The position numbers and the translations under genes are program-made. A DNA stretch of 64,000 bases from Clostridia bacterium (lineage in GTDB: Bacteria; Bacillota; Clostridia; Christensenellales; CAG-917). The DNA is taken from contig JAVVSR010000001.1 of the NCBI GenBank assembly GCA_036654095.1, positions 239,165 to 303,164 of the forward strand, read 5' to 3'. Below are positions 1-64,000 of the stretch, in pieces. How positions within the stretch are numbered: the stretch's first letter is position 1; every line of letters begins with the position of its first letter. The notes under the pieces are model-generated. The model ran no database searches and was not told the origin of the DNA. It saw only the letters and a program-made list of their open reading frames with translations.

Positions 1-145
1 GTTATGTTACAATATATGTACTGAAAATAATTATTGTTTTAAATTGTTGTAATGCGTTGTTGATGTATTTTTTGTTAATATCTAACAATATTTATAGCTA
101 TTTCCCTATATAAAATATAGATTATGCAATATAAATAAGGAAAAT

Positions 146-1204
146 ATGAAAAAGTCAAATGACTATTTTAAACAAAGAAATATTGATAATATGATAAAAT
201 TACGTATTATTCGTGAAAATTTGCCAAGTTTTTGTTGCGAATTTTTTATAGGAATTGAAAATAATACAAGTGTTTTGACTAGGTTGAATTACGCATATGA
301 TTTACGTATTTTTTTCTTTTATTTAACAACTCGTGTTTCAATTTTCAAACAAATTGCAGTTGAAAATTTTACTATTAACGATTTAAAAAAAGTAACAACA
401 ACACATTTAGAGTTATTTATTGATTTTTTATCATATTACACTTTTAATAACAGAAGTTATACCAATGAAAACAAAGGAAAAGCGCGTAAATTATCTACGG
501 TACGGGCTATGTTTAAGTATTTTTATAACAAAGATTATTTATCATCAAATCCGTCAGCAAAAATCAATATGCCAAAAATAAACGACATAGAAATAGTTAG
601 GCTTGAAACCGACGAAGTTGTTAATCTTTTAAACATTGCCGAGTTTGGCGGAAGCGGATTGACCAAACGTCAAGAAGCGTATCATGAGCGCACATATTTG
701 CGCGATACCGCCCTGTTGACATTGTTTTTAGGCACAGGATTACGTATTTCCGAGTGCGTAGGATTAAACATAAACGACATCGATTTTAGCACAAATGGAT
801 TTATAATTACACGCAAAGGCGGAAACAAGGTTATACTTTATTTTTCAAATGAAGTGGCGCAATCACTTAAGGACTATTTAGATGCGCGCAAAAATGACGG
901 TTCACCAAAAAATGAACCTGCCCTATTTTTATCGTTGCAAAATAAACGAATTTCAACACGCGCTGTTCAAAATTTGGTTAAAAAGTATAGTCAAATTATT
1001 GCGCCATTAAAAAATATTTCGCCACATAAATTACGCAGTACTTATGGAACTACGCTCTATCGTGAAACGGGCGATATTTATGTTGTTGCCGAAGTTTTGG
1101 GACATCGTGACGTAAATACAACAAAGAAGCATTACGCGGCAATGAGTGACGATATTCGCAGAGATGCCGCCCGAAAAGTTACTTTACGTGATAAAAACGA
1201 ATAA
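146..1204 (+). CDS. Tyrosine site-specific recombinase, XerC/XerD-like
   Basis: Tyrosine-recombinase catalytic signatures are visible in the ORF: GLRISE (Arg), HKLRST (His-x-x-Arg) and LGHRDVNTTKKHY (His and Tyr nucleophile). An aagga SD lies just upstream of the ATG. Confidence 0.85.
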   Translation: MKKSNDYFKQRNIDNMIKLRIIRENLPSFCCEFFIGIENNTSVLTRLNYAYDLRIFFFYLTTRVSIFKQIAVENFTINDLKKVTTTHLELFIDFLSYYTFNNRSYTNENKGKARKLSTVRAMFKYFYNKDYLSSNPSAKINMPKINDIEIVRLETDEVVNLLNIAEFGGSGLTKRQEAYHERTYLRDTALLTLFLGTGLRISECVGLNINDIDFSTNGFIITRKGGNKVILYFSNEVAQSLKDYLDARKNDGSPKNEPALFLSLQNKRISTRAVQNLVKKYSQIIAPLKNISPHKLRSTYGTTLYRETGDIYVVAEVLGHRDVNTTKKHYAAMSDDIRRDAARKVTLRDKNE

Positions 1205-1280
1205 ACTATTCTAAATAATTGACTTTTTTATAATAGTTTTGTATTATTAAAATAACATATCAAATATAGAGGTCTTTAAT

Positions 1281-3266
1281 ATGGACATATCTTCAATTAA
1301 TAGTGATTTAATTCGCGGCAATGTTACAACGATTATTTTAAAAGCTTTATGGTCGGAAGACCGTTACGGCTATGATATTCTGCGCGAAATTGAGGTTAAA
1401 AGTCAAGGCCAATATAAACTTAAGCAACCTACTCTTTACAGCTGTTTAAAGCGGCTTGAAAAGCAAGGCTTAATAAGTTCATATTGGGGCGAGGAATCGG
1501 ATACAGAAGGCGGCCGTCGTAGATATTATTCGCTAACTGAGGCGGGTCGTTCCCTTTTAACTAAAATGCAAAGCGAGTACGAATATTCGCGTACAATTTT
1601 AAACAAACTTTTATCTGAGGAAGATTTTGATTTTGAAGCGCAACCTGCTCCGTTTGACATTAATGGATTGCGCCCTTATACAAAGCGTAAATCCGAAGAT
1701 GAGGATATCGGCAAGCAAACTGATGACGAAATTCAATTAGAAAAAGAGGTTAATCTAACTGAAATTTCAAATGACCTCAAGCGACCCTTATCGACCGCCG
1801 TATTTGAACAGCTTACTATTGACAAAACAAATAATGAATTTACATCAATAAATATACCTGAAAATAAAAATCCTGAACCTACAAAATTATTTGTTACCGA
1901 GGTTGAAGGTTCGTCTTATGATGCAAAACCACGACAAACTGCGCGTTCACTTTCGGATATAATTAATCAAATTAATACTGTCGTACATAAAAAAGAAAAT
2001 GATGACAACGAAACATCTGCCATTGCTAACGAAAACACATCACCTATAACGGATATCATTTCCACTAAAGAGGCTATTTCTGAAGACAATAAAACCGTAG
2101 AAGTCGTTGAACCTGAAGTTATTGAAGCGTCGCCAACTTCATTCCCCGCGCGTGAGTATTATCGGCCTGATAAAATCGAAGTAGTCGAAAAAAATGTTGA
2201 TATGCGCCCTCAATCGGTTATCGATGAGGAAGCTCGCATTAAACGCGACGAGGCTCGTAAAGCATTGGGTATTGGCAAATATGCTGAAACTGCTCCGCTA
2301 GATATAGATAAATTTGTTGAGTCACAAAAAAAAAGTGAAAAAGTAGATATTGATGAGCAAAATGAGCCCCAAAAAGAACTTTTTTTCGACATTTTTAGCC
2401 CTATACCAATTCAACAACAAAAAAACGCTAAAGAAATTTTGAATTTAAACTCCGACCAAATGAAAAATAAATCGGCTTTTTCCGCCTCTCCTATTATTGA
2501 CATTAATGGCTCCACAATGGATTTTAAAAACAAATCAAACGTTAAAAACAACGAAATAAAAGAAACAAAAGAAACAAAAAAAGTTGAACCTATATTTGAA
2601 AAATTACCTGTTAAACCTGCCTCAACTTACAAATTTAGAAATGATGAAAATAACGTTTGCAATTATATTGACGCTTTTAATGATTTAAGAAAAACCTCTG
2701 ACAATTCATCAAACAACTTGGAAAACAACAATTTTGTTCAGCACCCTGCAAGCGGTATTGATTTGAAAACAAAGTTGTATGGCGCGGGTTACAAACTTCG
2801 CCCTTATACTCGTGAAAACACTGAGGAATACTATTCGCTTAAATATTACCACAGCAATAAACTTAGTAAAGATTGTTATTGTTTGGTATATTTGTTATTT
2901 TTAGTTGAAATTTTTATTGGATGGCTTATTTTTAAAGATAGATTTTCCGCATTACAATATGTTCTATTTGGCGCTGGCGGATTACCAATTTTTATTATTC
3001 CATTTGTAATTTATACAACACGACCCGATAAGCGCATACGCGCAAATTATAATTTTAAAACATCAATACTAAGTCGTTTAATGCTGTACCTAAACTGTGT
3101 GATTATCGTGTTTCTATTGGGATTTTTTGTTTTCGGCGCTGACATTAATAACGCGCAAAGTATGATATCAACAATTTTAATACCATTATTATTGTTACTT
3201 AATATTCCAATAAGTTCATTAATTTATTTATTGTTGTTCAACTCAAAGAAATATCACATATCATAA
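1281..3266 (+). CDS. PadR-family winged-HTH regulator fused to a long low-complexity linker and a C-terminal multi-pass membrane domain
   Basis: The N-terminal ~95 aa follow the PadR pattern (YGYDILREI, LKQPTLYSCLKRLEKQGLISSYW, RRRYYSLTEAG). Residues ~100-530 are E/K/N/D/S-rich low complexity. The last ~130 aa contain 4-5 hydrophobic helices. Confidence 0.75.
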   Translation: MDISSINSDLIRGNVTTIILKALWSEDRYGYDILREIEVKSQGQYKLKQPTLYSCLKRLEKQGLISSYWGEESDTEGGRRRYYSLTEAGRSLLTKMQSEYEYSRTILNKLLSEEDFDFEAQPAPFDINGLRPYTKRKSEDEDIGKQTDDEIQLEKEVNLTEISNDLKRPLSTAVFEQLTIDKTNNEFTSINIPENKNPEPTKLFVTEVEGSSYDAKPRQTARSLSDIINQINTVVHKKENDDNETSAIANENTSPITDIISTKEAISEDNKTVEVVEPEVIEASPTSFPAREYYRPDKIEVVEKNVDMRPQSVIDEEARIKRDEARKALGIGKYAETAPLDIDKFVESQKKSEKVDIDEQNEPQKELFFDIFSPIPIQQQKNAKEILNLNSDQMKNKSAFSASPIIDINGSTMDFKNKSNVKNNEIKETKETKKVEPIFEKLPVKPASTYKFRNDENNVCNYIDAFNDLRKTSDNSSNNLENNNFVQHPASGIDLKTKLYGAGYKLRPYTRENTEEYYSLKYYHSNKLSKDCYCLVYLLFLVEIFIGWLIFKDRFSALQYVLFGAGGLPIFIIPFVIYTTRPDKRIRANYNFKTSILSRLMLYLNCVIIVFLLGFFVFGADINNAQSMISTILIPLLLLLNIPISSLIYLLLFNSKKYHIS

Positions 3267-3283
3267 CATTAATTTCAATAGTT

Positions 3284-3318
3284 AAAAACGGGAATATCAA
3301 AAAGATATTCCCGTTTTT
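3284..3318. terminator. Rho-independent terminator, bidirectional
   Basis: A 10-bp stem (cgggaatatc 3289-3298 with gatattcccg 3304-3313) is flanked by an A5 run upstream and a T5 run downstream. It lies between the convergent PadR-like and MFS genes. Confidence 0.85.
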
Positions 3319-3419
3319 ATATTTCGATACAATCATTTTCATTGCAATATTAGTAAAACTAAAAATAAATTTACCAATTAAATACTATAAATATAAATTA
3401 AATAATTTTCAATAATCAA

Positions 3420-4853
3420 TTATTTTTCTTCAGTGGCTACATCTAAATCGCTATCTTGCTTCAACATTGCATCGCGTTCGGAAATTAGTTTAGCGCGTAT
3501 GATATGGTCATTATGCTTAACAAAGTATGCCGGAATAAACGTCAATGCTGCAAAAATTGCCGCGCCCCAAAATATTTCAGGCGGAGGTACAAGCGAAGCC
3601 CTTGTCGCATCGCCAACTACTGCATAGATTGCCATTGAATCAATATTTCCAATTATGCTACCTATACCTGCCGCTATGCCGGGGCCAATCATCATTGGAA
3701 TACAAACGAATATAAACATACGTATACCTTGAAAACTGCCTTCTTTGCCCTTGGGAATATAGTCCCTAAATGCGCCAATAAACAACCCGCTCATCAAAAG
3801 TGATGTTGCCATAATCATTGCTGCGCCGACGGCTAAAAATATAATTTTTGCAGTCATATTGTTTAAAACGAAACGCGTGCAAGCGGCAATAATACAACCA
3901 ATAATACTAACGACAATAATTGGATAATAAAATTTTGCTTTGCCAAATTTATCCATAAAAACACTTAACGTAATGCTAATAACGATTGCTAAAACAATAG
4001 CGATACCGAGAGGCAATATATAATCTTTAATCCCCAATGTATATTCGACAAAGGTAAAAAGCGAACCCATATAAACTTGAATAGATGCACCAGCGGTCAT
4101 ACTTCCAAACAGACAAATATACAAAAATTTGTTTTTATGAATGACATCTTTTCTAAATCCATAAAAAACATCTTTCCAATAATTATCATTTTTTACAGGT
4201 ATTAAACCTTTTTTATCTTTTAAAACAAAAATCCCCAAAATGCCTACAACTATCGGAATTACACCTGCTAAAATAAAAAAAGTTTGCCAATTATACTCAG
4301 CCTTATTAGCATTGGTATAATTATCAAAAAGCAAAACCAACAGCACCGTTGAAAGTACAGGCATCATTCCAATGATAGTATCAAGTTTACCCCTATTTGT
4401 AGTGTCTGAATAATCGGTAAGCCAAGCATTTAAAGCAGCGTCGTTAGCGACAGCGCCGATAAATGACATAATACAATCCATAACAATTACCAAAAAGATA
4501 ATCGCGCCAAAATGTTCTCCCGCGCCACTTGTCGGAATTAGCGCAAAAGCCATTGTGGATATACCCCAAATTATATATCCGTAGCTAACAAAAACTTTTC
4601 GTTTTCCAAGCCTGTCGGATAAAGCGCCACCAATAAGCGTTGCCGCTGTTGCAGATATTGCTGAAAATCCAATTAGAAACCAATTAAAGTACATTTTAGC
4701 ATCACTGTTTTTTGCTATTTCGTTAAGCATAAACTTTGAAAAATACATATTTTCAACTGACCAAGCAATTTGCCCAACTAAACCAAAAACAATAATTAAT
4801 AACCATAGCTTTCCGCCAAGTTTTGTAGTTTTAACTTTTTCAAAATCATTCAT
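3420..4853 (-). CDS. MFS transporter
   Basis: The protein is polytopic (~12 hydrophobic helices) and carries the MFS motif A GGALSDRLGKRK after TM2. Confidence 0.85.
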   Translation of the reverse strand: MNDFEKVKTTKLGGKLWLLIIVFGLVGQIAWSVENMYFSKFMLNEIAKNSDAKMYFNWFLIGFSAISATAATLIGGALSDRLGKRKVFVSYGYIIWGISTMAFALIPTSGAGEHFGAIIFLVIVMDCIMSFIGAVANDAALNAWLTDYSDTTNRGKLDTIIGMMPVLSTVLLVLLFDNYTNANKAEYNWQTFFILAGVIPIVVGILGIFVLKDKKGLIPVKNDNYWKDVFYGFRKDVIHKNKFLYICLFGSMTAGASIQVYMGSLFTFVEYTLGIKDYILPLGIAIVLAIVISITLSVFMDKFGKAKFYYPIIVVSIIGCIIAACTRFVLNNMTAKIIFLAVGAAMIMATSLLMSGLFIGAFRDYIPKGKEGSFQGIRMFIFVCIPMMIGPGIAAGIGSIIGNIDSMAIYAVVGDATRASLVPPPEIFWGAAIFAALTFIPAYFVKHNDHIIRAKLISERDAMLKQDSDLDVATEEK

Positions 4854-4929
4854 CAGTAACTACCTCATAATATAATTTTTTTAAATAAATTTATCAAATT
4901 TAAAATTATTAATATCAAGATTAAAATAA

Positions 4930-6072
4930 TTATTTTTTATTTGTTTTAGCATTTTTTTCAATCTTGATGTCATTTTCATTGCAACTACAAGAAGTATCGC
5001 CATTAGATGTATTATTTTTATCGTCAGAAATGTTGTCACTTTTTATTGTTTTTAAATCATTTTTTTCATCAAATTTATCATTATTCACGGTATTATCATT
5101 GGAAAATGGAGCATTTACGCTATTTAAACGTTTGCTGATTTGTTCCTCATCTATTTCGGCTATAAACTTATGACGATACTTTTCGGGTATAATCTTTTCA
5201 ATAAAAGCAAGCATTTTTTCCTCAAGTTTATCGCCTTTATGCCAAACGTAGTAAAGCAAGCCAATAACAATTATGCCAACAACTGCATATATAACATAAG
5301 TCCAAGCGCCCAAATCTTTAATAACTTCAAGGAAACCTACGCCCAATACCGTATATCCGATAGTGAAAATGCGAGTGAGCAATATAATTATAAAAAATGC
5401 TAGCGCGGTGAATGTTGTCAATCCTGCAAACATACAAAGCAAGTCATCGGGGAAAAATGGAAACATAAACATAAAAATCAAAATGATTTTATCTCTACCC
5501 TTAATTAAAGCGTGGTATTTATAATAAGCGTCGTCACCAACAATCCAAATAATAAGTTTTGCTCCAAATTTACGTCCAAGGAAAAAGGCAAACATCGAGC
5601 CGGTTACCTGACCAATTAAACTATAAATAAAACCGTTAGCTTTCCCAAATAGCGCAATACCAATAAAAGTTGTAACTGTCGACGGTATCGGAATTAAGGT
5701 AACTTGCAAAAATGATAAAGCCATAAAAATCCACGCGCTACCTTTTTTGCCCTCGATTGATGATTGAATTGCATTAGCGTCAAGTTCGCCCGACTCATTA
5801 TAAAATTGTTCATACATTCCCGACCACATCACAGCGCCAAAAACTAGTAGCGCAAAAATAGCCACATAGAATGTTGTAACCATAAATTTAGAAAGCCATT
5901 CAATTTTTTTTACAACACCAACAACAAAAAGAACTGTCGTGATAACAAGCGCGAGATACATTAACGAAATCATCCATATTCTTATATATCCGATTAGCAA
6001 TCCAATAATAACGCCAACAACGACAGTTAATATGCTGCATAAAATTAAACTTTTCTTCTGCTTATTTTCCAT
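4930..6072 (-). CDS. TVP38/TMEM64 (DedA-like) membrane protein with a low-complexity C-terminal tail
   Basis: Multi-TM protein with DedA/SNARE-associated-like segments (QVTLIPIPSTV, FFPDDLLCMFAG). The start was moved to the internal MENKQKK (ATG at 6070-6072), because the longer ORF overlaps rnhA by 68 nt. Confidence 0.65.
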   Translation of the reverse strand: MENKQKKSLILCSILTVVVGVIIGLLIGYIRIWMISLMYLALVITTVLFVVGVVKKIEWLSKFMVTTFYVAIFALLVFGAVMWSGMYEQFYNESGELDANAIQSSIEGKKGSAWIFMALSFLQVTLIPIPSTVTTFIGIALFGKANGFIYSLIGQVTGSMFAFFLGRKFGAKLIIWIVGDDAYYKYHALIKGRDKIILIFMFMFPFFPDDLLCMFAGLTTFTALAFFIIILLTRIFTIGYTVLGVGFLEVIKDLGAWTYVIYAVVGIIVIGLLYYVWHKGDKLEEKMLAFIEKIIPEKYRHKFIAEIDEEQISKRLNSVNAPFSNDNTVNNDKFDEKNDLKTIKSDNISDDKNNTSNGDTSCSCNENDIKIEKNAKTNKK

Positions 6073-6508
6073 TTTGCCCCCGTTTAATCTCCTCTTTGGC
6101 AAGTTTATCGCAACGATTGTTGTAATCACTATCAGAGTGACCCTTTACTTTTACAAAACTTACAATGTGTTTATCTAATTCAATCAATAAGTTTTTCCAA
6201 AGGTCAATATTTTTAACCTCATCTTTATTTGCAGTGCGCCAGTCTTTAATTTGCCAAGTTTCTATCCAATTTTTTAAAAAAGGGTCGATAGCATATGCGC
6301 TGTCGCTGTAAATCGTGACCTCACATTTTTCTTTTAATTGGCGAAGACCCTGAATTATTGCAAAAAGTTCCATACGATTATTAGTTGTTTCTTTATTATA
6401 TCCCGAAAAAGCCTTATCGACATTTTTATAAATTAAAATAGCTGCCCAGCCGCCTGCGCCGGGATTGCCACTACAAGCACCGTCAGTATATATATCAACG
6501 TGCTTCAT
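6062..6508 (-). CDS. rnhA: Ribonuclease HI
   Basis: The N-terminus IYTDGACSGNPGAGGWAAIL, followed by TNNRMEL and YSDS, is the classic RNase H type 1 pattern. Confidence 0.9.
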   Translation of the reverse strand: MKHVDIYTDGACSGNPGAGGWAAILIYKNVDKAFSGYNKETTNNRMELFAIIQGLRQLKEKCEVTIYSDSAYAIDPFLKNWIETWQIKDWRTANKDEVKNIDLWKNLLIELDKHIVSFVKVKGHSDSDYNNRCDKLAKEEIKRGQNGK

Positions 6509-7302
6509 TTACTAAGCTCCTTTGAACGATATTCGCATTTTTTCATTCCGCCAATAATAATGTCTTCAAGTGAGTTGTCATTATAGTATTCAACCGCTTG
6601 AATAGTTGTACCACCTTTACTACAAACGTTTGAAATTAACTGTTCAATAGGCAAGTCACTTTCTCTAACCATTTTAACTGCTCCAATAAAAGTTTGAAGC
6701 GCAAGACGTTTTGATGTTTCATAGTCCAAACCAGACAAAACACCACCTTTAATCATTGACTCGATAAACATATAAACATATGCCGGCCCACTGCCACTAA
6801 CTGAAGTAACTGCATCAAAAAAACTTTCATCTAGCTCAATCACGTCGCCAATACTTTTAAATATATTCAAAACAACGTTTTTCGATACCTCATTAAAGTC
6901 CAAACAATCAACCGCCGACATTCCTTCCGAAACCATACACGGCGTGTTTGGCATAACTCTGGTAAGCTTAACATCGCCAAGCATATTTTTTAATTTAGTT
7001 TTATTTAAACCTGCCATAATTGAAATAAATAAATTGTCGCAAACATCATTTTTTAGTGAAGGCAAAACCAAACCAGCAACCTGTGGTTTAATTGCAAGTA
7101 CTACATAATCGGCCTCTTTTAATAGCAATTTGTTATCATTGGTTGTAGAAACGCCTAAATTAGCAATAATTTCAAGTTTTTTAGCATCGATGTCCGAAAC
7201 AATAATATCATCTGCACAAAATATATTTGAACGCAAAATTCCATTCAAAATAGCAGTGGCCATATTGCCCGCGCCGATAAACCCAATTTTATATTGCTTC
7301 AT
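6505..7302 (-). CDS. proC: Pyrroline-5-carboxylate reductase
   Basis: Rossmann N-terminus IGFIGAGNMA, P5CR C-terminal region SKGGTT, and typical length (265 aa). Confidence 0.9.
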   Translation of the reverse strand: MKQYKIGFIGAGNMATAILNGILRSNIFCADDIIVSDIDAKKLEIIANLGVSTTNDNKLLLKEADYVVLAIKPQVAGLVLPSLKNDVCDNLFISIMAGLNKTKLKNMLGDVKLTRVMPNTPCMVSEGMSAVDCLDFNEVSKNVVLNIFKSIGDVIELDESFFDAVTSVSGSGPAYVYMFIESMIKGGVLSGLDYETSKRLALQTFIGAVKMVRESDLPIEQLISNVCSKGGTTIQAVEYYNDNSLEDIIIGGMKKCEYRSKELSK

Positions 7303-7357
7303 ATATTATAATCCTCGCTAGAAAAAAACTTTTATTTTTAAAAGATAATACTTTTGT

Positions 7358-7386
7358 TTGACTAAATTTATTATATATATTATAAT
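7358..7386 (+). promoter_or_regulatory. Sigma-A type promoter for tRNA-Trp
   Basis: TTGACT (7358-7363), a 17-nt spacer, then TATAAT (7381-7386). This places the start about 5 nt before the mature tRNA 5' end. Confidence 0.75.
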
Positions 7387-7398
7387 GAACAAGTTCTT

Positions 7399-7473
7399 AG
7401 GGGAGTGGCTCAACGGTAGAGCAACGGTCTCCAAAACCGTCGGTTGCGTGTTCAAATCGCGTCTCCCCTGCCA
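7399..7473 (+). tRNA. trnW: tRNA-Trp (anticodon CCA), CCA end encoded
   Basis: Hand-folded cloverleaf. Acceptor AGGGGAG/CTCCCCT; D arm GCTC-AACGGTA-GAGC; anticodon stem ACGGT/ACCGT with loop CTCCAAA (CCA at 7431-7433); T arm GCGTG-TTCAAAT-CGCGT; discriminator G followed by CCA. Confidence 0.95.
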
Positions 7474-7475
7474 AA

Positions 7476-7514
7476 GCCCGATTAGCGCAAATAATTGTGT
7501 TGTCGGGTTTTTTT
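7476..7514 (+). terminator. Rho-independent terminator after tRNA-Trp
   Basis: The stem gcccga (7476-7481) with tcgggt (7503-7508) is followed by a T6 run. The loop is rather large. Confidence 0.6.
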
Positions 7515-7661
7515 ATGTTCAAAATTTTCAATTTGTAAAAAATCATCTACATTGTTGAAATTAAAATAATAAATTTAAGACAAATATAATAATATTTTAA
7601 GGTATTAAACTAAAATATTATAGCTATTAATGATATTTTATTTAATTAAAATCATATTTAC

Positions 7662-9092
7662 CTAAATAATTACATTTCCAACAAGCCTAGCTGCATCTTT
7701 ATGCTTAGATAAAATAGGATTAATTTCATCTTTAATAAATTCTTCAACCTGTATAGGCGCCGCGCCAATAAAGTTTTCAGGTAAAATTAGCTGTTCAAGC
7801 ATATTGTGAATAGGGAAAAATGCAGGGTCGGTTGCAATCCTTTCAAGTAAATCATTTTCATTGCCCTCTTGTTTCACCTGTTTTGCGGCTTCCATTGAAT
7901 GAACTCTAATTCTTTCGTGTAAATCTTGGCGATTACCACCTAATTTCACACACTCCATTAAAATATTTTCAGTGGCCATAAACGGAAGTTCATCCATAAT
8001 ATGCTTATTAATGACGCGTTCGTAAACAACAAGATTTTCTGATACATTCATATAAATTTCAAGAATAGCGTCAATCGCCAAAAACGCTTCCGCCATAACA
8101 ATACGCCGATTTGCGCTGTCATCTAAAGTACGTTCAAGCCATTGATTTGATGCCGTCATAGCTGCGTTTATTGGCAACGATTCAACATATTTTGCTAGCG
8201 AAACTATGCGTTCGCAACGCATTGGATTGCGTTTATACGCCATAGCAGATGAACCAATTTGCGTTTTTTCAAACGGTTCTTCGATTTCTTTCATATTTTG
8301 CAAAATACGAATGTCATTAGCGGCCTTAGATGCGCTTTGCGCTATGCCCGAAAGCACCGCTAAAATTGAATAGTCTATTTTACGCGGATAAGTTTGGCCA
8401 CCAACGGCAAAATAACCTTTAAATCCCATTTTTTGACTAACGATTTTATCAAGCATTTTGACCTTGCTATAATCATTGTTGAAAAGTTGCATAAAACTTG
8501 CTTGCGTACCAGTAGTCCCCTTAACTCCACGAAGCTTATAATTTTCTAAAATATATTCAATATTATTGAAATCCATCACTAAGTCTTGAAGCCAAAGAGT
8601 TGCGCGCTTTCCAACCGTTACAAGTTGCGCCGATTGCAGGTGAGTAAAACCTAACGTAGGAAGACTTTTATATTTTAAAGCAAACGCTTTAAGTTTGGCC
8701 ATAACGCCGATAGTTTTATTGCGAACAAGCTCAAATGCTTTATAAAAGGCAATTAAATCGGCATTATCGCCCACAAAACAACTAGTAGCGCCGAGATGAA
8801 TTATCCCCGCAGCTTTGGGGCATTGTACCGAATACGCATAAATTTGCGCCATAACATCGTGTCGAACTTCCCTTTCTCGTTCAGCCGAAACATCTAAATT
8901 AAGATTGTTTACATTAGCTTTTAATTCAGCAATTTGTTCATCGGTAATATTTAATCCAAGTTCCTGTTCGGCTTCAGCTAAAGAAAGCCAAAGCTTGCGC
9001 CAACATTTTATTTTTTCATCAGAGGAAAAGATAGCAGACATTTGTTTGGACGCATAGCGAGTTATTAACGGATTTTGATAAACGTCACTCAT
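7662..9092 (-). CDS. purB: Adenylosuccinate lyase
   Basis: Fumarate-lyase family signature GSSAMAYKRNP. Length (476 aa) and N-terminus PLITRYASKQM are typical of PurB. Confidence 0.92.
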   Translation of the reverse strand: MSDVYQNPLITRYASKQMSAIFSSDEKIKCWRKLWLSLAEAEQELGLNITDEQIAELKANVNNLNLDVSAEREREVRHDVMAQIYAYSVQCPKAAGIIHLGATSCFVGDNADLIAFYKAFELVRNKTIGVMAKLKAFALKYKSLPTLGFTHLQSAQLVTVGKRATLWLQDLVMDFNNIEYILENYKLRGVKGTTGTQASFMQLFNNDYSKVKMLDKIVSQKMGFKGYFAVGGQTYPRKIDYSILAVLSGIAQSASKAANDIRILQNMKEIEEPFEKTQIGSSAMAYKRNPMRCERIVSLAKYVESLPINAAMTASNQWLERTLDDSANRRIVMAEAFLAIDAILEIYMNVSENLVVYERVINKHIMDELPFMATENILMECVKLGGNRQDLHERIRVHSMEAAKQVKQEGNENDLLERIATDPAFFPIHNMLEQLILPENFIGAAPIQVEEFIKDEINPILSKHKDAARLVGNVII

Positions 9093-9113
9093 ATTTTAAA
9101 CCTCATTTACAAT

Positions 9114-9148
9114 ATTAAAAAATAGTCCACCCTAGTGTAGAGTGGACT
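9114..9148 (-). terminator. Terminator-like hairpin between ispH/S1 and purB
   Basis: On the minus strand, a 7-bp stem (9124-9130 with 9142-9148) is followed by AUUUUUU (9117-9123). It lies about 25 nt upstream of the purB start. Confidence 0.6.
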
Positions 9149-9160
9149 AAATAAAAGTTG

Positions 9161-11485
9161 TTATTTATTCTCGTCGTCATCGGTAAACTTTAGGTCAAAA
9201 CCCTTTAGCAAATCAGCCAAAGTAGCGACACCTGAATCAGATACCCACTCGTGTGGCTCGTCGCTCTTGTTCCTATCGTCGGAACGGTCGCGTCTGCGGT
9301 CATCAGACTTAGTGGGGTCATACTCGAATTTTTTAGTACGAGGAGGACGCGGCGCTTTGGGTTTATTTTCGTTTTCCGAATTATTGTTGTTTGTAACCTT
9401 ATTGTTGTTGTTATTATTTGAAACATTTTGATTAGCAACTGGTTTAGCTTCAACTTCAGGCACGGGCAACAATTCTTTAATACTTAAAGTTATACGATTG
9501 CCTTCAAAACCGATAATTTTTGCAGTAACCTCATCGCCTTCTTTCAAAAGTTCAGATGCTTCTTTAACAAATTTATGAGAAATTTGTGAAACGTGAATTA
9601 AACCGTCAATACCTTCTTCAATTTGGACAAACGCGCCAAACGGATGAATACGAGCAACAGTGCCGGTAATAATTGTACCAACGGGATATTTTTCGGCAGC
9701 AACTTCATAAGGTTTCTTTTGAAGTTGTTTATAGCCAAGTGAAATTTTCCCACTTTCGCGGTCAGCTTTTAACACAACGAAGTCATAAGTTTCACCAATA
9801 GTCAATACGGTAGAAGGGTCGGTAATTTTTTTCCACGATAAATCCGAAACGTGCGCCAAGCAATCATATCCTTTAACGCTAACAAATGCGCCAAATGAAG
9901 CAAAACGCTTAACTTTGCCCTTAACGATTGCGTTAGGAACGATACTAGCCCAAAATTCTTCATCTTTGCTAGCTTTTTCTTCTTCAAGAATAACACGTTG
10001 AGAAGCAGTTACGCGGCGACCATTTTTTTGAAGCATACGCAAACGAAGTTTTTTCTCAAGATAATCCTCAAGATTTTTAACTCGACCAGCGCGAATTTGT
10101 GAACCGGGAATAAATACGGTAAATGCGCCTAATCTGCCTTCAAGACCAACTGGATTGCCTTCTTTGTTTTTAACTATTTTTAGAGGAGGTTCAAGTGTAA
10201 ACTCTTTACTTTCGAATGCTTTTTCAGCAACTTCATCATCTTTCTTAACGAGGTCAATTTCGCGTTTAGAAAGCGTAACATATGTTGAGTCGCCTTTTTT
10301 ATTTATAATTTTGGCTTCAACAATATCGCCGACTTTGAAATCCGCAGGGTTGTAAGGGGTGTCAATATTAACTTCAGATTTGTCAATAAAGCCGTCCTTT
10401 TTGCCACCGATTTCGCAAAAGATACCACTGTCATCAGCGTTGATGATTTTAGCTTTTACGCGTTTACCTTCACGGTATGTAGTAAAGCCAGCGGACTTGT
10501 CGGATGCGATAATGTCATCCATAGTAAGTTCCTTAATGTGTTTGTGTTGAACCTCTGCCTCAGGTAGAACAACGGTAGGCTCCGCAACGGTAGCTGCGGT
10601 AGCAATCTCAACAACTTCATTTTCGGTTGTCTCGAGATTTGTGTTTTGAGTGTCACTCATATAACTTAAAACCTCCTCAATCAACTCTTGCGGAGTCGAT
10701 GCTGCGGCCATAACGGCCAATGTATTAAAATTAATATTAAATAAAGCTGACTTGACATCGGCTAAATTTTCAATAAGAAAAGTATTTCGGCAATTTTTTG
10801 ATGAAATATCAAACAACTTGTTTGCGTTTGAGCTAGTTTTACTGCCAACAACAAAAACGACATCATTTATCTTTGATAATTCAAATGCTTCCGCTTGTCT
10901 TGCCTTTGTAGTATAGCAAATTGTATTAAAAAAAACAACTATTTTATTATAACATATACTACTTATTTGTATATTTTTTACTATATCTTCATATTTTTCC
11001 TCAGAAAATGTGGTTTGCGATACAACGCAATACTTATCCGCTGAACTAAGGTCAATTTTATCGCAGTTACTTATGACTTCCGCGTTGCCATTTGTAAATC
11101 CCAAAACCCCTTGAACCTCGGGGTGGCTCTCCTCGCCGATTATTATAATTTTATAACCTTTTGTAGAATACTCTGAAACAATATCGTGAACTTTTTTAAC
11201 CAACGGACAAGTCGCATCAAAAACTATTGCGCCTCTTTCCAAAAGTTGATTTTTTATGACAGGAGAAACTCCGTGCGCGCGTATTAATACTTTTTCACCC
11301 TTAGAAATAAAACAAGGATTATCAATAGGTTTAATGCCTTCGGCAATTAAATCATTAACAACCCTTTCATTGTGAATTAAAGCGCCTAAAGTATAAATTC
11401 CTCCAACGGAATTAATCCTCGCAATCTCAATAGCATTTTGTACGCCAAAGCAAAATCCAATATTTTTTGCAACGGTTATTTTCAA
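9161..11485 (-). CDS. ispH: Fusion protein: 4-hydroxy-3-methylbut-2-enyl diphosphate reductase (IspH/LytB) plus ribosomal protein S1-like repeats
   Basis: The N-terminal ~280 aa are IspH-like (NIGFCFGV, HNERV, CPLV, SSN). Four S1/OB repeats follow (GxxVxGxV ... G..G.IH.S patterns). The C-terminus is an N-rich then R/D/K-rich tail. Confidence 0.9.
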   Translation of the reverse strand: MKITVAKNIGFCFGVQNAIEIARINSVGGIYTLGALIHNERVVNDLIAEGIKPIDNPCFISKGEKVLIRAHGVSPVIKNQLLERGAIVFDATCPLVKKVHDIVSEYSTKGYKIIIIGEESHPEVQGVLGFTNGNAEVISNCDKIDLSSADKYCVVSQTTFSEEKYEDIVKNIQISSICYNKIVVFFNTICYTTKARQAEAFELSKINDVVFVVGSKTSSNANKLFDISSKNCRNTFLIENLADVKSALFNINFNTLAVMAAASTPQELIEEVLSYMSDTQNTNLETTENEVVEIATAATVAEPTVVLPEAEVQHKHIKELTMDDIIASDKSAGFTTYREGKRVKAKIINADDSGIFCEIGGKKDGFIDKSEVNIDTPYNPADFKVGDIVEAKIINKKGDSTYVTLSKREIDLVKKDDEVAEKAFESKEFTLEPPLKIVKNKEGNPVGLEGRLGAFTVFIPGSQIRAGRVKNLEDYLEKKLRLRMLQKNGRRVTASQRVILEEEKASKDEEFWASIVPNAIVKGKVKRFASFGAFVSVKGYDCLAHVSDLSWKKITDPSTVLTIGETYDFVVLKADRESGKISLGYKQLQKKPYEVAAEKYPVGTIITGTVARIHPFGAFVQIEEGIDGLIHVSQISHKFVKEASELLKEGDEVTAKIIGFEGNRITLSIKELLPVPEVEAKPVANQNVSNNNNNNKVTNNNNSENENKPKAPRPPRTKKFEYDPTKSDDRRRDRSDDRNKSDEPHEWVSDSGVATLADLLKGFDLKFTDDDENK

Positions 11486-12099
11486 TTATTTTTCCCCTCG
11501 GCAATTTTATCAACTTTATTACGCAGGTCATACATCTTACCTTGAATATAACTTGTAGCCTCATCGACTTTGGACCTATCAAAACCAGCTTCTCTCAAGT
11601 CAATCGGCTCACCGACAATTAAGTAATTTCGATGAAACAGTTTGTGCATACGATAATAAAGCATTGGAATAACGGGTTTTCCCGATTTAATGGCAAATGA
11701 CGCTACGCCGTTTTTAAAAGGAGCAAGCTCTTTAGTGCCAGCCTTATTCCGCGTCCCTTCGGGAAAAATCATCATTTTTTTATCTGAATTAAGGACTTTT
11801 AAAACAGCTTTATACGCCCCTATGTCGGGTTCGCCTCGCTTTACGGAAATGCAGCCAATATTTGTCAAAAATTTACTGGCAAAACTTTTTTTAAAAGCTT
11901 CTTCTTTTACCATAACGTGAAGCTCATGTTTGAAGAAGTTGGTAGCAATGATAATGGAATCGGGCGTTGAGTAGTGATTTGAAATTACAATAGCTCCGCC
12001 TTTAGTATCTTTAACATTATTTTTGCCGATAATTTTTGTTGGCCATAGTACTTTTTGTATAAGGTGACAAATAGGCCGTAATGCAGAATATAGTGACAT
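11482..12099 (-). CDS. plsC: 1-acyl-sn-glycerol-3-phosphate acyltransferase
   Basis: Acyltransferase motifs NHYSTPD (HX4D) and FPEGTR are present. Confidence 0.85.
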   Translation of the reverse strand: MSLYSALRPICHLIQKVLWPTKIIGKNNVKDTKGGAIVISNHYSTPDSIIIATNFFKHELHVMVKEEAFKKSFASKFLTNIGCISVKRGEPDIGAYKAVLKVLNSDKKMMIFPEGTRNKAGTKELAPFKNGVASFAIKSGKPVIPMLYYRMHKLFHRNYLIVGEPIDLREAGFDRSKVDEATSYIQGKMYDLRNKVDKIAEGKNN

Positions 12100-12101
12100 A
12101 T

Positions 12102-12764
12102 TTACTCCATTTTGGACAAAACGGTTTTAAGCGCTTCATCAATACTCATAATTGTTGTATCAATAAATACAGCGTCATCAGCTTGCTTTAATGGCGCAAA
12201 GTCGCGATGACTGTCGTTATAATCACGTTTTATAATATCAGTTAAAATATCGTCATATTTCAAATGCTCGCCGCGTTCGGTAAGTTGCAAAAGTCTACGT
12301 TTAGCGCGCTCCTCGGGCATAGCTGTGATATAAAATTTATACCTAGCGTTAGGCAAAACAAAAGTGCCTATATCGCGACCATCTAAAACGACATCATTTT
12401 TTGCCGCAAACTCACGCTGAAGCTCAACCATCTTCATACGAACAGGCGGTAATGCCGAAATATCCGATGCTGCTTTAGAAATTTTATGCTCACGAATATA
12501 TGGCGTAACATTTTCGCCATTAACAATAATTTGTTGTATATCACCACATTCAATGCGCATATCAAGCGTATCCAAAATAGGCATAACATCTATTTCGCTA
12601 GTCACATCAACGCCATTTTTCAGGGCCAGATAAGCAATCCCTCTGTACATTGCGCCAGTATCTAGATAAACAATATTAAGCCTCTTAGAAAGTTCCTTTG
12701 CAATGGTGCTTTTCCCTGCGCCAGCAGGCCCGTCAATAGCTATGTTAAGTCTTTCATTTTTCAT
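12102..12764 (-). CDS. cmk: Cytidylate kinase
   Basis: P-loop IAIDGPAGAGKST, followed by LDTGAMYR and GRDIGT. Confidence 0.92.
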   Translation of the reverse strand: MKNERLNIAIDGPAGAGKSTIAKELSKRLNIVYLDTGAMYRGIAYLALKNGVDVTSEIDVMPILDTLDMRIECGDIQQIIVNGENVTPYIREHKISKAASDISALPPVRMKMVELQREFAAKNDVVLDGRDIGTFVLPNARYKFYITAMPEERAKRRLLQLTERGEHLKYDDILTDIIKRDYNDSHRDFAPLKQADDAVFIDTTIMSIDEALKTVLSKME

Positions 12765-12866
12765 TAACAGAAACTTATCCTTAGTGTTAAATTATTAATA
12801 TATACTATACTAAATTAAAAAATTTTGCAAGCATAAATAATACGTAAATAAAATTTACTAAAATTT

Positions 12867-14081
12867 TTAAACCGATGTACCCGCCAAATAACCTGTTGAA
12901 AAAGCCACTTGTAAATTAAATCCGCCAGTTAGCGCGTCAATATCGATAACTTCGCCAGTAAAATACAAGCCGTCAACAATTTTGCTTTCCATAGTTTTAG
13001 GATTAATTTCTTTAGTAGAAACGCCTCCGCTAGTAATTATAGCATTATTTAATTTATCCAAGCATTTTACAGAAAATACCACATTTTTAAACAAAAACAC
13101 AAGTTTTTCGCGCTGAATTGCGGTAATTTGATTAACTTTTTGTAATGGTTCAATTCCGCTTAGTTTTATAAAAACAGGAATTAGACTTTTTGGCAAAAGC
13201 GAACCTAAGCAGTTTTTAAAATCGCGATTAGTCGTATCGGTAAATTCTCTCAAAAGACGTTGGTCAAGTTGCGCCTCAGACAGCGCGGGTTTTAAATCAA
13301 TTATAATTTTTAAATCGTTTTTATCCAAACGGGTAATTTTACTCGAAAGTGTCAATATTATCGGCCCAGAAAGACTTTTATCGGTAAATAGCATTTCGCC
13401 AAATTCCGAAGCAATTACCTTGTCGCCTCGGACAACAGTTGCCGTTACATTTTTAAGCGAAAGCCCTTCAAGTTCTCCAACCCAGTTTTCTTTTACAAAA
13501 ATCGGACAAAGCGCAGGCAACGGAATGATAATATTATGCCCAAACTTTTTGGCAAACTTGTAGCCATCTCCAGTTGAACCCGTTGACGGATACGACATAC
13601 CACCTGTTGCAATAATAAGTTTATCGCAGGTAAATTCGCCCTTATTCGTTTTTAAATAAAATACATTTTTCAACTTCAAAACGTCATAAACCTCGGTATT
13701 TAAGTGCAATTTCACATTGTTTTCAACACAAAATTGTTGCAATGTATTGATGACATCACTTGACCTATTGCTCGACGGGAAAGCCCTATCTCCGCGTTCG
13801 ATTGTAATGCCTAAACCTTGTTTTTCTAAAAAATCTATCAAGTTATCTGAGGTAAATTTATGAATTGCGCTCATTAAAAACTTAGGATTTGAAACAACAT
13901 TTTCTAAAAATTCAGATGGCAAACAAACATTTGTCACATTACACCTTCCCTTTCCTGTAATGTAAACTTTTTTTCCAAGTTTTTCGTTTTTTTCAATTAG
14001 TGAAACAGTGTTACCATTTCGCGCAGCGAAACCAGCCGCAATCATACCACTTGCGCCACCGCCTATGACTATAACATTCAT
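12867..14081 (-). CDS. NAD(P)/FAD-dependent oxidoreductase, HI0933/BaiN-like flavoprotein
   Basis: N-terminal dinucleotide fold VIVIGGGASGM, ITGKGRCNVTN, and C-terminal GGFNLQ, typical of the HI0933 family. Confidence 0.85.
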   Translation of the reverse strand: MNVIVIGGGASGMIAAGFAARNGNTVSLIEKNEKLGKKVYITGKGRCNVTNVCLPSEFLENVVSNPKFLMSAIHKFTSDNLIDFLEKQGLGITIERGDRAFPSSNRSSDVINTLQQFCVENNVKLHLNTEVYDVLKLKNVFYLKTNKGEFTCDKLIIATGGMSYPSTGSTGDGYKFAKKFGHNIIIPLPALCPIFVKENWVGELEGLSLKNVTATVVRGDKVIASEFGEMLFTDKSLSGPIILTLSSKITRLDKNDLKIIIDLKPALSEAQLDQRLLREFTDTTNRDFKNCLGSLLPKSLIPVFIKLSGIEPLQKVNQITAIQREKLVFLFKNVVFSVKCLDKLNNAIITSGGVSTKEINPKTMESKIVDGLYFTGEVIDIDALTGGFNLQVAFSTGYLAGTSV

Positions 14082-14353
14082 AAATCTCCTAATAAATATA
14101 AGCTAAATATATATAATTATAAGGATAACATAAAAATAAAAAACTAGCAAGCGTATACTATTTAGCTAATGATAGTTTGAAAAATATTTATATAATAAAA
14201 TCAACAGCACAATATAGTTTTTTAATTTAAAAGTAAAATATTTATTAAATATAACATTTTAAAAAAATTAATTTATTATGTAAAAAGTATATAAATTAAT
14301 AAAAATACGGTTTTTTACTTTGATATAATATTACAAAATATAGTTAAAACATA

Positions 14354-14386
14354 TAAAAAAACAGGCTTGCATTTGCGAGCCTGTTT
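14354..14386 (-). terminator. Rho-independent terminator of the decarboxylase operon
   Basis: The stem aaacaggct / agcctgttt (14358-14386) is followed on the minus strand by a U7 run (14355-14361). Confidence 0.8.
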
Positions 14387-14494
14387 AAAAAACTGAATAA
14401 ACTTACTGTACACTTAAAAATAAAAATAAAACAAATTAAGCCAAATTACATCGATTTTTAATAATAATCAAATAATTATTGTAACAATTTAAAA

Positions 14495-15895
14495 TTAAAC
14501 TGGATGTATGTTTTGCGCTTTATCACTTAAAACATTATCAACATCGTGTTTTTTTGCTGCGCGATATTCAAAATATTTTGTCGCAACCTGTGGGAATAGC
14601 GCGTATGACAAAACATCTTCTTCTTGTTCGTAATACTTTTTAACTTCTTCCTTATATTTTTCATATTCAGGAGGAATTAAGTCAGCAGGACGACAAGTTA
14701 TGCGCTCGGTATCGCCTAATACTTTTTTGTAGATATCCATATTAGGTTCAGCTGGCAATGTGCCATATTCGCCGCGTAGCAAGCCTTTTGTTTCCTTGGT
14801 ACACATTTTATAGCGTTCGCCCGAAACAACGTTTAAAACAGCTTGTGTGCCCACTATTTGACTTGTTGGCGTAACTAATGGCGGAAAACCTAAGTCAGCC
14901 CTAACGCGTGGCACTTCAGCCAAAACTTCTAAATATTTATCACTTGCATTTTGTTCCTTAAGTTGGTTAATTAAATTTGAAAGCATACCGCCGGGAACTT
15001 GATAAATAAGCGCGTTTACATCGACAGCTAAAACCTTTTCATTCAGGAAACCATCGGCTTTTAAACGGTCGGCAACTTTTCTAAAATGAACAGCAATTTT
15101 GCTTAACAAGTTTAAGTCAATCCCCGTATCGTATTCAGTGCCACGAAGCGTTGCAACCATAGGTTCGGTTGCGGGTTGGCTTGTGCCGTTTCCCAAAGGA
15201 GAAAGCGCGGTATCAACAATATCGGCTCCGCCCTCAATCCCCTTAAGAATTGTCATATCTCCAGTACCTGAAGTATTATGCGTATGTAAATGCAGCGGTA
15301 AATTGACCTTCTTTTTTATAGCCTTAACTAGTTCATACGCGTTGTATGGCAACAATAGATTTGCCATATCCTTAATACAAATAATATCCGCGCCCATATC
15401 GGCAAGTTTAACAGCTAAGTCAACAAAATATTCATTAGTATGAACGGGGCTTGTTGTATAGCTCATTGCGCATTCGCAAATACCTTTATACTTTTTTGTA
15501 CTGTCAATGGCTTGCTTTAGATTTTTAACGTCGTTAAGCGCGTCAAAAATACGAACAATGTCAATACCGTTTTTGATGCTCATCTTAACAAATTGGTCAA
15601 CTACGTCATCGGCATAATGCTTATATCCTAAAATATTTTGACCTCTAAACAGCATTTGCAATTTAGTATTTGGAATAGCTTTACGCAAAGCGCGCAATCT
15701 TTCCCACGGGTCTTCATTTAAAAATCTTAAGCAGCTGTCAAAAGTAGCGCCTCCCCAACACTCAAGCGAATAGTAACCTACTTGGTCAAGCAAGGAAGCG
15801 ACGGGTAGCATTTCATCAAGACGCATGCGCGTAGCGGCCTGCGATTGATGCGCGTCCCTAAGAATAGTTTCAGTAATTAAAACTTTGCGTGCCAT
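14495..15895 (-). CDS. Oxaloacetate decarboxylase alpha-type carboxyltransferase (5S / pyruvate carboxylase subunit B-like), without a biotinyl domain
   Basis: HMGL-like TIM barrel N-terminus ITETILRDAHQS, metal ligands HLHTHNTSG, and a conserved C-terminal PYC_OADA region. The protein ends without an AMKM biotin domain. Confidence 0.85.
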   Translation of the reverse strand: MARKVLITETILRDAHQSQAATRMRLDEMLPVASLLDQVGYYSLECWGGATFDSCLRFLNEDPWERLRALRKAIPNTKLQMLFRGQNILGYKHYADDVVDQFVKMSIKNGIDIVRIFDALNDVKNLKQAIDSTKKYKGICECAMSYTTSPVHTNEYFVDLAVKLADMGADIICIKDMANLLLPYNAYELVKAIKKKVNLPLHLHTHNTSGTGDMTILKGIEGGADIVDTALSPLGNGTSQPATEPMVATLRGTEYDTGIDLNLLSKIAVHFRKVADRLKADGFLNEKVLAVDVNALIYQVPGGMLSNLINQLKEQNASDKYLEVLAEVPRVRADLGFPPLVTPTSQIVGTQAVLNVVSGERYKMCTKETKGLLRGEYGTLPAEPNMDIYKKVLGDTERITCRPADLIPPEYEKYKEEVKKYYEQEEDVLSYALFPQVATKYFEYRAAKKHDVDNVLSDKAQNIHPV

Positions 15896-15914
15896 AATAA
15901 ATTATCTCCTTTAA

Positions 15915-17120
15915 TTACAATATTGCAAGCAGCACACCGGCAGCGACAGCGCTTCCGATAACACCTGCAACGTTAGGCCCCATCGCGTGCATCAACAAGT
16001 AATTGTCGGGGTCATATTGACGACCAACGTCCTGTGCGACGCGGGCTGCCATAGGAACAGCAGAAACACCTGCCGCGCCGATAAGTGGATTGATTTTCCC
16101 ACCAGAAAGTTTGTTCATAAGTTTGCCTAGTAACACGCCACCTGCTGTGCCAAGCGAAAAAGCAAATACACCTAAGAAAAGAATACCTAAAGTTTTCCAA
16201 GTAAGGAAAACAGGCGCGTACGCTTTGCTACCAACGCAAAGGCCAAGGAAGATTGTAATAATGTTAATTAATTCGTTGCTGGCAGTTTTAGTTAAGCGAG
16301 GGACAACGCCCGACTCTTTCATAATATTGCCTAGCATCAACATACCGATAAGCGGCAATGCTGTTGGCAAAACGATACCAATTACAGCGGTTACGACTAT
16401 TGGAAACATTATTTTTTCTTTTTTAGAAACAGGACGAAGTTGCTCCATTTTAATTAATCGTTCTTTCTTTGTAGTTAGAAGCTTCATTATAGGAGGTTGA
16501 ATTACGGGAACGAGAGCCATATAACTGTATGCCGCAATAGATATTGCCGACAGCAAATCTGGAGCAAGTTTAACAGTAACGTAAATTGCCGTAGGGCCGT
16601 CCGCGCCTCCGATAATGCCAATAGCGCCAGCTTCTTGCGGAGTAAAGCCTAAAAGCAATGCGCCAATAAAGGTTATAAAAATACCAATTTGTGCCGCCGC
16701 GCCTAAAAGCATACTTTTCGGGTTGGCAATTAATGGACCAAAGTCGGTCATTGCGCCAATGCCCAAGAAAATCAATGGCGGAAATATAACTAAGTCAACG
16801 CCCTTGTATAAAAAATATAATAAACCGCCCTTCGCTCCAGTTTCGAGGTTAGGCGCTTCAAATAGAACTTCGTGCGCGCCGGGAATGTTAATTAAAAACA
16901 TACCAAACGCAATGCCTAACAGCAACATCGGTTCGTATTGTTTGACGACTGCCAAATAAACTAAAAAGCAGGCTATTCCCAACATCAGCACTAAGCCCCA
17001 AACTCCAAATATGTAGTTTGCAGGAGTATCTACCATCGGACGGGCAAAACCAGTACTTTCCCAAAGGTTTTTAAGCCATTCAAGTAGGTTACCGCCTTTT
17101 GATAAGGTTGTAATAAACAT
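15915..17120 (-). CDS. Na+-translocating decarboxylase beta subunit (OadB/MmdB/GcdB family)
   Basis: Polytopic membrane protein with family-typical segments [11 protein letters not shown] and [13 protein letters not shown]. Confidence 0.9.
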
Positions 17121-17131
17121 AGTTTTACCCC

Positions 17132-17509
17132 CTATGCGATAACTGCAAGCACATCACCACTTTCTACGTTTGCGCCCTTAGCGACAAGCTGAGTAATAAC
17201 ACCATCAGCAGGTGAACCAATTTCGTGTTCCATTTTCATCGCCTCAATAACGAGGATATTTTGACCCTTTTTAACGGTAGCGCCATTTGGAACTTTAAAT
17301 TCAACAATCATACCGGGTAATGGAGATTTAAATTCAACGCCTGCTGGAGTGGCTTTTTTAGGAGCGGCAACAGGAGCGGGGGAAACCACGGGCGCAGATA
17401 CTTTTGCAGCAGGGGCAACAACAGCCATTGGCTCAGTCGCGCCACCCAAAACTTCTTCAACTTCGACCTCGTAGGCTTGGCCGTTTACTTTAATTTTAAA
17501 ATTACGCAT
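17132..17509 (-). CDS. Biotin carboxyl carrier protein (decarboxylase gamma subunit)
   Basis: Ala/Pro-rich linker followed by a biotinyl domain with the attachment motif EAMKMEHEI. Confidence 0.85.
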
Positions 17510-17511
17510 AA

Positions 17512-17898
17512 CTATATCCTCCTAGAGTTAAACTTTTTTATACTTCTGACAACAAACTTTGCGTCGGAGTTGCCCTCGACCGTACTTTCACTTAATACAA
17601 TACTTAGCGCGCCCATAATGGCAGCTATATCGGCATTGTTTGAAACGCTTTCATTTGCCGATGACACAACACTTTCATCTAATGATAAGTCGGGCGCTAA
17701 AATTTCGGCGGCGGCTTTTTTAGCGGCAGCTTTTTTTACGTCGTGTTTACTTATCAACTCAAGCAGTTTCATAAGGTAAATTAAGGCGGTAAGCAAAATA
17801 AAAACCATCACAATACCAATGGCTGTCACTTGTAAACCAAACAACAACTTATCACCTAGGGATTTACCAACTTCGGTTGCGGCTAAAATATTAATCAT
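17512..17898 (-). CDS. OadG/MmdD-like small membrane subunit of the decarboxylase
   Basis: Single N-terminal TM helix followed by an Ala/Lys-rich linker. Its position between the carboxyltransferase and BCCP matches mmdA-D-C-B operons. Confidence 0.6.
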   Translation of the reverse strand: MINILAATEVGKSLGDKLLFGLQVTAIGIVMVFILLTALIYLMKLLELISKHDVKKAAAKKAAAEILAPDLSLDESVVSSANESVSNNADIAAIMGALSIVLSESTVEGNSDAKFVVRSIKKFNSRRI

Positions 17899-17907
17899 AT
17901 TTCACCT

Positions 17908-19308
17908 CTAACCTTCAAGCATAGCTAGTATGCTTGCAAGATATGGCCTAACTTGCGATGGCTCAATAATATTATCAATAAAGCCGTCTTTTGCCGCAAT
18001 AAACGGATTTCCTTCGCGCTCGGTATAGCTTGAAACAAGTTTCTCGCGCGACTGAATAGGATTTTTAGATGCGCCAATTTCATCGAGATACAAAAAGTTT
18101 ACAGCAGTGTCTGCCGTCAATGGAGCAACCGATGCTCCAGGGAAAGCTACAACATAGTCAAACCCAATACCTTTGCTAGCAAGTAATGCGTAAGATAAGC
18201 CAATAGCGCTTCCATATATAACCGAAATTTTGGGTATTTGACTTAAAGCAATAGATAAAAATGCTTCAGACGCATTTGTAGTAACGCCATCTTGCTCACA
18301 TTTTAAACAAGGTTTTGCACCTAAACTATCAACCAATGAAACAAGCGGAATTTGAAAATTATCTAACAAATTTGTAAACGTTTTAATTTTTTTATAAGCC
18401 TTAAATCCAAGTTTCCCACCGTCAAGACTTCCGTCGGTTGCAACAATACCAACGCTTATGCCGTTAATCCTTGCAAGCGCAGTAACAACCTCTTTAGCTG
18501 ACTCATTGTTCAATGAAATATAATCGCCATTGTCGCAAGTAGCTTTCAATAAACTTTCAAGCGAAACTTCGTTATTTAAAGTTTTTGTCGCGCGGTTTGC
18601 GTCATCTTCTGACGGAAGATTGCCCGACAATATACCAAAAATTTCACATAATTTTGTTTTTAGGTCAGAAATCCCACTGTAAGCCAATGTAGACACGCCA
18701 TTTCTGCACGAATTTAACGCGCCAAACAAGTCTTTAGTTGGTAATTTTTCATCTGATTTAGCAGCCACAACATTTGGAGAGCTTAAACTAATCATACCAT
18801 CTTTACCGTCAATAAGCACTATATCGGCAAGGCCGGCATATGCGCTCATAAGCCCTACTGACGAGCCTTTGATAACAGCGATGTGAGGTATATTTCCCTT
18901 CATTTCCGATGCAGCTTTGATAAGTTTTGCATATCCCTCAAGAACACCGACGCCTTCGCCTAAGCGCGCGCCAGCGCTGTCAATGACCGATATAAACGGC
19001 GTACCCGTTTTAATAGCCATTTTAATGCATTTCTCAATTTTGTTGGCCTGAGCAATACTCATACTGCCCTTCATAACCTCAAAATTTTGAACAAAAATAT
19101 AGACAGGCATATCCGCTAACGTCGCGTAACCTGTCAACACTCCTTCCCCCTGCGCCTCTGTTCCGTCCAAAAAGCCTAGTCCTGCGGCAAAAGCATCGGT
19201 TTCAACAAAAGATTTTTTGTCAACAATACCCTCGATGAAAGCTCGAACGCTTTTCGTGGCTTCGGTCAGCTTCGCCGAGTTATCCTTTAGCCTTGAAATA
19301 ATGTCCAT
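17908..19308 (-). CDS. Acyl-CoA carboxyltransferase (MmdA/GcdA-like alpha subunit), divergent
   Basis: Two-domain carboxyltransferase with DSAGARLGEGVGVLEGY in the N-domain. The C-domain oxyanion region is diverged (YGSAIGLSY). The start was set at MDIISRL (ATG 19306-19308), which has an aggagg SD upstream. Confidence 0.75.
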   Translation of the reverse strand: MDIISRLKDNSAKLTEATKSVRAFIEGIVDKKSFVETDAFAAGLGFLDGTEAQGEGVLTGYATLADMPVYIFVQNFEVMKGSMSIAQANKIEKCIKMAIKTGTPFISVIDSAGARLGEGVGVLEGYAKLIKAASEMKGNIPHIAVIKGSSVGLMSAYAGLADIVLIDGKDGMISLSSPNVVAAKSDEKLPTKDLFGALNSCRNGVSTLAYSGISDLKTKLCEIFGILSGNLPSEDDANRATKTLNNEVSLESLLKATCDNGDYISLNNESAKEVVTALARINGISVGIVATDGSLDGGKLGFKAYKKIKTFTNLLDNFQIPLVSLVDSLGAKPCLKCEQDGVTTNASEAFLSIALSQIPKISVIYGSAIGLSYALLASKGIGFDYVVAFPGASVAPLTADTAVNFLYLDEIGASKNPIQSREKLVSSYTEREGNPFIAAKDGFIDNIIEPSQVRPYLASILAMLEG

Positions 19309-19421
19309 TAAGACCTCCTTTAACTTGTTTCGGTACATAAATTATATAATAGAACTTAGGGTTTTGCAACTTAATATACAAACTTAGTGGTTTGTTAAAT
19401 TATAGACTATTTTAAATAAAT

Positions 19422-19449
19422 AAAAAAACGGCAGAATCTGCCGTTTTTT
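19422..19449. terminator. Bidirectional Rho-independent terminator
   Basis: The stem cggca (19429-19433) with tgccg (19439-19443) is flanked by A7 and T6 runs. It lies just downstream of rluB on the minus strand. Confidence 0.8.
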
Positions 19450-19520
19450 ATGCATAAAGCTATCATTACTTGCTAAATTTCAAAAATATTTAAAATTCAA
19501 TTTTCGATTTTAAATTTTTG

Positions 19521-20228
19521 CTACATCTTTTTTAAATATTCAACTTCATAGTCTTTAAGGTAACGATACGCCCCGCGACCAAGCCCACCAAGGCGCAAAT
19601 CACCAATAGACACGCGTTTTAAAAAGATAACATCATAACCGATTACCTCAAACATCTTGCGGATTTGACGATTTTTACCCTCATAAATGGTAATTTCATA
19701 ACTTGAAACGTTATCCTTTATTTCTTTAAGCCTAATTTTACTGCGACGAGTCATAACGCCGTCAACTATAACACCCTTACGAATACGCGCTAAGTCACTT
19801 TCGGGAATTTCACCATCGATTTTAGCTAAATAAGTTTTTGGAATTTCATAGCTAGGGTGAGTTAAGCGTTGAGCGAGGTCACCATCATTAGTTAAAAGTA
19901 ACAAACCTTCGCTATCAAAATCAAGCCGTCCAATCGAAAACAACCTTTTGTCTAAATCGACATAATCAAATATTGTTTTTCTATTAAATTCATCTGAAGC
20001 GGTACATACGCAACCCTTAGGTTTGTAAAGCATTATGTAACTAAAATTAGTTTCGGGCTTGACGACATTGCCGTCAACCAAAACCGTATCATTATTTTCA
20101 TTTATCGACATTCCAAGCGTGGTGACGACTTTGCCATTGACGCTAACTCTGCCTTCTTCAATCAGCTTATCCGCGTTACGTCTTGAGCAAACACCCGAAC
20201 TTGCAAGATATTTATTTATTCTAATCAT
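19521..20228 (-). CDS. rluB: Pseudouridine synthase, RsuA/RluB family
   Basis: N-terminal S4 domain (RINKYLASSGVCSRR) and catalytic motif GRLDFDSEGLLLLTNDG. Confidence 0.85.
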   Translation of the reverse strand: MIRINKYLASSGVCSRRNADKLIEEGRVSVNGKVVTTLGMSINENNDTVLVDGNVVKPETNFSYIMLYKPKGCVCTASDEFNRKTIFDYVDLDKRLFSIGRLDFDSEGLLLLTNDGDLAQRLTHPSYEIPKTYLAKIDGEIPESDLARIRKGVIVDGVMTRRSKIRLKEIKDNVSSYEITIYEGKNRQIRKMFEVIGYDVIFLKRVSIGDLRLGGLGRGAYRYLKDYEVEYLKKM

Positions 20229-20229
20229 A

Positions 20230-21387
20230 TTATTCCTTTAATTGCCACTGCTTATATTTGTTGTGACGGATACCAGTAACTTTATCTACACTGTGCATTG
20301 TATAGAATTTTTGACAAAAAATCAAGTAATTACCAATATATATTTTTATATCGCCAACATATTGTCCATTTTCGACAGGCGCCGATATGCTATCGGGTAA
20401 GTTGACATCAATTTTCAACGACTTGTATTCGTCATCGGTTAAAGGGAACATGAAATCGCGGTCAGAATTTATCATAACACGTGGATATTTGCCCTTAATT
20501 ACATTTAGTGTAGATATGTTATCGTTATCAACAATTTTACGCATTTTATAGCGAGAAAATGCGCTATTAAGCATCGACATACTATCATTCCACATATCGC
20601 CGTGATTTAAAACAACCGAAATTAACTGCATACCACCGCGTTCAGCGGCTGATACTAAACATCTACCCGATTTTTTTGTAAAGCCTGTTTTAACTCCATT
20701 TGCGCCATCAAATAATCTTAGCATTTTATTTTTGTTGAAAAGTACCCTTGGAATTTCGCCTGATATTTTAATTTCTTTCGTCGATACAATTTCCTTAAAT
20801 ACATCATGTTCAAATGCGCGCGCAGTTATCAAAGCTAAGTCGTAAGCTGTCGTGTAATGGTTTTCATTGTGTAAACCGTGCGGATTTGTAAAATTACTGT
20901 TTTTTGCGCCACACTCTAGCGCTTTCTTGTTCATAAGTGAAACAAAATTTTCTGTTGTATCGCAAACTGCAAGCGACAACGCGACCGCGCTATCATTTCC
21001 CGACCGCAACATTAAACCATACAAAAGTTCTCGCAAAGAAAGTTCTTCGCCCTCAACAAGATATATTGACGAACCCTCTATCCCAACAGCTTGCTTGGGA
21101 ATTTTAAATTTCGCGTCAAGATTATTTGCCGTTTCTATAACGGTCAAAGCGGTCAAAATTTTTGTTGTGCTAGCCATCGGCAACCTAGCTTTATCGTTTT
21201 GCGAAAAAAGAACTCGTCTTGTACTTTGCTCAATTACAACAGCCCCGCTACCACCGCTAGCATTTGCTACATATTTTTCATCATTATTTACAAAAAACAT
21301 TGAAAAATTAATAATTATTGTTAAAACAACTAATATTATTGTCGCTTTTGAACTACATCTAACGCGCTTTTTATTAAGTTTGTCCAT
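20230..21387 (-). CDS. dacB: D-alanyl-D-alanine carboxypeptidase (PBP5*/DacB-like)
   Basis: Signal anchor, then SxxK (ASTTK), SxN (SGNDS) and KTG motifs. A strong SD (agaggtgg) precedes the ATG at 21387. Confidence 0.85.
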   Translation of the reverse strand: MDKLNKKRVRCSSKATIILVVLTIIINFSMFFVNNDEKYVANASGGSGAVVIEQSTRRVLFSQNDKARLPMASTTKILTALTVIETANNLDAKFKIPKQAVGIEGSSIYLVEGEELSLRELLYGLMLRSGNDSAVALSLAVCDTTENFVSLMNKKALECGAKNSNFTNPHGLHNENHYTTAYDLALITARAFEHDVFKEIVSTKEIKISGEIPRVLFNKNKMLRLFDGANGVKTGFTKKSGRCLVSAAERGGMQLISVVLNHGDMWNDSMSMLNSAFSRYKMRKIVDNDNISTLNVIKGKYPRVMINSDRDFMFPLTDDEYKSLKIDVNLPDSISAPVENGQYVGDIKIYIGNYLIFCQKFYTMHSVDKVTGIRHNKYKQWQLKE

Positions 21388-21713
21388 TTATCTTTTTCCA
21401 CCTCTTTGTCGATTTTAATAAATTCAGTCTTTTCGCCACATACTAAAAAACCTATCGGAATTATCGAAACACCTGCTCCGCTTCCACCAAAACTATTTTG
21501 CTCGGGTTTTTGCAACTTTCCATTAAATTCGCTTCCACCGCCAACAAATCCTAAGCTAACGCGCGATATTGGAATAATTATAGTTTCACGGTCAATATTT
21601 ATCGGCTTGCCCACAACGTTATTTACATCAATTAATGTTTTAAGATTTTCTAACGTTGAACGCAAAATAGCTTCAACTTGATTTTTACTTTCAGAACAAC
21701 AATTTTCTGCCAT
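21336..21713 (-). CDS. ytfJ: Sporulation protein YtfJ (GerW family)
   Basis: LENLKTLIDVNNVVGKPI, IIIPISRVSLGFVGGGSEF and GGSGAGVSIIPIGFLV match the YtfJ pattern closely. Confidence 0.85.
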   Translation of the reverse strand: MAENCCSESKNQVEAILRSTLENLKTLIDVNNVVGKPINIDRETIIIPISRVSLGFVGGGSEFNGKLQKPEQNSFGGSGAGVSIIPIGFLVCGEKTEFIKIDKEVEKDKWTNLIKSALDVVQKRQ

Positions 21714-21885
21714 ATTTACTCCTTAACGTACCTGTATTTGTATTGTTTAATAATTGTATTCTTATATAACAGCTTATAATTGAAAACATTTTATTAATTA
21801 TTTAAAAATAAAATTAACGTAAACTTAATATAAATATTTTATAGACTTTTTATAATAAAAAATATATTGTGTAATATCCGCGCTT

Positions 21886-22455
21886 TTATCCATTTTCAAC
21901 ATTCTTTTTGTATATTTTGTTTTTAATTAAAATCACAATTAAGTCAAATACCGTAAATGTAAACTTGGTTTTAATATCTAGAGTGCCGCACGAAACATCA
22001 TAGTTTGGATATGCTTTAAAACTATTTTGTTTTATATTAAAAATATTTATAATTTGACCATAAATATTACGGATATTAGCAATCACCAACGCTGTATTAT
22101 AGGCATCATTATTTGCGCCATATTTAAAATTAGAATATACACTTTTAACATTAAATTTATAAAATAAACTTAAAAAAATGTTTATTTTAAGTTTATTGTC
22201 AGTTTTTTTTGTACTTTTATTAACCGTTAAACCGTTTCTACCATTTATTGAATACATCAAACTTTCATTTTCAAAGTAAAGCCTAAGTTTTATTAAATTG
22301 TCCTTTAAAATCCCTATTTTTAAAATAACAGTTTTTCTATCTAAATCAAAGTATACCGATGTTGAAATCAATATCGGTGTAAATAAAATTAACGTTAATA
22401 TTAATATAACAATAGCAATTAAAAAAACCGTCATATAGATATTTTGTCTATACAA
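21886..22455 (-). CDS. Membrane-anchored protein, possibly YtfI/DUF2953-like
   Basis: N-terminal TM helix. Its position immediately upstream of ytfJ matches the B. subtilis ytfI-ytfJ arrangement. Direct similarity is weak (GANNDAYNTALVIANI region). Confidence 0.4.
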   Translation of the reverse strand: MYRQNIYMTVFLIAIVILILTLILFTPILISTSVYFDLDRKTVILKIGILKDNLIKLRLYFENESLMYSINGRNGLTVNKSTKKTDNKLKINIFLSLFYKFNVKSVYSNFKYGANNDAYNTALVIANIRNIYGQIINIFNIKQNSFKAYPNYDVSCGTLDIKTKFTFTVFDLIVILIKNKIYKKNVENG

Positions 22456-22553
22456 CGGTTTTTTATGTATTAATGTTTTAAATTCGCTAGTGACTTGAAT
22501 AATAAAAAAATTTTATTAACAAATAATGTTTAAATTAAACAAATAAATATGTA

Positions 22554-23312
22554 CTAATTAAATTCCTCATAATCTTCATCTTTAAGAAAATCAGGTATTT
22601 CATCAAAATCCTCATTGTCTTCATTATTGTTTTCATCAACATCTTGATTATCAATAGTTGCAGCGGCTTCTGCTTGGACAAGATTTTCGGCATTTCTTCC
22701 GCCGGTTACTATCAAATCAGGTTCTTCGTCAGAAAGTTTGTGGTCAAAATATAAGCTATCGCGATTAGTTGCATTGAAGTTTTGGTCAAGCCTTGTAATA
22801 CGCTCAAGAACTTCTTTAAAGTCGGGTAAAGTGTCAATAGATTCAATTTGAAATTTTCTTAAAAATTCTTCAGTTGTTCCAAATAGAATTGGGCGTCCAA
22901 CTGCATCTTTGCGTCCCTTAACCTCAATTAGGTTAATTTTCATAAGCATTGAAAGCGCGTAATCGGGGTCTTTACCCTTAATTTCCTCAATTTCAAGCCT
23001 AGTAATTGGTTGTTTGTACGCAACAATCGACAAAACCTCAAGTAAACTTTGCGACAATGCTTTTTCGCGGATTGGAGTAAGCACTTCTGCGAGAGTGTCG
23101 CCATATTTTTGATTGGTTGAAAACTGCAATTTGTCGTTAAATGTAAGCAACAATATGCCACTATCGCCACTGTACTTTAATTTTAAGTCTTCAACAATCT
23201 TATTAAGTTCGCGCGTGGTAAGCGCGGGAATATGTTCAATTAAGTCTTTTTTTGACAGCGGTTCGCCCGATGCGAAAATCAATGCTTCAACTATTTCCTG
23301 AATATTTTGCAA
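22554..23312 (-). CDS. scpB: Segregation and condensation protein B
   Basis: N-terminus EALIFASGEPLS, wHTH repeats VAYKQPITRLEIEEI.G and VGRPILFGTT, plus an acidic tail. Confidence 0.9.
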   Translation of the reverse strand: MQNIQEIVEALIFASGEPLSKKDLIEHIPALTTRELNKIVEDLKLKYSGDSGILLLTFNDKLQFSTNQKYGDTLAEVLTPIREKALSQSLLEVLSIVAYKQPITRLEIEEIKGKDPDYALSMLMKINLIEVKGRKDAVGRPILFGTTEEFLRKFQIESIDTLPDFKEVLERITRLDQNFNATNRDSLYFDHKLSDEEPDLIVTGGRNAENLVQAEAAATIDNQDVDENNNEDNEDFDEIPDFLKDEDYEEFN

Positions 23313-24186
23313 GTTCCTTTTCCTCCTCTGAAATGATTATTGGAGCCTCAATACCTTCCCTTAGACAAATTTCAATATTAGAAAAAGCCTCATTTTGCAC
23401 AACGGTGATAACTTGCCGCTTAAGCAGTTCCAACATTGCTAAAAAGGTATTTATTGCTTCAAGTTTATTGAAATCGTCTTCAAGTAAGTCAAATAACATA
23501 ACCTTTTTTTCTTCAAAAACACGCTGGCTTATGTAATTCATTCGATTTGAAACCGAAAACCGTTCCTTCATTATTTTTTTCGGAATAGCCTGTTGTTCCT
23601 TTCTTTCTATGCGGTGCATAAGCATAGCGTACGCATCAAGCATCTTTCCAAAATCGAAATCTTTAATTGCAATACGATAATCCTCGTCAGTATAGACGGG
23701 TAACCTATAAAAACGATTAATAGTTTCAAGTCCGCGCAATTTTTCAGCCATCTGCTTAAACATCTCATACTCTTGCAAACGCCTAATTAAGCTGTCGCCC
23801 GGCAATTCACCTGTTTCAATTTCGGCCTGCTCGGTTGGTATTAAACGCTTAGATTTGTATTCAATAAGCTCGGCCGCCATCGAAATAAAATCGCCCGCAT
23901 ACTCAATTTCACTTTCGTCCCAATCTTGAAGTGGTTTAATAATATCTAAATATTGCTGAGTTATATCGGCTACAAATATCTCCTCAATTTGAATTCTGTT
24001 GCGTTTAATCAAATACAACAACAAGTCAAGAGGCCCTTCATATAACGATAAATCAAAACGATAATCTTTTTTGTTTTCAAAAACGTCATCATCGTCGCCG
24101 TACAGCAAACTTTCAACAGCAATTACTCTGCCGTCAACCACGCGAAAATACTCATCATCTTTTTTTGAAAACTTTTTGATATCCAT
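23287..24186 (-). CDS. scpA: Segregation and condensation protein A
   Basis: FEGPLDLLLYLI motif. The start was set at MDIKKF (ATG 24184-24186), which forms a TAATG overlap with the upstream M50 gene and has a ggag SD. Confidence 0.9.
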   Translation of the reverse strand: MDIKKFSKKDDEYFRVVDGRVIAVESLLYGDDDDVFENKKDYRFDLSLYEGPLDLLLYLIKRNRIQIEEIFVADITQQYLDIIKPLQDWDESEIEYAGDFISMAAELIEYKSKRLIPTEQAEIETGELPGDSLIRRLQEYEMFKQMAEKLRGLETINRFYRLPVYTDEDYRIAIKDFDFGKMLDAYAMLMHRIERKEQQAIPKKIMKERFSVSNRMNYISQRVFEEKKVMLFDLLEDDFNKLEAINTFLAMLELLKRQVITVVQNEAFSNIEICLREGIEAPIIISEEEKELAKYSGNS

Positions 24187-24908
24187 TAAAAGCCTACTCC
24201 GACAAATATTGTACCCCAAATTGCCTGAAATATTTTATTGATAAGATTTTGTACAGCTGAAAAATACAAACTGAATATATCCCATTGCGCGGGTAAAAAA
24301 CTGCTTATTATCAATACGCCAAGCAAAATAAACGAGCCATAATGATACATAAATTTCACATAGCCATTGGTTGGCTTTGTAAAACTTTCAACAACTCGAA
24401 AACCGTCAAGCGGATAAATTGGTAAAATATTAAACGCAATCAGCGAGCCATTTAACATAACCGAAATATAGAAAAAGTAATATAGTAATTTGTAAATTAC
24501 GGTAAAAATCGTGGAATTTAAAACCGCTTGTTCGGGTATTAACAGCAACAAACAGAGTATGCCAAACGATAAAAATGCCACAACAAAATTCATTATCACG
24601 CCTGCAATCGCCGTCGTGAATATACCAACTTTTTTATTTTCAAAATTGCTTGAATTAATTGGCACGGGCTTTGCCCAACCAAAGCCAACAAAAACAAACA
24701 TTAAAAGCCCAATCGGGTCAAAGTGCGCGCGTGGATTAAGCGTAAGCCTACCCTGAAGTTTGGCGGTTAAGTCGCCATTTTTTAAAGCAACCCAAGCGTG
24801 CGCCCATTCGTGAAGCATAATTGCAAACATAGCCGCTCCAACAAATGCTACTAAAAAAATAAACTTGTCCTGAATGGACATATTTGAACCTAAAATATTA
24901 AATATCAT
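24186..24908 (-). CDS. Site-2 protease family (peptidase M50) membrane metalloprotease
   Basis: HEWAHAW (HExxH) in a TM helix plus the NILPIYPLDG motif. Confidence 0.8.
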   Translation of the reverse strand: MIFNILGSNMSIQDKFIFLVAFVGAAMFAIMLHEWAHAWVALKNGDLTAKLQGRLTLNPRAHFDPIGLLMFVFVGFGWAKPVPINSSNFENKKVGIFTTAIAGVIMNFVVAFLSFGILCLLLLIPEQAVLNSTIFTVIYKLLYYFFYISVMLNGSLIAFNILPIYPLDGFRVVESFTKPTNGYVKFMYHYGSFILLGVLIISSFLPAQWDIFSLYFSAVQNLINKIFQAIWGTIFVGVGF

Positions 24909-26248
24909 TTTTTATCCTTTAAATTGCGTTCATTAAGCCAAGATGGAACGCATTGATTTCGTATTAAATCGTCATAAGTTTGCGGACGAACAATAAATTC
25001 AGCCTTGCCATTCAAAACCAAAACTACTGGCGGAACAAAATTGCCATTATAATTGCTGCTCATTGAATAGTTGTACGCGCCAGTGGAAAACACTGCCATA
25101 ATATCACCGCGTTCAGGCGGTTGTAAACTAACATCTTTCGATATTATATCACCGCTTTCGCAACACTTCCCGGCAATAGTAACAATTTCAGTTTGCTTTT
25201 CTAAAGCGCGATTAGCAATAGTCGCGCTATACTTTGCGCCATACAATGCAAACCTCGGATTTTCAAACATTCCGCCATCAATCGATACATATTTTCGTAC
25301 ATTAGGTATATTTTTAATTGAACCTACTGTGTACAAAGTCACTCCTGCCTCGCCTACCAACGCGCGACCGGGTTCTAAAATCAATTTAGGCTTAACTAAC
25401 CCCTTGTCAGATATACACATCAACACCTTTTTACAAATTGTCGATATATAATTGCAATACAATTCAGGATTACACTGCACGTCTTCATTAGTATATGTAA
25501 CACCAAATCCACCGCCTAAGTTAATCGCTTCACACGAAATGCCTCTATCTGAAAGCCTTTTCATATAATTAGTCAAAATATCAATGGCTAAAATAAACGG
25601 TTCGGTATCGAAAATTTGCGAACCAATGTGAATATGTAAACCATAAAAATATAAGTTTGTATAATTTCGTATTTTATCAATAATCTCGTCCAATTTTGGA
25701 TTGTCAATTTGAATACCAAATTTACTGTCAACATTAGCAGTTTGTATAAACTCGTGAGTATGCGCCTCGACACCGGGGTTTACTCGTATCATAATACGCT
25801 GAACTCTATTATATTTTTTTGCAAGGTTATTAATGTAAATAAGCTCATCTTCGCTTTCAATAACGATAGTGCCAATTCCATTTTTAATTGCAAGGTCAAG
25901 TTCGTCAAGCCCTTTATTGTTGCCGTGAAAAAAAGCATTTTCCAAATTAAAACCAGCGCGTAAAGCGGTATAGGCTTCGCCACCCGAAACGATATCGGTT
26001 GATAATCCCAAATCCTTAAGCAACGCGTACATAGCTACGCAAGAAAATGCTTTTGATGCAAACGCTACCTCGCTGTTGCCATATACGTCAAGCAAAGTTT
26101 GTTTGTAGATAGAAGCAACTTCACGAATATACGCCTCGTCCATAATATATAGCGGAGTGCCATAAGCATTGGCAAGTTCAACCGCATCGCAACCGCCAAT
26201 TTCAAGATGACCTAGCTTATTTATTTTTAACGTTTCTCTAGTATTCAT
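24905..26248 (-). CDS. lysA: Diaminopimelate decarboxylase
   Basis: Orn/DAP/Arg decarboxylase family features: AFASKAF (PLP Lys), HIHIGSQ, GGGFGV, CESGD, and YNY near the C-terminus. Confidence 0.92.
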   Translation of the reverse strand: MNTRETLKINKLGHLEIGGCDAVELANAYGTPLYIMDEAYIREVASIYKQTLLDVYGNSEVAFASKAFSCVAMYALLKDLGLSTDIVSGGEAYTALRAGFNLENAFFHGNNKGLDELDLAIKNGIGTIVIESEDELIYINNLAKKYNRVQRIMIRVNPGVEAHTHEFIQTANVDSKFGIQIDNPKLDEIIDKIRNYTNLYFYGLHIHIGSQIFDTEPFILAIDILTNYMKRLSDRGISCEAINLGGGFGVTYTNEDVQCNPELYCNYISTICKKVLMCISDKGLVKPKLILEPGRALVGEAGVTLYTVGSIKNIPNVRKYVSIDGGMFENPRFALYGAKYSATIANRALEKQTEIVTIAGKCCESGDIISKDVSLQPPERGDIMAVFSTGAYNYSMSSNYNGNFVPPVVLVLNGKAEFIVRPQTYDDLIRNQCVPSWLNERNLKDKK

Positions 26249-26342
26249 AATACCTCAAAATAAAATTATGTAATTTATTTTAACAAAATTGCGACACAAT
26301 GTCAATATAAATATACTAATGTAAAAAACATTGTAACATAAC

Positions 26343-26372
26343 ATAAAAATAAAGGCGGAATTTCCGCCTTTA
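26343..26372 (-). terminator. Rho-independent terminator after the dacF-like gene
   Basis: The stem ggcgga (26354-26359) with tccgcc (26363-26368) is followed by a U-rich tract on the minus strand. Confidence 0.8.
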
Positions 26373-26402
26373 TTAAACAAATGCTATTTTGTAGTTAAAC
26401 GT

Positions 26403-27563
26403 TTACCAATTATCGGTAATTCGCCTAATAATATCCATAAAACTAGCTTTTTCAATAGTTTCGTTAGCAATTAAATCAATTTCGTCAATAACAACGCCCT
26501 TTTTAATTACGACCGCCTTTCCTATTACGTCGCCAGCGCTGATTTTCGCAATAACGCTTGTTGGAAGTTCAAATTTAACTTCAATTTCCGCATTATCTCC
26601 ACGTTTCGTAAAGGCTGTAATATTCTTTTTAGGAACAATTTGAATAGTAGATTTTTTACCTTTTAGAACTTCTACCGAATTGGCTATTTCGGTATTCATA
26701 TTATACAAAACTTTGTTTTCATATGCTCCAAAAGCATAGTTAAACATATTAGATACTTCTTTAAAACGTGTTTTTGAATCGGGAGAGCCAATAATGGTTG
26801 AAACAATACGCATATCTCCACGTTTGGCAGATGCAGCTAAACAGAACATAGCTTCATTTGTAAATCCTGTTTTGCCCGAGTCACAACCTTTATAAAATCT
26901 TGTAAGTTTATTTGTGTTTGTAATTGTGGTGATACGTCCGTCTGGATGAGTATAATCCTCTAACCAAACTTTGCAAAACTCAAAATATTTGTCGTGTTTT
27001 AAAAGCTCGCTAAGCATTACCGAAACATCTTTTGCCGTCGAATGTTGGTTTAATGCAGGTAATCCCGTACAGTTAGCGAAAATTGTATTTTCCATTTTTA
27101 ACTCTTTCGCCCTATTATTCATCATCTTCACAAAACCGCTTTCACTGCCACCTAATCTTTCGGCTAGCGCGTGACTGCTGTCATTAGCCGAAGCAACAAC
27201 AACACTCTTTAAAAGGTTATACACCGTATGCTTTGAATTAGCCGATAAAAACAACTGAGAACCGCCCATCGACGCGCTTTCAGAACTAATTGTAATTTCA
27301 TCATTAAGCGAAAGCTTTTTACTATCAATGGCTTCAAATGTCAACAATGAAGTCATAATCTTAACCATACTTGCAATCGGAAGTTTTTCATTTTCGTTTT
27401 TTGCAAATATTACTGTTTTGGTATCAAAATCCATTACATAAGCTGATTTTGCGGTTATCTCAATGGATTCATTTGCGCTTGCGTTGTCGCTAGTGTTATA
27501 AAAACAAAAACCAAAACTTAGCATTATTACGGATATGGACATAATTAAAATTGCTTTTTTCAT
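26403..27563 (-). CDS. D-alanyl-D-alanine carboxypeptidase (DacA/DacF-like)
   Basis: Signal peptide, then SxxK (ASMVK), SxN (SANDS) and KTG motifs. Confidence 0.85.
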   Translation of the reverse strand: MKKAILIMSISVIMLSFGFCFYNTSDNASANESIEITAKSAYVMDFDTKTVIFAKNENEKLPIASMVKIMTSLLTFEAIDSKKLSLNDEITISSESASMGGSQLFLSANSKHTVYNLLKSVVVASANDSSHALAERLGGSESGFVKMMNNRAKELKMENTIFANCTGLPALNQHSTAKDVSVMLSELLKHDKYFEFCKVWLEDYTHPDGRITTITNTNKLTRFYKGCDSGKTGFTNEAMFCLAASAKRGDMRIVSTIIGSPDSKTRFKEVSNMFNYAFGAYENKVLYNMNTEIANSVEVLKGKKSTIQIVPKKNITAFTKRGDNAEIEVKFELPTSVIAKISAGDVIGKAVVIKKGVVIDEIDLIANETIEKASFMDIIRRITDNW

Positions 27564-27772
27564 AATTTACCTCACACGACTAGTTTTAGTGAAAATTATG
27601 TTTTTATTCAAAAAAATGTAAAGCAAATTTTAATAGCAAAATATTTTACAAAATATATTAATTTTTATATTGAAAGTAAACAATTTAAGCTTGTACGAAA
27701 TGCACAAAATATTTGTTTTTTATTAATTTTAAAATACCTATTTTAATTTATACATATTAAATATAAACTATT

Positions 27773-28360
27773 TTATGATATATATCGTGGACTAATTACA
27801 TTAATTAAATTACCAAAAATTAAAACATATATAACCAAAACAGCTAAATTTATTAAGAATATGATTAATAAAGACCTATAAATTGTATTTCTAATATTTC
27901 CGCAAGAGTTGCACGAACTGTAACTTGACGAATGACAACTATACCCAATTATAATTCTAAAAATTATGCACATCATTAAAAACGTAAATAACATCGTAGG
28001 TATATAAATTAGCAATGCGCTAATAATCGCTCGAAAAACTGAAATTGAAAATATTATTGCAAACGCTTCTCCAATTTTATATCCAAATAAAAAAAACGCC
28101 AGCCACCCTAAAAAAATACATTTAGAAGTAATTGACGCTATTAAAAATAATATATAGATACAAATAAGTAACAGCAAGTACCAAAGTAAAACATATGCAA
28201 CTCCATAGCAGGGTTCAATGTCGTTTAGATTTCCTATGTATAGCGCGCCAAATATAATGCCTAGAAGCATTATGGAAGCCGAACACAAAATTAATGATTT
28301 ATTTTCGCAAAAGAAATCCTTAACCACATATAATATCTGTTGCTTTTTATAAACTTTCAC
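27773..28360 (-). CDS. Polytopic membrane protein, possibly SpoIIM-like
   Basis: About 5 TM helices. The N-terminal organisation (short cytosolic lead, then LLGIIFGALYIG) and the LLIYIPTML segment resemble SpoIIM/DUF95. One loop is Cys/Ser-rich (CHSSSYSSCNSCGN). The similarity was judged by eye only. Confidence 0.35.
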   Translation of the reverse strand: MKVYKKQQILYVVKDFFCENKSLILCSASIMLLGIIFGALYIGNLNDIEPCYGVAYVLLWYLLLLICIYILFLIASITSKCIFLGWLAFFLFGYKIGEAFAIIFSISVFRAIISALLIYIPTMLFTFLMMCIIFRIIIGYSCHSSSYSSCNSCGNIRNTIYRSLLIIFLINLAVLVIYVLIFGNLINVISPRYIS

Positions 28361-28422
28361 ATAACAAGATATGTTAAACTACTTAATTTTATGCATAAGA
28401 CAATATTGGATTTTTTATTAAA

Positions 28423-28782
28423 TTACATGATATTATTTGACAGTTCGCCCGCGCGACATTTAAGCGACATCAATGCAGTTAATATAAACTGCTTATTTGA
28501 TGGTTTTCCTTTTTTCATATCAATAGTTTCACCAAATTCATCGTAAAGCGCCTGAACGTCGCCCTTTAGCCAAGCCGTTGAAATGGCATTTTGCACATCT
28601 TTTTCAATAGCAGAAATCGATTTGTTATATTTTTTTGAAAGCTCAACATATCCAACGTACTTTAAGGGTAAAATTTCAATATCATAAAGCGCGCTTTTAA
28701 TAATATCAAAAAGATATCGGTATCCTAGTTTATTAGGTACAAATCCTAACCTTAATAAATATTCCGTTATTAGTTTTTCCAT
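28423..28782 (-). CDS. Stand-alone Spo0A C-terminal (DNA-binding) domain protein with no receiver domain
   Basis: The 119-aa ORF aligns without gaps to the B. subtilis Spo0A C-domain (recalled from memory). LGYRYLFDII matches KGYLYLREAI; SAIEKDVQNAISTAW matches SRVERAIRHAIEVAW; KGKPSNKQFILTALMSL matches KAKPTNSEFIAMVADKL. A ggagga SD precedes the ATG. The gene sits in the canonical slot downstream of spoIVB. Confidence 0.8.
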   Translation of the reverse strand: MEKLITEYLLRLGFVPNKLGYRYLFDIIKSALYDIEILPLKYVGYVELSKKYNKSISAIEKDVQNAISTAWLKGDVQALYDEFGETIDMKKGKPSNKQFILTALMSLKCRAGELSNNIM

Positions 28783-28883
28783 ATAAGTCCTCCAACTTTA
28801 AGATAACATATATTTGTAAAACATTTTTGAAATATTTTGCACTATTTAATCAAATTTCAATGGTTTTTGTTGCAGGCTTTCAA

Positions 28884-28920
28884 AATAAAAAACGCAACTT
28901 AAAATTTAAGTAGCGTTTTT
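28884..28920 (-). terminator. Rho-independent terminator after spoIVB
   Basis: The stem aacgc..actta / taagt..gcgtt (28891-28917) is followed on the minus strand by UUUUAUUUU. Confidence 0.75.
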
Positions 28921-28943
28921 ATAAAGCATAACAATAATTTATT

Positions 28944-30122
28944 TTACCCACAAGACGATGAAAGCATCCAATTAATGTATACGGCATATCCGCGCGTAGG
29001 GTCATTAATGAATACGTGCGTAACTGCTCCAATTAATTTACCGTTTTGTATTACAGGGCTTCCGCTCATACCCTGAACGATACCACCCGTTATATCTAAA
29101 AGTCGTTTATCCGTAATCGATATAACCATACTTTTAACTTGCGCATTATCCTGCTGCATTGTCTTAACAATATTAATTTCATAATAATCGGGCGCATTTC
29201 CGTTAACCGTTGTATAAACATATGCCTTTCCGTGTTTTATATCCAATTCGCTTCCAACTTTAATTTTTTGCGCGTCTGCGCCAACTTCCGACATTTTACC
29301 AAAAATACCAAATTCGTTGTTATTATTTATTGAACCAACACCATTATCAAAACGATTAAACACACCTCTAAGTTCGCCAGCTGCGCCTTTAACGCCTTTT
29401 TTTACGCCAATAATACTGCAATTATAAACTCTACCCGTATTTAACTCTTTAGATAAACCGGTATCCGTATCAATAATATGATGGCCAAGCGCGCCAAAAC
29501 TTCCATCACTTTTAATATAAGTCAGTGTTCCTATGCCCGATATGCAGTCTTTAATTGAAAGTCCCAATCGCGGTTCTCCCGTCAAAGTGTCCTTTAAAAA
29601 AACCGTATCGACTTCAAAAATATTTCCTCTTCTGTTGATTTTCAATTTAACATTTTTAGTAGCGACATAATTTGCTATTTTTGTAATATCACTTGGATTA
29701 TTTACTTTGTAACCATTTATTGACATTAAAATATCACCATTTTGTATACCGCTGTCAACAAGTGGATTAACTAAACCCTTATCTGTAATTATTGCGTTGG
29801 TTCCTACAATTATCGCGCCTTCCGCGCCAATGGTAACACCCAAAGGTTTTCCGCCTAAATAGACTTCTTCATTTTCTACAAATCTACAATTTAATGTTTT
29901 AATATCTAAAAAATTAAATAATTTGTAATTTAAAATTAAGCCTCCATTATCTTTATGATTGACACACAAAGAAATAGGCGGAGATGGTTCAAGCGCGCTA
30001 AAATCCTCAGTCAAAATCATCGAATCGGTATACTCGATATTCATTAAACTAAGGTTAAACCCCGAAAAAACCGCTGCAACAATAATTAGACATAAAAAAA
30101 TCTTAAACAATACATTTTTCAT
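28944..30122 (-). CDS. spoIVB: SpoIVB peptidase (S55)
   Basis: Signal anchor, PDZ-like region (GDILMSINGYKV), and S55 catalytic regions GTLTYI, GALGH and GMSGSPV. Confidence 0.9.
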   Translation of the reverse strand: MKNVLFKIFLCLIIVAAVFSGFNLSLMNIEYTDSMILTEDFSALEPSPPISLCVNHKDNGGLILNYKLFNFLDIKTLNCRFVENEEVYLGGKPLGVTIGAEGAIIVGTNAIITDKGLVNPLVDSGIQNGDILMSINGYKVNNPSDITKIANYVATKNVKLKINRRGNIFEVDTVFLKDTLTGEPRLGLSIKDCISGIGTLTYIKSDGSFGALGHHIIDTDTGLSKELNTGRVYNCSIIGVKKGVKGAAGELRGVFNRFDNGVGSINNNNEFGIFGKMSEVGADAQKIKVGSELDIKHGKAYVYTTVNGNAPDYYEINIVKTMQQDNAQVKSMVISITDKRLLDITGGIVQGMSGSPVIQNGKLIGAVTHVFINDPTRGYAVYINWMLSSSCG

Positions 30123-30247
30123 AATTCACCAATGATAGTGTAGAATTTAAGATAAATAATATACAAAAAAAATAATATTATATTTTGTAAATTTTGGTAT
30201 TATTCTTAAAAACTCGATTTTATAGAATAATATTTTGAAAATAATTG

Positions 30248-31951
30248 TTAAAACTTCAATTTATACTCATTACTATGTTTTTTCATAACCATAGCGTGCG
30301 GTATTGCGTGCGTACTGTACGCGCTACCTCCAATAAGCCTAGCAATCTCATTAATTTCGCCATTTTCATCTAATAAAGTCAAGTGGGTATTAGTTTTATC
30401 GCCCTCAACAACCTTCTCGATTTTATAATGCAAGTCGGCCATGCTTGCTAGCTGCGGAAGATGTGTAACCGCTATAACCTGCCTGGAATGTGATATATTA
30501 TAAAGTTTTTCAGCGACAATCTGCGCAATATTGCCACTTATGCCTGAGTCAATTTCATCAAAAACCATTGTACCAATATTGTCCAATTTTGCAATAATAT
30601 TTTTCAAAGCGAGCATAAACCGCGACATTTCGCCACCCGAAATGATTTTTGCAAGCGGTTTCAGTGGCTCGCCGATATTCGCTGAAATTAAAAATTCAAT
30701 CACATCATAACCATTTTCCGTACAACACTTTGGTGTTATATCGTTTTCAAATACAAAGCTAACCTTAAATTTTGAGCCAGACATGCCAAGTTCAGCTAAT
30801 TGAGTATTTATTTCATTTTCAAAAGATTTCGCAAGCGTTTCACGTTGTTTATGCAATGACTTACTTGCATTAACTAGGTTTTCACCCTGCTTTTTAATTA
30901 AATTTTCAAGTTTGGCGCAAGTTTCTTCAGCAGACGAAAGCATTGTATACTCTGCTTTTGCGTTTGACAAAAAATCAAGCGCGCTTGTAATTGTTCCACC
31001 ATATTTTCTAGCTAACGACCTTACTAATTCAATTCTCTTTTCAACCTTTTCGGCAGTAAAGTCATCAAATTGCAAATCCGACAGTTGCGTTTCAAGTGTT
31101 TCAGAAATATCTTGTATTTCAATTTTAGCCACATCAAGCCTATCGGCCATTTCAAGATAATTTTTGTCAAAATCAGAAACCGACATTAACATATTTTTTG
31201 ATTTGCCTATTGCCGACAGCGCAGAAAAACTATCCACGCTTCCGCTTAAAAGTTCAATGCAATCAGTCACTGCATTAACAATTTTTTCAATGTTGCGAAA
31301 TTTTCTTCGTTCAGATATAAGTTCGTCTTCCTCGCCTTCGTGAATGTCAGCCTTTTCAAGCTCATCAATTTGATACGACAACACGTCAATTTTGCGCGCG
31401 CGTTCTTCGGTGTTGCCATACTTTTTATATTCCGCAACACTTTCTTTGTACAAATTAAATGCAGTTTTGCAATCCGATTGTAACTTTAAGATTGAATTTC
31501 CACCATAGTTATCTAACAATGTAATATGCGTTGACGTTCTAAGCAACGACTGGTGTTCGTGTTGACCGTGAATATCTGCAATAAGCTCGGTTAGCCCCTT
31601 TAACATATTTAATGTGCAAGGATGACCATTTATACGACACTCGTTTTTGCCACTTATACTCATTGAACGCTTAATAATTAAGCAATCCTCTGCCGATATG
31701 TCAAGTTCATCTAACTGAACTTTAATCTTATCATTTAAATAATCCTCAAAAACAGCCTCAACAGTCGCGCTTTCCGCTCCAAACCTGATAAGCGTTTTGT
31801 CGGCGCGCTCGCCCAACACAAAATTTAGCGAGTCAATAATTATTGACTTACCTGCGCCTGTTTCACCGCTTAAAATATTTAGACCTTTACCAAGTGTTAT
31901 CGAAAGATTTTCAATTAAAGCAATGTTTTTGATATTTAAAAGGGATAACAT
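30248..31951 (-). CDS. recN: DNA repair protein RecN
   Basis: N-terminal Walker A LSGETGAGKSIIIDS, a long coiled-coil, a C-terminal SGGE signature and Walker B MVFDEIDSG. Confidence 0.95.
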   Translation of the reverse strand: MLSLLNIKNIALIENLSITLGKGLNILSGETGAGKSIIIDSLNFVLGERADKTLIRFGAESATVEAVFEDYLNDKIKVQLDELDISAEDCLIIKRSMSISGKNECRINGHPCTLNMLKGLTELIADIHGQHEHQSLLRTSTHITLLDNYGGNSILKLQSDCKTAFNLYKESVAEYKKYGNTEERARKIDVLSYQIDELEKADIHEGEEDELISERRKFRNIEKIVNAVTDCIELLSGSVDSFSALSAIGKSKNMLMSVSDFDKNYLEMADRLDVAKIEIQDISETLETQLSDLQFDDFTAEKVEKRIELVRSLARKYGGTITSALDFLSNAKAEYTMLSSAEETCAKLENLIKKQGENLVNASKSLHKQRETLAKSFENEINTQLAELGMSGSKFKVSFVFENDITPKCCTENGYDVIEFLISANIGEPLKPLAKIISGGEMSRFMLALKNIIAKLDNIGTMVFDEIDSGISGNIAQIVAEKLYNISHSRQVIAVTHLPQLASMADLHYKIEKVVEGDKTNTHLTLLDENGEINEIARLIGGSAYSTHAIPHAMVMKKHSNEYKLKF

Positions 31952-31958
31952 ATTGAAA

Positions 31959-32411
31959 TTACTCCATCAAAGACTTTAGTTTATCAACAATTCCTTCAAC
32001 CTTATCCAAGCTTTTCACAACAATTAAAATTGTGTCATCGCCAGCAACGCAACCAATAACTTCGGGGAAGCTCATTTTATCAATCAATGCCGCCGCTGAG
32101 TTTGCGCTACCGCTAATAGTTTTAATTACTATTAAGTTAAAAGAAGCGTCAACAGACACCACCGATTCCCTAAATAAGTTTAAAAGTTTGCCCGACGTTT
32201 TCTGTTCTCGAGGTTGAGGTTGCGCATATTTGTAGGTTTTGTTTTGTGTCATCACCTTAATAAGCCCTAAATCCTTGATGTCGCGCGATACGGTCGCTTG
32301 TGTTACATTGTAGCCTTCAATGCGTAAAGCATCGGCCAACGCATCTTGTGTTTCAATTTCATTTTTTGAAATTAGCTCAATAAGTTTAAGCTGTCTGCCG
32401 GTTCTTGCCAT
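31959..32411 (-). CDS. argR: Arginine repressor
   Basis: wHTH motif TQATVSRDIKDLGL and C-terminal GTIAGDDT-like motif GCVAGDDTILIV. The start was set at MARTGRQ, which has a gagagg SD. Confidence 0.9.
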   Translation of the reverse strand: MARTGRQLKLIELISKNEIETQDALADALRIEGYNVTQATVSRDIKDLGLIKVMTQNKTYKYAQPQPREQKTSGKLLNLFRESVVSVDASFNLIVIKTISGSANSAAALIDKMSFPEVIGCVAGDDTILIVVKSLDKVEGIVDKLKSLME

Positions 32412-32460
32412 AACTAACCCTCTCAATCATTAAATATTTATAATTAGTAAAAAACTACAA

Positions 32461-33315
32461 TTACTCCTTATCGACAGAAGTAACTCCCCAATAGTTCAAT
32501 TTTTTTAAGAGTTTATCGTAAAAACCCTCATTTTTAAGTTTTATAAAGCAAGCAGAATGTTTAGCCTTGACCACATAAATAGGTTTATTTTTTGAAACGT
32601 TGCAAATAAATTGACCATCAATGACCAAGTCGGCTTCCATAAAAAGTTCAGGAGCGGAAACGGTTATCGCGTGAGTATCCGCCATAACGATAGGCCTGCT
32701 ATGTAAGGAGTGCGCACAAACGGTATTTACAATAATTGCTTTAATATCTGGGCCTAAAATTGGTCCACCACACGACAGAGAGTATGCAGTTGAACCAGTT
32801 GGAGTGCTGACAATAAGGCCATCTGCCAAATACTTATCTAAAAGTTTCCCGTCATATTCAACCTGAATGTAGATAGGACGAGTGTTGTGACCTTTAGATA
32901 AAACAAGTTCATTAAGCGCAAAGTAACTTACGTTTTCATAAGTGATTTGCAACAATGACCTTTCCTCTATCGTATAACGATTTTGGAATACACACGAAAT
33001 AGCGTACTCGATTTCGTCGTATTCAACTTCAGTTAAAAAGCCCAACGTACCTAAGTTAATGCAAAGCAGCGGAATATTTCGTTCGCCAATAGTTTTAACA
33101 GCGTTCAAAACAGTGCCATCTCCGCCTAAAACAATTAAAATTTCAGCGCGGTCAATACTATCGCAAAGCAAACCAACAGTTTGCCCTTCAAAATTACCAA
33201 CAGAATTTGAGGTAATGGAATAAGAAACACCCTTATCGGTCAGTATTTTAACTAACTGTCTAACAACATTTTTATCTTGTATCTTTTCCAAATTTGCGTA
33301 TACAACGATGTGCAT
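32461..33315 (-). CDS. nadK: NAD kinase
   Basis: GGDGT motif (VLGGDGTVL), then NLGTLGFLTE and STPTGSTAYSLS. Confidence 0.92.
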   Translation of the reverse strand: MHIVVYANLEKIQDKNVVRQLVKILTDKGVSYSITSNSVGNFEGQTVGLLCDSIDRAEILIVLGGDGTVLNAVKTIGERNIPLLCINLGTLGFLTEVEYDEIEYAISCVFQNRYTIEERSLLQITYENVSYFALNELVLSKGHNTRPIYIQVEYDGKLLDKYLADGLIVSTPTGSTAYSLSCGGPILGPDIKAIIVNTVCAHSLHSRPIVMADTHAITVSAPELFMEADLVIDGQFICNVSKNKPIYVVKAKHSACFIKLKNEGFYDKLLKKLNYWGVTSVDKE

Positions 33316-33514
33316 AATTTACCTCTTTTTAATACTCTATAAAACCATTATAGCCTTAAAAAAGCATAATGTCCATAGTTTATTTGCATAACTTGACATA
33401 AGATTAGATATTTTTATACAATAAGTGAATATTTAAATGAATTTAAAGCAACAAATAAAACTATTATAGTAAAATTTAAAAATTTAAAAAAAAATTATTG
33501 AAAAAAAAATTCAA

Positions 33515-35197
33515 TTACTTAGCGAAAAAATTTAATGCTTTAGATAGAATATTATTAAAATTAAAGCCAAATTCATCATAAGCCTCATCAGAGGTCATAT
33601 TTGGAATAAGGACATTATCAAAAGTAAATGACATAATATTGTTGGCGCAATAACCTTTTTTATTGTAGTATTCAAAAATCGAACTCGACAAACCGCCCGC
33701 TAAAATATTGTCTTCAAATATAAAAATCTTTTTATCTTTAAGAACATCAAGCATTTCTTCATCAATCGGATTAACAAAGCGCGCATTGACAGTACTTAAA
33801 TTTAAGCCATTATTCATAGCACTTTCTTTAAGTTTTACAGCTAAATTGGCCATTTTAGAGCCAGTATATATAATTATGCCTTGTTCGCCATTTTCAACAA
33901 AATATTCCCACTTGCCTAGACTAATTGGCGATACTTTCAAAAAATTATCCTCGCCGCCTTTGCAATAACGCAAAGCAATAGGCTTGTTTACAGTAAGTGT
34001 CCACTTCAACATCGCTTCAAGCTCATCACCATTTTTCGGCGATGCAATTATCATATTTGCCGTTCTTAAAAAACTTAAATTAATTAAACCTTGATGTGTT
34101 TCTCCATCGTCAGAAACGATACCACTATGGTCAACACATAGCGTAACCGAAAGATTTTGCACCATAATATCGTGTATAATTTGGTCAAAACCACGTTGTA
34201 AAAATGTACTGTACACTGCAAAATATGGTTTTAACCCCTCTTTAGCCAATGCCGCGCACATTGTAACAGCATGCCCTTCAGCTATACCTGTATCAAAAAA
34301 CCTATCAGGATATTTATTTGCAAAGCTGCCTAAACCAGTGCCGTCGGCCATAGCTGCCGTGACTGCAACTACACGTTTATCTGCGCCCGCCATTTCAACA
34401 AGGGTATCACCCATACGTTTTGAAAAGCTGTCGCCACATTTTGCGCCGACTGAATGAAATTTATCAGGACACTCCTCTGCTTTATTATAGCCCTTACCTT
34501 TTTCAGTAATAACATGGACAACTACGCTTTTTTTTGACTGTTTTGCGCACTCTAATGCGTCAATTAAAGATACAAAGTCGTGTCCGTTGATTTGTCCAAT
34601 ATAATCGAAACCTAATGAATTAAAAAAACATTTAGCCGAGTTCTCGCATTTCAAAATTTTTGTTACTCCGCCAACTGTCGCAGAAATTGTCATATTATTG
34701 TCATTTAACACTATAATTTGTTTTGCATCGATACTTGCGCTATCGTTAAGAGCTTCGAAACACATGCCGTTGCTTAACGAACCATCGCCAACCAATGAAA
34801 CTATTTCGTAATTTTCATTTTTAAGTTTCCGAGCGCGCATCAAGCCACACGCAATAGACAACGCAGTGCTACTGTGTCCTGTATTAAAATAATCGTATTT
34901 ACTTTCAGATGATTTTGGAAATCCGCTTAATCCATCTTTTTTACGAATTGACGAAAAATTATCGCGAGTTAAAATTTTATGAGTATAGCACTGATGACCA
35001 ACATCAAACAGCAACTTATCCTTCGGAAAATCAAAAACGTAATGCAATGCGATTGTTAATTCAACAACTCCAAGGTTTGAAGCAAGATGCCCGCCATTGA
35101 CGGGTATAACCTCTAATATGGTTTTTCTAACATTTTGGGCAAGTATATTTAACTCATCGATACTGAGTATTTTTAAATTAGTTCTTTTTTCGGCCAC
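33515..35197 (-). CDS. dxs: 1-deoxy-D-xylulose-5-phosphate synthase (compact, 560 aa)
   Basis: GGHLASNLGVVELTIALH, DVGHQCY, GDGSLSNGM (ThDP motif) and DVGIAEGHAV-like (DTGIAEGHAV). The protein lacks about 50 aa of the usual flexible linker. Confidence 0.92.
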   Translation of the reverse strand: MAEKRTNLKILSIDELNILAQNVRKTILEVIPVNGGHLASNLGVVELTIALHYVFDFPKDKLLFDVGHQCYTHKILTRDNFSSIRKKDGLSGFPKSSESKYDYFNTGHSSTALSIACGLMRARKLKNENYEIVSLVGDGSLSNGMCFEALNDSASIDAKQIIVLNDNNMTISATVGGVTKILKCENSAKCFFNSLGFDYIGQINGHDFVSLIDALECAKQSKKSVVVHVITEKGKGYNKAEECPDKFHSVGAKCGDSFSKRMGDTLVEMAGADKRVVAVTAAMADGTGLGSFANKYPDRFFDTGIAEGHAVTMCAALAKEGLKPYFAVYSTFLQRGFDQIIHDIMVQNLSVTLCVDHSGIVSDDGETHQGLINLSFLRTANMIIASPKNGDELEAMLKWTLTVNKPIALRYCKGGEDNFLKVSPISLGKWEYFVENGEQGIIIYTGSKMANLAVKLKESAMNNGLNLSTVNARFVNPIDEEMLDVLKDKKIFIFEDNILAGGLSSSIFEYYNKKGYCANNIMSFTFDNVLIPNMTSDEAYDEFGFNFNNILSKALNFFAK

Positions 35198-35873
35198 GCT
35201 TCTTATTCTCCTTTGTGAACACTGAAATTACGCGCGCTGTTAGCATAACAAATTCTTTCGACTTATTGATTGCATAGTTTTTTAAAAATGCTTTTCCGCC
35301 TACAATCAATGCCGACACCACTGCGCTAACGCAAATAGTTACAAGTTGAACAATTTGATTTTCAGCATTTATTACTATTTTTGAAACAATAACGACCGTA
35401 CACGCGCCCGATAGAATACCAAAAATATCGCCTATTACGTCGTTACAAATATTTGCAACGACTTCGGCATTTTTAACAAGCCGTATAGCCGTTTTACTGC
35501 CATGCACCTTTTTACTTGCCATCGCAGTTAAAGGCGCAAGTTCACAACTAGCAACGGCAACGCCAATGCCGTCAAACAAAATACTTCCTGAAATTAAAAA
35601 CAACAACAGTAAAATAGTAACAATAATGTTACCCGCCGTTGAAGTCATTTGCGCTATAAAACTAAAAAAAGCTGACAAAAAAAATGTGATTACAGTCGCC
35701 TTAATCGCCCAGTGCGATTTTAGCCCGCTTTTTTTTGGTTTATCAACTTTATCATTTTTACTTTTTATACTTTTGACAGTTACTTCAGACGCATTGCCAT
35801 TTGCCACAGATATCGGAACTTCATCTGTAAGATTATGGCTAAATTCGCCGTCTTGATTGTCGCTTTTATTCAT
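35178..35873 (-). CDS. oapA: Small polytopic membrane protein, inferred OLE-associated protein A
   Basis: A hydrophilic ~70-aa N-terminus is followed by ~4 TM helices. It lies immediately downstream of the structured RNA and upstream of, and overlapping, dxs, which is the defining OapA context. The start was set at MNKSDNQ (ATG 35871-35873, gagga SD), because the longer ORF start at 35930 lies inside the RNA element. Confidence 0.6.
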   Translation of the reverse strand: MNKSDNQDGEFSHNLTDEVPISVANGNASEVTVKSIKSKNDKVDKPKKSGLKSHWAIKATVITFFLSAFFSFIAQMTSTAGNIIVTILLLLFLISGSILFDGIGVAVASCELAPLTAMASKKVHGSKTAIRLVKNAEVVANICNDVIGDIFGILSGACTVVIVSKIVINAENQIVQLVTICVSAVVSALIVGGKAFLKNYAINKSKEFVMLTARVISVFTKENKKRGRKKN

Positions 35874-35885
35874 ATAGTCCTCAAT

Positions 35886-36477
35886 AAAAAAAAATAATGG
35901 TGGTAATAACTTGAGTAAACCTTGCGCCATTAGGTCCAGTAGAGTTTCTCTTTACGAAAACTTTTCGTCGCCGAAAAAGGAGTTTCCTATTAAATCGTAA
36001 ACCACGGAGTTGCCAACCGCGAGACTAGATTGCCACTTAGAGCACACTATAATCCCCAAATTATTTCCAATGGAACAGCCTAGAAGATTTCCTTGACAGA
36101 CCTAGAGCACACTTAGTTTCTTTTGCAAAGTAAGTTTCATTAGGCAATCGGCATAGCATATTGGCCAACATACAAAGCCGTGTTCCTAAATTCACATACT
36201 CCACTCAAAACAGGCTACACTGCACACAGCGATTAACCGCATTACAGGTTTACCCTAACCAGTAGAAGATTTGACATCTACCGAATTAAGCCTCCACGAT
36301 AATTGGGTCGTTGTTTGCATGCCATTGCAAATCGCCCAAAAATCTTAACTCCCAGCAGCAGCCCTTGTTTGGGCAACAAAAGCCACCACCAGAAACTTCA
36401 TCGATATGCCCTTTAACAGTATTTTAACCCTGTCTTGGGTGTGGCCGGCCTGACTAGAATACTGCACCACCATTTTC
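35886..36477 (-). ncRNA. ole: Large structured ncRNA, inferred OLE (ornate, large, extremophilic) RNA
   Basis: ORF-free segment with much higher G+C than its flanks and a consensus promoter directly upstream. A 9-bp terminal closing helix pairs 36466-36474 with 35896-35904, followed by a U9 run. There are many internal hairpins. The context ispA-RNA-membrane protein-dxs is that of OLE. Confidence 0.75.
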
Positions 36478-36483
36478 AATAAT

Positions 36484-36512
36484 ATTATAGCATAACTTTT
36501 TAAAAAATTCAA
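36484..36512 (-). promoter_or_regulatory. Sigma-A type promoter driving the OLE-like RNA
   Basis: On the minus strand: TTGAAT (36507-36512), a 17-nt spacer, then TATAAT (36484-36489). The predicted start is near 36477. Confidence 0.7.
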
Positions 36513-36736
36513 ATGATTTTATAATTATTGCCTAAATATATAATAATAATATATACAATATACAGCAAAAAAGTTACTTAATTATAAAATTTATTTATAT
36601 ATAAATAACAATATTGAAAATTTCAATCATATATAACAAACAAATTTAGTGTAGTTTTTTTTAAAAATACCGATTTTTATGTTAAAAAACTAATTAATTC
36701 ATTAAATATTGTATTTAATCAAAAATGAAATATAAC

Positions 36737-37561
36737 CTAACAACATTTAATTGTTGACAAAAGTTCAATCAATGGTTCATTGTTTTGCAGTGGCTTAATT
36801 GCCAAAAGAGCGTTATCAATATTTTGTTTTAAATCCCTTTTCGCAATTTCAAGCCCAAAAACATTTGCATAGTTGTATTGTAACAGCTTAGCGTCTTTGC
36901 CATCTAATACATCTGAAATATCGTCGGCAATTTGAAATGCTTGACCAAAATAATCACCAAATGACTTAAGGATAGCAATGGTATCATTATCGGCATTGGC
37001 CAAAACAGCGCCTGCCTCGAGAGAACCTGTAAATAACTTCCCTGTTTTATATTTATTTACAACATCTAAGTCAAATTCATTAAGGTTCTTAAGGTTTAAG
37101 TCAAGATATTGTCCATAAATCATACCACCGATACCTGCGCAACTTGCAATAATTTTCATGGCTTTAATTTTAAATTCGGTATTGGCATTTTCAAGCATAT
37201 ATTCATAAGCGCCATTAAGCAACGCGTCGCCAGTAAGTAACGCCTGCCACTCTCCGAATTTTTTATGAACCGTTGGAATTCCCCGTCTTAAATCGTCGTT
37301 ATCCATACAAGGCATATCATCGTGTACTAGCGAATAATTGTGAATAAGTTCAATTCCAACAGCAAAAGGTAAAGCTTCATCGAAATTTCCGCCAACAACA
37401 TTGTTTGCAATTAGCAGCATAATCGGACGCAACCGTTTGCCTCCGTCCAATGCGTAAAAAATCGCCTTTCCTATGTCGCCAAAAAAACTTTGCCTTAGCG
37501 CCCAATCGGCAACAGCAATATCAACTTCTCTTTTTAAAAACGAAAGATTATTAATCGACAA
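36737..37561 (-). CDS. ispA: Farnesyl/geranyl diphosphate synthase (polyprenyl synthetase)
   Basis: First DDxxD motif in LVHDDMPCMDNDDLRRG and second DDxxD in FQIADDISD. Confidence 0.88.
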   Translation of the reverse strand: MSINNLSFLKREVDIAVADWALRQSFFGDIGKAIFYALDGGKRLRPIMLLIANNVVGGNFDEALPFAVGIELIHNYSLVHDDMPCMDNDDLRRGIPTVHKKFGEWQALLTGDALLNGAYEYMLENANTEFKIKAMKIIASCAGIGGMIYGQYLDLNLKNLNEFDLDVVNKYKTGKLFTGSLEAGAVLANADNDTIAILKSFGDYFGQAFQIADDISDVLDGKDAKLLQYNYANVFGLEIAKRDLKQNIDNALLAIKPLQNNEPLIELLSTIKCC

Positions 37562-37763
37562 TTTTAAATTCCTCCGTTAAATTTGTAAGTTCGTTAGTTA
37601 AAAGTTCAATTTTACCTTTACTGTGACTTAAAAATTCCAAACATTTTCTTGATAATTCAATACCTTTATTAAAAAGTTCGACACTTTCATCAAGTCCAAC
37701 TTTTTGACCTTCGAGTTTTTTTACAATCGATTCAAGTTCAGCATAAGCTAATTCAAAATTCAT
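37551..37763 (-). CDS. xseB: Exodeoxyribonuclease VII small subunit
   Basis: 70-aa helical protein starting FELAYAELESIVKKLE, with LDESVELFNKGIELSR. It is coupled to xseA. Confidence 0.88.
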   Translation of the reverse strand: MNFELAYAELESIVKKLEGQKVGLDESVELFNKGIELSRKCLEFLSHSKGKIELLTNELTNLTEEFKIVD

Positions 37764-38947
37764 AGATTTTCCTCCACAATAGTGTTGACTTCGGCAGATA
37801 GTTTTCCATCAATGCCTTTAACCGTAATAATATCACCAATATTAACATTTTTGACACTCAAGACTGGATTTACACCTTTATAGACTTTAAAATAACCACT
37901 TTTAAGTATTCTAGCGGGGTTTAAATTATCAAGTGTATTTATCATTTTTTCTACTAAAAACTCTTTATTTTTTGTAACCGATGTCACCGCTGTAAACATA
38001 CGCATATCCATCATTTTCAAGCGCGACATATTATCCTTATAAAGCCTCTCTACGCCATTTAACACACTTGAAGTTAAAAATTTTGTTTTATGCAAATCAG
38101 TTTCCAAATTTTTATTTACCGAAAGTTTCATTCGATTAACCATATCTACAATCTGCAAATGCGTTTGATAAAAATCATATGCGACAAGTTCGCCAGCAGC
38201 AGTCGGTGTAGCGGCGCGAGCATCGGCCGCAAAATCACATAGGGTAAAATCGGTTTCGTGACCAACCGCGCTTATAATTGGAGTTTCCATATTGTACACA
38301 GCCCTGACCACGGCTTCGTCATAAAACGGCATTAAATCTTCCAAACTTCCACCGCCACGCGCTAAAATAACGCAGTCATAGCCTAATTTATCAACGGCAT
38401 TCAACGCTAATGTAATTTCATTTACAGCAAACTCCCCTTGAACTTTAACATCTTTTACAACAATATTAATTAAAGGATTTTTTTTGCGTATAGTCCTAAA
38501 AATATCTCTAATTACCGCTCCTGTTTTTGAAGTTACAACAACAATGTTTTTTGAAAATTTAGGAATTACTTTTTTGTGCGACTCATCAAAAATGCCTTCA
38601 GATAAAAGTTTTAGTTTAAGTTCCTCAATTTTTTGAAAAAGTAAACCGATACCAACAGCCTCAATTTTACTTACAATAAAACTAAACCGACCGCCTGCAA
38701 CATAATAATCGGGCGAACCAACCACAACAACACTTTCGCCCTCTTTCGGAACATAGGTTTTTTTATATTGAAAACAGCTACATTGCAAAATTCCGCCTTT
38801 ATCTTTAAGGCTAAAGTATGCGTGCGCACCGCTAATTCTGAAACCCGAAATTTCGCCTAAAATTGCAACATTATGCAACATTTCTTCGGCTACAAAAATG
38901 TTTTTAATGTAATTATTAAATTCGGTAACGGTTAAGGTGTTCAACAT
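37760..38947 (-). CDS. xseA: Exodeoxyribonuclease VII large subunit
   Basis: N-terminal OB region (TVTEFNNYIK...GEISGFR..SGHAYFSLKD), catalytic core ARGGGSLEDL and GHETDFT. Confidence 0.9.
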   Translation of the reverse strand: MLNTLTVTEFNNYIKNIFVAEEMLHNVAILGEISGFRISGAHAYFSLKDKGGILQCSCFQYKKTYVPKEGESVVVVGSPDYYVAGGRFSFIVSKIEAVGIGLLFQKIEELKLKLLSEGIFDESHKKVIPKFSKNIVVVTSKTGAVIRDIFRTIRKKNPLINIVVKDVKVQGEFAVNEITLALNAVDKLGYDCVILARGGGSLEDLMPFYDEAVVRAVYNMETPIISAVGHETDFTLCDFAADARAATPTAAGELVAYDFYQTHLQIVDMVNRMKLSVNKNLETDLHKTKFLTSSVLNGVERLYKDNMSRLKMMDMRMFTAVTSVTKNKEFLVEKMINTLDNLNPARILKSGYFKVYKGVNPVLSVKNVNIGDIITVKGIDGKLSAEVNTIVEENL

Positions 38948-39207
38948 TGAAATATCTCCGCAACAATAAATTATTTCTAAACACGCATAAAGATTTTACA
39001 AAATAATTTAATAAAATAACTGGTTAAGATTTTTTTAAAATACAAAATATGTATTATAAGCCTGAAAATCATTTTAATTAGAACATATAACTAAATTTTA
39101 AACCAATTAATGCAAATTTTCAAAAAATACTGTTAAAAAGCAAAATTATGCAATATAAAAAATAGCTTTAAATTTGCCAGTTAAACTAATAACTAAGTAC
39201 CAATTTA

Positions 39208-40044
39208 TTAATTTCGACTTGCGCTTTTAATTGTGTTTTTCATAAGCATAGTAATTGTCATTGGCCCAACGCCACCCGGCACAGGAGTAATAAAACCACA
39301 TTTTTCCTTAACGTTTTCAAAATCGACGTCACCACAGAGTTTTCCATTTTCATCGCGGTTCATACCTACGTCAATAACGACAGCGCCCTGCTTGACAAAA
39401 TCGCTTGTAACAAATTTAGCTTTACCAATCGCCGCGACCAAAATATCTGCTCGCGAACAAACCTCTTGTAAGTTTTGAGTTTTGCTGTGACAAATTGTAA
39501 CCGTCGCGCTTTCTTGAAGCAACAAATTAAACATAGGCTTCCCAACGATATTGCTTCGTCCAATAACAACGGCATTTTTCCCGACTATTGAAACGCCAGT
39601 TGACTTAATAAGCTCAATTATTCCTTGAGGAGTACACGAAACCAAGTCAGGAGTGCCTAAACTTAATAACCCGACTTGTTCGGCGCAAAAGCCGTCAACA
39701 TCTTTTTTAGATGAAATATTTGCTAATATCTTTTTTTCGTCAAGATGTTTTGGCAAAGGAAGCTGACAAAGTATTCCACTAACATCATCACGCAAATTAA
39801 GTTCCGTAACTTTATCCATAATTGTTATTTCGTCAATATCCGACGGGTAACGATATGAAAAACTTTCAATCCCAAGTTCCGCGCAAGCATTAATTTTATT
39901 GCGAACATAAACTTGGCTTGCCGAGTCATCGCCAACTAAAATAACAGCAAGGCCAACTTTCTTGCCCTGCTTTTTTAAGGCTTCAACATCTAATTTTAGC
40001 CCTTCTCTAATTTTTTGTGATAAGGATTTTCCATCAATAATCAT
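39208..40044 (-). CDS. folD: Bifunctional methylenetetrahydrofolate dehydrogenase/cyclohydrolase
   Basis: LAVILVGDDSASQVYVRNK, QLPLP, GRSNIVGKP and TPVPGGVGPMT. Confidence 0.93.
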   Translation of the reverse strand: MIIDGKSLSQKIREGLKLDVEALKKQGKKVGLAVILVGDDSASQVYVRNKINACAELGIESFSYRYPSDIDEITIMDKVTELNLRDDVSGILCQLPLPKHLDEKKILANISSKKDVDGFCAEQVGLLSLGTPDLVSCTPQGIIELIKSTGVSIVGKNAVVIGRSNIVGKPMFNLLLQESATVTICHSKTQNLQEVCSRADILVAAIGKAKFVTSDFVKQGAVVIDVGMNRDENGKLCGDVDFENVKEKCGFITPVPGGVGPMTITMLMKNTIKSASRN

Positions 40045-40076
40045 CTTATATAATCTCCGTAAATTTGTACAATATT

Positions 40077-40487
40077 TTAGATAGTACCATTTATTTCCTT
40101 GTTTATGCTTGAAAGTGTTCCATTTACAAATGATTTGCTTTTTTCACTGCTATATCGCTCGGCAATTTCAATCGCTTCACTTATAGCCACGGGCGCAGGC
40201 ACTTCAGGCATATATTTCAGCTCATAGGCGCACAAAATCATAACAGCTAAATCGGGTTTATAAACACGCTCAATGGTATAACCTTCAACATATTTTTCAA
40301 CCAACGATTTAAGTTCGTCAAAATGCAAAATAATGCCATCGTAAACATTGGTAATGTAAATTTTATCCTCGTTAGTCAACGCGCTGTCGGAAAGCAACAC
40401 ATCTAAAGTAGTATCATTTTTAGTATTATAAAATAAAAATTCAAAAGTCAGCCTGTACACATTTTCACGCGCGGTGCGTCTGCTCAT
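40077..40487 (-). CDS. nusB: Transcription antitermination factor NusB
   Basis: N-terminus SRRTARE, C-terminal INEAIE-like AISEAIEIAERY, FVNG.L. Size is 136 aa. Confidence 0.9.
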   Translation of the reverse strand: MSRRTARENVYRLTFEFLFYNTKNDTTLDVLLSDSALTNEDKIYITNVYDGIILHFDELKSLVEKYVEGYTIERVYKPDLAVMILCAYELKYMPEVPAPVAISEAIEIAERYSSEKSKSFVNGTLSSINKEINGTI

Positions 40488-40520
40488 AGTAACCTCGTAT
40501 ATTAAAGAAAAAATAAATAA

Positions 40521-40925
40521 CTAATTGTTTTTATCGGTAGTTAAATCATCTTTTTCGATTTCATTGGTAGCGTCATCAAAAAGATGTTCAATAGGTGGAG
40601 TAACAGTATCATCACAAATTATGCTGACTACCATAACATTGATTTCCGAAACTTTGTAGCAAGTTTCCCTTTCTATGTCTTTTTTAATTCGCTCCTGAAC
40701 GGCGCAAACAGTGTTTGGAATATTATAACCATAATTAAGGTTTACAAAGATATCAAGCTTGACCTTTCCATCAAGCAGATAAGCTTGTACATCGCTTGAA
40801 AAACGTGAACTTTTTTTTCGGTCAGATGAAAGCAATCTAATTCCCTCGACCTGACTTGCGCTTTTTGTAGCAATCGCGATTATGATATCGCTATACACCT
40901 CGGTATTTGATTTTTCTCTAGACAT
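40521..40925 (-). CDS. Asp23/Gls24 family envelope stress protein
   Basis: Asp23-like pattern (IIAIATKSASQVEGI...V...L.I.VNL.YG.NIP.....Q..IK..IE). Its position upstream of nusB matches B. subtilis yqhY. Confidence 0.8.
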   Translation of the reverse strand: MSREKSNTEVYSDIIIAIATKSASQVEGIRLLSSDRKKSSRFSSDVQAYLLDGKVKLDIFVNLNYGYNIPNTVCAVQERIKKDIERETCYKVSEINVMVVSIICDDTVTPPIEHLFDDATNEIEKDDLTTDKNN

Positions 40926-40999
40926 ATATAAAACTCCTTAATGAATGTAAATTATTATAACACATAAGGTTTTTTTTTACAACAATTTTAAGTTATAAA

Positions 41000-41028
41000 G
41001 CAACACGCGCGCAAAATTTGCGCGCGTG
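41000..41028 (-). terminator. GC-rich hairpin downstream of spoIIIAH (probable terminator)
   Basis: An 11-bp stem (41004-41014 with 41018-41028) is followed on the minus strand by a weak U tract (UUGCUUU). Confidence 0.55.
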
Positions 41029-41070
41029 ATTAAAGGAAAATCGAATATATTGTTAAAATATTATATAATT

Positions 41071-41547
41071 TTAATAAGCGCTAATGTGAATTTGCTTTGC
41101 ATTATATTCAGTAGCAGATGTGACTATTGAATATATTTGCGCCACTTCTGCCGATTGAAGGTCATCGTCAGCAACTACAACCGAGCAGTTGTTTTTACTC
41201 ATCGTTACGATAACATCGGTAAATCCTTTTGTTTTGATTAAACTTTCAACGCGCATTTCCTGTTCCATAGCGGTGCAAATGTCAAGTTTTTGTTTTTCTG
41301 CAGAAGTTTTAGCCTCGGTGCTTGAAGTAGATGCCGTCAAAATAGCGTCAAGATAATCAATAATTTCTTGCCGAGTAGTTTGTCGGTCGCTTCTAAATGA
41401 GCTGAATGTTGCGGCAACTGTCGGCGGATTACCACCACTTACCGCTGCATTTGTTAGCTTTTTATTAAGCCAAACATTCAGGAATGCTGATGCTACCAGC
41501 AGTACTATCATTGTAGATAATACTATAATCTTTTTTTTGTTTTTCAT
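41071..41547 (-). CDS. spoIIIAH: Stage III sporulation protein AH
   Basis: Last gene of the spoIIIA operon. It has an N-terminal TM anchor and an extracellular domain. The call rests on operon position and architecture. Confidence 0.65.
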   Translation of the reverse strand: MKNKKKIIVLSTMIVLLVASAFLNVWLNKKLTNAAVSGGNPPTVAATFSSFRSDRQTTRQEIIDYLDAILTASTSSTEAKTSAEKQKLDICTAMEQEMRVESLIKTKGFTDVIVTMSKNNCSVVVADDDLQSAEVAQIYSIVTSATEYNAKQIHISAY

Positions 41548-41556
41548 ATAAACCTC

Positions 41557-42150
41557 CTAGTTATTCATAGTGAATATTTCAATTTTATTTTGTTCAATAT
41601 TTAGCGCTGTCGACGCTGCTCTAAGCAACTCAAGCCTTACTTTAATGCTATTTGCGCCTTCGGCAACAATTATTACGCCCTGTATTTTTGGGCTTAACTC
41701 CTTAACTACCAGTGGAGTTGTTTTTCCGTCAACAGTTATAAGTATTGGCGAAGTAGTTTCATCGGTTGTTGTTGATTTTAAATTCGAACCTCCGCTATCG
41801 TCCTCGCGAGTGGTCGTATTGATTTTTTCCTCTATCGCGGTCACGAGTTCGGTTGTTCCATCGTACGTAATTAAAACTCTAACCTTTCCAGCGCCACTTA
41901 TTGTAGATAAAATACTTTCTAATCTTACTTCGTCGTTAAGATAACCTGCTTCGGTATTGCCGCTAGTCGTCTGACTAACTTTTTTATCTTTACCCAGTGT
42001 CGACGCATACACAAGTAACGCTATCGCTATTAAAATTATGCTAATTATCAACTCAATATTCTTAATTTTTTTAAATCTGTAAAAAATCTCTTGAAAGTTT
42101 ATTTTCTTATGAATATCCGACTGCCCGTCTACCTTTTTATTATCCTCCAT
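41557..42150 (-). CDS. spoIIIAG: Stage III sporulation protein AG
   Basis: TM anchor plus the conserved C-terminal region KVRVLITYDG...PKIQGVIIVAEGA...V...L..A...L.I...KI. Confidence 0.8.
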   Translation of the reverse strand: MEDNKKVDGQSDIHKKINFQEIFYRFKKIKNIELIISIILIAIALLVYASTLGKDKKVSQTTSGNTEAGYLNDEVRLESILSTISGAGKVRVLITYDGTTELVTAIEEKINTTTREDDSGGSNLKSTTTDETTSPILITVDGKTTPLVVKELSPKIQGVIIVAEGANSIKVRLELLRAASTALNIEQNKIEIFTMNN

Positions 42151-42625
42151 ACAGCACCCTCACTTGGTCAAGGTCAAGATTAAGAAAGTTAGAAACAATC
42201 GCTTTGACCTTATTTGATATATCTATATGCGCGCTGTTTTTATCTATGCTAGACTTACTTAAATTTACATTTACATAGTCAATAATAGTCAAATTGCGCG
42301 AATTTTCGACAATGCTAACAGAAGTATTGTCATAGCCTTTCTCCTTTAAAAGTTTTTCAACAGACTTTTCTTTTTCGTAATATTTTTTTGACGCGACATT
42401 ATTTAAAAATTCATTATCCAATTTGATATCGGCCGAAAAGTCAAAAATGGTATCAAAATTTATATCACGATTCAATAGCTTAGGCAGTGGTGATATTATT
42501 ACAAATATAATAACAATAGAAAATATGCCTTTAATGTACTTATTTGTTTGGCCTTCGGGAAGCAAAATGTCGGTAAGTACGCCCAAAATAATTACGCCTA
42601 CTATGCTTAAAACCCACTGACTCAT
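42140..42625 (-). CDS. spoIIIAF: Stage III sporulation protein AF
   Basis: N-terminus WVLSIVGVIILGVLTDILLPEGQTNKYIKGIFSIVII is typical of SpoIIIAF. The start was set at MSQW (ATG 42623-42625), which has an aggagg SD. Confidence 0.8.
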   Translation of the reverse strand: MSQWVLSIVGVIILGVLTDILLPEGQTNKYIKGIFSIVIIFVIISPLPKLLNRDINFDTIFDFSADIKLDNEFLNNVASKKYYEKEKSVEKLLKEKGYDNTSVSIVENSRNLTIIDYVNVNLSKSSIDKNSAHIDISNKVKAIVSNFLNLDLDQVRVLYGG

Positions 42626-42668
42626 ACCATTGATACCTCCTAATTTAAATAACTTAAATAGATTATGC

Positions 42669-43868
42669 CTACACCACACCTAAATTGCAGGTAAACATAA
42701 CCAACATAATCACTATAAAATACATAAATGCTACTCCAAATAAAACAGATAGAAGTAGTGTCATACTTTTAGACAGGCCGTGAAGTAAATCGGCTATTTT
42801 ATTGTCGCAAAGCGGTTCACAGATAGATGATGCAAGCTTTAACGATATTGTAAAAACAATCAATTTGATTATAGGCAACAATATTATTGTTAAAATAATT
42901 AGCAAACCAGTTATACCAAGTGAATTTTTAATTAAAATACAACTTGCAAGCACTAAATCAAACCCGTCGGAAATATATCCGCCCAAAATAGGCACATAGC
43001 TGCTGATTGCAAATTTTGTAGCCGTAATACCAATTCCGTCGATAGTGCGTCCAGCTATGCCCCTAATCGTCACAAACATCATAAATAAACTAAAAACGAT
43101 ACCTAACGTCCATTCGGAAACACTTTTAAAAAAATTGGTAAATTTATCTAACTTAACATTTTTTGATAAGTTGCCAACTATGGTAAACACTATTCCAGCT
43201 ATAAAACACGGAATTATGAAAACTGCAATAATTTTAATAATAAATCCAGTAGAAATCACCATAAGCGGTTGATAAAGCCCCACGCTTGTAACCCCGCCCA
43301 AAGCAGTCATTAAGGTTAAAAATAATGGAAGCATTGCGTCCATAAGCGATTTTAGTCGTAAAACTGTTTCAGAAGTCATTTTTACGTATGATATAATTGT
43401 ATTAAGTAAAAGGATAATAATGGCGGCATAACATACAAAATAAATTATTTCGTTTGTTGACTTATTTAAAAAACCTGAATTTAATCCACTTAAAATTCCA
43501 TATAAAATTGCGATAAATATAATTGATATTAAACTAGGCAAAAAACTAACAAAACTTTTTATAATACTTTGAAACACAACGTTAAACATTTCATCTAAGC
43601 CATCGTCATAGTTACCTTTTGCAATTTTAATTACAATATCGCGCAGATTGTTATTGTTAAACAATTTTTTTTCATCATCTGAGAGGTTATTAAAATAATT
43701 TTCAAGGTCATCGGTTTTCAGCTTGTCAACTTGCTCGTCGACGGAGTCGTCAAGCTGTTCTTCTGCTGTTTTTTCATTGGCTAGTATTATATTATTCGGT
43801 TGATTATAGAACACTATTAGCATTACAAATGTTAAAAATACAAAAATCAACGCTATTTTCCTTTTCAT
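42669..43868 (-). CDS. spoIIIAE: Stage III sporulation protein AE
   Basis: Signal or TM N-terminus followed by ~7 TM helices; 399 aa; operon position. Confidence 0.85.
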   Translation of the reverse strand: MKRKIALIFVFLTFVMLIVFYNQPNNIILANEKTAEEQLDDSVDEQVDKLKTDDLENYFNNLSDDEKKLFNNNNLRDIVIKIAKGNYDDGLDEMFNVVFQSIIKSFVSFLPSLISIIFIAILYGILSGLNSGFLNKSTNEIIYFVCYAAIIILLLNTIISYVKMTSETVLRLKSLMDAMLPLFLTLMTALGGVTSVGLYQPLMVISTGFIIKIIAVFIIPCFIAGIVFTIVGNLSKNVKLDKFTNFFKSVSEWTLGIVFSLFMMFVTIRGIAGRTIDGIGITATKFAISSYVPILGGYISDGFDLVLASCILIKNSLGITGLLIILTIILLPIIKLIVFTISLKLASSICEPLCDNKIADLLHGLSKSMTLLLSVLFGVAFMYFIVIMLVMFTCNLGVV

Positions 43869-44251
43869 TGCACTAATTTTGAAACCACATCAATAAGCGA
43901 AGTCAATATCGGTAAAGCCATTAAAAAAATAACAATCTTACCCGATAGTTGAAGTTTTTTTGCGATGCTTGGCGTGCCATAATCCTCGCAAATGCTTGCG
44001 GAATATTCAGTTAAATACCCTATTCCAATTATTTTTAAAATTCCTTGAAATAGCTTGTCCGATATTCCGCTTTTGTCAACAATTTGATAAAATGCACCAA
44101 TAACTTGGTTAAATGAGTTAATTAGCATAATTAAAATAATTATGCCTGTTGCCAGTGTCGCAAATATAGCAAATTCAGGCTTTGCTGTTTTTAACAACCC
44201 TGCTATTACCGCGCCCAATATTCCTATTCCAATTATCTTAAATATTTCCAT
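43865..44251 (-). CDS. spoIIIAD: Stage III sporulation protein AD
   Basis: 128-aa four-TM protein (IIGIGILGAV...GIGYLTEYSASICEDYG) in the expected operon position. Confidence 0.85.
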   Translation of the reverse strand: MEIFKIIGIGILGAVIAGLLKTAKPEFAIFATLATGIIILIMLINSFNQVIGAFYQIVDKSGISDKLFQGILKIIGIGYLTEYSASICEDYGTPSIAKKLQLSGKIVIFLMALPILTSLIDVVSKLVQ

Positions 44252-44253
44252 TT

Positions 44254-44451
44254 TTAATATAACCCGAAAATTTGCTTTATCGTGTCAAAAAGCCCGCCTA
44301 TCAAGTCCATAACAAGTAAAAGCACTATCACAACACCTGCAATGGTAACAAAATTGCCAATTTCTTCTTTGTCGCTTTTCTTGAGAATTACGTTTATAAC
44401 TGCGGTTAAAATTCCAATACCCGCTATTTTTAAAATAATATCAATTCCCAT
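44254..44451 (-). CDS. spoIIIAC: Stage III sporulation protein AC
   Basis: 65-aa two-TM protein (ILKIAGIGILTAVINVILK) in the expected operon position. Confidence 0.85.
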   Translation of the reverse strand: MGIDIILKIAGIGILTAVINVILKKSDKEEIGNFVTIAGVVIVLLLVMDLIGGLFDTIKQIFGLY

Positions 44452-44452
44452 A

Positions 44453-44953
44453 TCACACCACTATAATCATTAAGGCGACTCCTGTAAGTACGCCAAGTTT
44501 GTAGTACATTCCGCCTTTTTTTGCCAACGCAAGTTCCGCCTGCGCTTCTAAACATAAAAACTTTTGCAAATATCTTTCAAGGTTTATAAGTTCACTTTCG
44601 TAATCGCTTTTTCCTAGCGCAAATAAAAATGTTGAAATTTCCAAAACATCATCGTTAGTTAAATAAATGCTTTTTAAAGATTGCGTGACTTCGGAAATAC
44701 TATTGTATCCAAATAACAATCCGTCAGAATATTTTAATAAAAGCTCATATCCCAAACCCTTTTTATTTAAACAAAAAGTTTTAATAACATCAATTAAAGG
44801 TGTTTTTAAAAACTTAATTTCCGTTTTTAAAACCTCGGCAAAACGTCTAAATATTGAATAAGTTTCATAGCGTATTTTATAAATTCGCTTAATTCCAATT
44901 CCAATATACGAACAGGCGGTCATTAATAAAGCTCCTGAAATTATGGTCAACAT
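44453..44953 (-). CDS. spoIIIAB: Stage III sporulation protein AB
   Basis: 166 aa with an N-terminal TM, a helical soluble domain and a C-terminal TM, in the expected operon position. Confidence 0.75.
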   Translation of the reverse strand: MLTIISGALLMTACSYIGIGIKRIYKIRYETYSIFRRFAEVLKTEIKFLKTPLIDVIKTFCLNKKGLGYELLLKYSDGLLFGYNSISEVTQSLKSIYLTNDDVLEISTFLFALGKSDYESELINLERYLQKFLCLEAQAELALAKKGGMYYKLGVLTGVALMIIVV

Positions 44954-45807
44954 TTTTCAATTACCTTTACGACTGTTCCCGCTTTCACTTGTTTAGAAAG
45001 TACAATTATGACCTGCATAATATCTAATAAAGGCGAAAAAACAGTACTTTTAAGCGCTATATCGCTTTCGGCGTGTACAGAAAGCCCAACTTTAACACCA
45101 GCGCGACAAGCGTCAATTACTGCATCAATTTCCTCCTTTTTAAATACCTCGTCTGAAATAATTACATCAGGATTCATAGCTCGTATGGTGTTTTCATACG
45201 CTATCAATTTCGGCACTCCGCTTATTACGTCGGTATTTACTCCGATATCAAATGTCGGCAATCCTTTAACTTCGGCGCACAATTCAAATCTTTCATCAAT
45301 AACCAATACGTTTAAACCCGAGTTAGATGTCAGCCTGGCAATTTCTCGCAACATTGTAGTTTTTCCTCCTGCCGTCGGCGATATCACTAATGTATTTTTA
45401 AACTCGCCCTTGTCACATATTTTGTTAAATATCTTGTCCGCGCAACCCTTAACTTCTGTCGGTACGCGTATAGTTAAATAACTTAAATACTTTTGCGTTG
45501 TCAATTTTGCGCCGTCCATTACCCCTTCGCCCGCAACTCCAATTCTTATCCCACCTTCATAATGAAGATAACCCCTCACTAAGCTGTCATTTATTGAATA
45601 TACCGAATAACCGCTCGCTACTCCAATGATATAGTCAACATCACTTTTGGAAACAATGTATAAAACATCACCTATTCTCGCATCGCTCCAAACACTGCCA
45701 TTATAAATTCGTAGCGGTTTTCCTATTCGCAACCTCAACTCGCATATTCTTAAACCATAAATAGCGTTTAACATTCCTATTGGCAATAATCTTTCTAAAG
45801 TTTCCAC
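44947..45807 (-). CDS. spoIIIAA: Stage III sporulation protein AA (secretion-type ATPase)
   Basis: Walker A SPTAGGKTTMLREIAR and Walker B VIISDE. The start codon on the track is GTG with no clear SD, so the exact start is uncertain. Confidence 0.85.
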   Translation of the reverse strand: METLERLLPIGMLNAIYGLRICELRLRIGKPLRIYNGSVWSDARIGDVLYIVSKSDVDYIIGVASGYSVYSINDSLVRGYLHYEGGIRIGVAGEGVMDGAKLTTQKYLSYLTIRVPTEVKGCADKIFNKICDKGEFKNTLVISPTAGGKTTMLREIARLTSNSGLNVLVIDERFELCAEVKGLPTFDIGVNTDVISGVPKLIAYENTIRAMNPDVIISDEVFKKEEIDAVIDACRAGVKVGLSVHAESDIALKSTVFSPLLDIMQVIIVLSKQVKAGTVVKVIEKC

Positions 45808-46088
45808 ATTTAATCTTATGAAAAAAATATTACTAAAATTCTATTCAGACAAAATAAGACATTATTTTCAAAACTAAAACAATGCTTTAAAATTGTAATT
45901 TAAAACATAATAAAAAAGATGTTTTTTATAATAAAGTTTGCTTTAATTTGATTGCTCAAAATCAATATTGTATATTTCTTATTTAAAGGTTTAAGCTTAT
46001 ATATGTCGATTTTATTTAAAATCAATGCTAACATTATAAAAATGCAAACAAATGGCTTATAATATAAATATATTAATTAGCTATACAG

Positions 46089-46117
46089 TTTACAAATAAT
46101 ATAAAATATGGTAAAAT
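46089..46117 (+). promoter_or_regulatory. Sigma-A type promoter of pepP-efp, positioned for a leaderless transcript
   Basis: TTTACA (46089-46094), a 17-nt spacer containing TGg (extended -10), then TAAAAT (46112-46117). The ATG at 46124 lies 7 nt after the -10 and has no SD. Confidence 0.5.
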
Positions 46118-46123
46118 ATTTTT

Positions 46124-47188
46124 ATGAAAAATTTTATAAATATCTTTAATAAATTTAAAGGAATTGACGCAGTAGTTTTAATGTCAGCGTCTAACACTTT
46201 TTATCTTGCGGAATATGAAAATACTTTTGCTTTTATTATTTTATCTAAGCAAGGTGGTTTTTATCTAACCGATACCCGTTATATTGAAGAGGCAAAAACG
46301 CATTTAGCCGAGGGCGCTGAGTGTATAACAGTTACCAACAGCACTGTTTTTCGCAAAATTAATGAAATTCTTGACAAAATCAATGCAAAAAAAGTTGGAT
46401 TTGAAAATTCTAGTATAACGTTTGACAGCTATTCAGCTTTAAGTTCCGCTCTTGTTGGGAAAACCCTTGTTGGTATCGAGCCGCAACTACTTGCTATCCG
46501 CGCTGTAAAAACCATTGATGAATTAAAGCTTATTAAAAAAGCCGCATCAATTAATGACCGTTCATTTGCAAAACTTTTAAAGAAAGTCAAAGCGGGAGTT
46601 ACAGAACGCGAGCTTGCTTACGAGCTTGAATATAATTTTCGCAAATATGGCGCTGACGGCACGGCTTTTGACACTATTGTTGCCTTTGGTGAAAATACAT
46701 CACGTCCGCACGCGCACATTTCTGATAAAAAACTTCAGTTAGGTATGCCCGTTACAATCGATTTTGGTTGCAAATATCAAGGCTATTGTAGCGACATAAC
46801 TCGGTCGTTTGCATTTGGCGAGCCTAACAAGCAAATTTTAGATATATACAATGCAGTTTTAAACTCAAATTTAGCCGGCATTAATGCCGTCAAAGTTGGT
46901 ATGTCTACTCGCGCTGTCGACGAGGTTTGCCGCAACTATTTAAAGCAATTTAAGTTAGATGAATATTTTATTCACGGCACAGGTCACGGTGTTGGCATTG
47001 ACATTCACGAGGCGCCTACTCTTAACCCTCATAGTGATGAAGTTTTAAAAAAGAATATGGTAATTACGATTGAACCCGGTGTTTATATTGAAGGCATTGG
47101 TGGCGTTCGTATTGAGGATTTACTAATAGTTACTAATGACGGCGCAAACGTAATTAGTAAAACTGATAAAAAATTAATGATTTTATAA
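46124..47188 (+). CDS. pepP: Xaa-Pro aminopeptidase/dipeptidase (M24B)
   Basis: Creatinase-like N-domain plus M24 metal-ligand motifs DFGCKYQGYCSD, HGTGHGVGIDIHE, and EPG...IE. Confidence 0.88.
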   Translation: MKNFINIFNKFKGIDAVVLMSASNTFYLAEYENTFAFIILSKQGGFYLTDTRYIEEAKTHLAEGAECITVTNSTVFRKINEILDKINAKKVGFENSSITFDSYSALSSALVGKTLVGIEPQLLAIRAVKTIDELKLIKKAASINDRSFAKLLKKVKAGVTERELAYELEYNFRKYGADGTAFDTIVAFGENTSRPHAHISDKKLQLGMPVTIDFGCKYQGYCSDITRSFAFGEPNKQILDIYNAVLNSNLAGINAVKVGMSTRAVDEVCRNYLKQFKLDEYFIHGTGHGVGIDIHEAPTLNPHSDEVLKKNMVITIEPGVYIEGIGGVRIEDLLIVTNDGANVISKTDKKLMIL

Positions 47189-47203
47189 ATTTAGGAGGTT
47201 TTT

Positions 47204-47767
47204 ATGGCTTTTGTATCCGCTGGTGATTTTAGAAATGGTATTACCTTTCAAGATGGTAATAGTGTTTTTGTTATAGTAAGTTTTCAACACGTTAAACCCG
47301 GTAAAGGTTCGCCGTTTGTCCGCACAAAGATTAGGAATGTGCTTACAGGTGGCGTAGTTGAACGCACGTTTAACCCAACTGATAAATTTGAGTTAGCTCA
47401 CATTGAACGCAAAGAAATGCAATATTTGTACAGTGATGGCGAGTTATACTACTTTATGGACAATGAAACTTATGAGCAAGTTCCACTTATGAAAGATGCT
47501 GTTGAGGAAGCCCTGCACTTTGTTAAAGAAAATATGAACGTAAACATAGCATTCTTTAATGGCGCGGCAATTTCCGTTGAGGCGCCCAACTTTGTTGAAT
47601 TGAAAATTACATTTTGTGAACCAGGTGTTAAAGGCGACACTGCGACTGGTGGCACTAAACCCGCCACACTTGAAACTGGATATATAATTCAAGTTCCCTT
47701 CTTTGTAAATGAAGGTGATGTCATACGTGTTGATACTCGAAACGGCGAATATATGGCAAGGGTTTAA
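47204..47767 (+). CDS. efp: Elongation factor P
   Basis: [19 protein letters not shown] (KPGKG loop), three OB-like domains, and an aggagg SD. Confidence 0.95.
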
Positions 47768-47794
47768 TATCAAAACTAAAATACTATGCAACTT

Positions 47795-47822
47795 AAAAGG
47801 CCACGCAAATGCGTGGCCTTTT
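47795..47822 (+). terminator. Rho-independent terminator after efp
   Basis: The stem aaaaggccacgc / gcgtggcctttt has an AAAT loop and includes its T tract. Confidence 0.85.
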
Positions 47823-48049
47823 AAAATTAAATATAATTTAGTACAAATAAAATATATTAAACTTAATATTTATAATACACTTTATATAGTATTTTTTAAT
47901 ATAATAATTATTTTTAAAAATTCAAGCTAAACTTAAATTAACAATTATCAACTAAATACTTTAAAACTTAATAAATCTGAAACGTTAGCAAAACTTGACA
48001 CATTCACTACTTCAAAAGTTTTGTTTAAAAAATTATTATTTAGCTAACA

Positions 48050-48817
48050 TTAAGCTTCTTTTTCAGCAAACATCGAAATTTGCACAAATTCAATTCGCGT
48101 TTTAATCATTTGCATTATGCTTCCATCTTTTTTAGCTTGCTCATACATTGTCATTATAACGTACGGGTCGGTGTCACTGCTGTGATTATCGCCTATAAAT
48201 ACGCCTTTCATTACAGTGCCGTCTGCGCTTGTTACATTTTTAATGAAATATTTACCATTATATTCAATGCCTAATCCCTCGGGAACTATAAAATCTTTAG
48301 GGATTGAACGAGGTTTTGTTTCAAGAGCTTTAACTAATTTTTTAATATTTTCGCTTTCAAAGTCAAGTCCGACAAGTCCAATTCCAGTGCTTTTAGGAAG
48401 TAGCGCAAGCGAATCTTTAACGTTGTCAAATGAAAAACCCGGGAATAAACCGCTGACATATAAGTCAACAAAATCATCAAGGTCAACATCGTTTAAAATT
48501 GTGCTTAAATCAATATTAGCCAATTCCAATAAACTTTTTATATCACGTAAAATAATTTTAACAGTAATCGTGCCATCGGGACGAATAATAATACCACTTT
48601 CTTTATTATTTAAAAGTCCATATACGATACCGTTGGGTAAGTTCATAATATTGGTTTCATCGGTAAATCTATATACTTCTTCTTTAGAAACGAAGGTGTA
48701 ACAAGGACATTTATCGGGTGCGTTATCTTTATCGCCACATGCGGAAAGAATAGTAAATGAACAAACAAATAATACAAAAACTAGCGCAATATTTATAAAT
48801 TTAATTGATTTTTTCAT
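48050..48817 (-). CDS. Lipoprotein of unknown function
   Basis: Signal peptide with lipobox ILSAC. No family was recognised by eye. Confidence 0.6.
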   Translation of the reverse strand: MKKSIKFINIALVFVLFVCSFTILSACGDKDNAPDKCPCYTFVSKEEVYRFTDETNIMNLPNGIVYGLLNNKESGIIIRPDGTITVKIILRDIKSLLELANIDLSTILNDVDLDDFVDLYVSGLFPGFSFDNVKDSLALLPKSTGIGLVGLDFESENIKKLVKALETKPRSIPKDFIVPEGLGIEYNGKYFIKNVTSADGTVMKGVFIGDNHSSDTDPYVIMTMYEQAKKDGSIMQMIKTRIEFVQISMFAEKEA

Positions 48818-48831
48818 ATTTTATCCTCCAT

Positions 48832-49902
48832 TTAGCAGTAAACTGGTAATACGCCATATATAGCCGCAAAATAAATTTTAGTAATTTCCTTGCCTGATGT
48901 AGCGGCGCTTATTTGATTTGTAGTTGCTACAATATCAACGGTAGTCGTTTTATATAAGGTGTTTAGCTGTCTAATACGAATATTTTTATAATTGTTAAGC
49001 GCAACATTTTTATCCGACAACCCTAATTCCTCAAACTTTGCTTGATTAAGGTCATAAATTACAGCGTGACCCTCGTTTGAAGGATGAACGCCATCAGTGA
49101 AAATCAACCTTGCGCCTCTAGTAGCATCTTCATCGTCAATACGTTTAAATTCACTATAAGTATCAATTAAGTACATATTTTGAGGTTTATATTCGGTAAA
49201 ATATTTGTCAATTACCGCATTTAACTTAGATAAAATGCCATATCCCAACTCTCTATATTGACTTTCGGAAACATTTAGTTTTGCAAGTTCATCGCGCACT
49301 TCTGCTTTCAGCAATTCACTATTTGGATAAACTGGATTATAAACATTTTGAAAAAATATAGTAGCGGTAGGATTGTACATTCTCAAAATTTTTACAATTT
49401 TTGAAAATTTCTCGTACGAACCTTTGAGAATACCGTCAACATACGAATTATCGCCCGTGGCTGCCCCTAAAATAATTGTATCAAACATATCGCCTGCCTG
49501 TAAAAGGTCATTACCCAAAATTGAAATATGAATAATATTAGCAGTTTTTAGATGCGTGGACGTCAAATAGGCATCATCATCGGTTTTAAGTATAATTTTT
49601 TCGGGGTCTTCGCCTTCTCCTGGTTTAACCGTTAAAAAATCAATCATATTTTTAGTTTGATGACCCGACACCGCCCTATTGATAAAAATATAATTATTAG
49701 TCTGTCCAAGTAAACCATAATATCCATAGTCTTCGCGCTCACTTAGTGGTGCTGGCCCGAGAATGGCTTCGGCGATTGAGTCGCCTAGATACACGATTTT
49801 CATTTCCTGTTTTGTCGGTTCTTTCTTGCAAGCGGTAAGCATACCGATTGTTGAAAACAATAAAATTAAGCAAATCAAAACCATTAAAGATTTTTTCTTC
49901 AT
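48832..49902 (-). CDS. SGNH/GDSL-family hydrolase lipoprotein
   Basis: Lipobox MLTAC; block I VYLGDSIAE (GDS); block III ILGNDL; block V DGVHPS. The start was set at MKKKSLM, which has a ggaggag SD. Confidence 0.7.
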   Translation of the reverse strand: MKKKSLMVLICLILLFSTIGMLTACKKEPTKQEMKIVYLGDSIAEAILGPAPLSEREDYGYYGLLGQTNNYIFINRAVSGHQTKNMIDFLTVKPGEGEDPEKIILKTDDDAYLTSTHLKTANIIHISILGNDLLQAGDMFDTIILGAATGDNSYVDGILKGSYEKFSKIVKILRMYNPTATIFFQNVYNPVYPNSELLKAEVRDELAKLNVSESQYRELGYGILSKLNAVIDKYFTEYKPQNMYLIDTYSEFKRIDDEDATRGARLIFTDGVHPSNEGHAVIYDLNQAKFEELGLSDKNVALNNYKNIRIRQLNTLYKTTTVDIVATTNQISAATSGKEITKIYFAAIYGVLPVYC

Positions 49903-50094
49903 AAACTCCTCCTCTATACAATAATTAATAAAACTATACAATTAATATTAATTATATATAACATGATATCAATAGTCAAATAAAAAGTAAAAAAATAATT
50001 ATATAAAATAAGTAAACACATTTTATATATTAAAAAAATTTACTGCAAATTAGCATAACAAAATTATGTAAAATATTGAATGTTAATTTGTAAT

Positions 50095-50129
50095 ATAAAA
50101 AAACACAAAATAAAAATTATTTTGTGTTT
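50095..50129 (-). terminator. Rho-independent terminator downstream of the nfo-like gene
   Basis: A 13-bp A/T-rich stem (50101-50113 with 50117-50129) is followed on the minus strand by a U tract. Confidence 0.7.
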
Positions 50130-50155
50130 AAAAAATCAATTCAAATAAATATATG

Positions 50156-51007
50156 TCATTTAACCATATCAAAATACAGTTTTTTCATATATGCAGAGTC
50201 CTCAGCTTGCGAACCAGCCGACTCGCAAATAATAACTGGAGTTAGTTTATACTTATGCAAGACTTCTGCTAGAGGCTCAAATTCAGGACCATATAATGTG
50301 TCCTCAAAAGTAAGATGCTTAACTTCTCCCTTTGCGGTGTACATAATTTTAGAAAAGTGAATGTGCATATTTTTTGTTTTTTCTTCACCTAATTCATTTA
50401 AAAGTTGCAAAATAATGCGCTCAAATTCAGCAGGAGTCTTTAATGTGCCGCCTTCGCGCGCATTAATATGGCCAAAATCCACGCAAGGATAAAAACTTTC
50501 ATCAATTTTACAAAACTCAATAATTTCAGCAACATCACCTATTTGCGCAAGTTTGCCCATAGTTTCAGGACAAATGATAAAATTATCAAAGCCCTCGCTA
50601 TGCTTTATAAGCGAAAATTCTTTTAATCTAGCAATAATGCGATTAATTGCCTCGCACCGTTTTTGCTTTCCTTCTGTACCGCTATGAAAAACACATCTAC
50701 GACCGCCGAGCCAACTTAAAGCGGTTAGTGATTGCAATATGTAATGATAACTAAGTATACCTTTTTCATCGTCATCGCTAGCCAAGTTTATATAATATGG
50801 CGCGTGAACAGAAAGTTCAATTCCATTTAATTTAGCTTCCTCGCCGATTGCTTTTGCCGTTGCCTCGCTTAATGAAACCCCTTTACCAAATGAATATTCA
50901 AACACATCAAGACCACGTTGCTTAAGCCATTTAGGCATTTGCAAAGTCGCTTTGTTACCTTCATTATAAAAACTTTCGCTGTTGCCCGCAGGCCCAAATT
51001 TTATCAT
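50156..51007 (-). CDS. Endonuclease IV-like TIM-barrel protein (AP endonuclease family 2)
   Basis: The spacing of metal-ligand-like residues matches the Endo IV fold: HAPYYINL, FHSG, PETMG, DFGH, HIHFS and CES. Confidence 0.7.
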   Translation of the reverse strand: MIKFGPAGNSESFYNEGNKATLQMPKWLKQRGLDVFEYSFGKGVSLSEATAKAIGEEAKLNGIELSVHAPYYINLASDDDEKGILSYHYILQSLTALSWLGGRRCVFHSGTEGKQKRCEAINRIIARLKEFSLIKHSEGFDNFIICPETMGKLAQIGDVAEIIEFCKIDESFYPCVDFGHINAREGGTLKTPAEFERIILQLLNELGEEKTKNMHIHFSKIMYTAKGEVKHLTFEDTLYGPEFEPLAEVLHKYKLTPVIICESAGSQAEDSAYMKKLYFDMVK

Positions 51008-51912
51008 AACGTCCTTTTAATCATTGCGCCAATTTCAATGTCACGCAAAATTTGCTCGTGAATTTCATCTTCGCTGTTAAATTTAACAATATTCCGAATT
51101 TTTTTATAAAACCTAACTGTAATATCTTTTCCGTACAAATTGCCCTTGTAGTTTTCCAAAAAACTTTCAACCGTCAAAGTGTAATCATTAAAAGTAGGTT
51201 TAATTCCAATATTAGTCAAGCTGTCATAAACAAAACCGTCAACTTCTACCGTTGTAGCATAAACACCTTGACTCATTTTATTTTTTTCCTCTGGAACAAA
51301 AATATTTGCAGTAGGAAATCCATATGCTCGACCCCTGCCAAAACAATGTACAACATTTCCCATTATACGATAGGCGCGACCAAGCAACTGGTTTGCTAGC
51401 GCAATTTCGCCATTTTCAATAAAAGTTCTAATTAAAGTACTGCTAATTTTTTCGCCACTTTCTGTACGCAACAACTCCATCTGTTTAACTATCGCGCCCT
51501 TGCTTGCTGCAAAAAACCTTAGCATATCAACATCGCCCGCGCCACCATGACCAAATGTAAAGTCCGTGCCGCAAACAACAGCAGATATCTTAAACTGTGA
51601 AAATAAATCAACTAAGAAGGCCTCGGGAGATGTCAACGCGTATTTTGTGTCCATAGTTTTAGCAATAACAACGTCAACTCCCAAATTTTGAAATATTGGC
51701 AAACGCTCCTCAAATGTGAACACCAGGCCAGTATTTTGTTTAAAAGTTACAAATGGATTGTTTTTAAAAGTAAAAACAGCGCATTCTGCGCCCAAAAATT
51801 CAGCAAGTTTTTTTGCTTCGTCAATTAAGCGAGTATGTCCGCGATGCACGCTATCAAACAAACCAAGCGCGACAACAATATTTTTATCATAGCCGTTTTC
51901 AACAATTTTCAT
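51004..51912 (-). CDS. ribF: Bifunctional riboflavin kinase / FMN adenylyltransferase
   Basis: GLFDSVHRGH (FAD synthetase N-domain) and C-terminal riboflavin kinase motifs GFPTAN and LE. Confidence 0.92.
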   Translation of the reverse strand: MKIVENGYDKNIVVALGLFDSVHRGHTRLIDEAKKLAEFLGAECAVFTFKNNPFVTFKQNTGLVFTFEERLPIFQNLGVDVVIAKTMDTKYALTSPEAFLVDLFSQFKISAVVCGTDFTFGHGGAGDVDMLRFFAASKGAIVKQMELLRTESGEKISSTLIRTFIENGEIALANQLLGRAYRIMGNVVHCFGRGRAYGFPTANIFVPEEKNKMSQGVYATTVEVDGFVYDSLTNIGIKPTFNDYTLTVESFLENYKGNLYGKDITVRFYKKIRNIVKFNSEDEIHEQILRDIEIGAMIKRTL

Positions 51913-52775
51913 TAAATCAACCTAGTACCGACACTTAAAATGCCGTCGATATCCTTACCTATTCCTAATAAAGCGCCATCAACATACACAGTAAAATAAC
52001 CTTTGGGTAAATCATATAGTTTAAGCATAACTCCATTTAAAACCTGTTTAGAATATTTTTTATCGACATCATATCTTGGCAAAGTATCGGTTAAAAATTC
52101 AACAGGAATTAGAGGCTTATAAATATCTTTTTCTAACTCGTCGAAAGTAATAGCGTTTTTGATATCAAACAGCCCTGACTGCGTACGAATTAAAAATGAC
52201 ATATAACCCACTGAACCTAGCGCATATGCCATATCGCGCACAATGCTTCTTATATAAGTACCACCCGAGCAAACGATGTCAAAAACGAAAGTATCATCAA
52301 GCATTTCAACAAAAGTAATACTAAAAATTTCAATTTCGCGCCCTTCTAGTTTAGCTTCTTTACCCTTACGAGCGAGGTCATAAGCGCGTTGACCGTCAAT
52401 AAATTTAGAGCTGTACTGTGGCGGAATTTGACAAATTTTACCTATAAATTTTGGTAAAACATCTAATATTTCGTCGATATTAGGCAAAACATCACTTCTT
52501 TTTGTAATAGCGCCATAACTATCTAGAGTATCGGTTTCAATTCCAAAGCGAAAGCCTGCTCGATAACATTTTCCACCATTTGCGCTATAATCAAACAATC
52601 TAACCGCGCGACCGACAGCAACAGGTAAAACCCCTGCCGCGCCCGGGTCAAGAGTTCCAAAATGCCCAACTTTGGGTAAAGTTTCAAGCCTTGCGCGAAG
52701 TATCCCTCTAAGTTTTACAACTACATCGCTTGAGGTCATACCCGTTGGTTTAAGTATGACATAAAAACCGTTCAT
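51912..52775 (-). CDS. truB: tRNA pseudouridine(55) synthase
   Basis: Catalytic motif GHFGTLDPGAAGVLPV, plus PPQYSSK and YIRS. Confidence 0.92.
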   Translation of the reverse strand: MNGFYVILKPTGMTSSDVVVKLRGILRARLETLPKVGHFGTLDPGAAGVLPVAVGRAVRLFDYSANGGKCYRAGFRFGIETDTLDSYGAITKRSDVLPNIDEILDVLPKFIGKICQIPPQYSSKFIDGQRAYDLARKGKEAKLEGREIEIFSITFVEMLDDTFVFDIVCSGGTYIRSIVRDMAYALGSVGYMSFLIRTQSGLFDIKNAITFDELEKDIYKPLIPVEFLTDTLPRYDVDKKYSKQVLNGVMLKLYDLPKGYFTVYVDGALLGIGKDIDGILSVGTRLI

Positions 52776-53752
52776 AAAATCAAATCCCGACTAGCTTTAA
52801 GTAGCTTGTCAATTACATCTTCATAAAATCCTGAAACTCTACATCCAGCTGCGCGCTCGTGGCCGCCTCCGCCGAATACACCCGCGCATTCCGACGCGTC
52901 ATATGGAGCTTTAGTACGAACGCTTATTTTATAATATTTTTCGTTGACTTCGGATACCGCTATTGCAATATCTACACCCAATATATTTATAATTTCATTA
53001 ATAATGCCTTCAGTATTGTCAATACCTGCCTCTGTTTCCAAAAAGTCTTGAGTGGTAAAAGTTATTATCCCAATGCGATTGTTTTCATAAAATTTAGCCT
53101 TATTCAACACGCGTGATTTCAGTTTAAATATGCTTAGAGTTTGCGATTTGATAAGTTTAAATATAATATCCGATGCTTTAAAGTTAAATTTAACCAATTC
53201 AGATGCAATAAAGTGTGTTTCTGTCGTTGTATTGGAAAACGAAAAACAACCACTATCTGTAACTAAAGCCGAAAACAAAAGCGATGCAGTTTCGTCATCA
53301 ATAAGTTTAGTTGTATATTTCTGTTCCAAAAATTTTATTAGATAAAAAACCACTTCCGCGGTAGCCGCAGCATTTTGGTCGCAAATAGTATAGTCGGCAA
53401 AGTTATTATTTGTTTTATGATGGTCAATAACTAACCTTGTATTAGCTTTTTTAAAATATCTTCCCGAAATAGCAAACCTATCGGCATCACTACAATCAAC
53501 GGCTATTGCAACATCAAACTTGACCAATTTTGAAGTATTAATAGTTTCACAAAAAGGTAATATTTTAAGTTTTTCAGACGGAAGGTCATCACAAAAAACA
53601 TCGGCTTGTTTGCCTAATTTTTTTAAAACTTCGGCAAGCGCCAGCGCAGAACCTAACGAATCTCCATCAGGGTTCATATGACAGATTAACGCTACTGTTT
53701 TTGCTTTGTCAAGATATTCTGAAAACTTTTTGAGTTTTAACTCGTCAATCAT
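52772..53752 (-). CDS. nrnA: DHH-family phosphoesterase (NrnA-like oligoribonuclease/pAp phosphatase)
   Basis: DHH motifs HMNPDGDSLGS, VDCSD and IDHHKTN, and DHHA1 motif GGGGHERAAG. Confidence 0.85.
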   Translation of the reverse strand: MIDELKLKKFSEYLDKAKTVALICHMNPDGDSLGSALALAEVLKKLGKQADVFCDDLPSEKLKILPFCETINTSKLVKFDVAIAVDCSDADRFAISGRYFKKANTRLVIDHHKTNNNFADYTICDQNAAATAEVVFYLIKFLEQKYTTKLIDDETASLLFSALVTDSGCFSFSNTTTETHFIASELVKFNFKASDIIFKLIKSQTLSIFKLKSRVLNKAKFYENNRIGIITFTTQDFLETEAGIDNTEGIINEIINILGVDIAIAVSEVNEKYYKISVRTKAPYDASECAGVFGGGGHERAAGCRVSGFYEDVIDKLLKASRDLIL

Positions 53753-54107
53753 CTTTGCTAATTTCCTTTTCGCTGATTTCCTTTAACAGTTTATCAATTT
53801 TCATTCCATACTCAATGCTGTCATCAATATAAAAAGCCAATTCAGGAATATTTCGAATGTTCATAAGTACTTTCAACTCATTGCGGAAAAAACCAGATGC
53901 GTTGTTTATAACCTTTAAAGCCTCAACCTTATTTTCGATATTAAGCATACTAATGTAAACTTTGCTAAATTTCAAATCCGATGTAGTTGTGACCTTTGTA
54001 ACACTTATCATCCCACCTTGCAAACGTGGGTCATTAAGTTTTTGGTTAATAATACCTGCGAGTTGTTTTTCTATTTCCGAATCAATGCGGTTAATTTTAC
54101 TAATCAT
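53745..54107 (-). CDS. rbfA: Ribosome-binding factor A
   Basis: RIDSEIEKQLAGIINQKLNDPRL...VT.V..T.DL..AKVY pattern. The start was set at MISKINR (ATG 54105-54107), overlapping the end of infB. Confidence 0.9.
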   Translation of the reverse strand: MISKINRIDSEIEKQLAGIINQKLNDPRLQGGMISVTKVTTTSDLKFSKVYISMLNIENKVEALKVINNASGFFRNELKVLMNIRNIPELAFYIDDSIEYGMKIDKLLKEISEKEISKDD

Positions 54108-57033
54108 TAATTTGCTCCATAGTAAAGGCTTCGATAACGTCGCCCTCTTTAATATCATTGTAGTTAGTTATGCCCATACCACATTCATAGCCTTTTGCGA
54201 CTTCTTTGACGTCGTCTTTAAAACGCTTTAAGCTATTGAGTTCGCCTTCAAAAATAAACGTGTTGTCGCGATAAAGCCTAATTTTTGCAGTACGGATAAT
54301 TTTGCCGTCAGTAACGTATGCCCCTGCGATTGAACCAACGCCAGTAATTTTGTATACTTGACGAATTTCGGCATTACCAAGCGAAACTTCCTTAAATTTA
54401 GGAGCAAGCATACCCTTAATTGCCTTTTCGACATCGTCAATGGCGTCATAAATAATGCGATACAAACGAATATCAATATTATCTCGTTCGGCGTTAGCTT
54501 TAGCGTTGACATCTGCGCGGACGTTAAATCCAATAATAATTGACCCTGACGTGTTTGCGAGCATTACATCTGACTCGTTAATTGCGCCGACAGCGCCGTG
54601 GATAACAACAATTTTGACTTCATCATTTGAAAGTTTAACAATAGATTGCTTAACAGCCTCAACGCTACCTTGAACGTCTGCTTTAATAATAATATTAAGC
54701 GACTTCGTTACGCCCTTTTGAATTTGAGCAAATATATCTTCAAGCGATGCGGTAGGTTTAGCAATATTCATATCAATACGTATTTTTTGTTGACGTTCGG
54801 TAGCGACTTGTTTTGCAAGTTTTTCATCTTGAACAACCATAATTGGGTCACCTGCGTTAGGTACTTCCGAAAATCCTAAAACAGAAACAGGTATTGAAGG
54901 CCCTGCAACTTTTGTAGCGCGACCTTTGTCATCAATCATTGCGCGAATTTTACCAACACAAATGCCTGCAACTACAAAGTCGCCAACGTGCAACGTGCCA
55001 TTTTGAACAAGCACCGTAGCAAGAGGGCCTTTGCCTTTATCAAGCCTAGCTTCAATAATTGAGCCACGAGCTTGACGGTCGGCATTTGCCTTTAAGTCAA
55101 GTATTTCGGCAACAAGTAAAATAGTTTCAAGCAATTTATTAACATTTTCGCCCGTTTTTGCGGAAACATAAACGACAGGAGTTTCTCCACCCCATTCTTC
55201 GGGTACGATTCCATATTCGGTAAGTTTTTGTAAAACTTTTTCGGGTTGCGCGGCGGGCTTATCAATTTTATTTACAGCAATAATTATTGAAACGCCTGCT
55301 TGTTTTGCGTGGTTAATAGCTTCAATAGTTTGAGGCATAACACCATCGTCGGCAGCAACAACAATAATAGCAATATCGGTAACTTGCGCGCCTCTCATAC
55401 GCATTGCAGTGAAAGCCTCGTGGCCGGGAGTATCTAAAAATGTAATAGGCTTATTATTAAGCGAAACGGTATATGCGCCAATGTGCTGCGTAATACCTCC
55501 TGCTTCGCCTTGCGTAACGTTTGTTTTTCGTATGCAATCTAATAGCGATGTCTTGCCATGGTCGACGTGCCCCATAATAGTAACAACGGGAGGACGCGTA
55601 CAATAGTTATCCCCGTCATCAATATCGCTAACTTTTTCAATATCGTCCAAAATATCTTCGGCTGTTTTTTCGGGTTCGTATGTTAGCTTAACGCCAAATT
55701 CGCCAGCTACCAAATCAGCAGTATCAAAGTCAATAACGTCATTGATTGTCTTCAAGATACCTAAAAGCATTAACTGTTTTAAAATTTCGCCACCTGTTTT
55801 ACCTATTTTCTCACTAAGTAGTTTAATCGGAATAATACCCGCTGTGACAACTGCGTTTTCAATTTTAGTTGAAGTAGGTTGTATAAATTCGTTCTTTTTT
55901 GGGCGACGTTTAAGATGACGGCTTGTTTCGCTTCCATCTTCATCAATAATAATAGGGTCGGTTACGATAAAGCCTTTACGGATAAGCGCGCGTTTATTTT
56001 GCGACTTTCTATCTTCCATCTGCTGTTGAGCGGGAGATTTTTTTATACCTGTTTTATTTGCAAAGTTTTTAGTAGGTTGAGGAATAATTGGAGCAGCGGC
56101 AGTAAAACCAAATTTTCCGCCACTACTTTGTTGTGGACGAGATTGACCGCCTTGATAGCCTGCGCCTTGCGGACGAGGATTATTTCCTTGATAGCCTGCG
56201 CCTTGCGGACGTGGGTTATTTCCTTGATAGCCTGCCCCTTGCGGACGAGGATTATTTCCTTGATAGCCTGCGCCTTGCGGACGTGGATTATTCCCTTGAT
56301 AACCTGCGCCTTGTGGACGAGGATTATTTCCTTGATAACCTGCGCCTTGCGGACGAGGATTATTCCCTTGATAGCCTGCGCCTTGCGGACGTGGGTTATT
56401 TCCTTGATAGCCCGCGCCTTGCGGACGTGGGTTATTCCCTTGATAGCCTGCGCCTTGCGGACGTGGATTATTATTCTGATAGCCACCCTGTTGCGGAGGA
56501 CGGGGTTGATTACCTTGATAATCTGCGCCTTGTGGACGTGGCTGACCGTCACGCGGAGGACGGTTTTCTTTTTTCGGTGTATTATCAAAAATGCGTGTTT
56601 GAATGTTTTCTTGAGGAGTTTTGTCAGCAACTTCAACAATTTCTTTCGCTACAACAACGGTTTCTTCCTTTTTTGGAGTAGCGACAACCTCGGGCGCAAC
56701 AACAGTAGCAGTCGCGATTGGTTTTTCAATGACGACTTCAACCTTTTTCGGCTCGGGAATAGGCTCAACCTTAACTTCCTTAATCGGTTCAATTACTTTT
56801 ACATTAACTTGCGCCGCTTCAACTGCCTGCTTTTGTTCAGCAAGCGCTCTAGCCTGTTCAAGTATAGCCAGTTTTTCCGACTTGATGTCAAGCAGAGATT
56901 GAGTTAAACCGCTAAGTTTTGATTTTACCTCCTTGGCTTGTTCAATTACAGGTGCAATACGCTTCGCCTTAAACTCCGAAAGCGCCTTGATACCGCCAAG
57001 CTCAGATTGGTTATTGTTTGTTTTTTCTGACAT
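54100..57033 (-). CDS. infB: Translation initiation factor IF-2 with an expanded repeat-rich N-terminal region
   Basis: G domain [23 protein letters not shown] and NKID, plus conserved domains II to C2. The N-terminal region contains a 12-aa tandem repeat. Confidence 0.97.
56152..56475 (-). repeat. Nine tandem 36-nt in-frame repeats inside infB encoding (G/N)[11 protein letters not shown]
   Basis: Period-36 units were read directly from the sequence. The peptide units are identical, while the DNA units differ only at synonymous positions. Degenerate copies extend the array to 56116-56547. Confidence 0.95.
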
Positions 57034-57052
57034 TTAAATACCTCCGAATAAA

Positions 57053-57358
57053 TCACGCGTTGTTGTTTTCAATAATAGCTTTAGCAAGGTTTTCGTCTGT
57101 TATGGCGATAACCTTACAATTTTGTTTTTTCAATATATCTTCTATGGTACAACCCGAAAGAACAATTAAAGGAGAGTTTGTTTTTTCGGCATAAGATTTA
57201 ATTTGTTTAGCGGTATTTTCACCCGCCGTGCTACATAAGATAATCAATCGATGACGTTTACACCTTTTGGTAATGGAATCTGCGCCAAAAACTACTTTTC
57301 TAGCGCGAGCCGCAAAGCCAATATAACTAACAATTTTCGACGTACTTTGTGTATTCAT
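57053..57358 (-). CDS. ylxQ: L7Ae-family RNA-binding protein YlxQ
   Basis: 101 aa with the pattern GFAARARKVVFG...I.. It lies between ylxR and infB, as in Bacillus. Confidence 0.8.
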   Translation of the reverse strand: MNTQSTSKIVSYIGFAARARKVVFGADSITKRCKRHRLIILCSTAGENTAKQIKSYAEKTNSPLIVLSGCTIEDILKKQNCKVIAITDENLAKAIIENNNA

Positions 57359-57599
57359 CTAAAATCCTTTGATAAACGTCCTCATCAACAGAACATTCAA
57401 AAATCCTATTAAGCATTTTTTTTGTTACGCATTTTTTAATGCAAACATCATTTTTGCAAATATACGCGCCACGACCAGCTTCCTTACCTGTAAAATCCAA
57501 AACTATGCCGTTGTCATTTTTAACCAACCTAAATAAGTCGTGTTTGGGAAACATTGTTTTACAAACGACGCACATACGCATAGGTTCTTTCTTAGACAT
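57327..57599 (-). CDS. ylxR: YlxR/RnpM (DUF448) RNA-binding protein
   Basis: RMCVVCK...K..L.R.V, GRGAYIC motif, and position immediately after nusA. Confidence 0.85.
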   Translation of the reverse strand: MSKKEPMRMCVVCKTMFPKHDLFRLVKNDNGIVLDFTGKEAGRGAYICKNDVCIKKCVTKKMLNRIFECSVDEDVYQRILDEYTKYVENC

Positions 57600-58701
57600 T
57601 TTCCTTTACCTCGACAGAAGTGTCGCTGACAGGTTTTTCCTCATCGGAATTAAGTTCGCGCATAACCGAGCTTAAAGGTTTAACGTCAATTTTCCAGCCT
57701 GTTAGTTTAGCTGCAAGTCTAGCGTTTTGACCTTGCTTACCTATTGCAAGCGAAAGTTTTTCATCAGCGACTACAACTCGCGCCGATTTTTCTTGGGCAT
57801 TAATTTGCACCATATGAACAGGAGCTGGGCTTAGCGCTCTAGACACATATTCAAGTGGGTCTACGCAATATGCTATGACATCAATTTTTTCGCCATTAAG
57901 CTCGGCAACAATAGCGTTTACGCGCGCGCCCTTTTGACCGATACACGCGCCAATAGCGTCAACAGATGAGTCGTCACTTGAAACAGCAATCTTCGTACGA
58001 TATCCTGCCTCGCGAACAATGCCGTTAATTTTAACTAAACCGCCACGAATTTCAGGGACTTCAAGTTCAAACAGCCTTTTTACAAAGCCAGCCGCCGAAC
58101 GAGATACCACAACTTGCGCGCCGAAATTTGTTGTTCTAACTTTTTTAATATAAACTTTAATAACGTCATTAATTTCAAGCCTTTCGGTTGGTACTTGGTC
58201 AGCAAGCGCCAGTATGCCTTCCATTTGATTGCCCGTAATATCTACAAAAATATTAGTACCTTCTTTTTTACGAACTATTGCGCTAAGAATTTCCCCTTCG
58301 CGCTGAGTCATCTCATTCATAACAATGTCACGACGAGCGTCATTAAGTCGCTGCATAATAACTTGCTTTGCAGTCTGCGCTGCAATACGAGAAAACTGCT
58401 TAGGCGTAATATCCTCAAGCACCACATCGCCAATCTTGTAGCTTGCCTTTAATGCGCGAGCATCTTCAACTGAAATTTCCTTATCTTCATCAAGCACTTC
58501 CTCTACAACTTGTCTATAAGCAAAAATTTTGATGGTGTATCTGTCTTCGTCAATGCGCACGGTAACTTGTCTTGTTTCGCCAGTTTCCTTTTTGTACGCA
58601 AAAACTATGCCAGCTTCAAGCGCTTCAAGCAGTTTGTCGCGACTGATTTTCTTTTCTTTTTCAAGTACATCCAGTGCCGCAAAGAATTCTTTGTTTACCA
58701 T
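57592..58701 (-). CDS. nusA: Transcription termination/antitermination factor NusA
   Basis: N-terminal domain, S1 domain and two KH domains (ACIGQKGARV, LAIGKQGQNARLA). Confidence 0.95.
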   Translation of the reverse strand: MVNKEFFAALDVLEKEKKISRDKLLEALEAGIVFAYKKETGETRQVTVRIDEDRYTIKIFAYRQVVEEVLDEDKEISVEDARALKASYKIGDVVLEDITPKQFSRIAAQTAKQVIMQRLNDARRDIVMNEMTQREGEILSAIVRKKEGTNIFVDITGNQMEGILALADQVPTERLEINDVIKVYIKKVRTTNFGAQVVVSRSAAGFVKRLFELEVPEIRGGLVKINGIVREAGYRTKIAVSSDDSSVDAIGACIGQKGARVNAIVAELNGEKIDVIAYCVDPLEYVSRALSPAPVHMVQINAQEKSARVVVADEKLSLAIGKQGQNARLAAKLTGWKIDVKPLSSVMRELNSDEEKPVSDTSVEVKENV

Positions 58702-58751
58702 AGTTCCTCCTCCGTTGGACGAACATTGCCCAACAGCGTTTATATTTAGTT

Positions 58752-59237
58752 TTATTTAAAGTTAATTGTTTGTGTGGCTTTTTTAATATTGTCAAACATA
58801 ACAACATACGTATTCGTAACAGGCTTTGCTTTTTGCACGGTTTCCACAATGCGAACGCTATCCGTCATAACTTCGTCAACAATGCCACTAATTTTTTTAA
58901 CACCATTTACAGGCTGAATAAAAGAAACATCGACATTTTTGCCAAAACAACGTCTAAAATCATCAAAGTTTTTAAGCGGCCAGTCTAAACCCATTGACGA
59001 AACCTCAAGCGTATAAGGACGGTCATCTAAATAGTTGATATCATCTAACGGGCTGTCAATAGCCTTATGAACATCCTCACAGTCCTTTAAACTCATTATG
59101 CCATTGGGCTTAAAAATAATAACAGTCACGGTATCAATGCCATAAGGTTTATGAAGCTTCACATAAACTAGCTCATAGCCAAGACTTTCAACAATCGGCC
59201 TGACACAATTTTCAATTTTAATCAAATCGTTTTCCAT
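58752..59237 (-). CDS. rimP: Ribosome maturation factor RimP
   Basis: Pattern LGYELVYV...LEVSSMGLDWPLK. It is the first gene of the rimP-nusA-infB operon. Confidence 0.9.
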   Translation of the reverse strand: MENDLIKIENCVRPIVESLGYELVYVKLHKPYGIDTVTVIIFKPNGIMSLKDCEDVHKAIDSPLDDINYLDDRPYTLEVSSMGLDWPLKNFDDFRRCFGKNVDVSFIQPVNGVKKISGIVDEVMTDSVRIVETVQKAKPVTNTYVVMFDNIKKATQTINFK

Positions 59238-59253
59238 AGTTTACCGCCCTTTC

Positions 59254-59286
59254 AAAAAGTTAGAGTGGACTCGAAAGCCCACTCCA
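59254..59286 (-). promoter_or_regulatory. Terminator-like leader hairpin (possible attenuator) upstream of rimP
   Basis: The minus-strand RNA UGGAGUGGGCU-UUCG-AGUCCACUCUA forms an 11-bp stem (including G-U pairs) capped by a UUCG tetraloop. It is followed by AC and UUUUU (59254-59258), about 17 nt before the rimP ATG. Confidence 0.45.
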
Positions 59287-59311
59287 CACTTACTGTTATT
59301 CTAGCATAGAT

Positions 59312-59340
59312 ATAATAACATATTATTCGTTTACTTGCAA
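59312..59340 (-). promoter_or_regulatory. Candidate sigma-A promoter of the rimP-nusA-infB operon
   Basis: On the minus strand: TTGCAA (59335-59340), a 17-nt spacer ending in TGt (extended -10), then TATTAT (59312-59317). Confidence 0.4.
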
Positions 59341-59554
59341 GCAATTTAAGGGGTTTTTAATATAATTACTAGCAAATACGACAAATATTGTATATAAGTT
59401 ATTGCATATTTGCCAAGTTATCGTTAAAATTTTAAAAAGAAGTTGGGCAACTTAATACAAAAATACAAAAAGCGCTTTAAAAACATTGTTTTTATACATA
59501 AAACATTGTTTATGCTTGCAAGGTATTTTAAATGAAAAAAAATTGTACTATTAT

Positions 59555-61324
59555 TTAAAGCAATTCAGCTAGTTTTAAAAAACATTTTGCAGTAGCTAGC
59601 GCATCATCAATAGCTTGGTGCGCATTTTCAATCGATACATCAAAATATTTACAAACCGCTGCAAGATTATTTTTTGGTAACCTTAATTTAGTTTGCGCCA
59701 AAACTAAAGTATCCATAACATCATTGTCAAATTTATATCCATACGACTTTGCATATCGATATAAAATCGGCAAATCATATGAAATTATATTGTGTCCAAC
59801 TAGCACGGCGCCGCGTGAAAACTTAAAAAAATCTGGCAATATATTTTCAAATTCCGGCGCGGATAAAACCATATCGTCTGTAATTTTGTGAATGTTAGTG
59901 CTTTCTTCCGGAATATGGCACATTGGATTGACATAAGAAGAAAACGTTTCAACAATTCTTCCGTCGGATATTTTAACCGCGCCAATTTGTACTATCGAAA
60001 CGGTTTTAACATCTAAACCAGTCGTTTCAAAGTCAAAAACAACAAATGTTTTGCTTTTTAAAAATGTTGAACTCTCTTTTTCCCTGTCAATAAACTCCGA
60101 AATATCCGCTTGTTCTATTTCACGGTATTTTTCAGGAACAACTTTTTGATAGCTCGAATTTTCCGTTCTAATAGGCGCCGCTGTATTTATTGTTGAAAAA
60201 TCAATTTCCGCTAACCATATTTTATCGACGTACATCTGTAAAATATCAAAATTACTGTCACTTTTTTTAAGCTTTCCCGAGCAAATTACCTCGGCGTCAT
60301 CTTTTAAAAACTTATTAAGTTTCTCATTATTTAAAACTTTTGGAAAACATATTATCGGAAGCGTGCCTGTTGTATCGTTTAAATTAAAGCAATATCGTAC
60401 CAACTTTTCGTCGGTAGTATTGATTTTATATTTCGTTTTTTTACCATCGACTTGACCAAAGTTTTTATTTAAATATTCAAACTTATTTACCCTCGAAACT
60501 TTGCCACAAATAACCGCATTATCCTGTGGTTCTTTTGAATCGGAAATGTACGTCGGACGACTAAATGGATAACCGCTTCCATATATAGGTTCGCCAACAT
60601 TAACATCTACTTGATGTGACCCTAAAAATAAAGTTATATTATTTGGTTTCATTTCCGTGTCATCAACATCATTCAAATTATCCGTTGAATTAAGTTCAAC
60701 TTGATTAATTCCATTATTATCAAAAGTTACATTTATAACTCTATTTCCAATCATTTTTTCAATATTTTTCTTGATATTTTGATTAATTTGCTTTTTTTCT
60801 GTTGCGCTAGGAACGCGCGTCACATATTCAATATCAATATTCTCAACAAAATTCTCAAGTAAAACATTTTCAAGTTTGCTTTTAAGACTTGGGTCGCTTA
60901 ATATCGAAATCACATTTGCAAATGAAGTTATTGTAACCTTTATGTAATAATCATCTACTATAATATCAATATCGTCAACGGTTAAATATGTCGATAAAAA
61001 AGATTCGTTTTTTGACAAACAATCAATAACTTTGGAACGCACCAATTCAACATCTGCGTACGCCTTGCTAAAACTTGCGGTTATTTTAATGTCATTTGGC
61101 AACAATTTTGAACAAAAATTTAAAACATCTTTAATATCATTATCATTAAATACCGCCTTATTGACCTTGTCATTTGCTAATTTTTTGTCAGAAAGCATAT
61201 CGTATCTAATTAAAAAATAAATACATAGTAGTTTTTTTTCCAAGCTATATTCGGCTTTTAAAAATCGCAAATAAGGATACTTATTGTTTGTTATTTTTTT
61301 AAATTCCTCATCAAACTTTTTCAT
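59555..61324 (-). CDS. PolC-like N-terminal/OB-fold/DEDDh 3'-5' exonuclease protein lacking PHP and polymerase domains
   Basis: The C-terminal ~165 aa carry intact Exo I (VVFDFETTGLD), Exo II (VGHNIISYDLPIL) and Exo III (HQAIDDALATAK) motifs. The central segment ICGKVSRV...FNLNDTTGTLPIICF...LKDDAEVICSGKL...MYVDKI follows the PolC OB-domain pattern. The ORF stops cleanly after the exonuclease domain. The start was set at MKKFDEEF, which has a gagg SD. Confidence 0.6.
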   Translation of the reverse strand: MKKFDEEFKKITNNKYPYLRFLKAEYSLEKKLLCIYFLIRYDMLSDKKLANDKVNKAVFNDNDIKDVLNFCSKLLPNDIKITASFSKAYADVELVRSKVIDCLSKNESFLSTYLTVDDIDIIVDDYYIKVTITSFANVISILSDPSLKSKLENVLLENFVENIDIEYVTRVPSATEKKQINQNIKKNIEKMIGNRVINVTFDNNGINQVELNSTDNLNDVDDTEMKPNNITLFLGSHQVDVNVGEPIYGSGYPFSRPTYISDSKEPQDNAVICGKVSRVNKFEYLNKNFGQVDGKKTKYKINTTDEKLVRYCFNLNDTTGTLPIICFPKVLNNEKLNKFLKDDAEVICSGKLKKSDSNFDILQMYVDKIWLAEIDFSTINTAAPIRTENSSYQKVVPEKYREIEQADISEFIDREKESSTFLKSKTFVVFDFETTGLDVKTVSIVQIGAVKISDGRIVETFSSYVNPMCHIPEESTNIHKITDDMVLSAPEFENILPDFFKFSRGAVLVGHNIISYDLPILYRYAKSYGYKFDNDVMDTLVLAQTKLRLPKNNLAAVCKYFDVSIENAHQAIDDALATAKCFLKLAELL

Positions 61325-62354
61325 TAGTAGCCTCATTTATCATCGCTTCAAATTCCGCCATTATTTTGTCATTTTCAATTACTTTAATTTTTTTACCATT
61401 TTTAAACAAAATCGAATGACCAACGCCACCCGCTACACCAAAATCGGCATCGCCAGCTTCGCCAATTCCATTAACAACACAGCCCATAACAGCGATTTTA
61501 AGCGGCAAATCTAAACTAGCTGTCAATTTTTCAACTTTATTTGCAAGTTCCGCCACGGGGATATTTGTCCTAGCGCACGTGGGACACGCTATAACCTCAA
61601 CACCTTTTTTCAAACCTAAACTAGTAAGCAAAATTTTGCCTGCAATAACCTCTTTAGTAGGCTCGTCCGCAAGCGAAACTCTTATCGTGTTGCCAATACC
61701 GTTTAAAAGCAGCGCGCCAATTCCAACGGAATTTTTAATAATACCACGTTCAAAAGTACCAGCCTCCGTAACTCCGATATGCAATGGATAATCGGAAACT
61801 TCGCTAAACAGTTTATTGGCATTTACCATATTTTTAATGTTTGACGACTTTATGGACACGATAGTATTATAAAAATTAGCTTTTTCAAGAATAGTTATAT
61901 GTTTAAGCGCGCTTTTCACCAAAGCGTCCACGCGAGGTAAATGATTAAATTCACTTTCTAGAGAGCCTTCATTAACACCGATACGTATCGGGATTTCCCT
62001 TTCGCGAAGAAAGTCTGCAACATATTTAACTTTTTGTTCGCCACCGATATTACCCGGATTTATCCTAATTTTACTTGCGCCGTTTTCAGCCGAAAGTATT
62101 GCAAGCTTATAGTCAAAATGGATATCTGCAACAAGCGGAATATGTATGCCTTTCACAATTTCATTTAAAGCAAGCCCTGCGCGCTCGTTATTAACCGAAA
62201 CGCGTACAATGTCACAACCAACGGACTCAAGTTCCAAAATTTGTTTTATGGTTGCAGAAACATCCTCGGTCAACGTATTGCACATCGACTGAACAGTAAT
62301 TGGCGAATTTCCGCCAATAGCTATATTTTTAACTTTAATTTCTCTTGTTTTCAT
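61311..62354 (-). CDS. ispG: 4-hydroxy-3-methylbut-2-en-1-yl diphosphate synthase
   Basis: SPITVQSM, RVSVN, RINPGNIG, and Fe-S cysteines CPTCAR and MGCVVNG. Confidence 0.93.
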   Translation of the reverse strand: MKTREIKVKNIAIGGNSPITVQSMCNTLTEDVSATIKQILELESVGCDIVRVSVNNERAGLALNEIVKGIHIPLVADIHFDYKLAILSAENGASKIRINPGNIGGEQKVKYVADFLREREIPIRIGVNEGSLESEFNHLPRVDALVKSALKHITILEKANFYNTIVSIKSSNIKNMVNANKLFSEVSDYPLHIGVTEAGTFERGIIKNSVGIGALLLNGIGNTIRVSLADEPTKEVIAGKILLTSLGLKKGVEVIACPTCARTNIPVAELANKVEKLTASLDLPLKIAVMGCVVNGIGEAGDADFGVAGGVGHSILFKNGKKIKVIENDKIMAEFEAMINEATNEKV

Positions 62355-62404
62355 ATTGAATACTTGTATTATGCCCTAAATTATATTTTAACTAATAGTG
62401 AAAA

Positions 62405-63985
62405 TTAACTCAACAGATGAAATATATCAACAAATATTGTAAAAGTAAACAATAATACAAGCCCAACCGTATGGATAATTGCCTCAACTTTTCGGTTTAT
62501 TGGTTTCTTTCTAATCCATTCAATAATTGTAAACACGATTTTTGAGCCGTCAAGCGCGGGTAACGGAAGCAAGTTCATAACCGCTAAGTTTGCAGATAGA
62601 ATACAAGTTATATATATCAAGTACGGAAAACCGCCAGTTTGGACGCCTTGACTTACTGTTGATATAACAGTTATAGGACCGCCTGCTGTTTCAAGCCCGA
62701 TTTTACCTGTAATTAACGCGCCAAGTAGAGCGAGGATTTTAAATACAATAAAGAAACTGTACGTAAAACTTCTTCCAAGTGACCTAAAGAAACCTAATTT
62801 TGCGGTATCAAGTTGCCGAGTAAAACCATAATTGTATGTTTCAAGGCCGTTTGGATTTTCAGCGTCGGGACTAACCGATGTATATCGATACTCAGAACTT
62901 ATATATTTTGAGCCAAAATCATGCAAATAATTGCCCTTAAAATCTATAACTGAATTGGGCTTAACAACTATTGGAACAGTAAAGTCTTCGCCGTCGATGG
63001 TTTGCCCAAACAATAATACGTCGTTTTGTTTTAAAGTACTTATCGCGCCATATTCGGCATCTGTCAAAGCAGGAAGAAAAGTATTGTTTATGTGCTTCAG
63101 TCGGTCGCCTTGCTTAATTATTGTAACAAAACATTTAATTTCACTTGTAGAACCATCTGAATTAACCCGTTCATACAAAAGTTCAGTACCGCTTGTCATA
63201 TTTGCTTTTTTTTCAGCAAGTTTTGCATCGCTCATTTTTGAAACTTTTTTACCGTCAATTTCAACGAGTTTATCATTAGACGAAATATCAACCACTTCAT
63301 AGCGTTCATTATTGACTATTTGTAAAAATTGATAAAAACTAGAAGTTGCCGTCGGCGCAACATAGGAATATGCGCCCTTTTTGATAGTAAACTTCATAGT
63401 TTTGCCATTACGCAAAACTTTTATTTCGGCAGTATCTCCACATTTTTCAAACATTTTTGAAAAATCGTCAGACATAAGAATGTGCTTAATTTTCCCGTCA
63501 ACTGAAAGTATAATGTCGCCTTCTTGAACTGTCTGACTATTCGCGGCAACGCTATCGGGATAAATTTTTGAAACGACAGCTACGCTTTCTCCATATGCGC
63601 AAAAGAATATTGTAATAATAATCATTGCGGAAATAAAGTTAAAGAACGCGCCCATAAACAAAACGATAAGACGCTTCCAAGGAGCCTTATTGTTAAAAGC
63701 GGCTGGATTTGATTTATCCTTTTCCTCGTCCTCGCCCTCAAACGCGCAATAACCGCCCAATGGAATTGGACGTATGGAAAATTGTTCGCCACTTTTAAGC
63801 TTCTTTTTAAAGATAGGAGGCCCAAAACCAATAGCAAACTCGTTTATTTGAAATCCTAATTTTTTACCTGCAATATAATGCCCGAACTCGTGCACGACAA
63901 TCATAAACATTAGCGCGCCAAGAGCTACAAGGACATATAAAATACTTGTTAATACGCTCGTAAACGAGCATAGCAATGATAACAT
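62405..63985 (-). CDS. rseP: RIP metalloprotease RseP/RasP (M50) with an enlarged periplasmic/PDZ region
   Basis: HEFGHY in TM1 and NLLPLPALDGSK near the C-terminus. About 330 aa lie between the motifs, which is longer than in typical Firmicute RasP. Confidence 0.88.
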   Translation of the reverse strand: MLSLLCSFTSVLTSILYVLVALGALMFMIVVHEFGHYIAGKKLGFQINEFAIGFGPPIFKKKLKSGEQFSIRPIPLGGYCAFEGEDEEKDKSNPAAFNNKAPWKRLIVLFMGAFFNFISAMIIITIFFCAYGESVAVVSKIYPDSVAANSQTVQEGDIILSVDGKIKHILMSDDFSKMFEKCGDTAEIKVLRNGKTMKFTIKKGAYSYVAPTATSSFYQFLQIVNNERYEVVDISSNDKLVEIDGKKVSKMSDAKLAEKKANMTSGTELLYERVNSDGSTSEIKCFVTIIKQGDRLKHINNTFLPALTDAEYGAISTLKQNDVLLFGQTIDGEDFTVPIVVKPNSVIDFKGNYLHDFGSKYISSEYRYTSVSPDAENPNGLETYNYGFTRQLDTAKLGFFRSLGRSFTYSFFIVFKILALLGALITGKIGLETAGGPITVISTVSQGVQTGGFPYLIYITCILSANLAVMNLLPLPALDGSKIVFTIIEWIRKKPINRKVEAIIHTVGLVLLFTFTIFVDIFHLLS

Positions 63986-64000
63986 TTAATCTCCTAATAT

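What the first reader, a model, noticed from the sequence alone, without database searches (positions are those of the whole stretch)
28423..28943. The spo0A locus encodes only the DNA-binding domain: a receiver-less, diverged Spo0A
Seen in sequence: downstream of recN-spoIVB, where spo0A normally lies, the only gene is a 119-aa ORF. It aligns without gaps to the Spo0A C-terminal effector domain, including the hallmark C-terminal KxKPTN-like motif (KGKPSNKQFI). The 161 nt between it and spoIVB contain a spoIVB terminator and an SD, so there is no room for a ~120-aa receiver domain in any frame. The recognition-helix region reads SAIEKDVQNAISTAW, where the nearly invariant sequence is SRVERAIRHAIEVAW; several DNA-contacting Arg residues are replaced. 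Established knowledge: in B. subtilis, removing the receiver domain yields a phosphorylation-independent, constitutively active Spo0A. The window otherwise encodes a normal-looking sporulation toolkit (spoIIIA operon, spoIVB, ytfJ, dacB). Inference: either sporulation entry in this organism bypasses phosphorylation control at this locus, or this is a specialised Spo0A_C paralog with altered DNA specificity and the true spo0A has moved.
Basis: partly seen in the sequence, partly recalled or inferred. Interest (0 to 1): 0.7.

Follow-up and report, generated by a model that had tools for sequence, protein, structure and literature searches.

The report
Spo0A gene without its receiver domain
At the chromosomal site where spore-forming bacteria keep their phosphorylation-controlled master switch Spo0A, this uncultured gut Clostridium and over 100 related species encode only its DNA-binding half, so entry into sporulation in this lineage is probably not gated by phosphorylation; I could not check whether a normal copy lies elsewhere in the genome.

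Summary
Window 28423-28782 (-) encodes a 119-aa protein that is only a Spo0A_C effector domain. It matches Pfam PF08769 at 2.3e-18 and its model superposes on 1FC3/1LQ1 at TM 0.8. It lies 161 nt downstream of spoIVB, behind a terminator hairpin and with its own Shine-Dalgarno. Six of nine independent contigs were examined and all show the same junction, so it is not an assembly artefact.

It belongs to a tightly conserved, always receiver-less family. The family occurs in 112 GTDB species, all uncultured Clostridia and many labelled Christensenellales. In 134 of 152 loci the gene sits beside spoIVB, in the slot that spo0A normally occupies. Its closest relatives are 250-260-aa proteins with a degenerate pseudo-receiver, and the one whose context I looked up occupies the same slot.

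The best reading is an in-situ Spo0A ortholog that lost phospho-control stepwise. Sporulation genes around it are intact, including spoIIIA, spoIVB, sigE, sigG and sigK. The spoIIGA promoters in these genomes keep a 0A-box core (TGTCG).

Not settled: whether a canonical REC+Spo0A_C gene exists elsewhere in these genomes, because whole genomes were not searchable. The claimed change in DNA specificity is also unproven.

The parts
28423..28782 (-). Receiver-less Spo0A gene: 119 aa, Spo0A_C effector domain only
   Evidence: ORF. PF08769 66.6 bits. AlphaFold pLDDT 91.4 with six helices. TM 0.80 and rmsd about 2 A to 1FC3 and 1LQ1, with no other fold matched.
28789..28793 (-). Shine-Dalgarno GGAGG, 6 nt before the ATG
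   Evidence: Read directly from the sequence.
28831..28860 (-). Promoter-like site TTGAAA-18-AATATT upstream of the gene (consensus match only)
   Evidence: 9 of 12 matches. The region holds no more such sites than shuffled sequence, so this is weak.
28881..28920 (-). Intrinsic-terminator-like hairpin plus U-run ending the spoIVB transcript
   Evidence: RNA fold -16.1 kcal/mol, z = -3.2, 14-bp stem followed by UUUUUUAUUUU.
28944..30122 (-). spoIVB (SpoIVB peptidase S55 with PDZ), the conserved upstream neighbour of spo0A
   Evidence: TIGR02860 354.6 bits against cut-off 305; PF05580 252 bits.
27773..28360 (-). Conserved multi-pass membrane protein of unknown family. It is always paired with the Spo0A_C gene. 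No terminator was seen in the 62-nt gap, so it is possibly co-transcribed here.
   Evidence: No Pfam or NCBIfam hit. Homologs flank the gene in 70 loci. One also follows the pseudo-receiver gene in L157.
30248..32426 (-). recN and argR, the upstream synteny block (nadK-argR-recN-spoIVB)
   Evidence: Pfam families of the called genes in identical contigs; synteny.
26403..27563 (-). dacB-type D-Ala-D-Ala carboxypeptidase, the downstream synteny anchor
   Evidence: PF00768 205 bits and PBP5_C; present in 121 loci.
41071..45807 (-). spoIIIA operon (AA, AB, AD, AE, AF, AG-position ORF, AH): evidence of an intact sporulation programme
   Evidence: Pfam Spore_III_AA, AB, AC/AD, AE, AF and SpoIIIAH. 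The ORF at the AG position has no Pfam hit.

Best explanation
This is the orthologous spo0A gene of an uncultured clostridial lineage, and it has lost its N-terminal receiver (REC) domain. What remains is a 110-120-aa Spo0A_C domain with an intact six-helix fold and helix-turn-helix.

In Bacillus and C. difficile the isolated effector domain binds 0A boxes without phosphorylation. The Bacillus domain also activates transcription on its own (my recollection of the older literature). The protein here should therefore be active whenever it is made. Entry into sporulation in this lineage would then be set by how much protein is produced, or by an unknown partner such as the membrane protein always encoded beside it. 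It would not be set by kinases or a phosphorelay.

Shown here: domain content, fold, position, family-wide conservation, absence of REC locally, the sister pseudo-receiver clade, and intact sporulation genes.

Inferred: that it is the only Spo0A in the genome, that it binds 0A-like boxes, and that it activates spoIIG and other early genes.
For: 1. Domain and fold. Only Spo0A_C is present. The confident model matches only Spo0A effector-domain structures.

2. Family. All 42 protein clusters are 68-124 aa and none carries a REC domain. 112 GTDB species encode a member, and 65 further metagenome loci were found. There are 23 invariant columns and 60% mean column identity.

3. Position. The gene is within 1.2 kb of spoIVB in 134 of 152 loci, 43 co-directional and 91 inverted in place, between spoIVB and dacB.

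4. Conservation. It is the most conserved gene of the neighbourhood in 83 of 111 loci. Median identity to the window is 58%, against 42.5% for SpoIVB and 51% for DacB.

5. Sister group. The C-domain NJ tree gives the family 100% bootstrap. The family plus a clade of 250-260-aa proteins gets 84%. In that clade the N-terminal domain is a pseudo-receiver: D56 is kept, the acidic DD pocket is replaced by N/K-K, and T86 by Y/G. Pfam no longer recognises it as REC. One member, P0197, sits in the same slot: argR-recN-spoIVB-[257 aa]-membrane protein-...-dacB-M50-scpA-scpB-ytfJ. H218N is shared by the pseudo-receiver clade, two weak-REC proteins and the family.

6. No REC domain or remnant and no second Spo0A_C in 1.83 Mb of flanks plus the window.

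7. The programme is intact. The window holds spoIIIA, spoIVB, ytfJ and dacB. Another family member has sigK, ylmC/ymxH, sigG, sigE and spoIIGA within 8 kb.

8. The target promoter keeps its box. 15 of 24 distinct spoIIGA upstream regions in family genomes have CGAC(A), the reverse complement of the 0A core TGTCG. It lies within 16 nt of a conserved GGAAAGA in the -35 region.

9. Literature. The isolated effector domain binds legitimate targets without phosphorylation (PMC3485338).
Against: No whole genome of any family member could be searched, so a canonical REC+Spo0A_C gene elsewhere is not excluded.

Thousands of stand-alone and multi-copy Spo0A_C paralogs exist in other Firmicutes, so accessory copies are common.

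A termite-gut subclade of the family lies away from spoIVB, next to a ParA-like gene. This shows the gene can move.

Three recognition-helix positions conserved in the sampled canonical Spo0A are replaced: R214K, R217Q and H218N. Canonical 0A binding is therefore not assured.

The NJ tree rests on 111 columns and could suffer from long-branch attraction.

All organisms are uncultured, so sporulation itself is unobserved.
Confidence: 0.66

Rival explanations
1. Accessory paralog. The gene is a specialised Spo0A_C-only regulator, for example a competitor or modulator at 0A-like boxes. A canonical phosphorylatable Spo0A encoded elsewhere in the genome remains the master switch.
For: Stand-alone Spo0A_C proteins are very common: 6535 representative hits of many architectures. 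The recognition helix is altered at three conserved positions. spoIIGA promoters keep the canonical TGTCG core, which a canonical Spo0A would read. The termite subclade is not at the spo0A slot. Genome-wide absence of REC+Spo0A_C was not testable.
Against: This reading requires that the true spo0A left the most conserved synteny in Firmicutes. It also requires that a paralog landed in exactly that slot in more than 100 species. The sister clade consists of full-length proteins with a decaying receiver, one of them shown in the same slot, which reads as stepwise loss in place. No second Spo0A_C and no REC was found in 1.83 Mb of flanks. Conservation exceeds that of the neighbouring genes.
Confidence: 0.25
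2. Decaying relic. The lineage is losing sporulation and the truncated gene is a non-functional remnant.
For: All members are uncultured. At least one genome is small (1.53 Mb closed chromosome). Cultured Christensenellaceae are described as non-sporulating (my recollection, not checked).
Against: There are 23 invariant residues and 60% mean column identity across species whose SpoIVB is only about 42% identical. The ORFs are intact in 150 loci with a narrow length range. Expression signals are conserved. spoIIIA, spoIVB, sigE, sigG, sigK and spoIIGA are intact.
Confidence: 0.03
3. Phage- or mobile-element-derived truncated spo0A, like those reported in gut viromes.
For: Truncated effector-only spo0A homologs are reported in gut phages (PMC10294663). 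One INPHARED 'Bacteriophage sp.' record carries a family member at 70% identity.
Against: A scan of 2.9 million viral contigs found no family member. The single 'phage' record is a bacterial fragment with nadK-argR-recN-spoIVB-...-scpB. It is 97.4% identical over 12.3 kb to the closed chromosome CP091734.1. The other phage hits are only 25-35% identical. The flanks are housekeeping and sporulation genes.
Confidence: 0.02
4. Assembly or gene-calling artefact that removed the receiver-coding part.
For: None beyond the a priori possibility.
Against: Six independent assemblies share the junction, two with SNPs but no indels. Only 5 codons are open upstream. The same architecture occurs in about 150 loci from different studies.
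Confidence: 0.01

Closest known systems
Canonical Spo0A (TIGR02875; REC + Spo0A_C), e.g. B. subtilis and C. difficile
   Same: The effector-domain fold is the same (TM 0.8 to 1FC3 and 1LQ1). The chromosomal slot downstream of spoIVB is the same. E213, W224, the FG.T motif and the KGKP(S/T)N loop are retained. Sporulation sigma-factor genes and a 0A-core box upstream of spoIIGA are present in the same genomes.
   Different: There is no receiver domain, so no phospho-acceptor Asp and no site for kinases, a phosphorelay or Spo0E-type phosphatases. Recognition-helix residues are changed to K, Q and N at R214, R217 and H218 (B. subtilis numbering, from memory). It scores 63 bits against the TIGR02875 cut-off of 200.
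Engineered or proteolytic Spo0A effector domain (Spo0A-DBD; receiver deletions such as sad67)
   Same: It has the same domain content as the laboratory fragment. That fragment binds 0A boxes without phosphorylation (PMC3485338). It also activates transcription constitutively (my recollection of the Ireton 1993 and Grimsley 1994 work cited in PMC10294663).
   Different: This one is a natural, conserved gene in more than 100 species rather than a mutant. Its activity has not been measured.
Pseudo-receiver Spo0A-like proteins (P0070, P0193-P0201, P0197; about 255 aa; named by NCBI only as 'Spo0A C-terminal domain-containing protein')
   Same: This is the sister clade in the C-domain tree (84% bootstrap). 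One member occupies the same slot with the same membrane-protein neighbour (L157). H218N is shared.
   Different: They still carry an N-terminal REC-fold domain in which the acidic pocket is replaced and the T/K switch residues are mostly lost. They keep R214 and R217. Most have lost the FGYT motif that the receiver-less family keeps.
Phage-encoded truncated Spo0A (Schwartz et al. 2023, PMC10294663) and other stand-alone or tandem Spo0A_C proteins (Pfam PF08769 single-domain architectures)
   Same: The architecture is effector-domain-only.
   Different: The context here is chromosomal and syntenic with spoIVB, and no viral contig carries the family. It is only 25-35% identical to the phage copies. 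It is far more conserved and forms its own clade.

Membership tests
Spo0A, sporulation master response regulator (TIGR02875 equivalog) | N-terminal receiver (REC, PF00072) domain with phospho-acceptor Asp | tested here: not met
   Pfam and NCBIfam see only the C-domain. Only 5 codons are open upstream. A REC HMM finds nothing in the window or in 1.83 Mb of flanks.
Spo0A, sporulation master response regulator (TIGR02875 equivalog) | C-terminal Spo0A_C effector domain (PF08769) with the six-helix HTH fold | tested here: met
   66.6 bits against cut-off 25. Profile hit to 1LQ1 at 9.5e-20. Model pLDDT 91 and TM 0.80 to 1FC3 and 1LQ1.
Spo0A, sporulation master response regulator (TIGR02875 equivalog) | Whole-protein score above the curated equivalog cut-off | tested here: not met
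   63.1 bits against cut-off 200; only model positions 149-255 are matched.
Spo0A, sporulation master response regulator (TIGR02875 equivalog) | Conserved position immediately downstream of spoIVB (recN-spoIVB-spo0A) | tested here: met
   161 nt downstream of spoIVB in the window. Adjacent to spoIVB in 134 of 152 family loci.
Spo0A, sporulation master response regulator (TIGR02875 equivalog) | Conserved recognition helix (S/N)RVERAIRHAIE | tested here: not met
   The family reads (I/V)EK(D/N)(I/V)QNAIS. K61, Q64 and N65 are invariant in place of R214, R217 and H218, and E213 is kept in all but one sampled member.
Spo0A, sporulation master response regulator (TIGR02875 equivalog) | Binds 0A boxes (TGTCGAA) and activates early sporulation promoters such as spoIIG | not testable with these tools
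   Indirect only. 15 of 24 distinct spoIIGA upstream regions in family genomes keep CGAC(A), the TGTCG core, just upstream of the -35 region. Which protein reads it is unknown.
Spo0A, sporulation master response regulator (TIGR02875 equivalog) | Single copy and essential for sporulation in its genome | not testable with these tools
   No whole genome was accessible. The capped canonical search was uninformative. The organisms are uncultured.
Stand-alone Spo0A_C proteins (PF08769 single-domain architecture) | Spo0A_C is the only recognisable domain and the length is about one domain | tested here: met
   119 aa with only PF08769. All 42 family clusters are 68-124 aa.
Phage-encoded truncated Spo0A | Encoded on a phage or prophage genome | tested here: not met
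   No family member among 2.9 million viral contigs. The flanks are chromosomal housekeeping and sporulation genes. The one 'phage' record is a bacterial fragment.
Pseudo-receiver Spo0A-like clade (P0197 type) | N-terminal REC-fold domain lacking the acidic pocket | tested here: not met
   No N-terminal domain is present at all. This is the sister clade, not a member.

The most novel reading that the evidence does not exclude
In a whole clade of uncultured gut Clostridia (112 or more species), the only Spo0A is a naturally receiver-less effector domain that is active without phosphorylation. It would have been reached through a pseudo-receiver intermediate. These bacteria would then enter sporulation without any kinase, phosphorelay or phosphatase input. 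The decision would be made by transcriptional or translational dosage of a mostly leaderless mRNA, or by the co-conserved membrane protein. Sporulation might even be an obligatory, cell-cycle-coupled step of their life cycle.
Probability: 0.55. Interest if true: 0.85.

Novelty: new variant of a known kind. Interest (0 to 1): 0.62.

Why it matters
Spo0A is described as a REC + Spo0A_C response regulator encoded by all known sporulators, whose phosphorylation starts spore development (PMC6136694). That description underlies genomic prediction of sporulation. A large natural clade whose spo0A ortholog has no receiver, plus a sister clade with a dead receiver, would show that the phospho-switch is dispensable. 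It would also offer a natural experiment on how a developmental decision is rewired.

There are practical consequences.
- 'spo0A present' marker screens of MAGs count these genes without noticing the missing domain.
- Equivalog models such as TIGR02875 miss them.
- At least one 'phage-encoded truncated spo0A' in a phage database is really this bacterial gene. This bears on claims that gut phages carry spo0A.

Tried and rejected
1. Whole-genome test for a canonical Spo0A.
This was useful for synteny, but the closed chromosome CP091734.1 could not be rescanned afterwards.
The search scored 8000 candidates but listed only 120. None came from family genomes, so it was uninformative.

2. Read-level check. 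The look-up of sequencing runs listed no run. I substituted a comparison of six independent assemblies.

3. Literature. Four searches found no description of a chromosomal receiver-less or pseudo-receiver Spo0A ortholog. The search was badly designed and mostly returned noise. I could not find a text source listing which residues contact which bases.

4. Autoregulatory 0A-like box. TATGACAAA (reverse complement TTTGTCATA) is 25-fold enriched upstream of the gene, in 42 of 80 loci. By my arithmetic from the coordinates, it keeps a roughly constant distance of about 31-44 nt to the divergent membrane-protein gene. This holds both where it is at -79 and where it is at -49 from the Spo0A_C start. 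Its geometry, TTGTCA-17-extended -10, fits that gene's -35 element. I therefore do not claim it as an operator of Spo0A_C.

5. Identity of the membrane-protein neighbour. I suspected SpoIIM, but there was no Pfam or NCBIfam hit even at E = 10.

6. Phage origin was rejected.

Full report
THE OBSERVATION. Window 28423-28782 (- strand) is a 119-aa ORF with an ATG start. A GGAGG lies 6 nt upstream, and only five codons are open before the next upstream stop. Pfam finds one domain, Spo0A_C, at 66.6 bits covering residues 5-103. The full-length Spo0A equivalog TIGR02875 matches only its positions 149-255 and scores 63 bits against a cut-off of 200. The upstream gene is spoIVB (TIGR02860, 354 bits), preceded by recN, argR and nadK. 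Downstream come a membrane protein with no Pfam or NCBIfam match, dacB, lysA, an M50 protease, scpA and scpB.

The 161-nt spacer holds a 14-bp hairpin followed by a U-run (fold z = -3.2). It also holds a weak promoter-like site. A REC-domain HMM found nothing in any six-frame segment of the whole 64-kb window. Nine contigs from different assemblies carry the identical protein. The six examined share the 900-nt junction, four exactly and two with 3-4 SNPs and no indels. An assembly deletion is therefore excluded. Raw reads could not be inspected.

WHAT THE PROTEIN IS. A profile of the family hits the two solved Spo0A effector domains, 1LQ1 at 9.5e-20 and 1FC3. The alignment runs end to end with a single one-residue gap. 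An AlphaFold model (pLDDT 91.4) has six helices. In the PDB it matches only those two entries, at TM 0.80 and rmsd about 2 A.

Against the B. subtilis domain, E213, W224, F236-G237, T239 and the K-P-x-N loop are retained. R214, R217 and H218 are K, Q and N (numbering from my memory of the 267-aa protein; alignment). Those three replacements are invariant in the family.

A FAMILY, NOT A ONE-OFF. The protein database returned 42 clusters, all 68-124 aa and all Spo0A_C only. Their alignment has 23 invariant columns and 60% mean column identity. The signature motifs are IEKD(I/V)QNAIS.AWLKGD and EFGETIDMKKGKP(S/T)NKQFI.

A scan of one genome per GTDB species found 112 species with a member. All are uncultured MAGs labelled Clostridia, Clostridiales, Christensenellales, Christensenellaceae or Christensenella, or mislabelled bins. 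One is a closed 1.53-Mb chromosome, CP091734.1. Sixty-five further loci came from metagenomes, mostly human gut. No viral contig carries the family.

POSITION. In 134 of 152 loci the gene lies within 1.2 kb of spoIVB, between spoIVB and dacB. In 43 loci, including the window, it is co-directional with its neighbours. In 91 it is inverted in place. A termite-gut subclade is the exception and lies next to a ParA-like gene.

The gene is the most conserved of its neighbourhood in 83 of 111 loci. Median identity to the window is 58%, against 42.5% for SpoIVB and 51% for DacB. No REC domain or remnant and no second Spo0A_C occurs in 1.83 Mb of flanks.

WHERE IT CAME FROM. An exhaustive profile search gave 6535 hits of many architectures. 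These include stand-alone copies, proteins with two to four tandem copies, and one 3516-aa protein with 27 matched stretches. Family representatives score 117 bits or more. The best REC-bearing protein scores 94 bits.

The best full-length protein, P0070, has an N-terminal domain that Pfam does not recognise as REC. It belongs to a clade of 250-260-aa proteins. Their N-domain aligns to REC and keeps the Asp56 equivalent. The acidic DD pocket is replaced by N/K-K, and the switch Thr by Tyr or Gly. This makes it a pseudo-receiver.

One member, P0197 on an 899-kb contig of GCA_002919055.1, sits in the same slot: argR-recN-spoIVB-[257 aa]-homologous membrane protein-...-dacB-M50-scpA-scpB-ytfJ. 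A neighbour-joining tree of C-domains makes the receiver-less family monophyletic in 100 of 100 bootstraps. It groups the family with the pseudo-receiver clade in 84 of 100. H218N is shared by both and by two weak-REC proteins, while R214K and R217Q are family-specific. The simplest history is decay of the receiver in place, followed by its deletion. The caveat is 111 columns, NJ only, and possible long-branch attraction.

IS SPORULATION STILL THERE? The window has spoIIIAA, AB, AD, AE, AF and AH, spoIVB, ytfJ and two dacB-type genes. A family member from the inverted class has sigK, ylmC/ymxH, sigG, sigE and spoIIGA within 8 kb. sigE, sigG and sigK homologs are found in about 80 of the fetched loci.

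In 24 distinct spoIIGA upstream regions a GGAAAGA-like element occupies the -35 region at a fixed distance from a -10 hexamer. Fifteen of the 24 have CGAC(A), the reverse complement of the 0A-box core TGTCG, within 16 nt upstream. The structure-based contacts reported for the 0A box are to G2, C4 and G5 of TGTCGAA (PMC3485338), and all three are in that core. So the classical Spo0A-to-spoIIG wiring appears to be kept. The data give no sign of a shifted target sequence. It is equally what one would see if a canonical Spo0A existed elsewhere.

HOW IT MOST LIKELY WORKS. The isolated effector domain of Bacillus and C. difficile Spo0A binds legitimate targets without phosphorylation (PMC3485338). 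Receiver deletions give constitutive activity in B. subtilis (my recollection of work cited in PMC10294663). A natural receiver-less ortholog should therefore be active when present, and control must shift to its synthesis or to a partner.

Two features fit this. First, most family genes look leaderless. In 46 of 58 distinct upstream regions of the inverted class, a TAnnnT hexamer ends 5-9 nt before the GTG or ATG start, with no Shine-Dalgarno. Thirty-six of these carry a TGn extension. The background rates are 7.5% and 0.5%. The window gene itself is leadered. Second, an uncharacterised membrane protein is always paired with the gene, either downstream of it or divergently transcribed. The pseudo-receiver gene has the same partner. 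Both points are inference.

WHAT IS NOT SETTLED. I could not search any complete genome for a REC+Spo0A_C protein. The one attempt was capped and uninformative. The rival that this is an accessory paralog beside a relocated canonical spo0A therefore keeps about a quarter of the probability.

COMPARISON WITH THE KNOWN. The literature I could search describes Spo0A as REC + Spo0A_C in all known sporulators (PMC6136694). It reports effector-only homologs only in gut phages (PMC10294663). Databases already label these proteins 'Spo0A C-terminal domain-containing protein'. I found no description of a chromosomal, syntenic, receiver-less or pseudo-receiver Spo0A lineage. I rate it a new variant of a known kind.

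Noticed in passing
L159 (MT835614.1, 1-18793); match at 6473-6793: This INPHARED record is titled 'UNVERIFIED: Bacteriophage sp.' and comes from a human faecal virome. It carries a family member at 70% identity. It is in fact a bacterial chromosomal fragment (nadK-argR-recN-spoIVB-Spo0A_C-membrane-dacB-M50-scpA-scpB). It is 97.4% identical over 12.3 kb to the closed chromosome CP091734.1. Counts of 'phage-encoded truncated spo0A' may include such contaminants.
   Followed up: yes
L029-L085 and L099-L151, the 20 nt before the Spo0A_C start codon (e.g. L087 9980-10003): Most family genes are predicted to be leaderless. An extended -10 (TGnTAnnnT) ends 5-9 nt before a GTG or ATG start, and there is no Shine-Dalgarno. 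This holds in 46 of 58 distinct inverted-class upstream regions, against a 7.5% background. spoIIGA, and in the one locus inspected (L087) the membrane-protein gene, show the same design. Leaderless mRNAs may therefore be frequent in this lineage.
   Followed up: partly
L157 8001-8774 (GCA_002919055.1, PPCM01000005.1) and proteins P0070, P0193-P0201, P0210-P0225: This is a clade of about 255-aa Spo0A-like proteins whose receiver is a pseudo-receiver. Asp56 is kept, the DD pocket is replaced by N/K-K, and the switch Thr is lost. P0197, the member at L157, sits in the spo0A slot. Most members have also lost the FGYT motif of the effector domain.
   Followed up: partly
L154 6947-7288 (also L020-L027, L155, L156): A termite-gut subclade of the family (variant motifs LPLSKNGY and FGSTIDMKKGKPSNKHF) is not next to spoIVB. 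It lies between a GH18 gene and a ParA/MipZ-like ATPase gene. What occupies the spoIVB slot in those genomes is unknown.
   Followed up: partly
window 27773-28360 (-); homologs e.g. L087 9296-9889 and L157 8795-9433: A multi-pass membrane protein with no Pfam or NCBIfam family is invariably paired with the Spo0A_C gene. It is downstream and possibly co-transcribed in the window. In the inverted class it is divergently transcribed. The pseudo-receiver gene has the same partner. It is a candidate functional partner.
   Followed up: partly
L029-L086, 49 or 79-81 nt upstream of the Spo0A_C start (e.g. L087 9920-9928): TATGACAAA (reverse complement TTTGTCATA, 0A-box-like with G5 changed to A) occurs in 42 of 80 loci against 2% background. 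By my arithmetic from the hit coordinates, it keeps about 31-44 nt to the divergent membrane-gene start. It fits TTGTCA-17-extended -10, so it is probably that gene's -35. A second element, TTTG(C/T)CAAATA, lies about 22 nt upstream of the Spo0A_C -10 in one subclade.
   Followed up: partly
spoIIGA upstream regions, e.g. L087 17726-17800 (-): All 24 distinct spoIIGA upstream regions have GGAA(A/T)(G/T), mostly GGAAAGA, in the -35 region. Fifteen have a CGAC(A) 0A-core within 16 nt upstream. I could not assign the GGAAAGA element to any sigma-factor consensus I know.
   Followed up: partly
proteins P0043, P0044, P0050, P0054, P0072: These proteins are built of two to four tandem Spo0A_C domains. 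One 3516-aa protein has 27 matched stretches. They are numerous in the representative library and I did not examine their context.
   Followed up: no
L057 5434-6102, L059 3461-4009, L066 5980-6843: Three family members have ORFs of 182-287 aa because the frame stays open beyond the usual stop. This could be a C-terminal extension, a fusion or a sequencing error. None of the extensions is a REC domain.
   Followed up: no
window 146-3266 (+): A phage-type tyrosine integrase (352 aa) is followed by a 661-aa protein with an N-terminal PadR domain. They are among the few + strand genes at the window edge and may mark a mobile-element boundary.
   Followed up: no
window 41557-42150 (-): The ORF at the spoIIIAG position of the spoIIIA operon (197 aa) has no Pfam hit, unlike its neighbours. 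spoIIIAC is too short to have been listed. A 774-aa IspH(LytB)-S1 fusion lies at 9161-11485. A Na+-translocating decarboxylase operon lies at 14495-19338.
   Followed up: no

Follow-up and report, generated by a model that had tools for sequence, protein, structure and literature searches.

The interval between ispA and dxs in the DNA analysed here, a window of 64,000 nt from one strand of a Clostridia bacterium assembly (GCA_036654095.1 JAVVSR010000001.1:239165-303164), contains, with a probability of about 95%, an intact full-length ole gene together with its partner gene, oapA. The window puts on record a full-length OLE/OapA pair from a gut Clostridia lineage that is uncultured, low in G+C and represented by a metagenome-assembled genome (MAG). 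The locus is a new host for an already known and well-described RNA family; it adds no new biology and leaves knowledge of the family unchanged. We advise that the interval be annotated as ole plus oapA. All features described below lie on the minus strand.

Identification of the OLE RNA

A first-pass annotation had proposed an OLE RNA at this site, and the Rfam covariance model bears this out: RF01071 matches 36486-35884 along its entire length (model positions 1-616 of 616; 462.8 bits, E 1e-132), scoring about nine times the gathering score of 50. The match defines a 603-nt gene of the full-length type (35884-36486), which covariation likewise supports; the mature RNA likely runs from ~36477 to ~35886. 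Among the highly conserved (upper-case) model positions, 220 of 249 (88.4%) are identical, and the other 29 differ mostly by transitions (G->A or C->U). Every invariant column of our 38-sequence OLE alignment is shared by the window RNA.

The element also stands out by composition, with 42.6% G+C against 35.3% for the window and 12.9% for the 224-nt upstream spacer; earlier hand counts (28/60 at 36361-36420, 6/60 at 36541-36600) were exact on recount. A tandem-repeat search of the AT-rich spacer found weak low-complexity AT repeats only. The element had further been placed in an 806-nt ORF-free gap (35931-36736). The gap exists, but it is not strictly ORF-free, as a 55-aa ORF with a TTG start (36345-36512) falls inside OLE. 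Separately, the oapA reading frame stays open upstream to 35930 and thereby runs into the 3′ end of OLE.

Covariation and fold

To this RNA we aligned 37 OLEs from related loci, giving 38 sequences. Pairing is found in 85.3% of cells across 175 pairs, as opposed to ~40% in slid controls, and compensatory changes occur in 124 of the 175. Observed covariation amounts to 0.471, a value that none of 500 shuffles reached, compared with 0.207 in shuffles. Folded singly, the window OLE has a z of -3.98 relative to shuffles. When it is set against the OLE of one related locus (L009), 49 of 61 changed pairs are still canonical, 36 of them through double changes.

The covariation seen among related genomes bears out the structure and, with it, the closing helix. 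The latter had been noticed as a 9-bp pairing of 36466-36474 (AAUGGUGGU) with 35896-35904 (ACCACCAUU); the strands are indeed complementary, correspond to P1 of the family and extend to 10 bp through a G-U pair. The full 5′ strand, AAUGGUGGUG (36465-36474; RNA 13-22), is backed by covariation and the MFE fold of the window OLE, which recovers P1 as well, and the 3′ strand, UACCACCAUU (35896-35905; RNA 582-591), by the consensus fold and covariation. Changes on both sides are seen in 8 of the 10 pairs, and pairing of the 7-bp core is essentially never lost in the 38 sequences. The Rfam pair A422-U582 competes with the P1-extension pair G22-U582; we counted the latter, which pairs in 35/38 sequences.

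A second long-range helix, formed by CAGU-AUU-CUAG (36454-36464; RNA 23-33) and CUAGGCUG (36076-36083; RNA 404-411), encloses domain 1. All 38 sequences pair here (100%), two independent compensatory changes (CG->UA, AU->GC) have occurred, and the helix probably represents the published P3, a stem proposed to span the membrane (inferred from PMC12265935).

Within domain 1, the P4 hairpin (36415-36434; model match, consensus fold) presents the conserved A-rich loop UUAAAAUA, and in cryo-EM structures the P4 A-rich loop is a dimer contact (PMC12265935). The J4a/5 strand AUCGAUGAAG (36396-36405), the k-turn-forming segment, is invariant at 8 of 10 positions and at least 90% conserved at the other two across the 38 sequences; in B. 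halodurans this segment is bound by OapC (PMC9723947, PMC12286853). There follow the long P5/P5.1 hairpin (36349-36395; loop GCCCA, 36374-36370), whose helix 5 is 96% paired, and the P6/P6.1 hairpin (36298-36344; loop CAAUGGCAUG, 36327-36318), which model, consensus fold and covariation agree on. P7 (36254-36290, 37 nt) is slightly shorter than the model consensus and shows compensatory changes in 16 of 17 pairs. P8 (36220-36247, 28 nt) is again found by model, consensus fold and covariation. The long P9 arm (36116-36211, 96 nt) ends in the palindromic loop UUGGCCAA (36168-36161); in the OLE homodimer the P9 loops make a symmetric kissing contact, and the loop tetranucleotide covaries between palindromes (PMC12286853). 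The sequences of all four putative dimerisation loops (P4, P5.1, P6.1 and P9) are kept.

Domain 2 (P10-P15 region, 35906-36074) has the same three-way support. Here, P13 (36023-36002) combines a bulged U with the GNRA tetraloop GCAA (36013-36010) and reads U(bulge)-U-G-GCAA-C, a layout as in B. halodurans U498-U499-G500-GUGA (PMC7936274); distally the stem is weak, with one G-C pair plus a U.U mismatch. P14.1 (35980-35959) is capped by GCGA (35971-35968). OapB uses the P13 bulge and GNRA loop as primary site and the P14.1 GNRA loop as secondary site (PMC7936274). As judged from the sequence, the putative protein-binding determinants, namely these three elements and the J4a/5 k-turn strand, are all kept.

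Local hairpins called from the window alone fared unevenly. Those at 36262-36281 and 36305-36337 are the tips of the consensus stems P7 and P6, respectively. The one at 35954-35968 was rejected as an element of the consensus fold: its halves belong to two consensus stems, P14.1 and P14, leaving it as a local alternative only, a possible pairing outside the consensus structure.

Promoter and transcription

A strong proximal promoter of ole, of the sigma-70 type, is predicted at 36484-36512, directly ahead of P1, with a -35 TTGAAT (36512-36507), a 17-nt spacer and a TG-extended -10, TGcTATAAT (hexamer 36489-36484), matching at 10 of 12 positions. It had been spotted on first reading as TTGAAT-17-TATAAT, and its position recurs in relatives. 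In a scan of this single region, promoter-like sites in the AT-rich sequence were no commoner than in shuffles (7 vs 7.6), and we therefore turned to a comparison across OLE sequences: a promoter of at least 10/12 ending 6-21 nt upstream of P1 is present in 20 of the 38, compared with 0.8 +- 0.9 in shuffles. It is this conserved position in relatives, not the single match, that supports the putative promoter. In B. halodurans, its counterpart has been shown to be active, with 5′ ends mapping to the P1 start (PMC3413148). Transcription is predicted to start at ~36477/36476, 2-3 nt before P1.

Directly after the P1 3′ strand lies a run of nine U (35886-35894), and the Rfam consensus tail is U-rich, too. 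By its placement, the run likely marks the OLE 3′ end or a point of partial termination. A terminator scan called no intrinsic terminator after ispA or after OLE. The oapA gene starts ~12 nt past the U-run, with the RBS GAGGA (35878-35882) 4 nt before its ATG; no oapA promoter of its own was detected between the U-run and the oapA start. The nearest relative, L003, has the same RBS/U-run layout.

The OapA protein

Downstream of OLE, the first-pass annotation had noted an approximately 230-aa protein with about four membrane segments overlapping dxs. These estimates can now be given exactly: oapA (35178-35873, starting at 35873) encodes 231 aa with four helices and shares 20 nt with dxs, which has a GTG start. 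The further identification of this protein as OapA holds, given its features, predicted fold and adjacency to OLE. Transmembrane helices are placed at ~54-79, 83-109, 136-169 and 173-203 (AF2 helices, pLDDT 85-94), and hydropathy agrees on four. Residues 1-42 are disordered and Lys-rich, and the protein ends 30 residues after TM4 in a basic tail. K/R clusters at 34-58, 121-134 and 194-230 would face the cytoplasm according to the positive-inside rule. The DxxxD motif is D145-V-I-G-D149, inside a near-invariant VANICNDVIGD segment, of which NIC(N/C/A)DV(I/V)GD is conserved in OLE-linked OapA homologs from Desulfotomaculum to RF39. OapA is described as lacking the proline conserved in CNNM domains. 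Here, P114 is the sole proline of the CNNM-like region and sits in an OapA-conserved ELAPLTAMAS loop, the position equivalent to the CNNM proline being judged by eye; residues 115-231 are free of proline.

Pfam PF01595 (CNNM/DUF21) scores 20.5 bits in OapA, below the cutoff of 28.4; CBS and CorC_HlyC domains were not found in the 231 aa, nor was any other domain in this Pfam search, and NCBIfam returned nothing useful. Neither the OapA sequence nor a 49-sequence profile retrieved sequence relatives from the PDB, such that fold comparison alone was informative. There, the top six matches come from 7M1T, 7M1U, 7CFF and 7CFG (CorB/CorC membrane domains), with probabilities of 0.99-1.00 over ~137 aligned columns and an rmsd of 3.6-5.5 A, while the next matches reach at most 0.3. 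Several database records name OapA homologs 'Mg2+ and Co2+ transporter CorB', 'DUF21' or 'CNNM'; the 'CorB' names are over-annotations and misleading. Across homologous loci, OLE lies directly upstream of the oapA homolog in 72 of 77, and two of the five exceptions are cut by contig ends.

Locus and host

The gene order given in the first-pass annotation, running from nusB to recN with OLE-oapA between ispA and dxs, matches the genes of the window: nusB-folD-xseA-xseB-ispA-OLE-oapA-dxs-nadK-argR-recN. ispA (polyprenyl synthetase; 36737-37561) is the upstream neighbour and dxs (560 aa; 33515-35197) the downstream one, both belonging to the conserved context; oapA directly follows OLE, with ispA, dxs, xseAB, folD, nusB and recN clustered around the pair. 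oapB, oapC and rpsU were not recognised within the 64-kb window. The only L7Ae paralog, the ORF at 57053-57358, was considered as OapC and rejected: it is of the YlxQ type (3V7Q, E 1e-6) and sits in a nusA-infB operon.

The nearest homologous loci are found in Clostridia/Eubacteriales MAGs, placing the host among the anaerobic or extremophilic Bacillota, and the gut origin of related genomes suggests an anaerobe. The window further contains sporulation genes (the spoIIIA operon, spoIVB and ytfJ), consistent with the reported correlation of OLE occurrence with sporulation (PMC11332333).

Alternative readings

Might the interval be something other than a functional OLE with its partner? That it encodes a small protein instead of an RNA is vanishingly improbable: the 55-aa ORF exists mechanically, but it uses a TTG start, overlaps the ole promoter and contains in-frame stops in L003, L009, L004, L022, L019 and L005, which refutes a coding role. 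A decaying, non-functional remnant would account for the 29 changed conserved positions of 249 and the weakened P13 tip, and shortened OLEs do occur in related reduced-genome gut lineages (PMC11332333). Yet the model is matched over its whole length with nine times the gathering score, the dimerisation loops, the k-turn strand and the GNRA loops of P13 and P14.1 are undamaged, as are promoter and oapA, and substitutions relative to relatives are mostly compensatory, a pattern by which we reject a pseudogene; decay is thus most improbable. Nor does the RNA belong to the reduced variants 1 or 2, since P7, P8, the full P9 and the P13 bulge and GNRA loop are all present. Equally improbable is an ordinary CorB/MpfA-type Mg2+ transporter whose adjacency to OLE would be coincidental. 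The names of homologs, the weak CNNM match and the CorB/CorC-like fold speak for it; however, a protein that stops after its membrane domain, scores below the CNNM threshold, carries the OapA-specific DxxxD and has OLE next to it at nearly all loci argues otherwise, and the absence of CBS and CorC domains led us to reject this identity.

Less remote, albeit still unlikely, is an additional cis role of OLE, that of a giant leader or attenuator in which P1 and the U9 run act like a terminator and the folding or protein-bound state of the RNA sets readthrough into oapA-dxs. The U9 directly follows P1, the oapA RBS and ATG come 4-13 nt past it with no promoter detected in between, L003 shares this layout and the Rfam consensus tail is U-rich. 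Moreover, ethanol raises OLE ~7-fold in B. halodurans and oapA mRNA modestly (PMC3413148), fitting partial termination. Against this, several relatives lack the U-run (e.g., L005-L008 and L012), P1 is a long-range helix instead of a compact GC-rich hairpin and escaped the terminator scan, and the literature examined reports no such role for OLE.

Proposed mechanism

How might a functional OLE/OapA pair work in this host? By analogy with Halalkalibacterium halodurans and clostridial OLE RNAs, RNA polymerase would start 2-3 nt before P1 and produce an abundant, stable RNA of ~590 nt; for the window OLE, we infer the transcript ends, abundance and membrane localisation. A fraction of transcription may continue past the U-run into oapA-dxs, with a possible further contribution by transcripts of the genes nusB...ispA upstream. 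The RNA would fold as two domains connected by P1 and P3, both long-range helices; its dimerisation contacts could be the A-rich loops of P4, the loops of P5.1/P6.1 and, in the P9 loop, the GGCC palindrome. OapA, described as binding OLE RNA at 2:1 and retaining here its DxxxD and its predicted basic cytoplasmic face, would in the form of dimers hold the RNA at the cytoplasmic membrane, and the resulting ribonucleoprotein might help the cell to cope with stresses on membrane or ion balance, such as short-chain alcohols, cold, excess Mg2+ and poor carbon sources (the model draws on PMC12265935, PMC12286853, PMC9723947, PMC7936274 and PMC10898510). OLE could then be a structured scaffold or regulator of a CNNM-like OapA module, linking membrane Mg2+/ion handling to cytoplasmic partners. 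We hold this last step tentatively, at somewhat less than even odds.

Variation among relatives

OLE ranks among the largest and best-conserved bacterial non-coding RNAs, and recent cryo-EM work indicates that it may span the membrane (PMC12265935); comparative data for structural models grow with every copy that is annotated correctly. Some related loci carry reduced OLEs: those of L054, L056 and L065 measure ~460 nt, and those of L010, L028 and L029 lack the distal P9. In two Christensenella-like genomes (L023, L024), the ispA-oapA-dxs locus is kept with OLE deleted from it, and their OapA also lacks the conserved TM2-TM3 loop. The disordered OapA extension, for its part, comprises ~55 aa in the window and over 200 aa in some relatives; it is Lys-rich and could give OapA a further hold on the RNA or an arm on which partners dock. 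On account of this extension, the truncated sister OLEs and the OLE-less L023/L024, one might suspect that the OLE particle has been remodelled and become partly dispensable in the gut-Clostridia branch, which we regard as doubtful. If OLE is truly absent from the L023/L024 genomes, they would provide natural evidence for RNA-independent OapA activity and for the lost TM2-TM3 loop as the RNA-binding surface. These OLE-less oapA loci are the most useful by-product of the analysis and the most worthy of specialist attention.

Comparison with known systems

The window RNA most resembles the full-length RF01071 type of Halalkalibacterium (Bacillus) halodurans, Clostridium acetobutylicum and C. botulinum. 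Common to both are the length of ~600 nt, all consensus stems, closure by P1, the conserved joining regions including the k-turn strand, the P4 A-rich, P5.1 and P6.1 loops, the P9 GGCC palindrome, the P13 bulge with its GNRA loop and the P14.1 GNRA loop. The locus is alike as well, with a promoter just upstream of P1, placed as the proven OLE promoter of B. halodurans, oapA immediately 3′ and the setting nusB-folD-xseA-xseB-ispA...dxs...argR-recN. Instead of a cultured extremophile, the host is a gut Clostridia lineage of low G+C that remains uncultured. In its OLE, A-U or G-U takes the place of many G-C pairs, P7 falls slightly short of the model consensus and distal P13 consists of one G-C and a U.U mismatch; tlyA/rrmJ is missing between dxs and nadK. 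The reduced OLE variants share with the window OLE the core conserved nucleotides and hosts that are uncultured gut Bacillota known from metagenomes alone. However, variant 1 has a shortened P7-P9 and has lost the OapB site in P13, and variant 2 lacks P7 and P8, and the window OLE fits neither.

The protein likewise parallels OapA: it has four TM helices, a DxxxD motif placed in VANICNDVIGD, clusters of basic residues on the predicted cytoplasmic side, a gene directly after ole and a distant CNNM/DUF21 similarity. Its best structural match is CorB (7M1T/7M1U), as published for H. halodurans OapA, whose top match is 7M1U. Desulfotomaculum-type OapA (175-200 aa) has no counterpart of the window protein's ~55-residue disordered, Lys-rich N-terminal extension, which in some relatives is far longer (e.g., the ~385-aa OapA of L013). 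With the CNNM-family Mg2+ transporters MpfA, CorB and CorC, OapA has the membrane-domain fold in common, but it lacks the CBS pair and CorC_HlyC, has four TM helices versus three in CorB, and carries DxxxD. OLE/OapA mutants have a published Mg2+ sensitivity similar to the mpfA mutant phenotype, and across Bacillota the occurrences of OLE and MpfA are anticorrelated (PMC11332333).

An OLE RNA between ispA and dxs

The interval between ispA (36737-37561, minus strand) and the next gene, oapA (35178-35873, minus strand), which encodes a 231-aa membrane protein, was correctly identified: it holds an RNA of a known family, in the family's usual setting. The OLE RNA proposed here by the first-pass annotation is borne out by the Rfam model RF01071, whose full length of 616 positions aligned to 36486-35884 (minus strand) with 462.8 bits, far above the gathering score of 50 (E = 1e-132). 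In the window, 220 of the 249 highly conserved (upper-case) consensus positions are identical, and the 29 that differ are mostly G to A or C to U changes, as expected of an AT-rich genome. Folded as a single sequence, the RNA reaches −186.5 kcal/mol, with z = −3.98 relative to dinucleotide shuffles, and its closing helix appears in this fold too.

The gene order anticipated for such a locus agrees with the window annotation: on the minus strand, nusB (40077-40487), folD, xseA, xseB, ispA, the gap, oapA, dxs (33515-35197), nadK, argR, recN and spoIVB. The element has a G+C content of 42.6% against 35.3% for the window, and the earlier hand counts (28/60 at 36361-36420, 6/60 at 36541-36600) were exact. 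The gap itself is real, although not strictly ORF-free: a mechanical 55-aa TTG ORF sits within the OLE element, and we reject it as coding since its frame carries stop codons in relatives. Upstream of the ole promoter, ispA is set off by a 224-nt spacer (36513-36736) with a G+C content of 12.9%; a terminator scan of this spacer called none, and its repeats are only weak, short and AT-rich (36535-36564). The dxs gene is short (560 aa, GTG start) and followed by a 199-nt gap (33316-33514), where many OLE loci, including L023 from a Christensenella-like MAG, have tlyA/rrmJ before nadK.

Conservation of the structure

Is this a functional OLE or a decaying copy? Relatives of the downstream protein, sought in one genome per species, gave 77 loci. 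Of 40 loci scanned with Rfam, 37 have a full-length OLE immediately upstream of the oapA homolog and in the same orientation, and a further locus (L054) has a shortened one; a local nhmmer profile places OLE directly upstream in 72/77, and contig ends cut off two of the five negative loci (L014, L075). We aligned 38 OLEs, projecting the Rfam structure and adding the terminal helix from the first-pass annotation. Standard pairs occupy 85.3% of cells, compared with 40–45% when partners are slid by 1–3 columns, and both sides change in 124 of 175 pairs. The covariation score of 0.471 (0.207 in shuffles) was reached by none of 500 shuffles, so the test on related genomes supports the structure. 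Substitutions between the window and its closest relatives mostly keep pairing: relative to the related locus L009, 49 of 61 changed pairs remain canonical, 36 of them through a double change. Such pairing-preserving substitutions argue against a decaying OLE copy, which we therefore disfavour.

The two 9-nt strands that had been noticed at 36466-36474 and 35896-35904 are indeed complementary and correspond to the family's P1. Compensatory changes affect 8 of its 10 pairs in the alignment, with variants such as GGUGGUG/UACCACC, GCUGGCG/CGCCAGC, AGUGAUG/UAUCACU and AAAGGUUG/CAACCUUU; the 7-bp core is essentially always paired, and in the window P1 has nine Watson-Crick pairs and one G-U. RNA positions 23-26 and 30-33 join with 404-411 in another long-range helix, which encloses the 5′ domain, is paired in all aligned sequences, shows two independent compensatory events and is probably the published P3. 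A local hairpin suggested at 35954-35968 falls outside the consensus fold.

Promoter and read-through

The promoter read earlier as TTGAAT-17-TATAAT is present at 36512..36484 (minus strand), together with a TG extended −10. Promoter-like sites as such are not in excess in the AT-rich stretch (7, as against 7.6 in shuffles). Defined as a match of at least 10/12 to TTGACA-16/18-TATAAT ending 6–21 nt before P1, a promoter occurs in 20 of the 38 aligned OLEs (window counted) versus 0.8 ± 0.9 in shuffles, and most Desulfotomaculum-type loci have TGTTATAAT slightly further upstream. Comparison with relatives thus supports the predicted ole promoter of the window. Its placement is the arrangement proven in B. 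halodurans: there, the proximal promoter boosts OLE expression over 100-fold, and the mapped 5′ ends coincide with the beginning of P1 (PMC3413148).

Past the 3′ strand of P1 come nine U, then GAGGA and the oapA ATG, and the nearest relative is alike; the U-run may mark where the RNA ends, act as a partial terminator, or do neither. Since no promoter was detected between OLE and oapA, oapA-dxs must be transcribed through OLE.

The partner protein OapA

By published criteria, an OapA has a DxxxD motif, four TM helices, a basic cytoplasmic face, a CorB-like fold and a CNNM-like domain that scores below true CNNM proteins, and it co-occurs with ole (PMC11332333, PMC12265935). Hydropathy and an AlphaFold model (mean pLDDT 77.7; membrane core 85–94; residues 1-42 disordered) place four long helices at 54-79, 83-109, 136-169 and 173-203. 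DxxxD is D145-D149, inside VANICNDVIGDIFG, a segment near-invariant in OLE-linked homologs of Desulfotomaculum, Desulfofundulus, Syntrophomonadaceae and RF39, and K/R clusters lie ahead of TM1, in the TM2-TM3 interval and at the C-terminus. Pfam returned CNNM (PF01595) alone, at 20.5 bits and under the 28.4 cutoff, with no CBS and no CorC_HlyC domain; a further criterion, a missing CNNM proline, could be assessed by eye only. In Foldseek searches of the PDB, the top six matches were MtCorB (7M1T, 7M1U) and the CorC membrane domain (7CFF, 7CFG), with probabilities of 0.99–1.00 and no credible match besides CorB/CorC, the same outcome as published for H. halodurans OapA. Searches by sequence detected no solved structure in the PDB, and NCBIfam offers no model for the protein. 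Helices, motif, fold and adjoining OLEs together uphold the earlier assignment of this ~4-TM protein. Homologs are widely named 'Mg2+ and Co2+ transporter CorB', which is therefore an over-annotation. Across Bacillota, the occurrence of OLE is anticorrelated with that of MpfA, a CNNM-family Mg2+ transporter (PMC11332333).

Residues 1-50 (35723-35873) belong to a disordered, Lys-rich N-terminal extension of ~55 aa (pLDDT <50), a feature of OapA in this clade that Desulfotomaculum-type OapA (175–200 aa) lacks, and the locus L013 (2335-3543) has an N-terminally extended OapA with an open frame of up to ~385 aa. Proteins identical in sequence to the window OapA are found in GCA_036650015.1 and GCA_036655295.1.

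The closest loci come from uncultured Clostridia/Eubacteriales MAGs (CAG:917, CAG:1138, Ca. Limadaptatus, Christensenella-like). Three loci with a Bacillota-type OLE/oapA arrangement (L003, L044, L079) sit in MAGs labelled Bacteroidaceae, Armatimonadota or Deltaproteobacteria, probably through binning or labelling errors; Fernando and Breaker reportedly discussed similar out-of-phylum OLE hits. OLE and OapA are described in the literature as almost never found apart. The Christensenella-like MAG loci L023 (2031-5286) and L024 keep the canonical xseA-xseB-ispA-oapA-like-dxs-tlyA order with just 43 nt between ispA and the oapA-like gene; no OLE was detected at either locus. Their protein retains DxxxD (NICADVIGD) and has lost the conserved TM2-TM3 loop P-x-x-A-M-A-S-K-K-x-x-G. 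At L036 (1723-2241), an OapA-like gene lies away from the ispA/dxs context, with no OLE within 1.7 kb of upstream sequence.

Other genes in the window

Sporulation genes are numerous. The usual place of spo0A is after spoIVB; here, that gene (28423-28782, minus strand) encodes a Spo0A C-terminal DNA-binding domain only (119 aa, PF08769, E 2e-18). It has no receiver domain, the 161 nt to spoIVB leave no room for one, and public assemblies call the identical 119-aa gene. Within a rimP-nusA-ylxR-?-infB operon, 57053-57358 (minus strand) encodes an L7Ae-family k-turn-binding protein (Pfam L7Ae 19.9, cutoff 22.1) matching YlxQ (PDB 3V7Q, E 1e-6), a paralog of OapC/YbxF; synteny led us to reject it as OapC. 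YlxQ proteins have been reported as k-turn binders. In the neighbouring infB (54100-57033, minus strand), the IF-2 N-terminal region (56100-56520) holds ~10 tandem copies of a 12-residue unit. Four isoprenoid-pathway genes fall within the 64 kb: dxs, ispA and, as read from their translations, an apparent ispH-S1 (rpsA-like) fusion (9161-11485, minus strand) and a putative ispG (61311-62354, minus strand). A cluster at 14495-19338 (minus strand) looks like a Na+-translocating decarboxylase, with carboxyltransferase, beta membrane subunit, biotin carrier (PF00364), OAD gamma (PF04277) and carboxyl-transferase subunit, the Pfam check covering two of the five genes.

A proposed OLE/OapA particle

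RNA gene, promoter and partner gene are all present at this locus. By analogy with model organisms, the RNA would be abundant and stable, adopt a two-domain fold and form dimers via conserved loops, and OapA dimers would keep it at the membrane. In those organisms, the OLE particle helps cells to grow when stressed by alcohol, cold, Mg2+ or the carbon source (PMC3413148, PMC10898510, PMC12265935), and with modest confidence we propose that the RNA acts as a scaffold or regulator on the CNNM-like OapA module. None of this will surprise a specialist, nor does it give a fresh handle on the question of OLE function.

Every element linked to function in the literature is found in the window OLE. 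The presence of P7, P8 and P9 makes it the 'full-length' type and rules out a reduced variant of the kind known from the TANB77 and RF39 clades (PMC11332333). Among the relatives, RF39/'Tenericutes'-type loci carry shortened OLEs of ~460 nt and 213 bits (L054 at 2518-2981, L056 and L065), and distal P9 is missing from three loci of Clostridia (L010 at 2287-2854, L028, L029), consistent with the published reduced variants. On the minus strand, the A-rich loop of P4 occupies 36429-36419, and AUCGAUGAAG at 36405-36396 is the J4a/5 strand, which in B. halodurans adopts the k-turn to which OapC binds (PMC9723947, PMC12286853). P5.1, P6.1 and P14.1 carry the loops GCCCA, CAAUGGCAUG and GCGA, respectively. 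The palindromic loop of P9, UUGGCCAA (36168-36161), corresponds to the one that pairs symmetrically, as a kissing loop, in OLE homodimers (PMC12286853). P13 has a bulged U 2 nt ahead of its GNRA loop (U-U-G-GCAA), the same layout as the OapB site of B. halodurans, U498-U499-G500-GUGA (PMC7936274).

Follow-up and report, generated by a model that had tools for sequence, protein, structure and literature searches.

The gene between ispG and rimP in the window (the whole 64,000-nt stretch of clostridial DNA analysed here) raises the question of what has become of polC, the replicative polymerase gene that Firmicutes normally have at this place, when the gene in its slot encodes no polymerase, and of which enzyme then copies the chromosome. 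The earlier note, made from the sequence alone, had placed a single 589-aa ORF between ispG and rimP, and had read it as a PolC derivative with fewer domains, or as a remnant that selection retains as a stand-alone proofreader or OB protein.

A short gene in the polC slot

The ORF listing of the window bore out the proposed gene arrangement, on the minus strand (Table 1). The listed ORF is 593 aa long (59555..61336, minus strand), and the family alignment prefers the start ATG at 61324, which gives a 589-aa protein with the N-terminus MKKFDEEF. All of the motifs quoted in the earlier note are present in the translation: FDFETTG, GHNIISYD, HQAIDDA, ICGKVSRV, FNLNDTTGTLPIICF, VICSGKL and MYVDKI. 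The 14-nt overlap between ispG and the short gene is also present at loci L002-L004. The spacer upstream of rimP contains a promoter-like site (59416-59387) and a terminator-like hairpin (59286-59261), and an Rfam search with the rimP leader and the 589-aa gene matched no family. Beyond the window, the contig continues with miaB, mutS, mutL and miaA in one direction and with rpsB through dxr in the other. An ordinary polC lies directly 3' of ispG at six Clostridia loci (L055, L069, L071, L078, L083 and L084), so the short gene, downstream of ispG, does occupy the polC slot as had been suggested; rimP lies directly 3' of polC at L005 and L007.

Table 1. Features of the short gene and its surroundings, in window positions.
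Feature	Positions	Strand	Basis or remark
ispG, upstream neighbour	61311..62354	minus	14-nt overlap of its 3' end with the 5' end of the 589-aa gene
Whole gene, 589-aa NTD-OB-Exo protein without polymerase, PolC derivative	59555..61324, including the stop codon	minus	ORF listing, family alignment A1
Putative PolC-type N-terminal domain (NTD), residues 1-170, two alpha/beta (KH-like) subdomains	60815..61324	minus	hhalign, AlphaFold
Variable linker, residues 171-240, partly disordered, longer in the window's subclade	60605..60814	minus	
PolC-type OB fold, residues 241-375	60200..60604	minus	hhalign
OB-Exo linker, residues 376-423, carries YxxVxPExY island	60056..60199	minus	profile alignment
QADISEF, residues 405-411, degenerate copy of the clamp-binding-like motif	60092..60112	minus	family motif Qxx[LMIFV][FLM]
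PolC-type DEDDh 3'-5' exonuclease, residues 424-589	59558..60055	minus	RNase_T, NF001688
AT-rich spacer, short gene to rimP, 317 nt	59238..59554	minus	
rimP, downstream neighbour, heads rimP-nusA-ylxR-ylxQ-infB	58752..59237	minus	

The assembly is sound at this locus. One Logan assembly is identical over the 3,700 nt spanning ispG, the 589-aa ORF and rimP, and a second has four differences over the same span and encodes an identical protein, which is thereby the same in three assemblies. The ORF, its stop codon and the 317-nt spacer recur in these two independent assemblies, and the frameshift or assembly break that the earlier note had considered, one that would restore a downstream polymerase region, was not found.

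Domains related to PolC and a missing polymerase

The C-terminal part of the protein is an intact DEDDh exonuclease, as had been read from its motifs: Pfam RNase_T matches residues 428-582 (E=2.6e-38), and the catalytic residues D431, E433, D517, H569 and D574 are invariant among the 43 sequences of alignment A1. Only 15 residues follow the Exo III aspartate before the protein ends. Positions 415-586 of the PolC model NF001688 align with residues 417-587 of the query; the family profile matches the PolC exonuclease 2p1j at 5e-60 and E. coli epsilon at 6e-25, with further, lower-scoring matches to RNase T, ExoX and YhaM-type OB proteins. In a neighbour-joining tree of exonuclease domains, the short-form family is monophyletic and sister to the clostridial PolC exonucleases, with the DinG exonuclease domains on a separate branch, and the best structure match to the full structural model is PolC 9qpc. 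The domain score for TIGR00573 is 100.1 bits, above its cutoff of 71.5, and the whole-protein PolC scores are below theirs (140.4 against 873 for NF001688 and 133.1 against 1043 for TIGR01405).

The two preceding parts of the protein are related to PolC as well. The OB fold, which the earlier note had assigned to the PolC type, aligns with the PolC OB at P=4e-15 (hhalign, 98%); PDB entries 3f2b and 9qpc match the same stretch, a Pfam OB match covers residues 313-370, and tRNA_anti-codon is found in 41 of the 43 family members. The N-terminal region, previously left unassigned, aligns collinearly with the PolC NTDs (hhalign, P=1e-5, 83% probability, residues 3-161 against 4-153), and its AlphaFold model has a pLDDT of 89. 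The newest structures do not resolve the PolC NTD (PMC12592400), and the NTD-only model gave only weak Foldseek matches, to tandem KH and BON-like folds, because no PolC NTD structure exists. We therefore hold the assignment to the PolC-specific N-terminal domain, made by profile alignment, with moderate confidence. Residues 171-240 fall in alignment columns that are gaps in most relatives, and residues 193-199 and 209-234 have pLDDT values under 50. Taken by sequence comparison, then, the NTD, OB fold and exonuclease are all homologous to PolC, and the alternative that the N-terminal and OB parts are unrelated to it was not borne out.

The absence of the PHP, palm and fingers modules was confirmed. 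Neither PHP (PF02811) nor the Pol3 core (PF07733 and PF17657; palm, thumb and fingers) has a Pfam match in the 589-aa protein or its 43 relatives, the gap between the OB fold and the exonuclease is only 48 residues long with no HxH or ITDH motif, and no C-family polymerase domain was found across the 64-kb window. The 589-aa protein cannot be a polymerase.

The OB-Exo linker is probably what remains of a collapsed N-terminal PHP segment. Its VxPExY stands opposite PolC VQAFPEAY, and QxxLF opposite PolC ExxLVDD, when the full profiles are aligned; the linker alone is not significant against the PHP N-terminal segment (P ~0.3), and only the collinear islands of the full alignment therefore point to a PHP relic. 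The linker also carries a clamp-binding-like motif: Qxx[LMIFV][FLM], for example QSNLF, QENLF or QVDLF, occurs 5-45 residues before Exo I in 104 of the 124 complete representatives (84%; chance expectation, by our own estimate, roughly 6%) and in 29 of the 43 members of alignment A1. The window's subclade has QxxΦx[DE]Φ in its place, and the linker holding the motif is modelled with lower confidence. At the fetched loci with an ordinary polC, the encoded protein has a QLSLF-type motif at its C-terminus, a part that the short form lost in the truncation.

The short form is widespread. It makes up at least 324 clusters at 50% identity (E<1e-30) and comes from uncultured Clostridia represented by more than 65 species-level gut MAGs, with a length of 500-590 residues. 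Exo III is retained in 119 of the 124 complete representatives, which stop 11-23 residues past it, and the order ispG-X-rimP-nusA is kept at most of the ~70 short-form loci. The overall dN/dS is 0.05-0.19, and that of the NTD is 0.09-0.23; the short gene is under purifying selection and is conserved in hundreds of lineages. Current annotation of its products goes no further than "exonuclease domain-containing protein" or "3'-5' exonuclease", and none of the curated models describes them. PolC matches of 800-1,020 aa were considered as intermediate forms and rejected, since these are ordinary polC genes that a frameshift or an intron has split.

Together, the OB fold, the NTD, the exonuclease tree, the synteny and the dN/dS values support the reading of the gene as a domain-reduced PolC derivative under selection. 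The best explanation is that it descends from the resident polC and has lost the whole PHP and polymerase, that is, the palm, thumb, fingers, HhH and C-terminal clamp motif.

Role of the short protein and the replicating enzyme

Since the short protein has no polymerase, another enzyme must copy the chromosome, and this is probably DnaE1. A DnaE-type subunit is present in every bacterium (PMC12926913); Clostridia have PolC plus DnaE1, some of them have DnaE1 only, and the clostridial DnaE1 shows features of a self-sufficient replicase (PMC3919608). In our preferred reading, to which we give an even chance, the short protein is a trans-acting, replisome-tethered proofreader that serves DnaE1 in a lineage that has lost the PolC polymerase. 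That the clade has turned polC into a stand-alone proofreading subunit and replicates with DnaE1 alone is plausible, and is put forward a little more tentatively.

The short protein would act as a trans-acting proofreading 3'-5' exonuclease kept at the replication fork through three contacts: the NTD may bind the clamp loader, as is thought for PolC, the OB fold may bind the single-stranded template, and the Qxx[LM]F of the OB-Exo linker may bind the beta clamp. Misincorporated nucleotides would be removed by it on behalf of DnaE1, which would be the sole remaining replicative polymerase in short-form genomes, and the protein would thus be a PolC-derived functional analogue of E. coli epsilon (DnaQ). 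The PolC NTD has been put forward as the clamp-loader binder (PMC3919608); its binding to tau is only a proposal, even for PolC.

The searches for a polymerase gene covered several scales. None was found along the ~85 kb inspected of the 205-kb contig, and tblastn together with a PolC-core HMM, run on the window and 91 fetched loci, detected no polymerase domains outside the loci with an ordinary polC; the 120 of 8,000 matches listed from a PolC-core profile search were all Lachnospiraceae-type PolCs, that is, from other lineages, and have no power on this point. Three observations speak against the preferred reading. First, in the window the linker motif takes a degenerate form, QADISEF. Second, the 589-aa protein lacks a C-terminal peptide like that with which epsilon binds a DnaE PHP domain. 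Third, 35 of the 38 real ORFs of at least 250 aa in the window share one strand, and strong one-sided gene orientation usually goes with PolC genomes; this speaks only weakly, and the operons in the window confound it.

A rather unlikely alternative is that a complete or exonuclease-less PolC resides at another locus and the short protein is an extra exonuclease, acting for example in repair, in Okazaki-fragment processing or in proofreading for DnaE1 only, so that it would not mark the loss of the PolC polymerase. The strand bias of the window would fit such an accessory paralog, as would the existence of genomes with two PolCs and of PolCs without the exonuclease insert, which have been reported from Clostridia and Negativicutes only, except for one extra Thermotogae copy (PMC3919608). 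However, polC would have had to be duplicated or relocated earlier than the truncation, and at the root of a very large clade. The best 150 matches to the NTD-OB profile are all 589 aa or shorter, and therefore no closely related full-length form was seen; the best 80 GTDB loci listed include no second PolC-type locus from a short-form genome, and no polymerase remnant lies beside the short gene at any locus.

It is improbable that the protein works away from the replisome as a general 3'-5' exonuclease comparable to ExoX, RNase T or YhaM, guided by its OB fold to DNA ends or RNA, with its position before rimP-nusA-infB merely inherited. DEDDh domains act on DNA and RNA alike, and both the lower-scoring profile matches to those three nucleases and the degenerate motif copy in the window are in keeping with this. 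On the other hand, the poorly conserved PolC NTD has been kept under purifying selection, the clamp-binding-like motif is present in most members, and PolC proofreading domains are the nearest relatives of the exonuclease; work at the fork accounts better for all three points. Finally, that the short ORF is a misassembly, a frameshift product or a decaying polC has next to no chance of being right, and nothing was found in its favour: polC genes in MAGs can be split (by a frameshift in L007 and an intron in L005 and L006), but the identical or near-identical independent assemblies, the one architecture and one end point across hundreds of lineages, a dN/dS far below 1 and the lack of any polymerase-coding remnant downstream of the short gene already refute it.

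Three bacterial replicase sets are recognised, DnaE1 alone, PolC plus DnaE3 and PolC plus DnaE1, and PolC loss has been proposed as a route to the DnaE1-only systems (PMC3919608, PMC12926913). The family may be a living intermediate on the route from PolC plus DnaE1 to DnaE1 only, in which the proofreader has outlasted its polymerase; if polC has indeed become a stand-alone proofreading subunit across the clade, this natural intermediate would still be visible, with a PolC-derived NTD-OB-Exo protein filling the part of E. coli epsilon. The family also provides a natural separation of function for the NTD and OB fold, the least well understood portions of PolC, and both are evidently of use without the polymerase. 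Furthermore, PolC is the target of ibezapolstat. If the clade replicates with DnaE1 alone, it would offer no target for PolC-specific antibiotics of this kind. Intrinsic insensitivity would then be expected of an abundant group of gut commensals lacking the PolC polymerase, and this touches on the microbiome-sparing profile of ibezapolstat (PMC11963600).

Comparison with known systems

Compared with PolC, the short form has a homologous N-terminal domain, OB fold and DEDDh exonuclease in the identical order, with ispG upstream as in clostridial polC and rimP downstream as in Bacilli polC. It differs in having no PHP on either side of the exonuclease, no palm, thumb, fingers or HhH and no C-terminal QLSLF, and in its length (589 aa against ~1,450 aa).

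DnaQ/epsilon (TIGR00573, TIGR01406; 1J53, 5FKU) is likewise a stand-alone DEDDh exonuclease, and its proposed counterpart here would do a similar job, proofreading in trans for a DnaE-type polymerase. A clamp-binding motif adjoins the exonuclease of epsilon, and a putative one that of the short form, the window's copy being degenerate; that of epsilon is QTSMAF and follows the exonuclease, whereas the motif of the short form precedes it. Unlike epsilon, the short form has a PolC NTD and OB fold ahead of the exonuclease and no C-terminal peptide for the PHP domain of alpha, and its exonuclease is nearer to those of PolC by the profile scores given above.

DEDDh domains of the same superfamily are fused to replication or repair modules in DinG with an N-terminal exonuclease (8ZEF) and in Bacteroidetes DnaE1 with an N-terminal exonuclease, where the partner of the exonuclease is a helicase or a polymerase, unlike in the short form. 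We found no description, in the literature searched, of a PolC that kept its exonuclease and lost its polymerase. The clostridial PolC without the exonuclease insert and the DnaE1-only Clostridia (PMC3919608) belong to the same bacterial class as the short form. Both share with it the theme of a PolC plus DnaE1 system dismantled in some Clostridia, and the insert-less PolC is its reciprocal: one keeps the polymerase and loses the exonuclease, the other keeps the exonuclease and loses the polymerase.

The short-form gene between ispG and rimP

The ORF listing confirmed the arrangement described in the earlier note, with a single ORF and a spacer between ispG and rimP (see the table below). The family alignment places the start of this ORF, a polymerase-less PolC derivative (short form), at the ATG at 61324, which yields a 589-aa protein (MKKFDEEF...) and a 14-nt overlap with the end of ispG. 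All the motifs quoted in that note are present in the translation. Pfam assigned an OB fold to residues 313-370 and RNase_T to residues 428-582 (E=2.6e-38) and detected no PHP or polymerase domain in the protein, in line with the claim that these modules are missing. Furthermore, none of the ORFs in the 64-kb window reaches the length needed for a C-family polymerase or resembles one. The assembly across the ORF proved sound: the 3,700 nt covering ispG, the ORF, the spacer and rimP are identical in one independent Logan assembly, and a second has 4 differences over the same 3,700 nt and encodes an identical short-form protein. Since these independent assemblies agree, the stop codon directly after the third exonuclease motif (Exo III) is real.

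Features of the window (window coordinates)
Feature	Position	Strand	Remark
Phage-integrase-family gene	146-1204	plus	followed by a 661-aa PadR-domain protein
infB	54100-57033	minus
Tandem repeat in infB	56150-56538		10.7 copies of a 36-nt unit
rimP	58752-59237	minus	after the spacer; then nusA, ylxR, ylxQ, infB in order
Terminator-like hairpin	59261-59286	minus	11 pairs, then a T run; ends 24 nt upstream of the rimP start codon
Promoter-like site	59416-59387	minus	TTGGCA-18-TACAAT; about 100 nt upstream of the hairpin
Spacer, 317 nt			between the short-form ORF and rimP
Short-form ORF, longest reading	59555-61336	minus	ORF listing
ispG	61311-62354	minus	upstream of the short-form ORF
rseP	62405-63985	minus	ORF listing

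Several other features of the window were recorded. The hairpin in the rimP leader, which no Rfam family matches, and the promoter-like site look like an attenuator of the rimP-nusA-infB operon. The infB repeat lies in the IF2 N-terminal region and encodes a repeated 12-residue stretch, with a local GC content of about 50% versus about 35% for the genome. The phage-integrase-family gene is one of only three plus-strand ORFs of at least 250 aa in the window, and mutS-mutL-miaA lie just beyond the window start.

Relation of the three modules to PolC

Each module was compared with PolC, the Firmicutes replicative polymerase. First, the best NCBIfam matches of the exonuclease are two PolC models, and the alignment runs at near-equal coordinates (query 417-587, model 415-586). 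The family profile matched the Thermotoga PolC exonuclease domain 2p1j at 5e-60 and E. faecium PolC at 1.5e-53, compared with 6e-25 for E. coli epsilon, the proofreading subunit. In a neighbour-joining tree of exonucleases, which is crude and carries no support values, the short-form family is monophyletic and sister to clostridial PolC exonucleases, apart from Bacilli PolC, DinG-type and proteobacterial DnaQ-like domains. Second, residues 255-380 matched the PolC OB segment in profile-profile comparison (P=2e-14 to 4e-15, 98% probability). Third, the N-terminal region, which the earlier note had left unassigned, matched a Bacilli-dominated PolC set weakly (P about 0.01); with clostridial PolC N-termini added, residues 3-161 are collinear with PolC 4-153 (P=1e-5, 83%), and an OB control gave no match in this comparison. 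AlphaFold modelled this N-terminal domain (NTD) confidently (pLDDT 89 when modelled alone) as two alpha/beta subdomains spanning residues 19-106 and 119-169, whose only structural neighbours are weak matches to tandem KH and BON-type repeats, e.g. the NusA KH domains. This fold and these matches agree with the published prediction of two KH-like subdomains for the PolC NTD (PMC3919608), a domain that even the latest PolC structures leave unresolved (PMC12592400). Taken together, these homologies make it highly probable that NTD, OB fold and exonuclease all derive from PolC, and the view of the protein as a domain-reduced PolC derivative stands.

PolC carries its exonuclease as an insert within the PHP domain: some 85 PHP residues, which include the HxH and ITDH metal motifs, separate the exonuclease from the OB fold, and the remaining PHP and the polymerase come after the exonuclease. 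In the short form, the OB-to-exonuclease gap is only 48 residues and the C-terminus lies 15 residues past the Exo III aspartate; this tail measures 11-23 residues in the 119 of 124 complete representatives that retain the Exo III motif. Three conserved linker islands match, in order, PolC KRVELHxHT, VQAFPEAY and YGxExxLVDD in the full profile alignment, which suggests that the N-terminal PHP segment survives in the linker as a collapsed relic. Such a relic would mean that the short form arose from a complete PolC by internal deletion and C-terminal truncation and is not an ancestral pre-fusion module. Because the linker match to PolC is not significant when tested alone, we infer this step rather than read it directly from the alignment.

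Distribution and conservation of the family

The search for orthologs in related genomes uncovered a large, syntenic family. A first protein search yielded some 45 clusters with lengths of 490-590 aa, which align from end to end at 25-50% identity and are named, where named, only 'exonuclease domain-containing protein' or '3'-5' exonuclease'. An exhaustive HMMER search with a profile of the NTD and OB parts only yielded at least 324 clusters at the 50% identity level (E<1e-30), and the best 150 matches are all at most 589 aa. When one genome per species was scanned, about 70 of the 80 best loci carried the short form. These loci belong to MAGs from the guts of sheep, goat, yak, chicken, rabbit, mouse and human, with labels including Clostridia bacterium, uncultured Christensenellaceae or Christensenella, Candidatus Coproplasma, Onthoplasma, Scatosoma and Gallimonas, and also Subdoligranulum sp. 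CAG:314; NCBI places these genera in Clostridia or Eubacteriales incertae sedis, and we take their GTDB order to be Christensenellales.

The order dxr-rseP-ispG-X-rimP-nusA-ylxR-infB, where X is the short-form gene, is kept in loci whose X is only 31-42% identical to the window's protein, and in most species-level loci. In six ordinary Clostridia loci (L055, L069, L071, L078, L083, L084), a polC ORF of 1,344-1,502 aa, where the locus contains the whole gene, begins directly downstream of ispG, and in two Bacilli-type loci rimP directly follows polC. The short gene therefore sits in the polC slot, as had been proposed. In two sheep-gut MAGs (L009 4964-8509, L012 7003-10551), a predicted lipoprotein or secreted protein of ~1,180 aa replaces rimP after the short gene, so the downstream half of the synteny is broken in some members.

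Two irregular polC genes were also seen. In the Bacilli-type loci L005 (10949-11669) and L006, a stretch of about 720 nt without an ORF splits polC precisely at its catalytic PDIDL motif and matches group II intron domains D1-D4 (145 bits) and D5/D6 (50 bits). Two independent assemblies contain it, and it looks like an ORF-less group II intron that lies within the replicative polymerase gene. In locus L007 (6839-11072, MAG GCA_002457835.1), polC falls into two called ORFs, of 368 and 1,023 aa, most likely through a frameshift or ambiguous base in the assembly, and this split call accounts for the 'short PolC' matches in the first search.

The five DEDDh residues are invariant among 43 aligned members. 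Between pairs of members, identity averages 47% in the exonuclease, 27% in the OB fold and 20% in the NTD, the last mirroring the poor conservation of PolC NTDs. Across nine pairs of orthologous loci, dN/dS was 0.05-0.19 overall, with 0.09-0.23 in the NTD and 0.03-0.23 in the exonuclease. Most pairs are saturated in dS, making these values rough, yet all are far below 1. Judged by these sequence comparisons, the short form is a working gene and not a remnant, consistent with the selection the earlier note had supposed.

In 104 of the 124 representatives, Qxx[LMIFV][FLM] (typically QSNLF, QENLF, QTNLF or QVDLF) occurs at a fixed position, 5-45 residues before the first exonuclease motif, as it does in 29 of the 43 aligned members; we estimate the chance expectation at roughly 6% for a stretch of that length. 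In form it corresponds to QL[SD]LF, the motif by which bacterial proteins bind the beta clamp. The stretch is modelled with lower confidence (pLDDT 66-70; preceding VxPExY island, 97). The ordinary PolCs of the loci analysed terminate in QLSLF, QLTLF, QISLF or QISMF, an end that the short form would have lost through truncation. Since the window's subclade has a variant one residue longer, QxxΦx[DE]Φ (QADISEF in the window's copy), the motif is uncertain for the window's own protein.

Proposed role and comparison with known systems

No C-family polymerase domain was found in the window, in 17 kb more of its contig, or within 6-10 kb of the short gene in about 75 loci, and a clostridial PolC-core profile searched against the database gave only other lineages among the 120 matches listed. 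All bacteria analysed have a DnaE-type subunit (PMC12926913); PolC plus DnaE1 is the typical set in Clostridia, clostridial DnaE1 shows the traits of a self-sufficient replicase, some Clostridia have DnaE1 only, and loss of PolC is the proposed route to the latter (PMC3919608). We infer that these genomes may have lost the PolC polymerase, and propose that the short form acts in trans as a proofreading exonuclease, held at the fork by modules inherited from PolC: the NTD would bind the clamp loader, the OB fold the template ssDNA, and the linker motif the clamp. It would edit 3' ends made by DnaE1, epsilon-like in action and a PolC fragment by descent. We give this full mechanism, including its partners and substrate, an even chance of being correct. 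Rather unlikely, by comparison, is an accessory paralog, with a complete or exonuclease-less PolC surviving elsewhere in these genomes; this needs polC to have been duplicated or relocated at the root of a very large clade, and the best 150 NTD-OB matches include no closely related long form. Less probable again is a general nuclease outside the replisome, which accounts less well than a fork-held proofreader for the selected NTD and the clamp-like motif. An artefact or pseudogene has practically no probability left, and that reading is refuted.

No description of this type was found in the literature searched, and no curated model for it was found in Pfam or NCBIfam. The short form may represent an intermediate step in the evolution of replicases; it offers a natural dissection of the least understood PolC domains and bears on PolC-targeting antibiotics in the gut. 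Measured against PolC, it has neither Pol3 core nor PHP and scores 140 bits against a cutoff of 873, whereas the DnaQ-domain tests recognize it. It is the reciprocal of the exonuclease-less PolC variants of Clostridia (PMC3919608).
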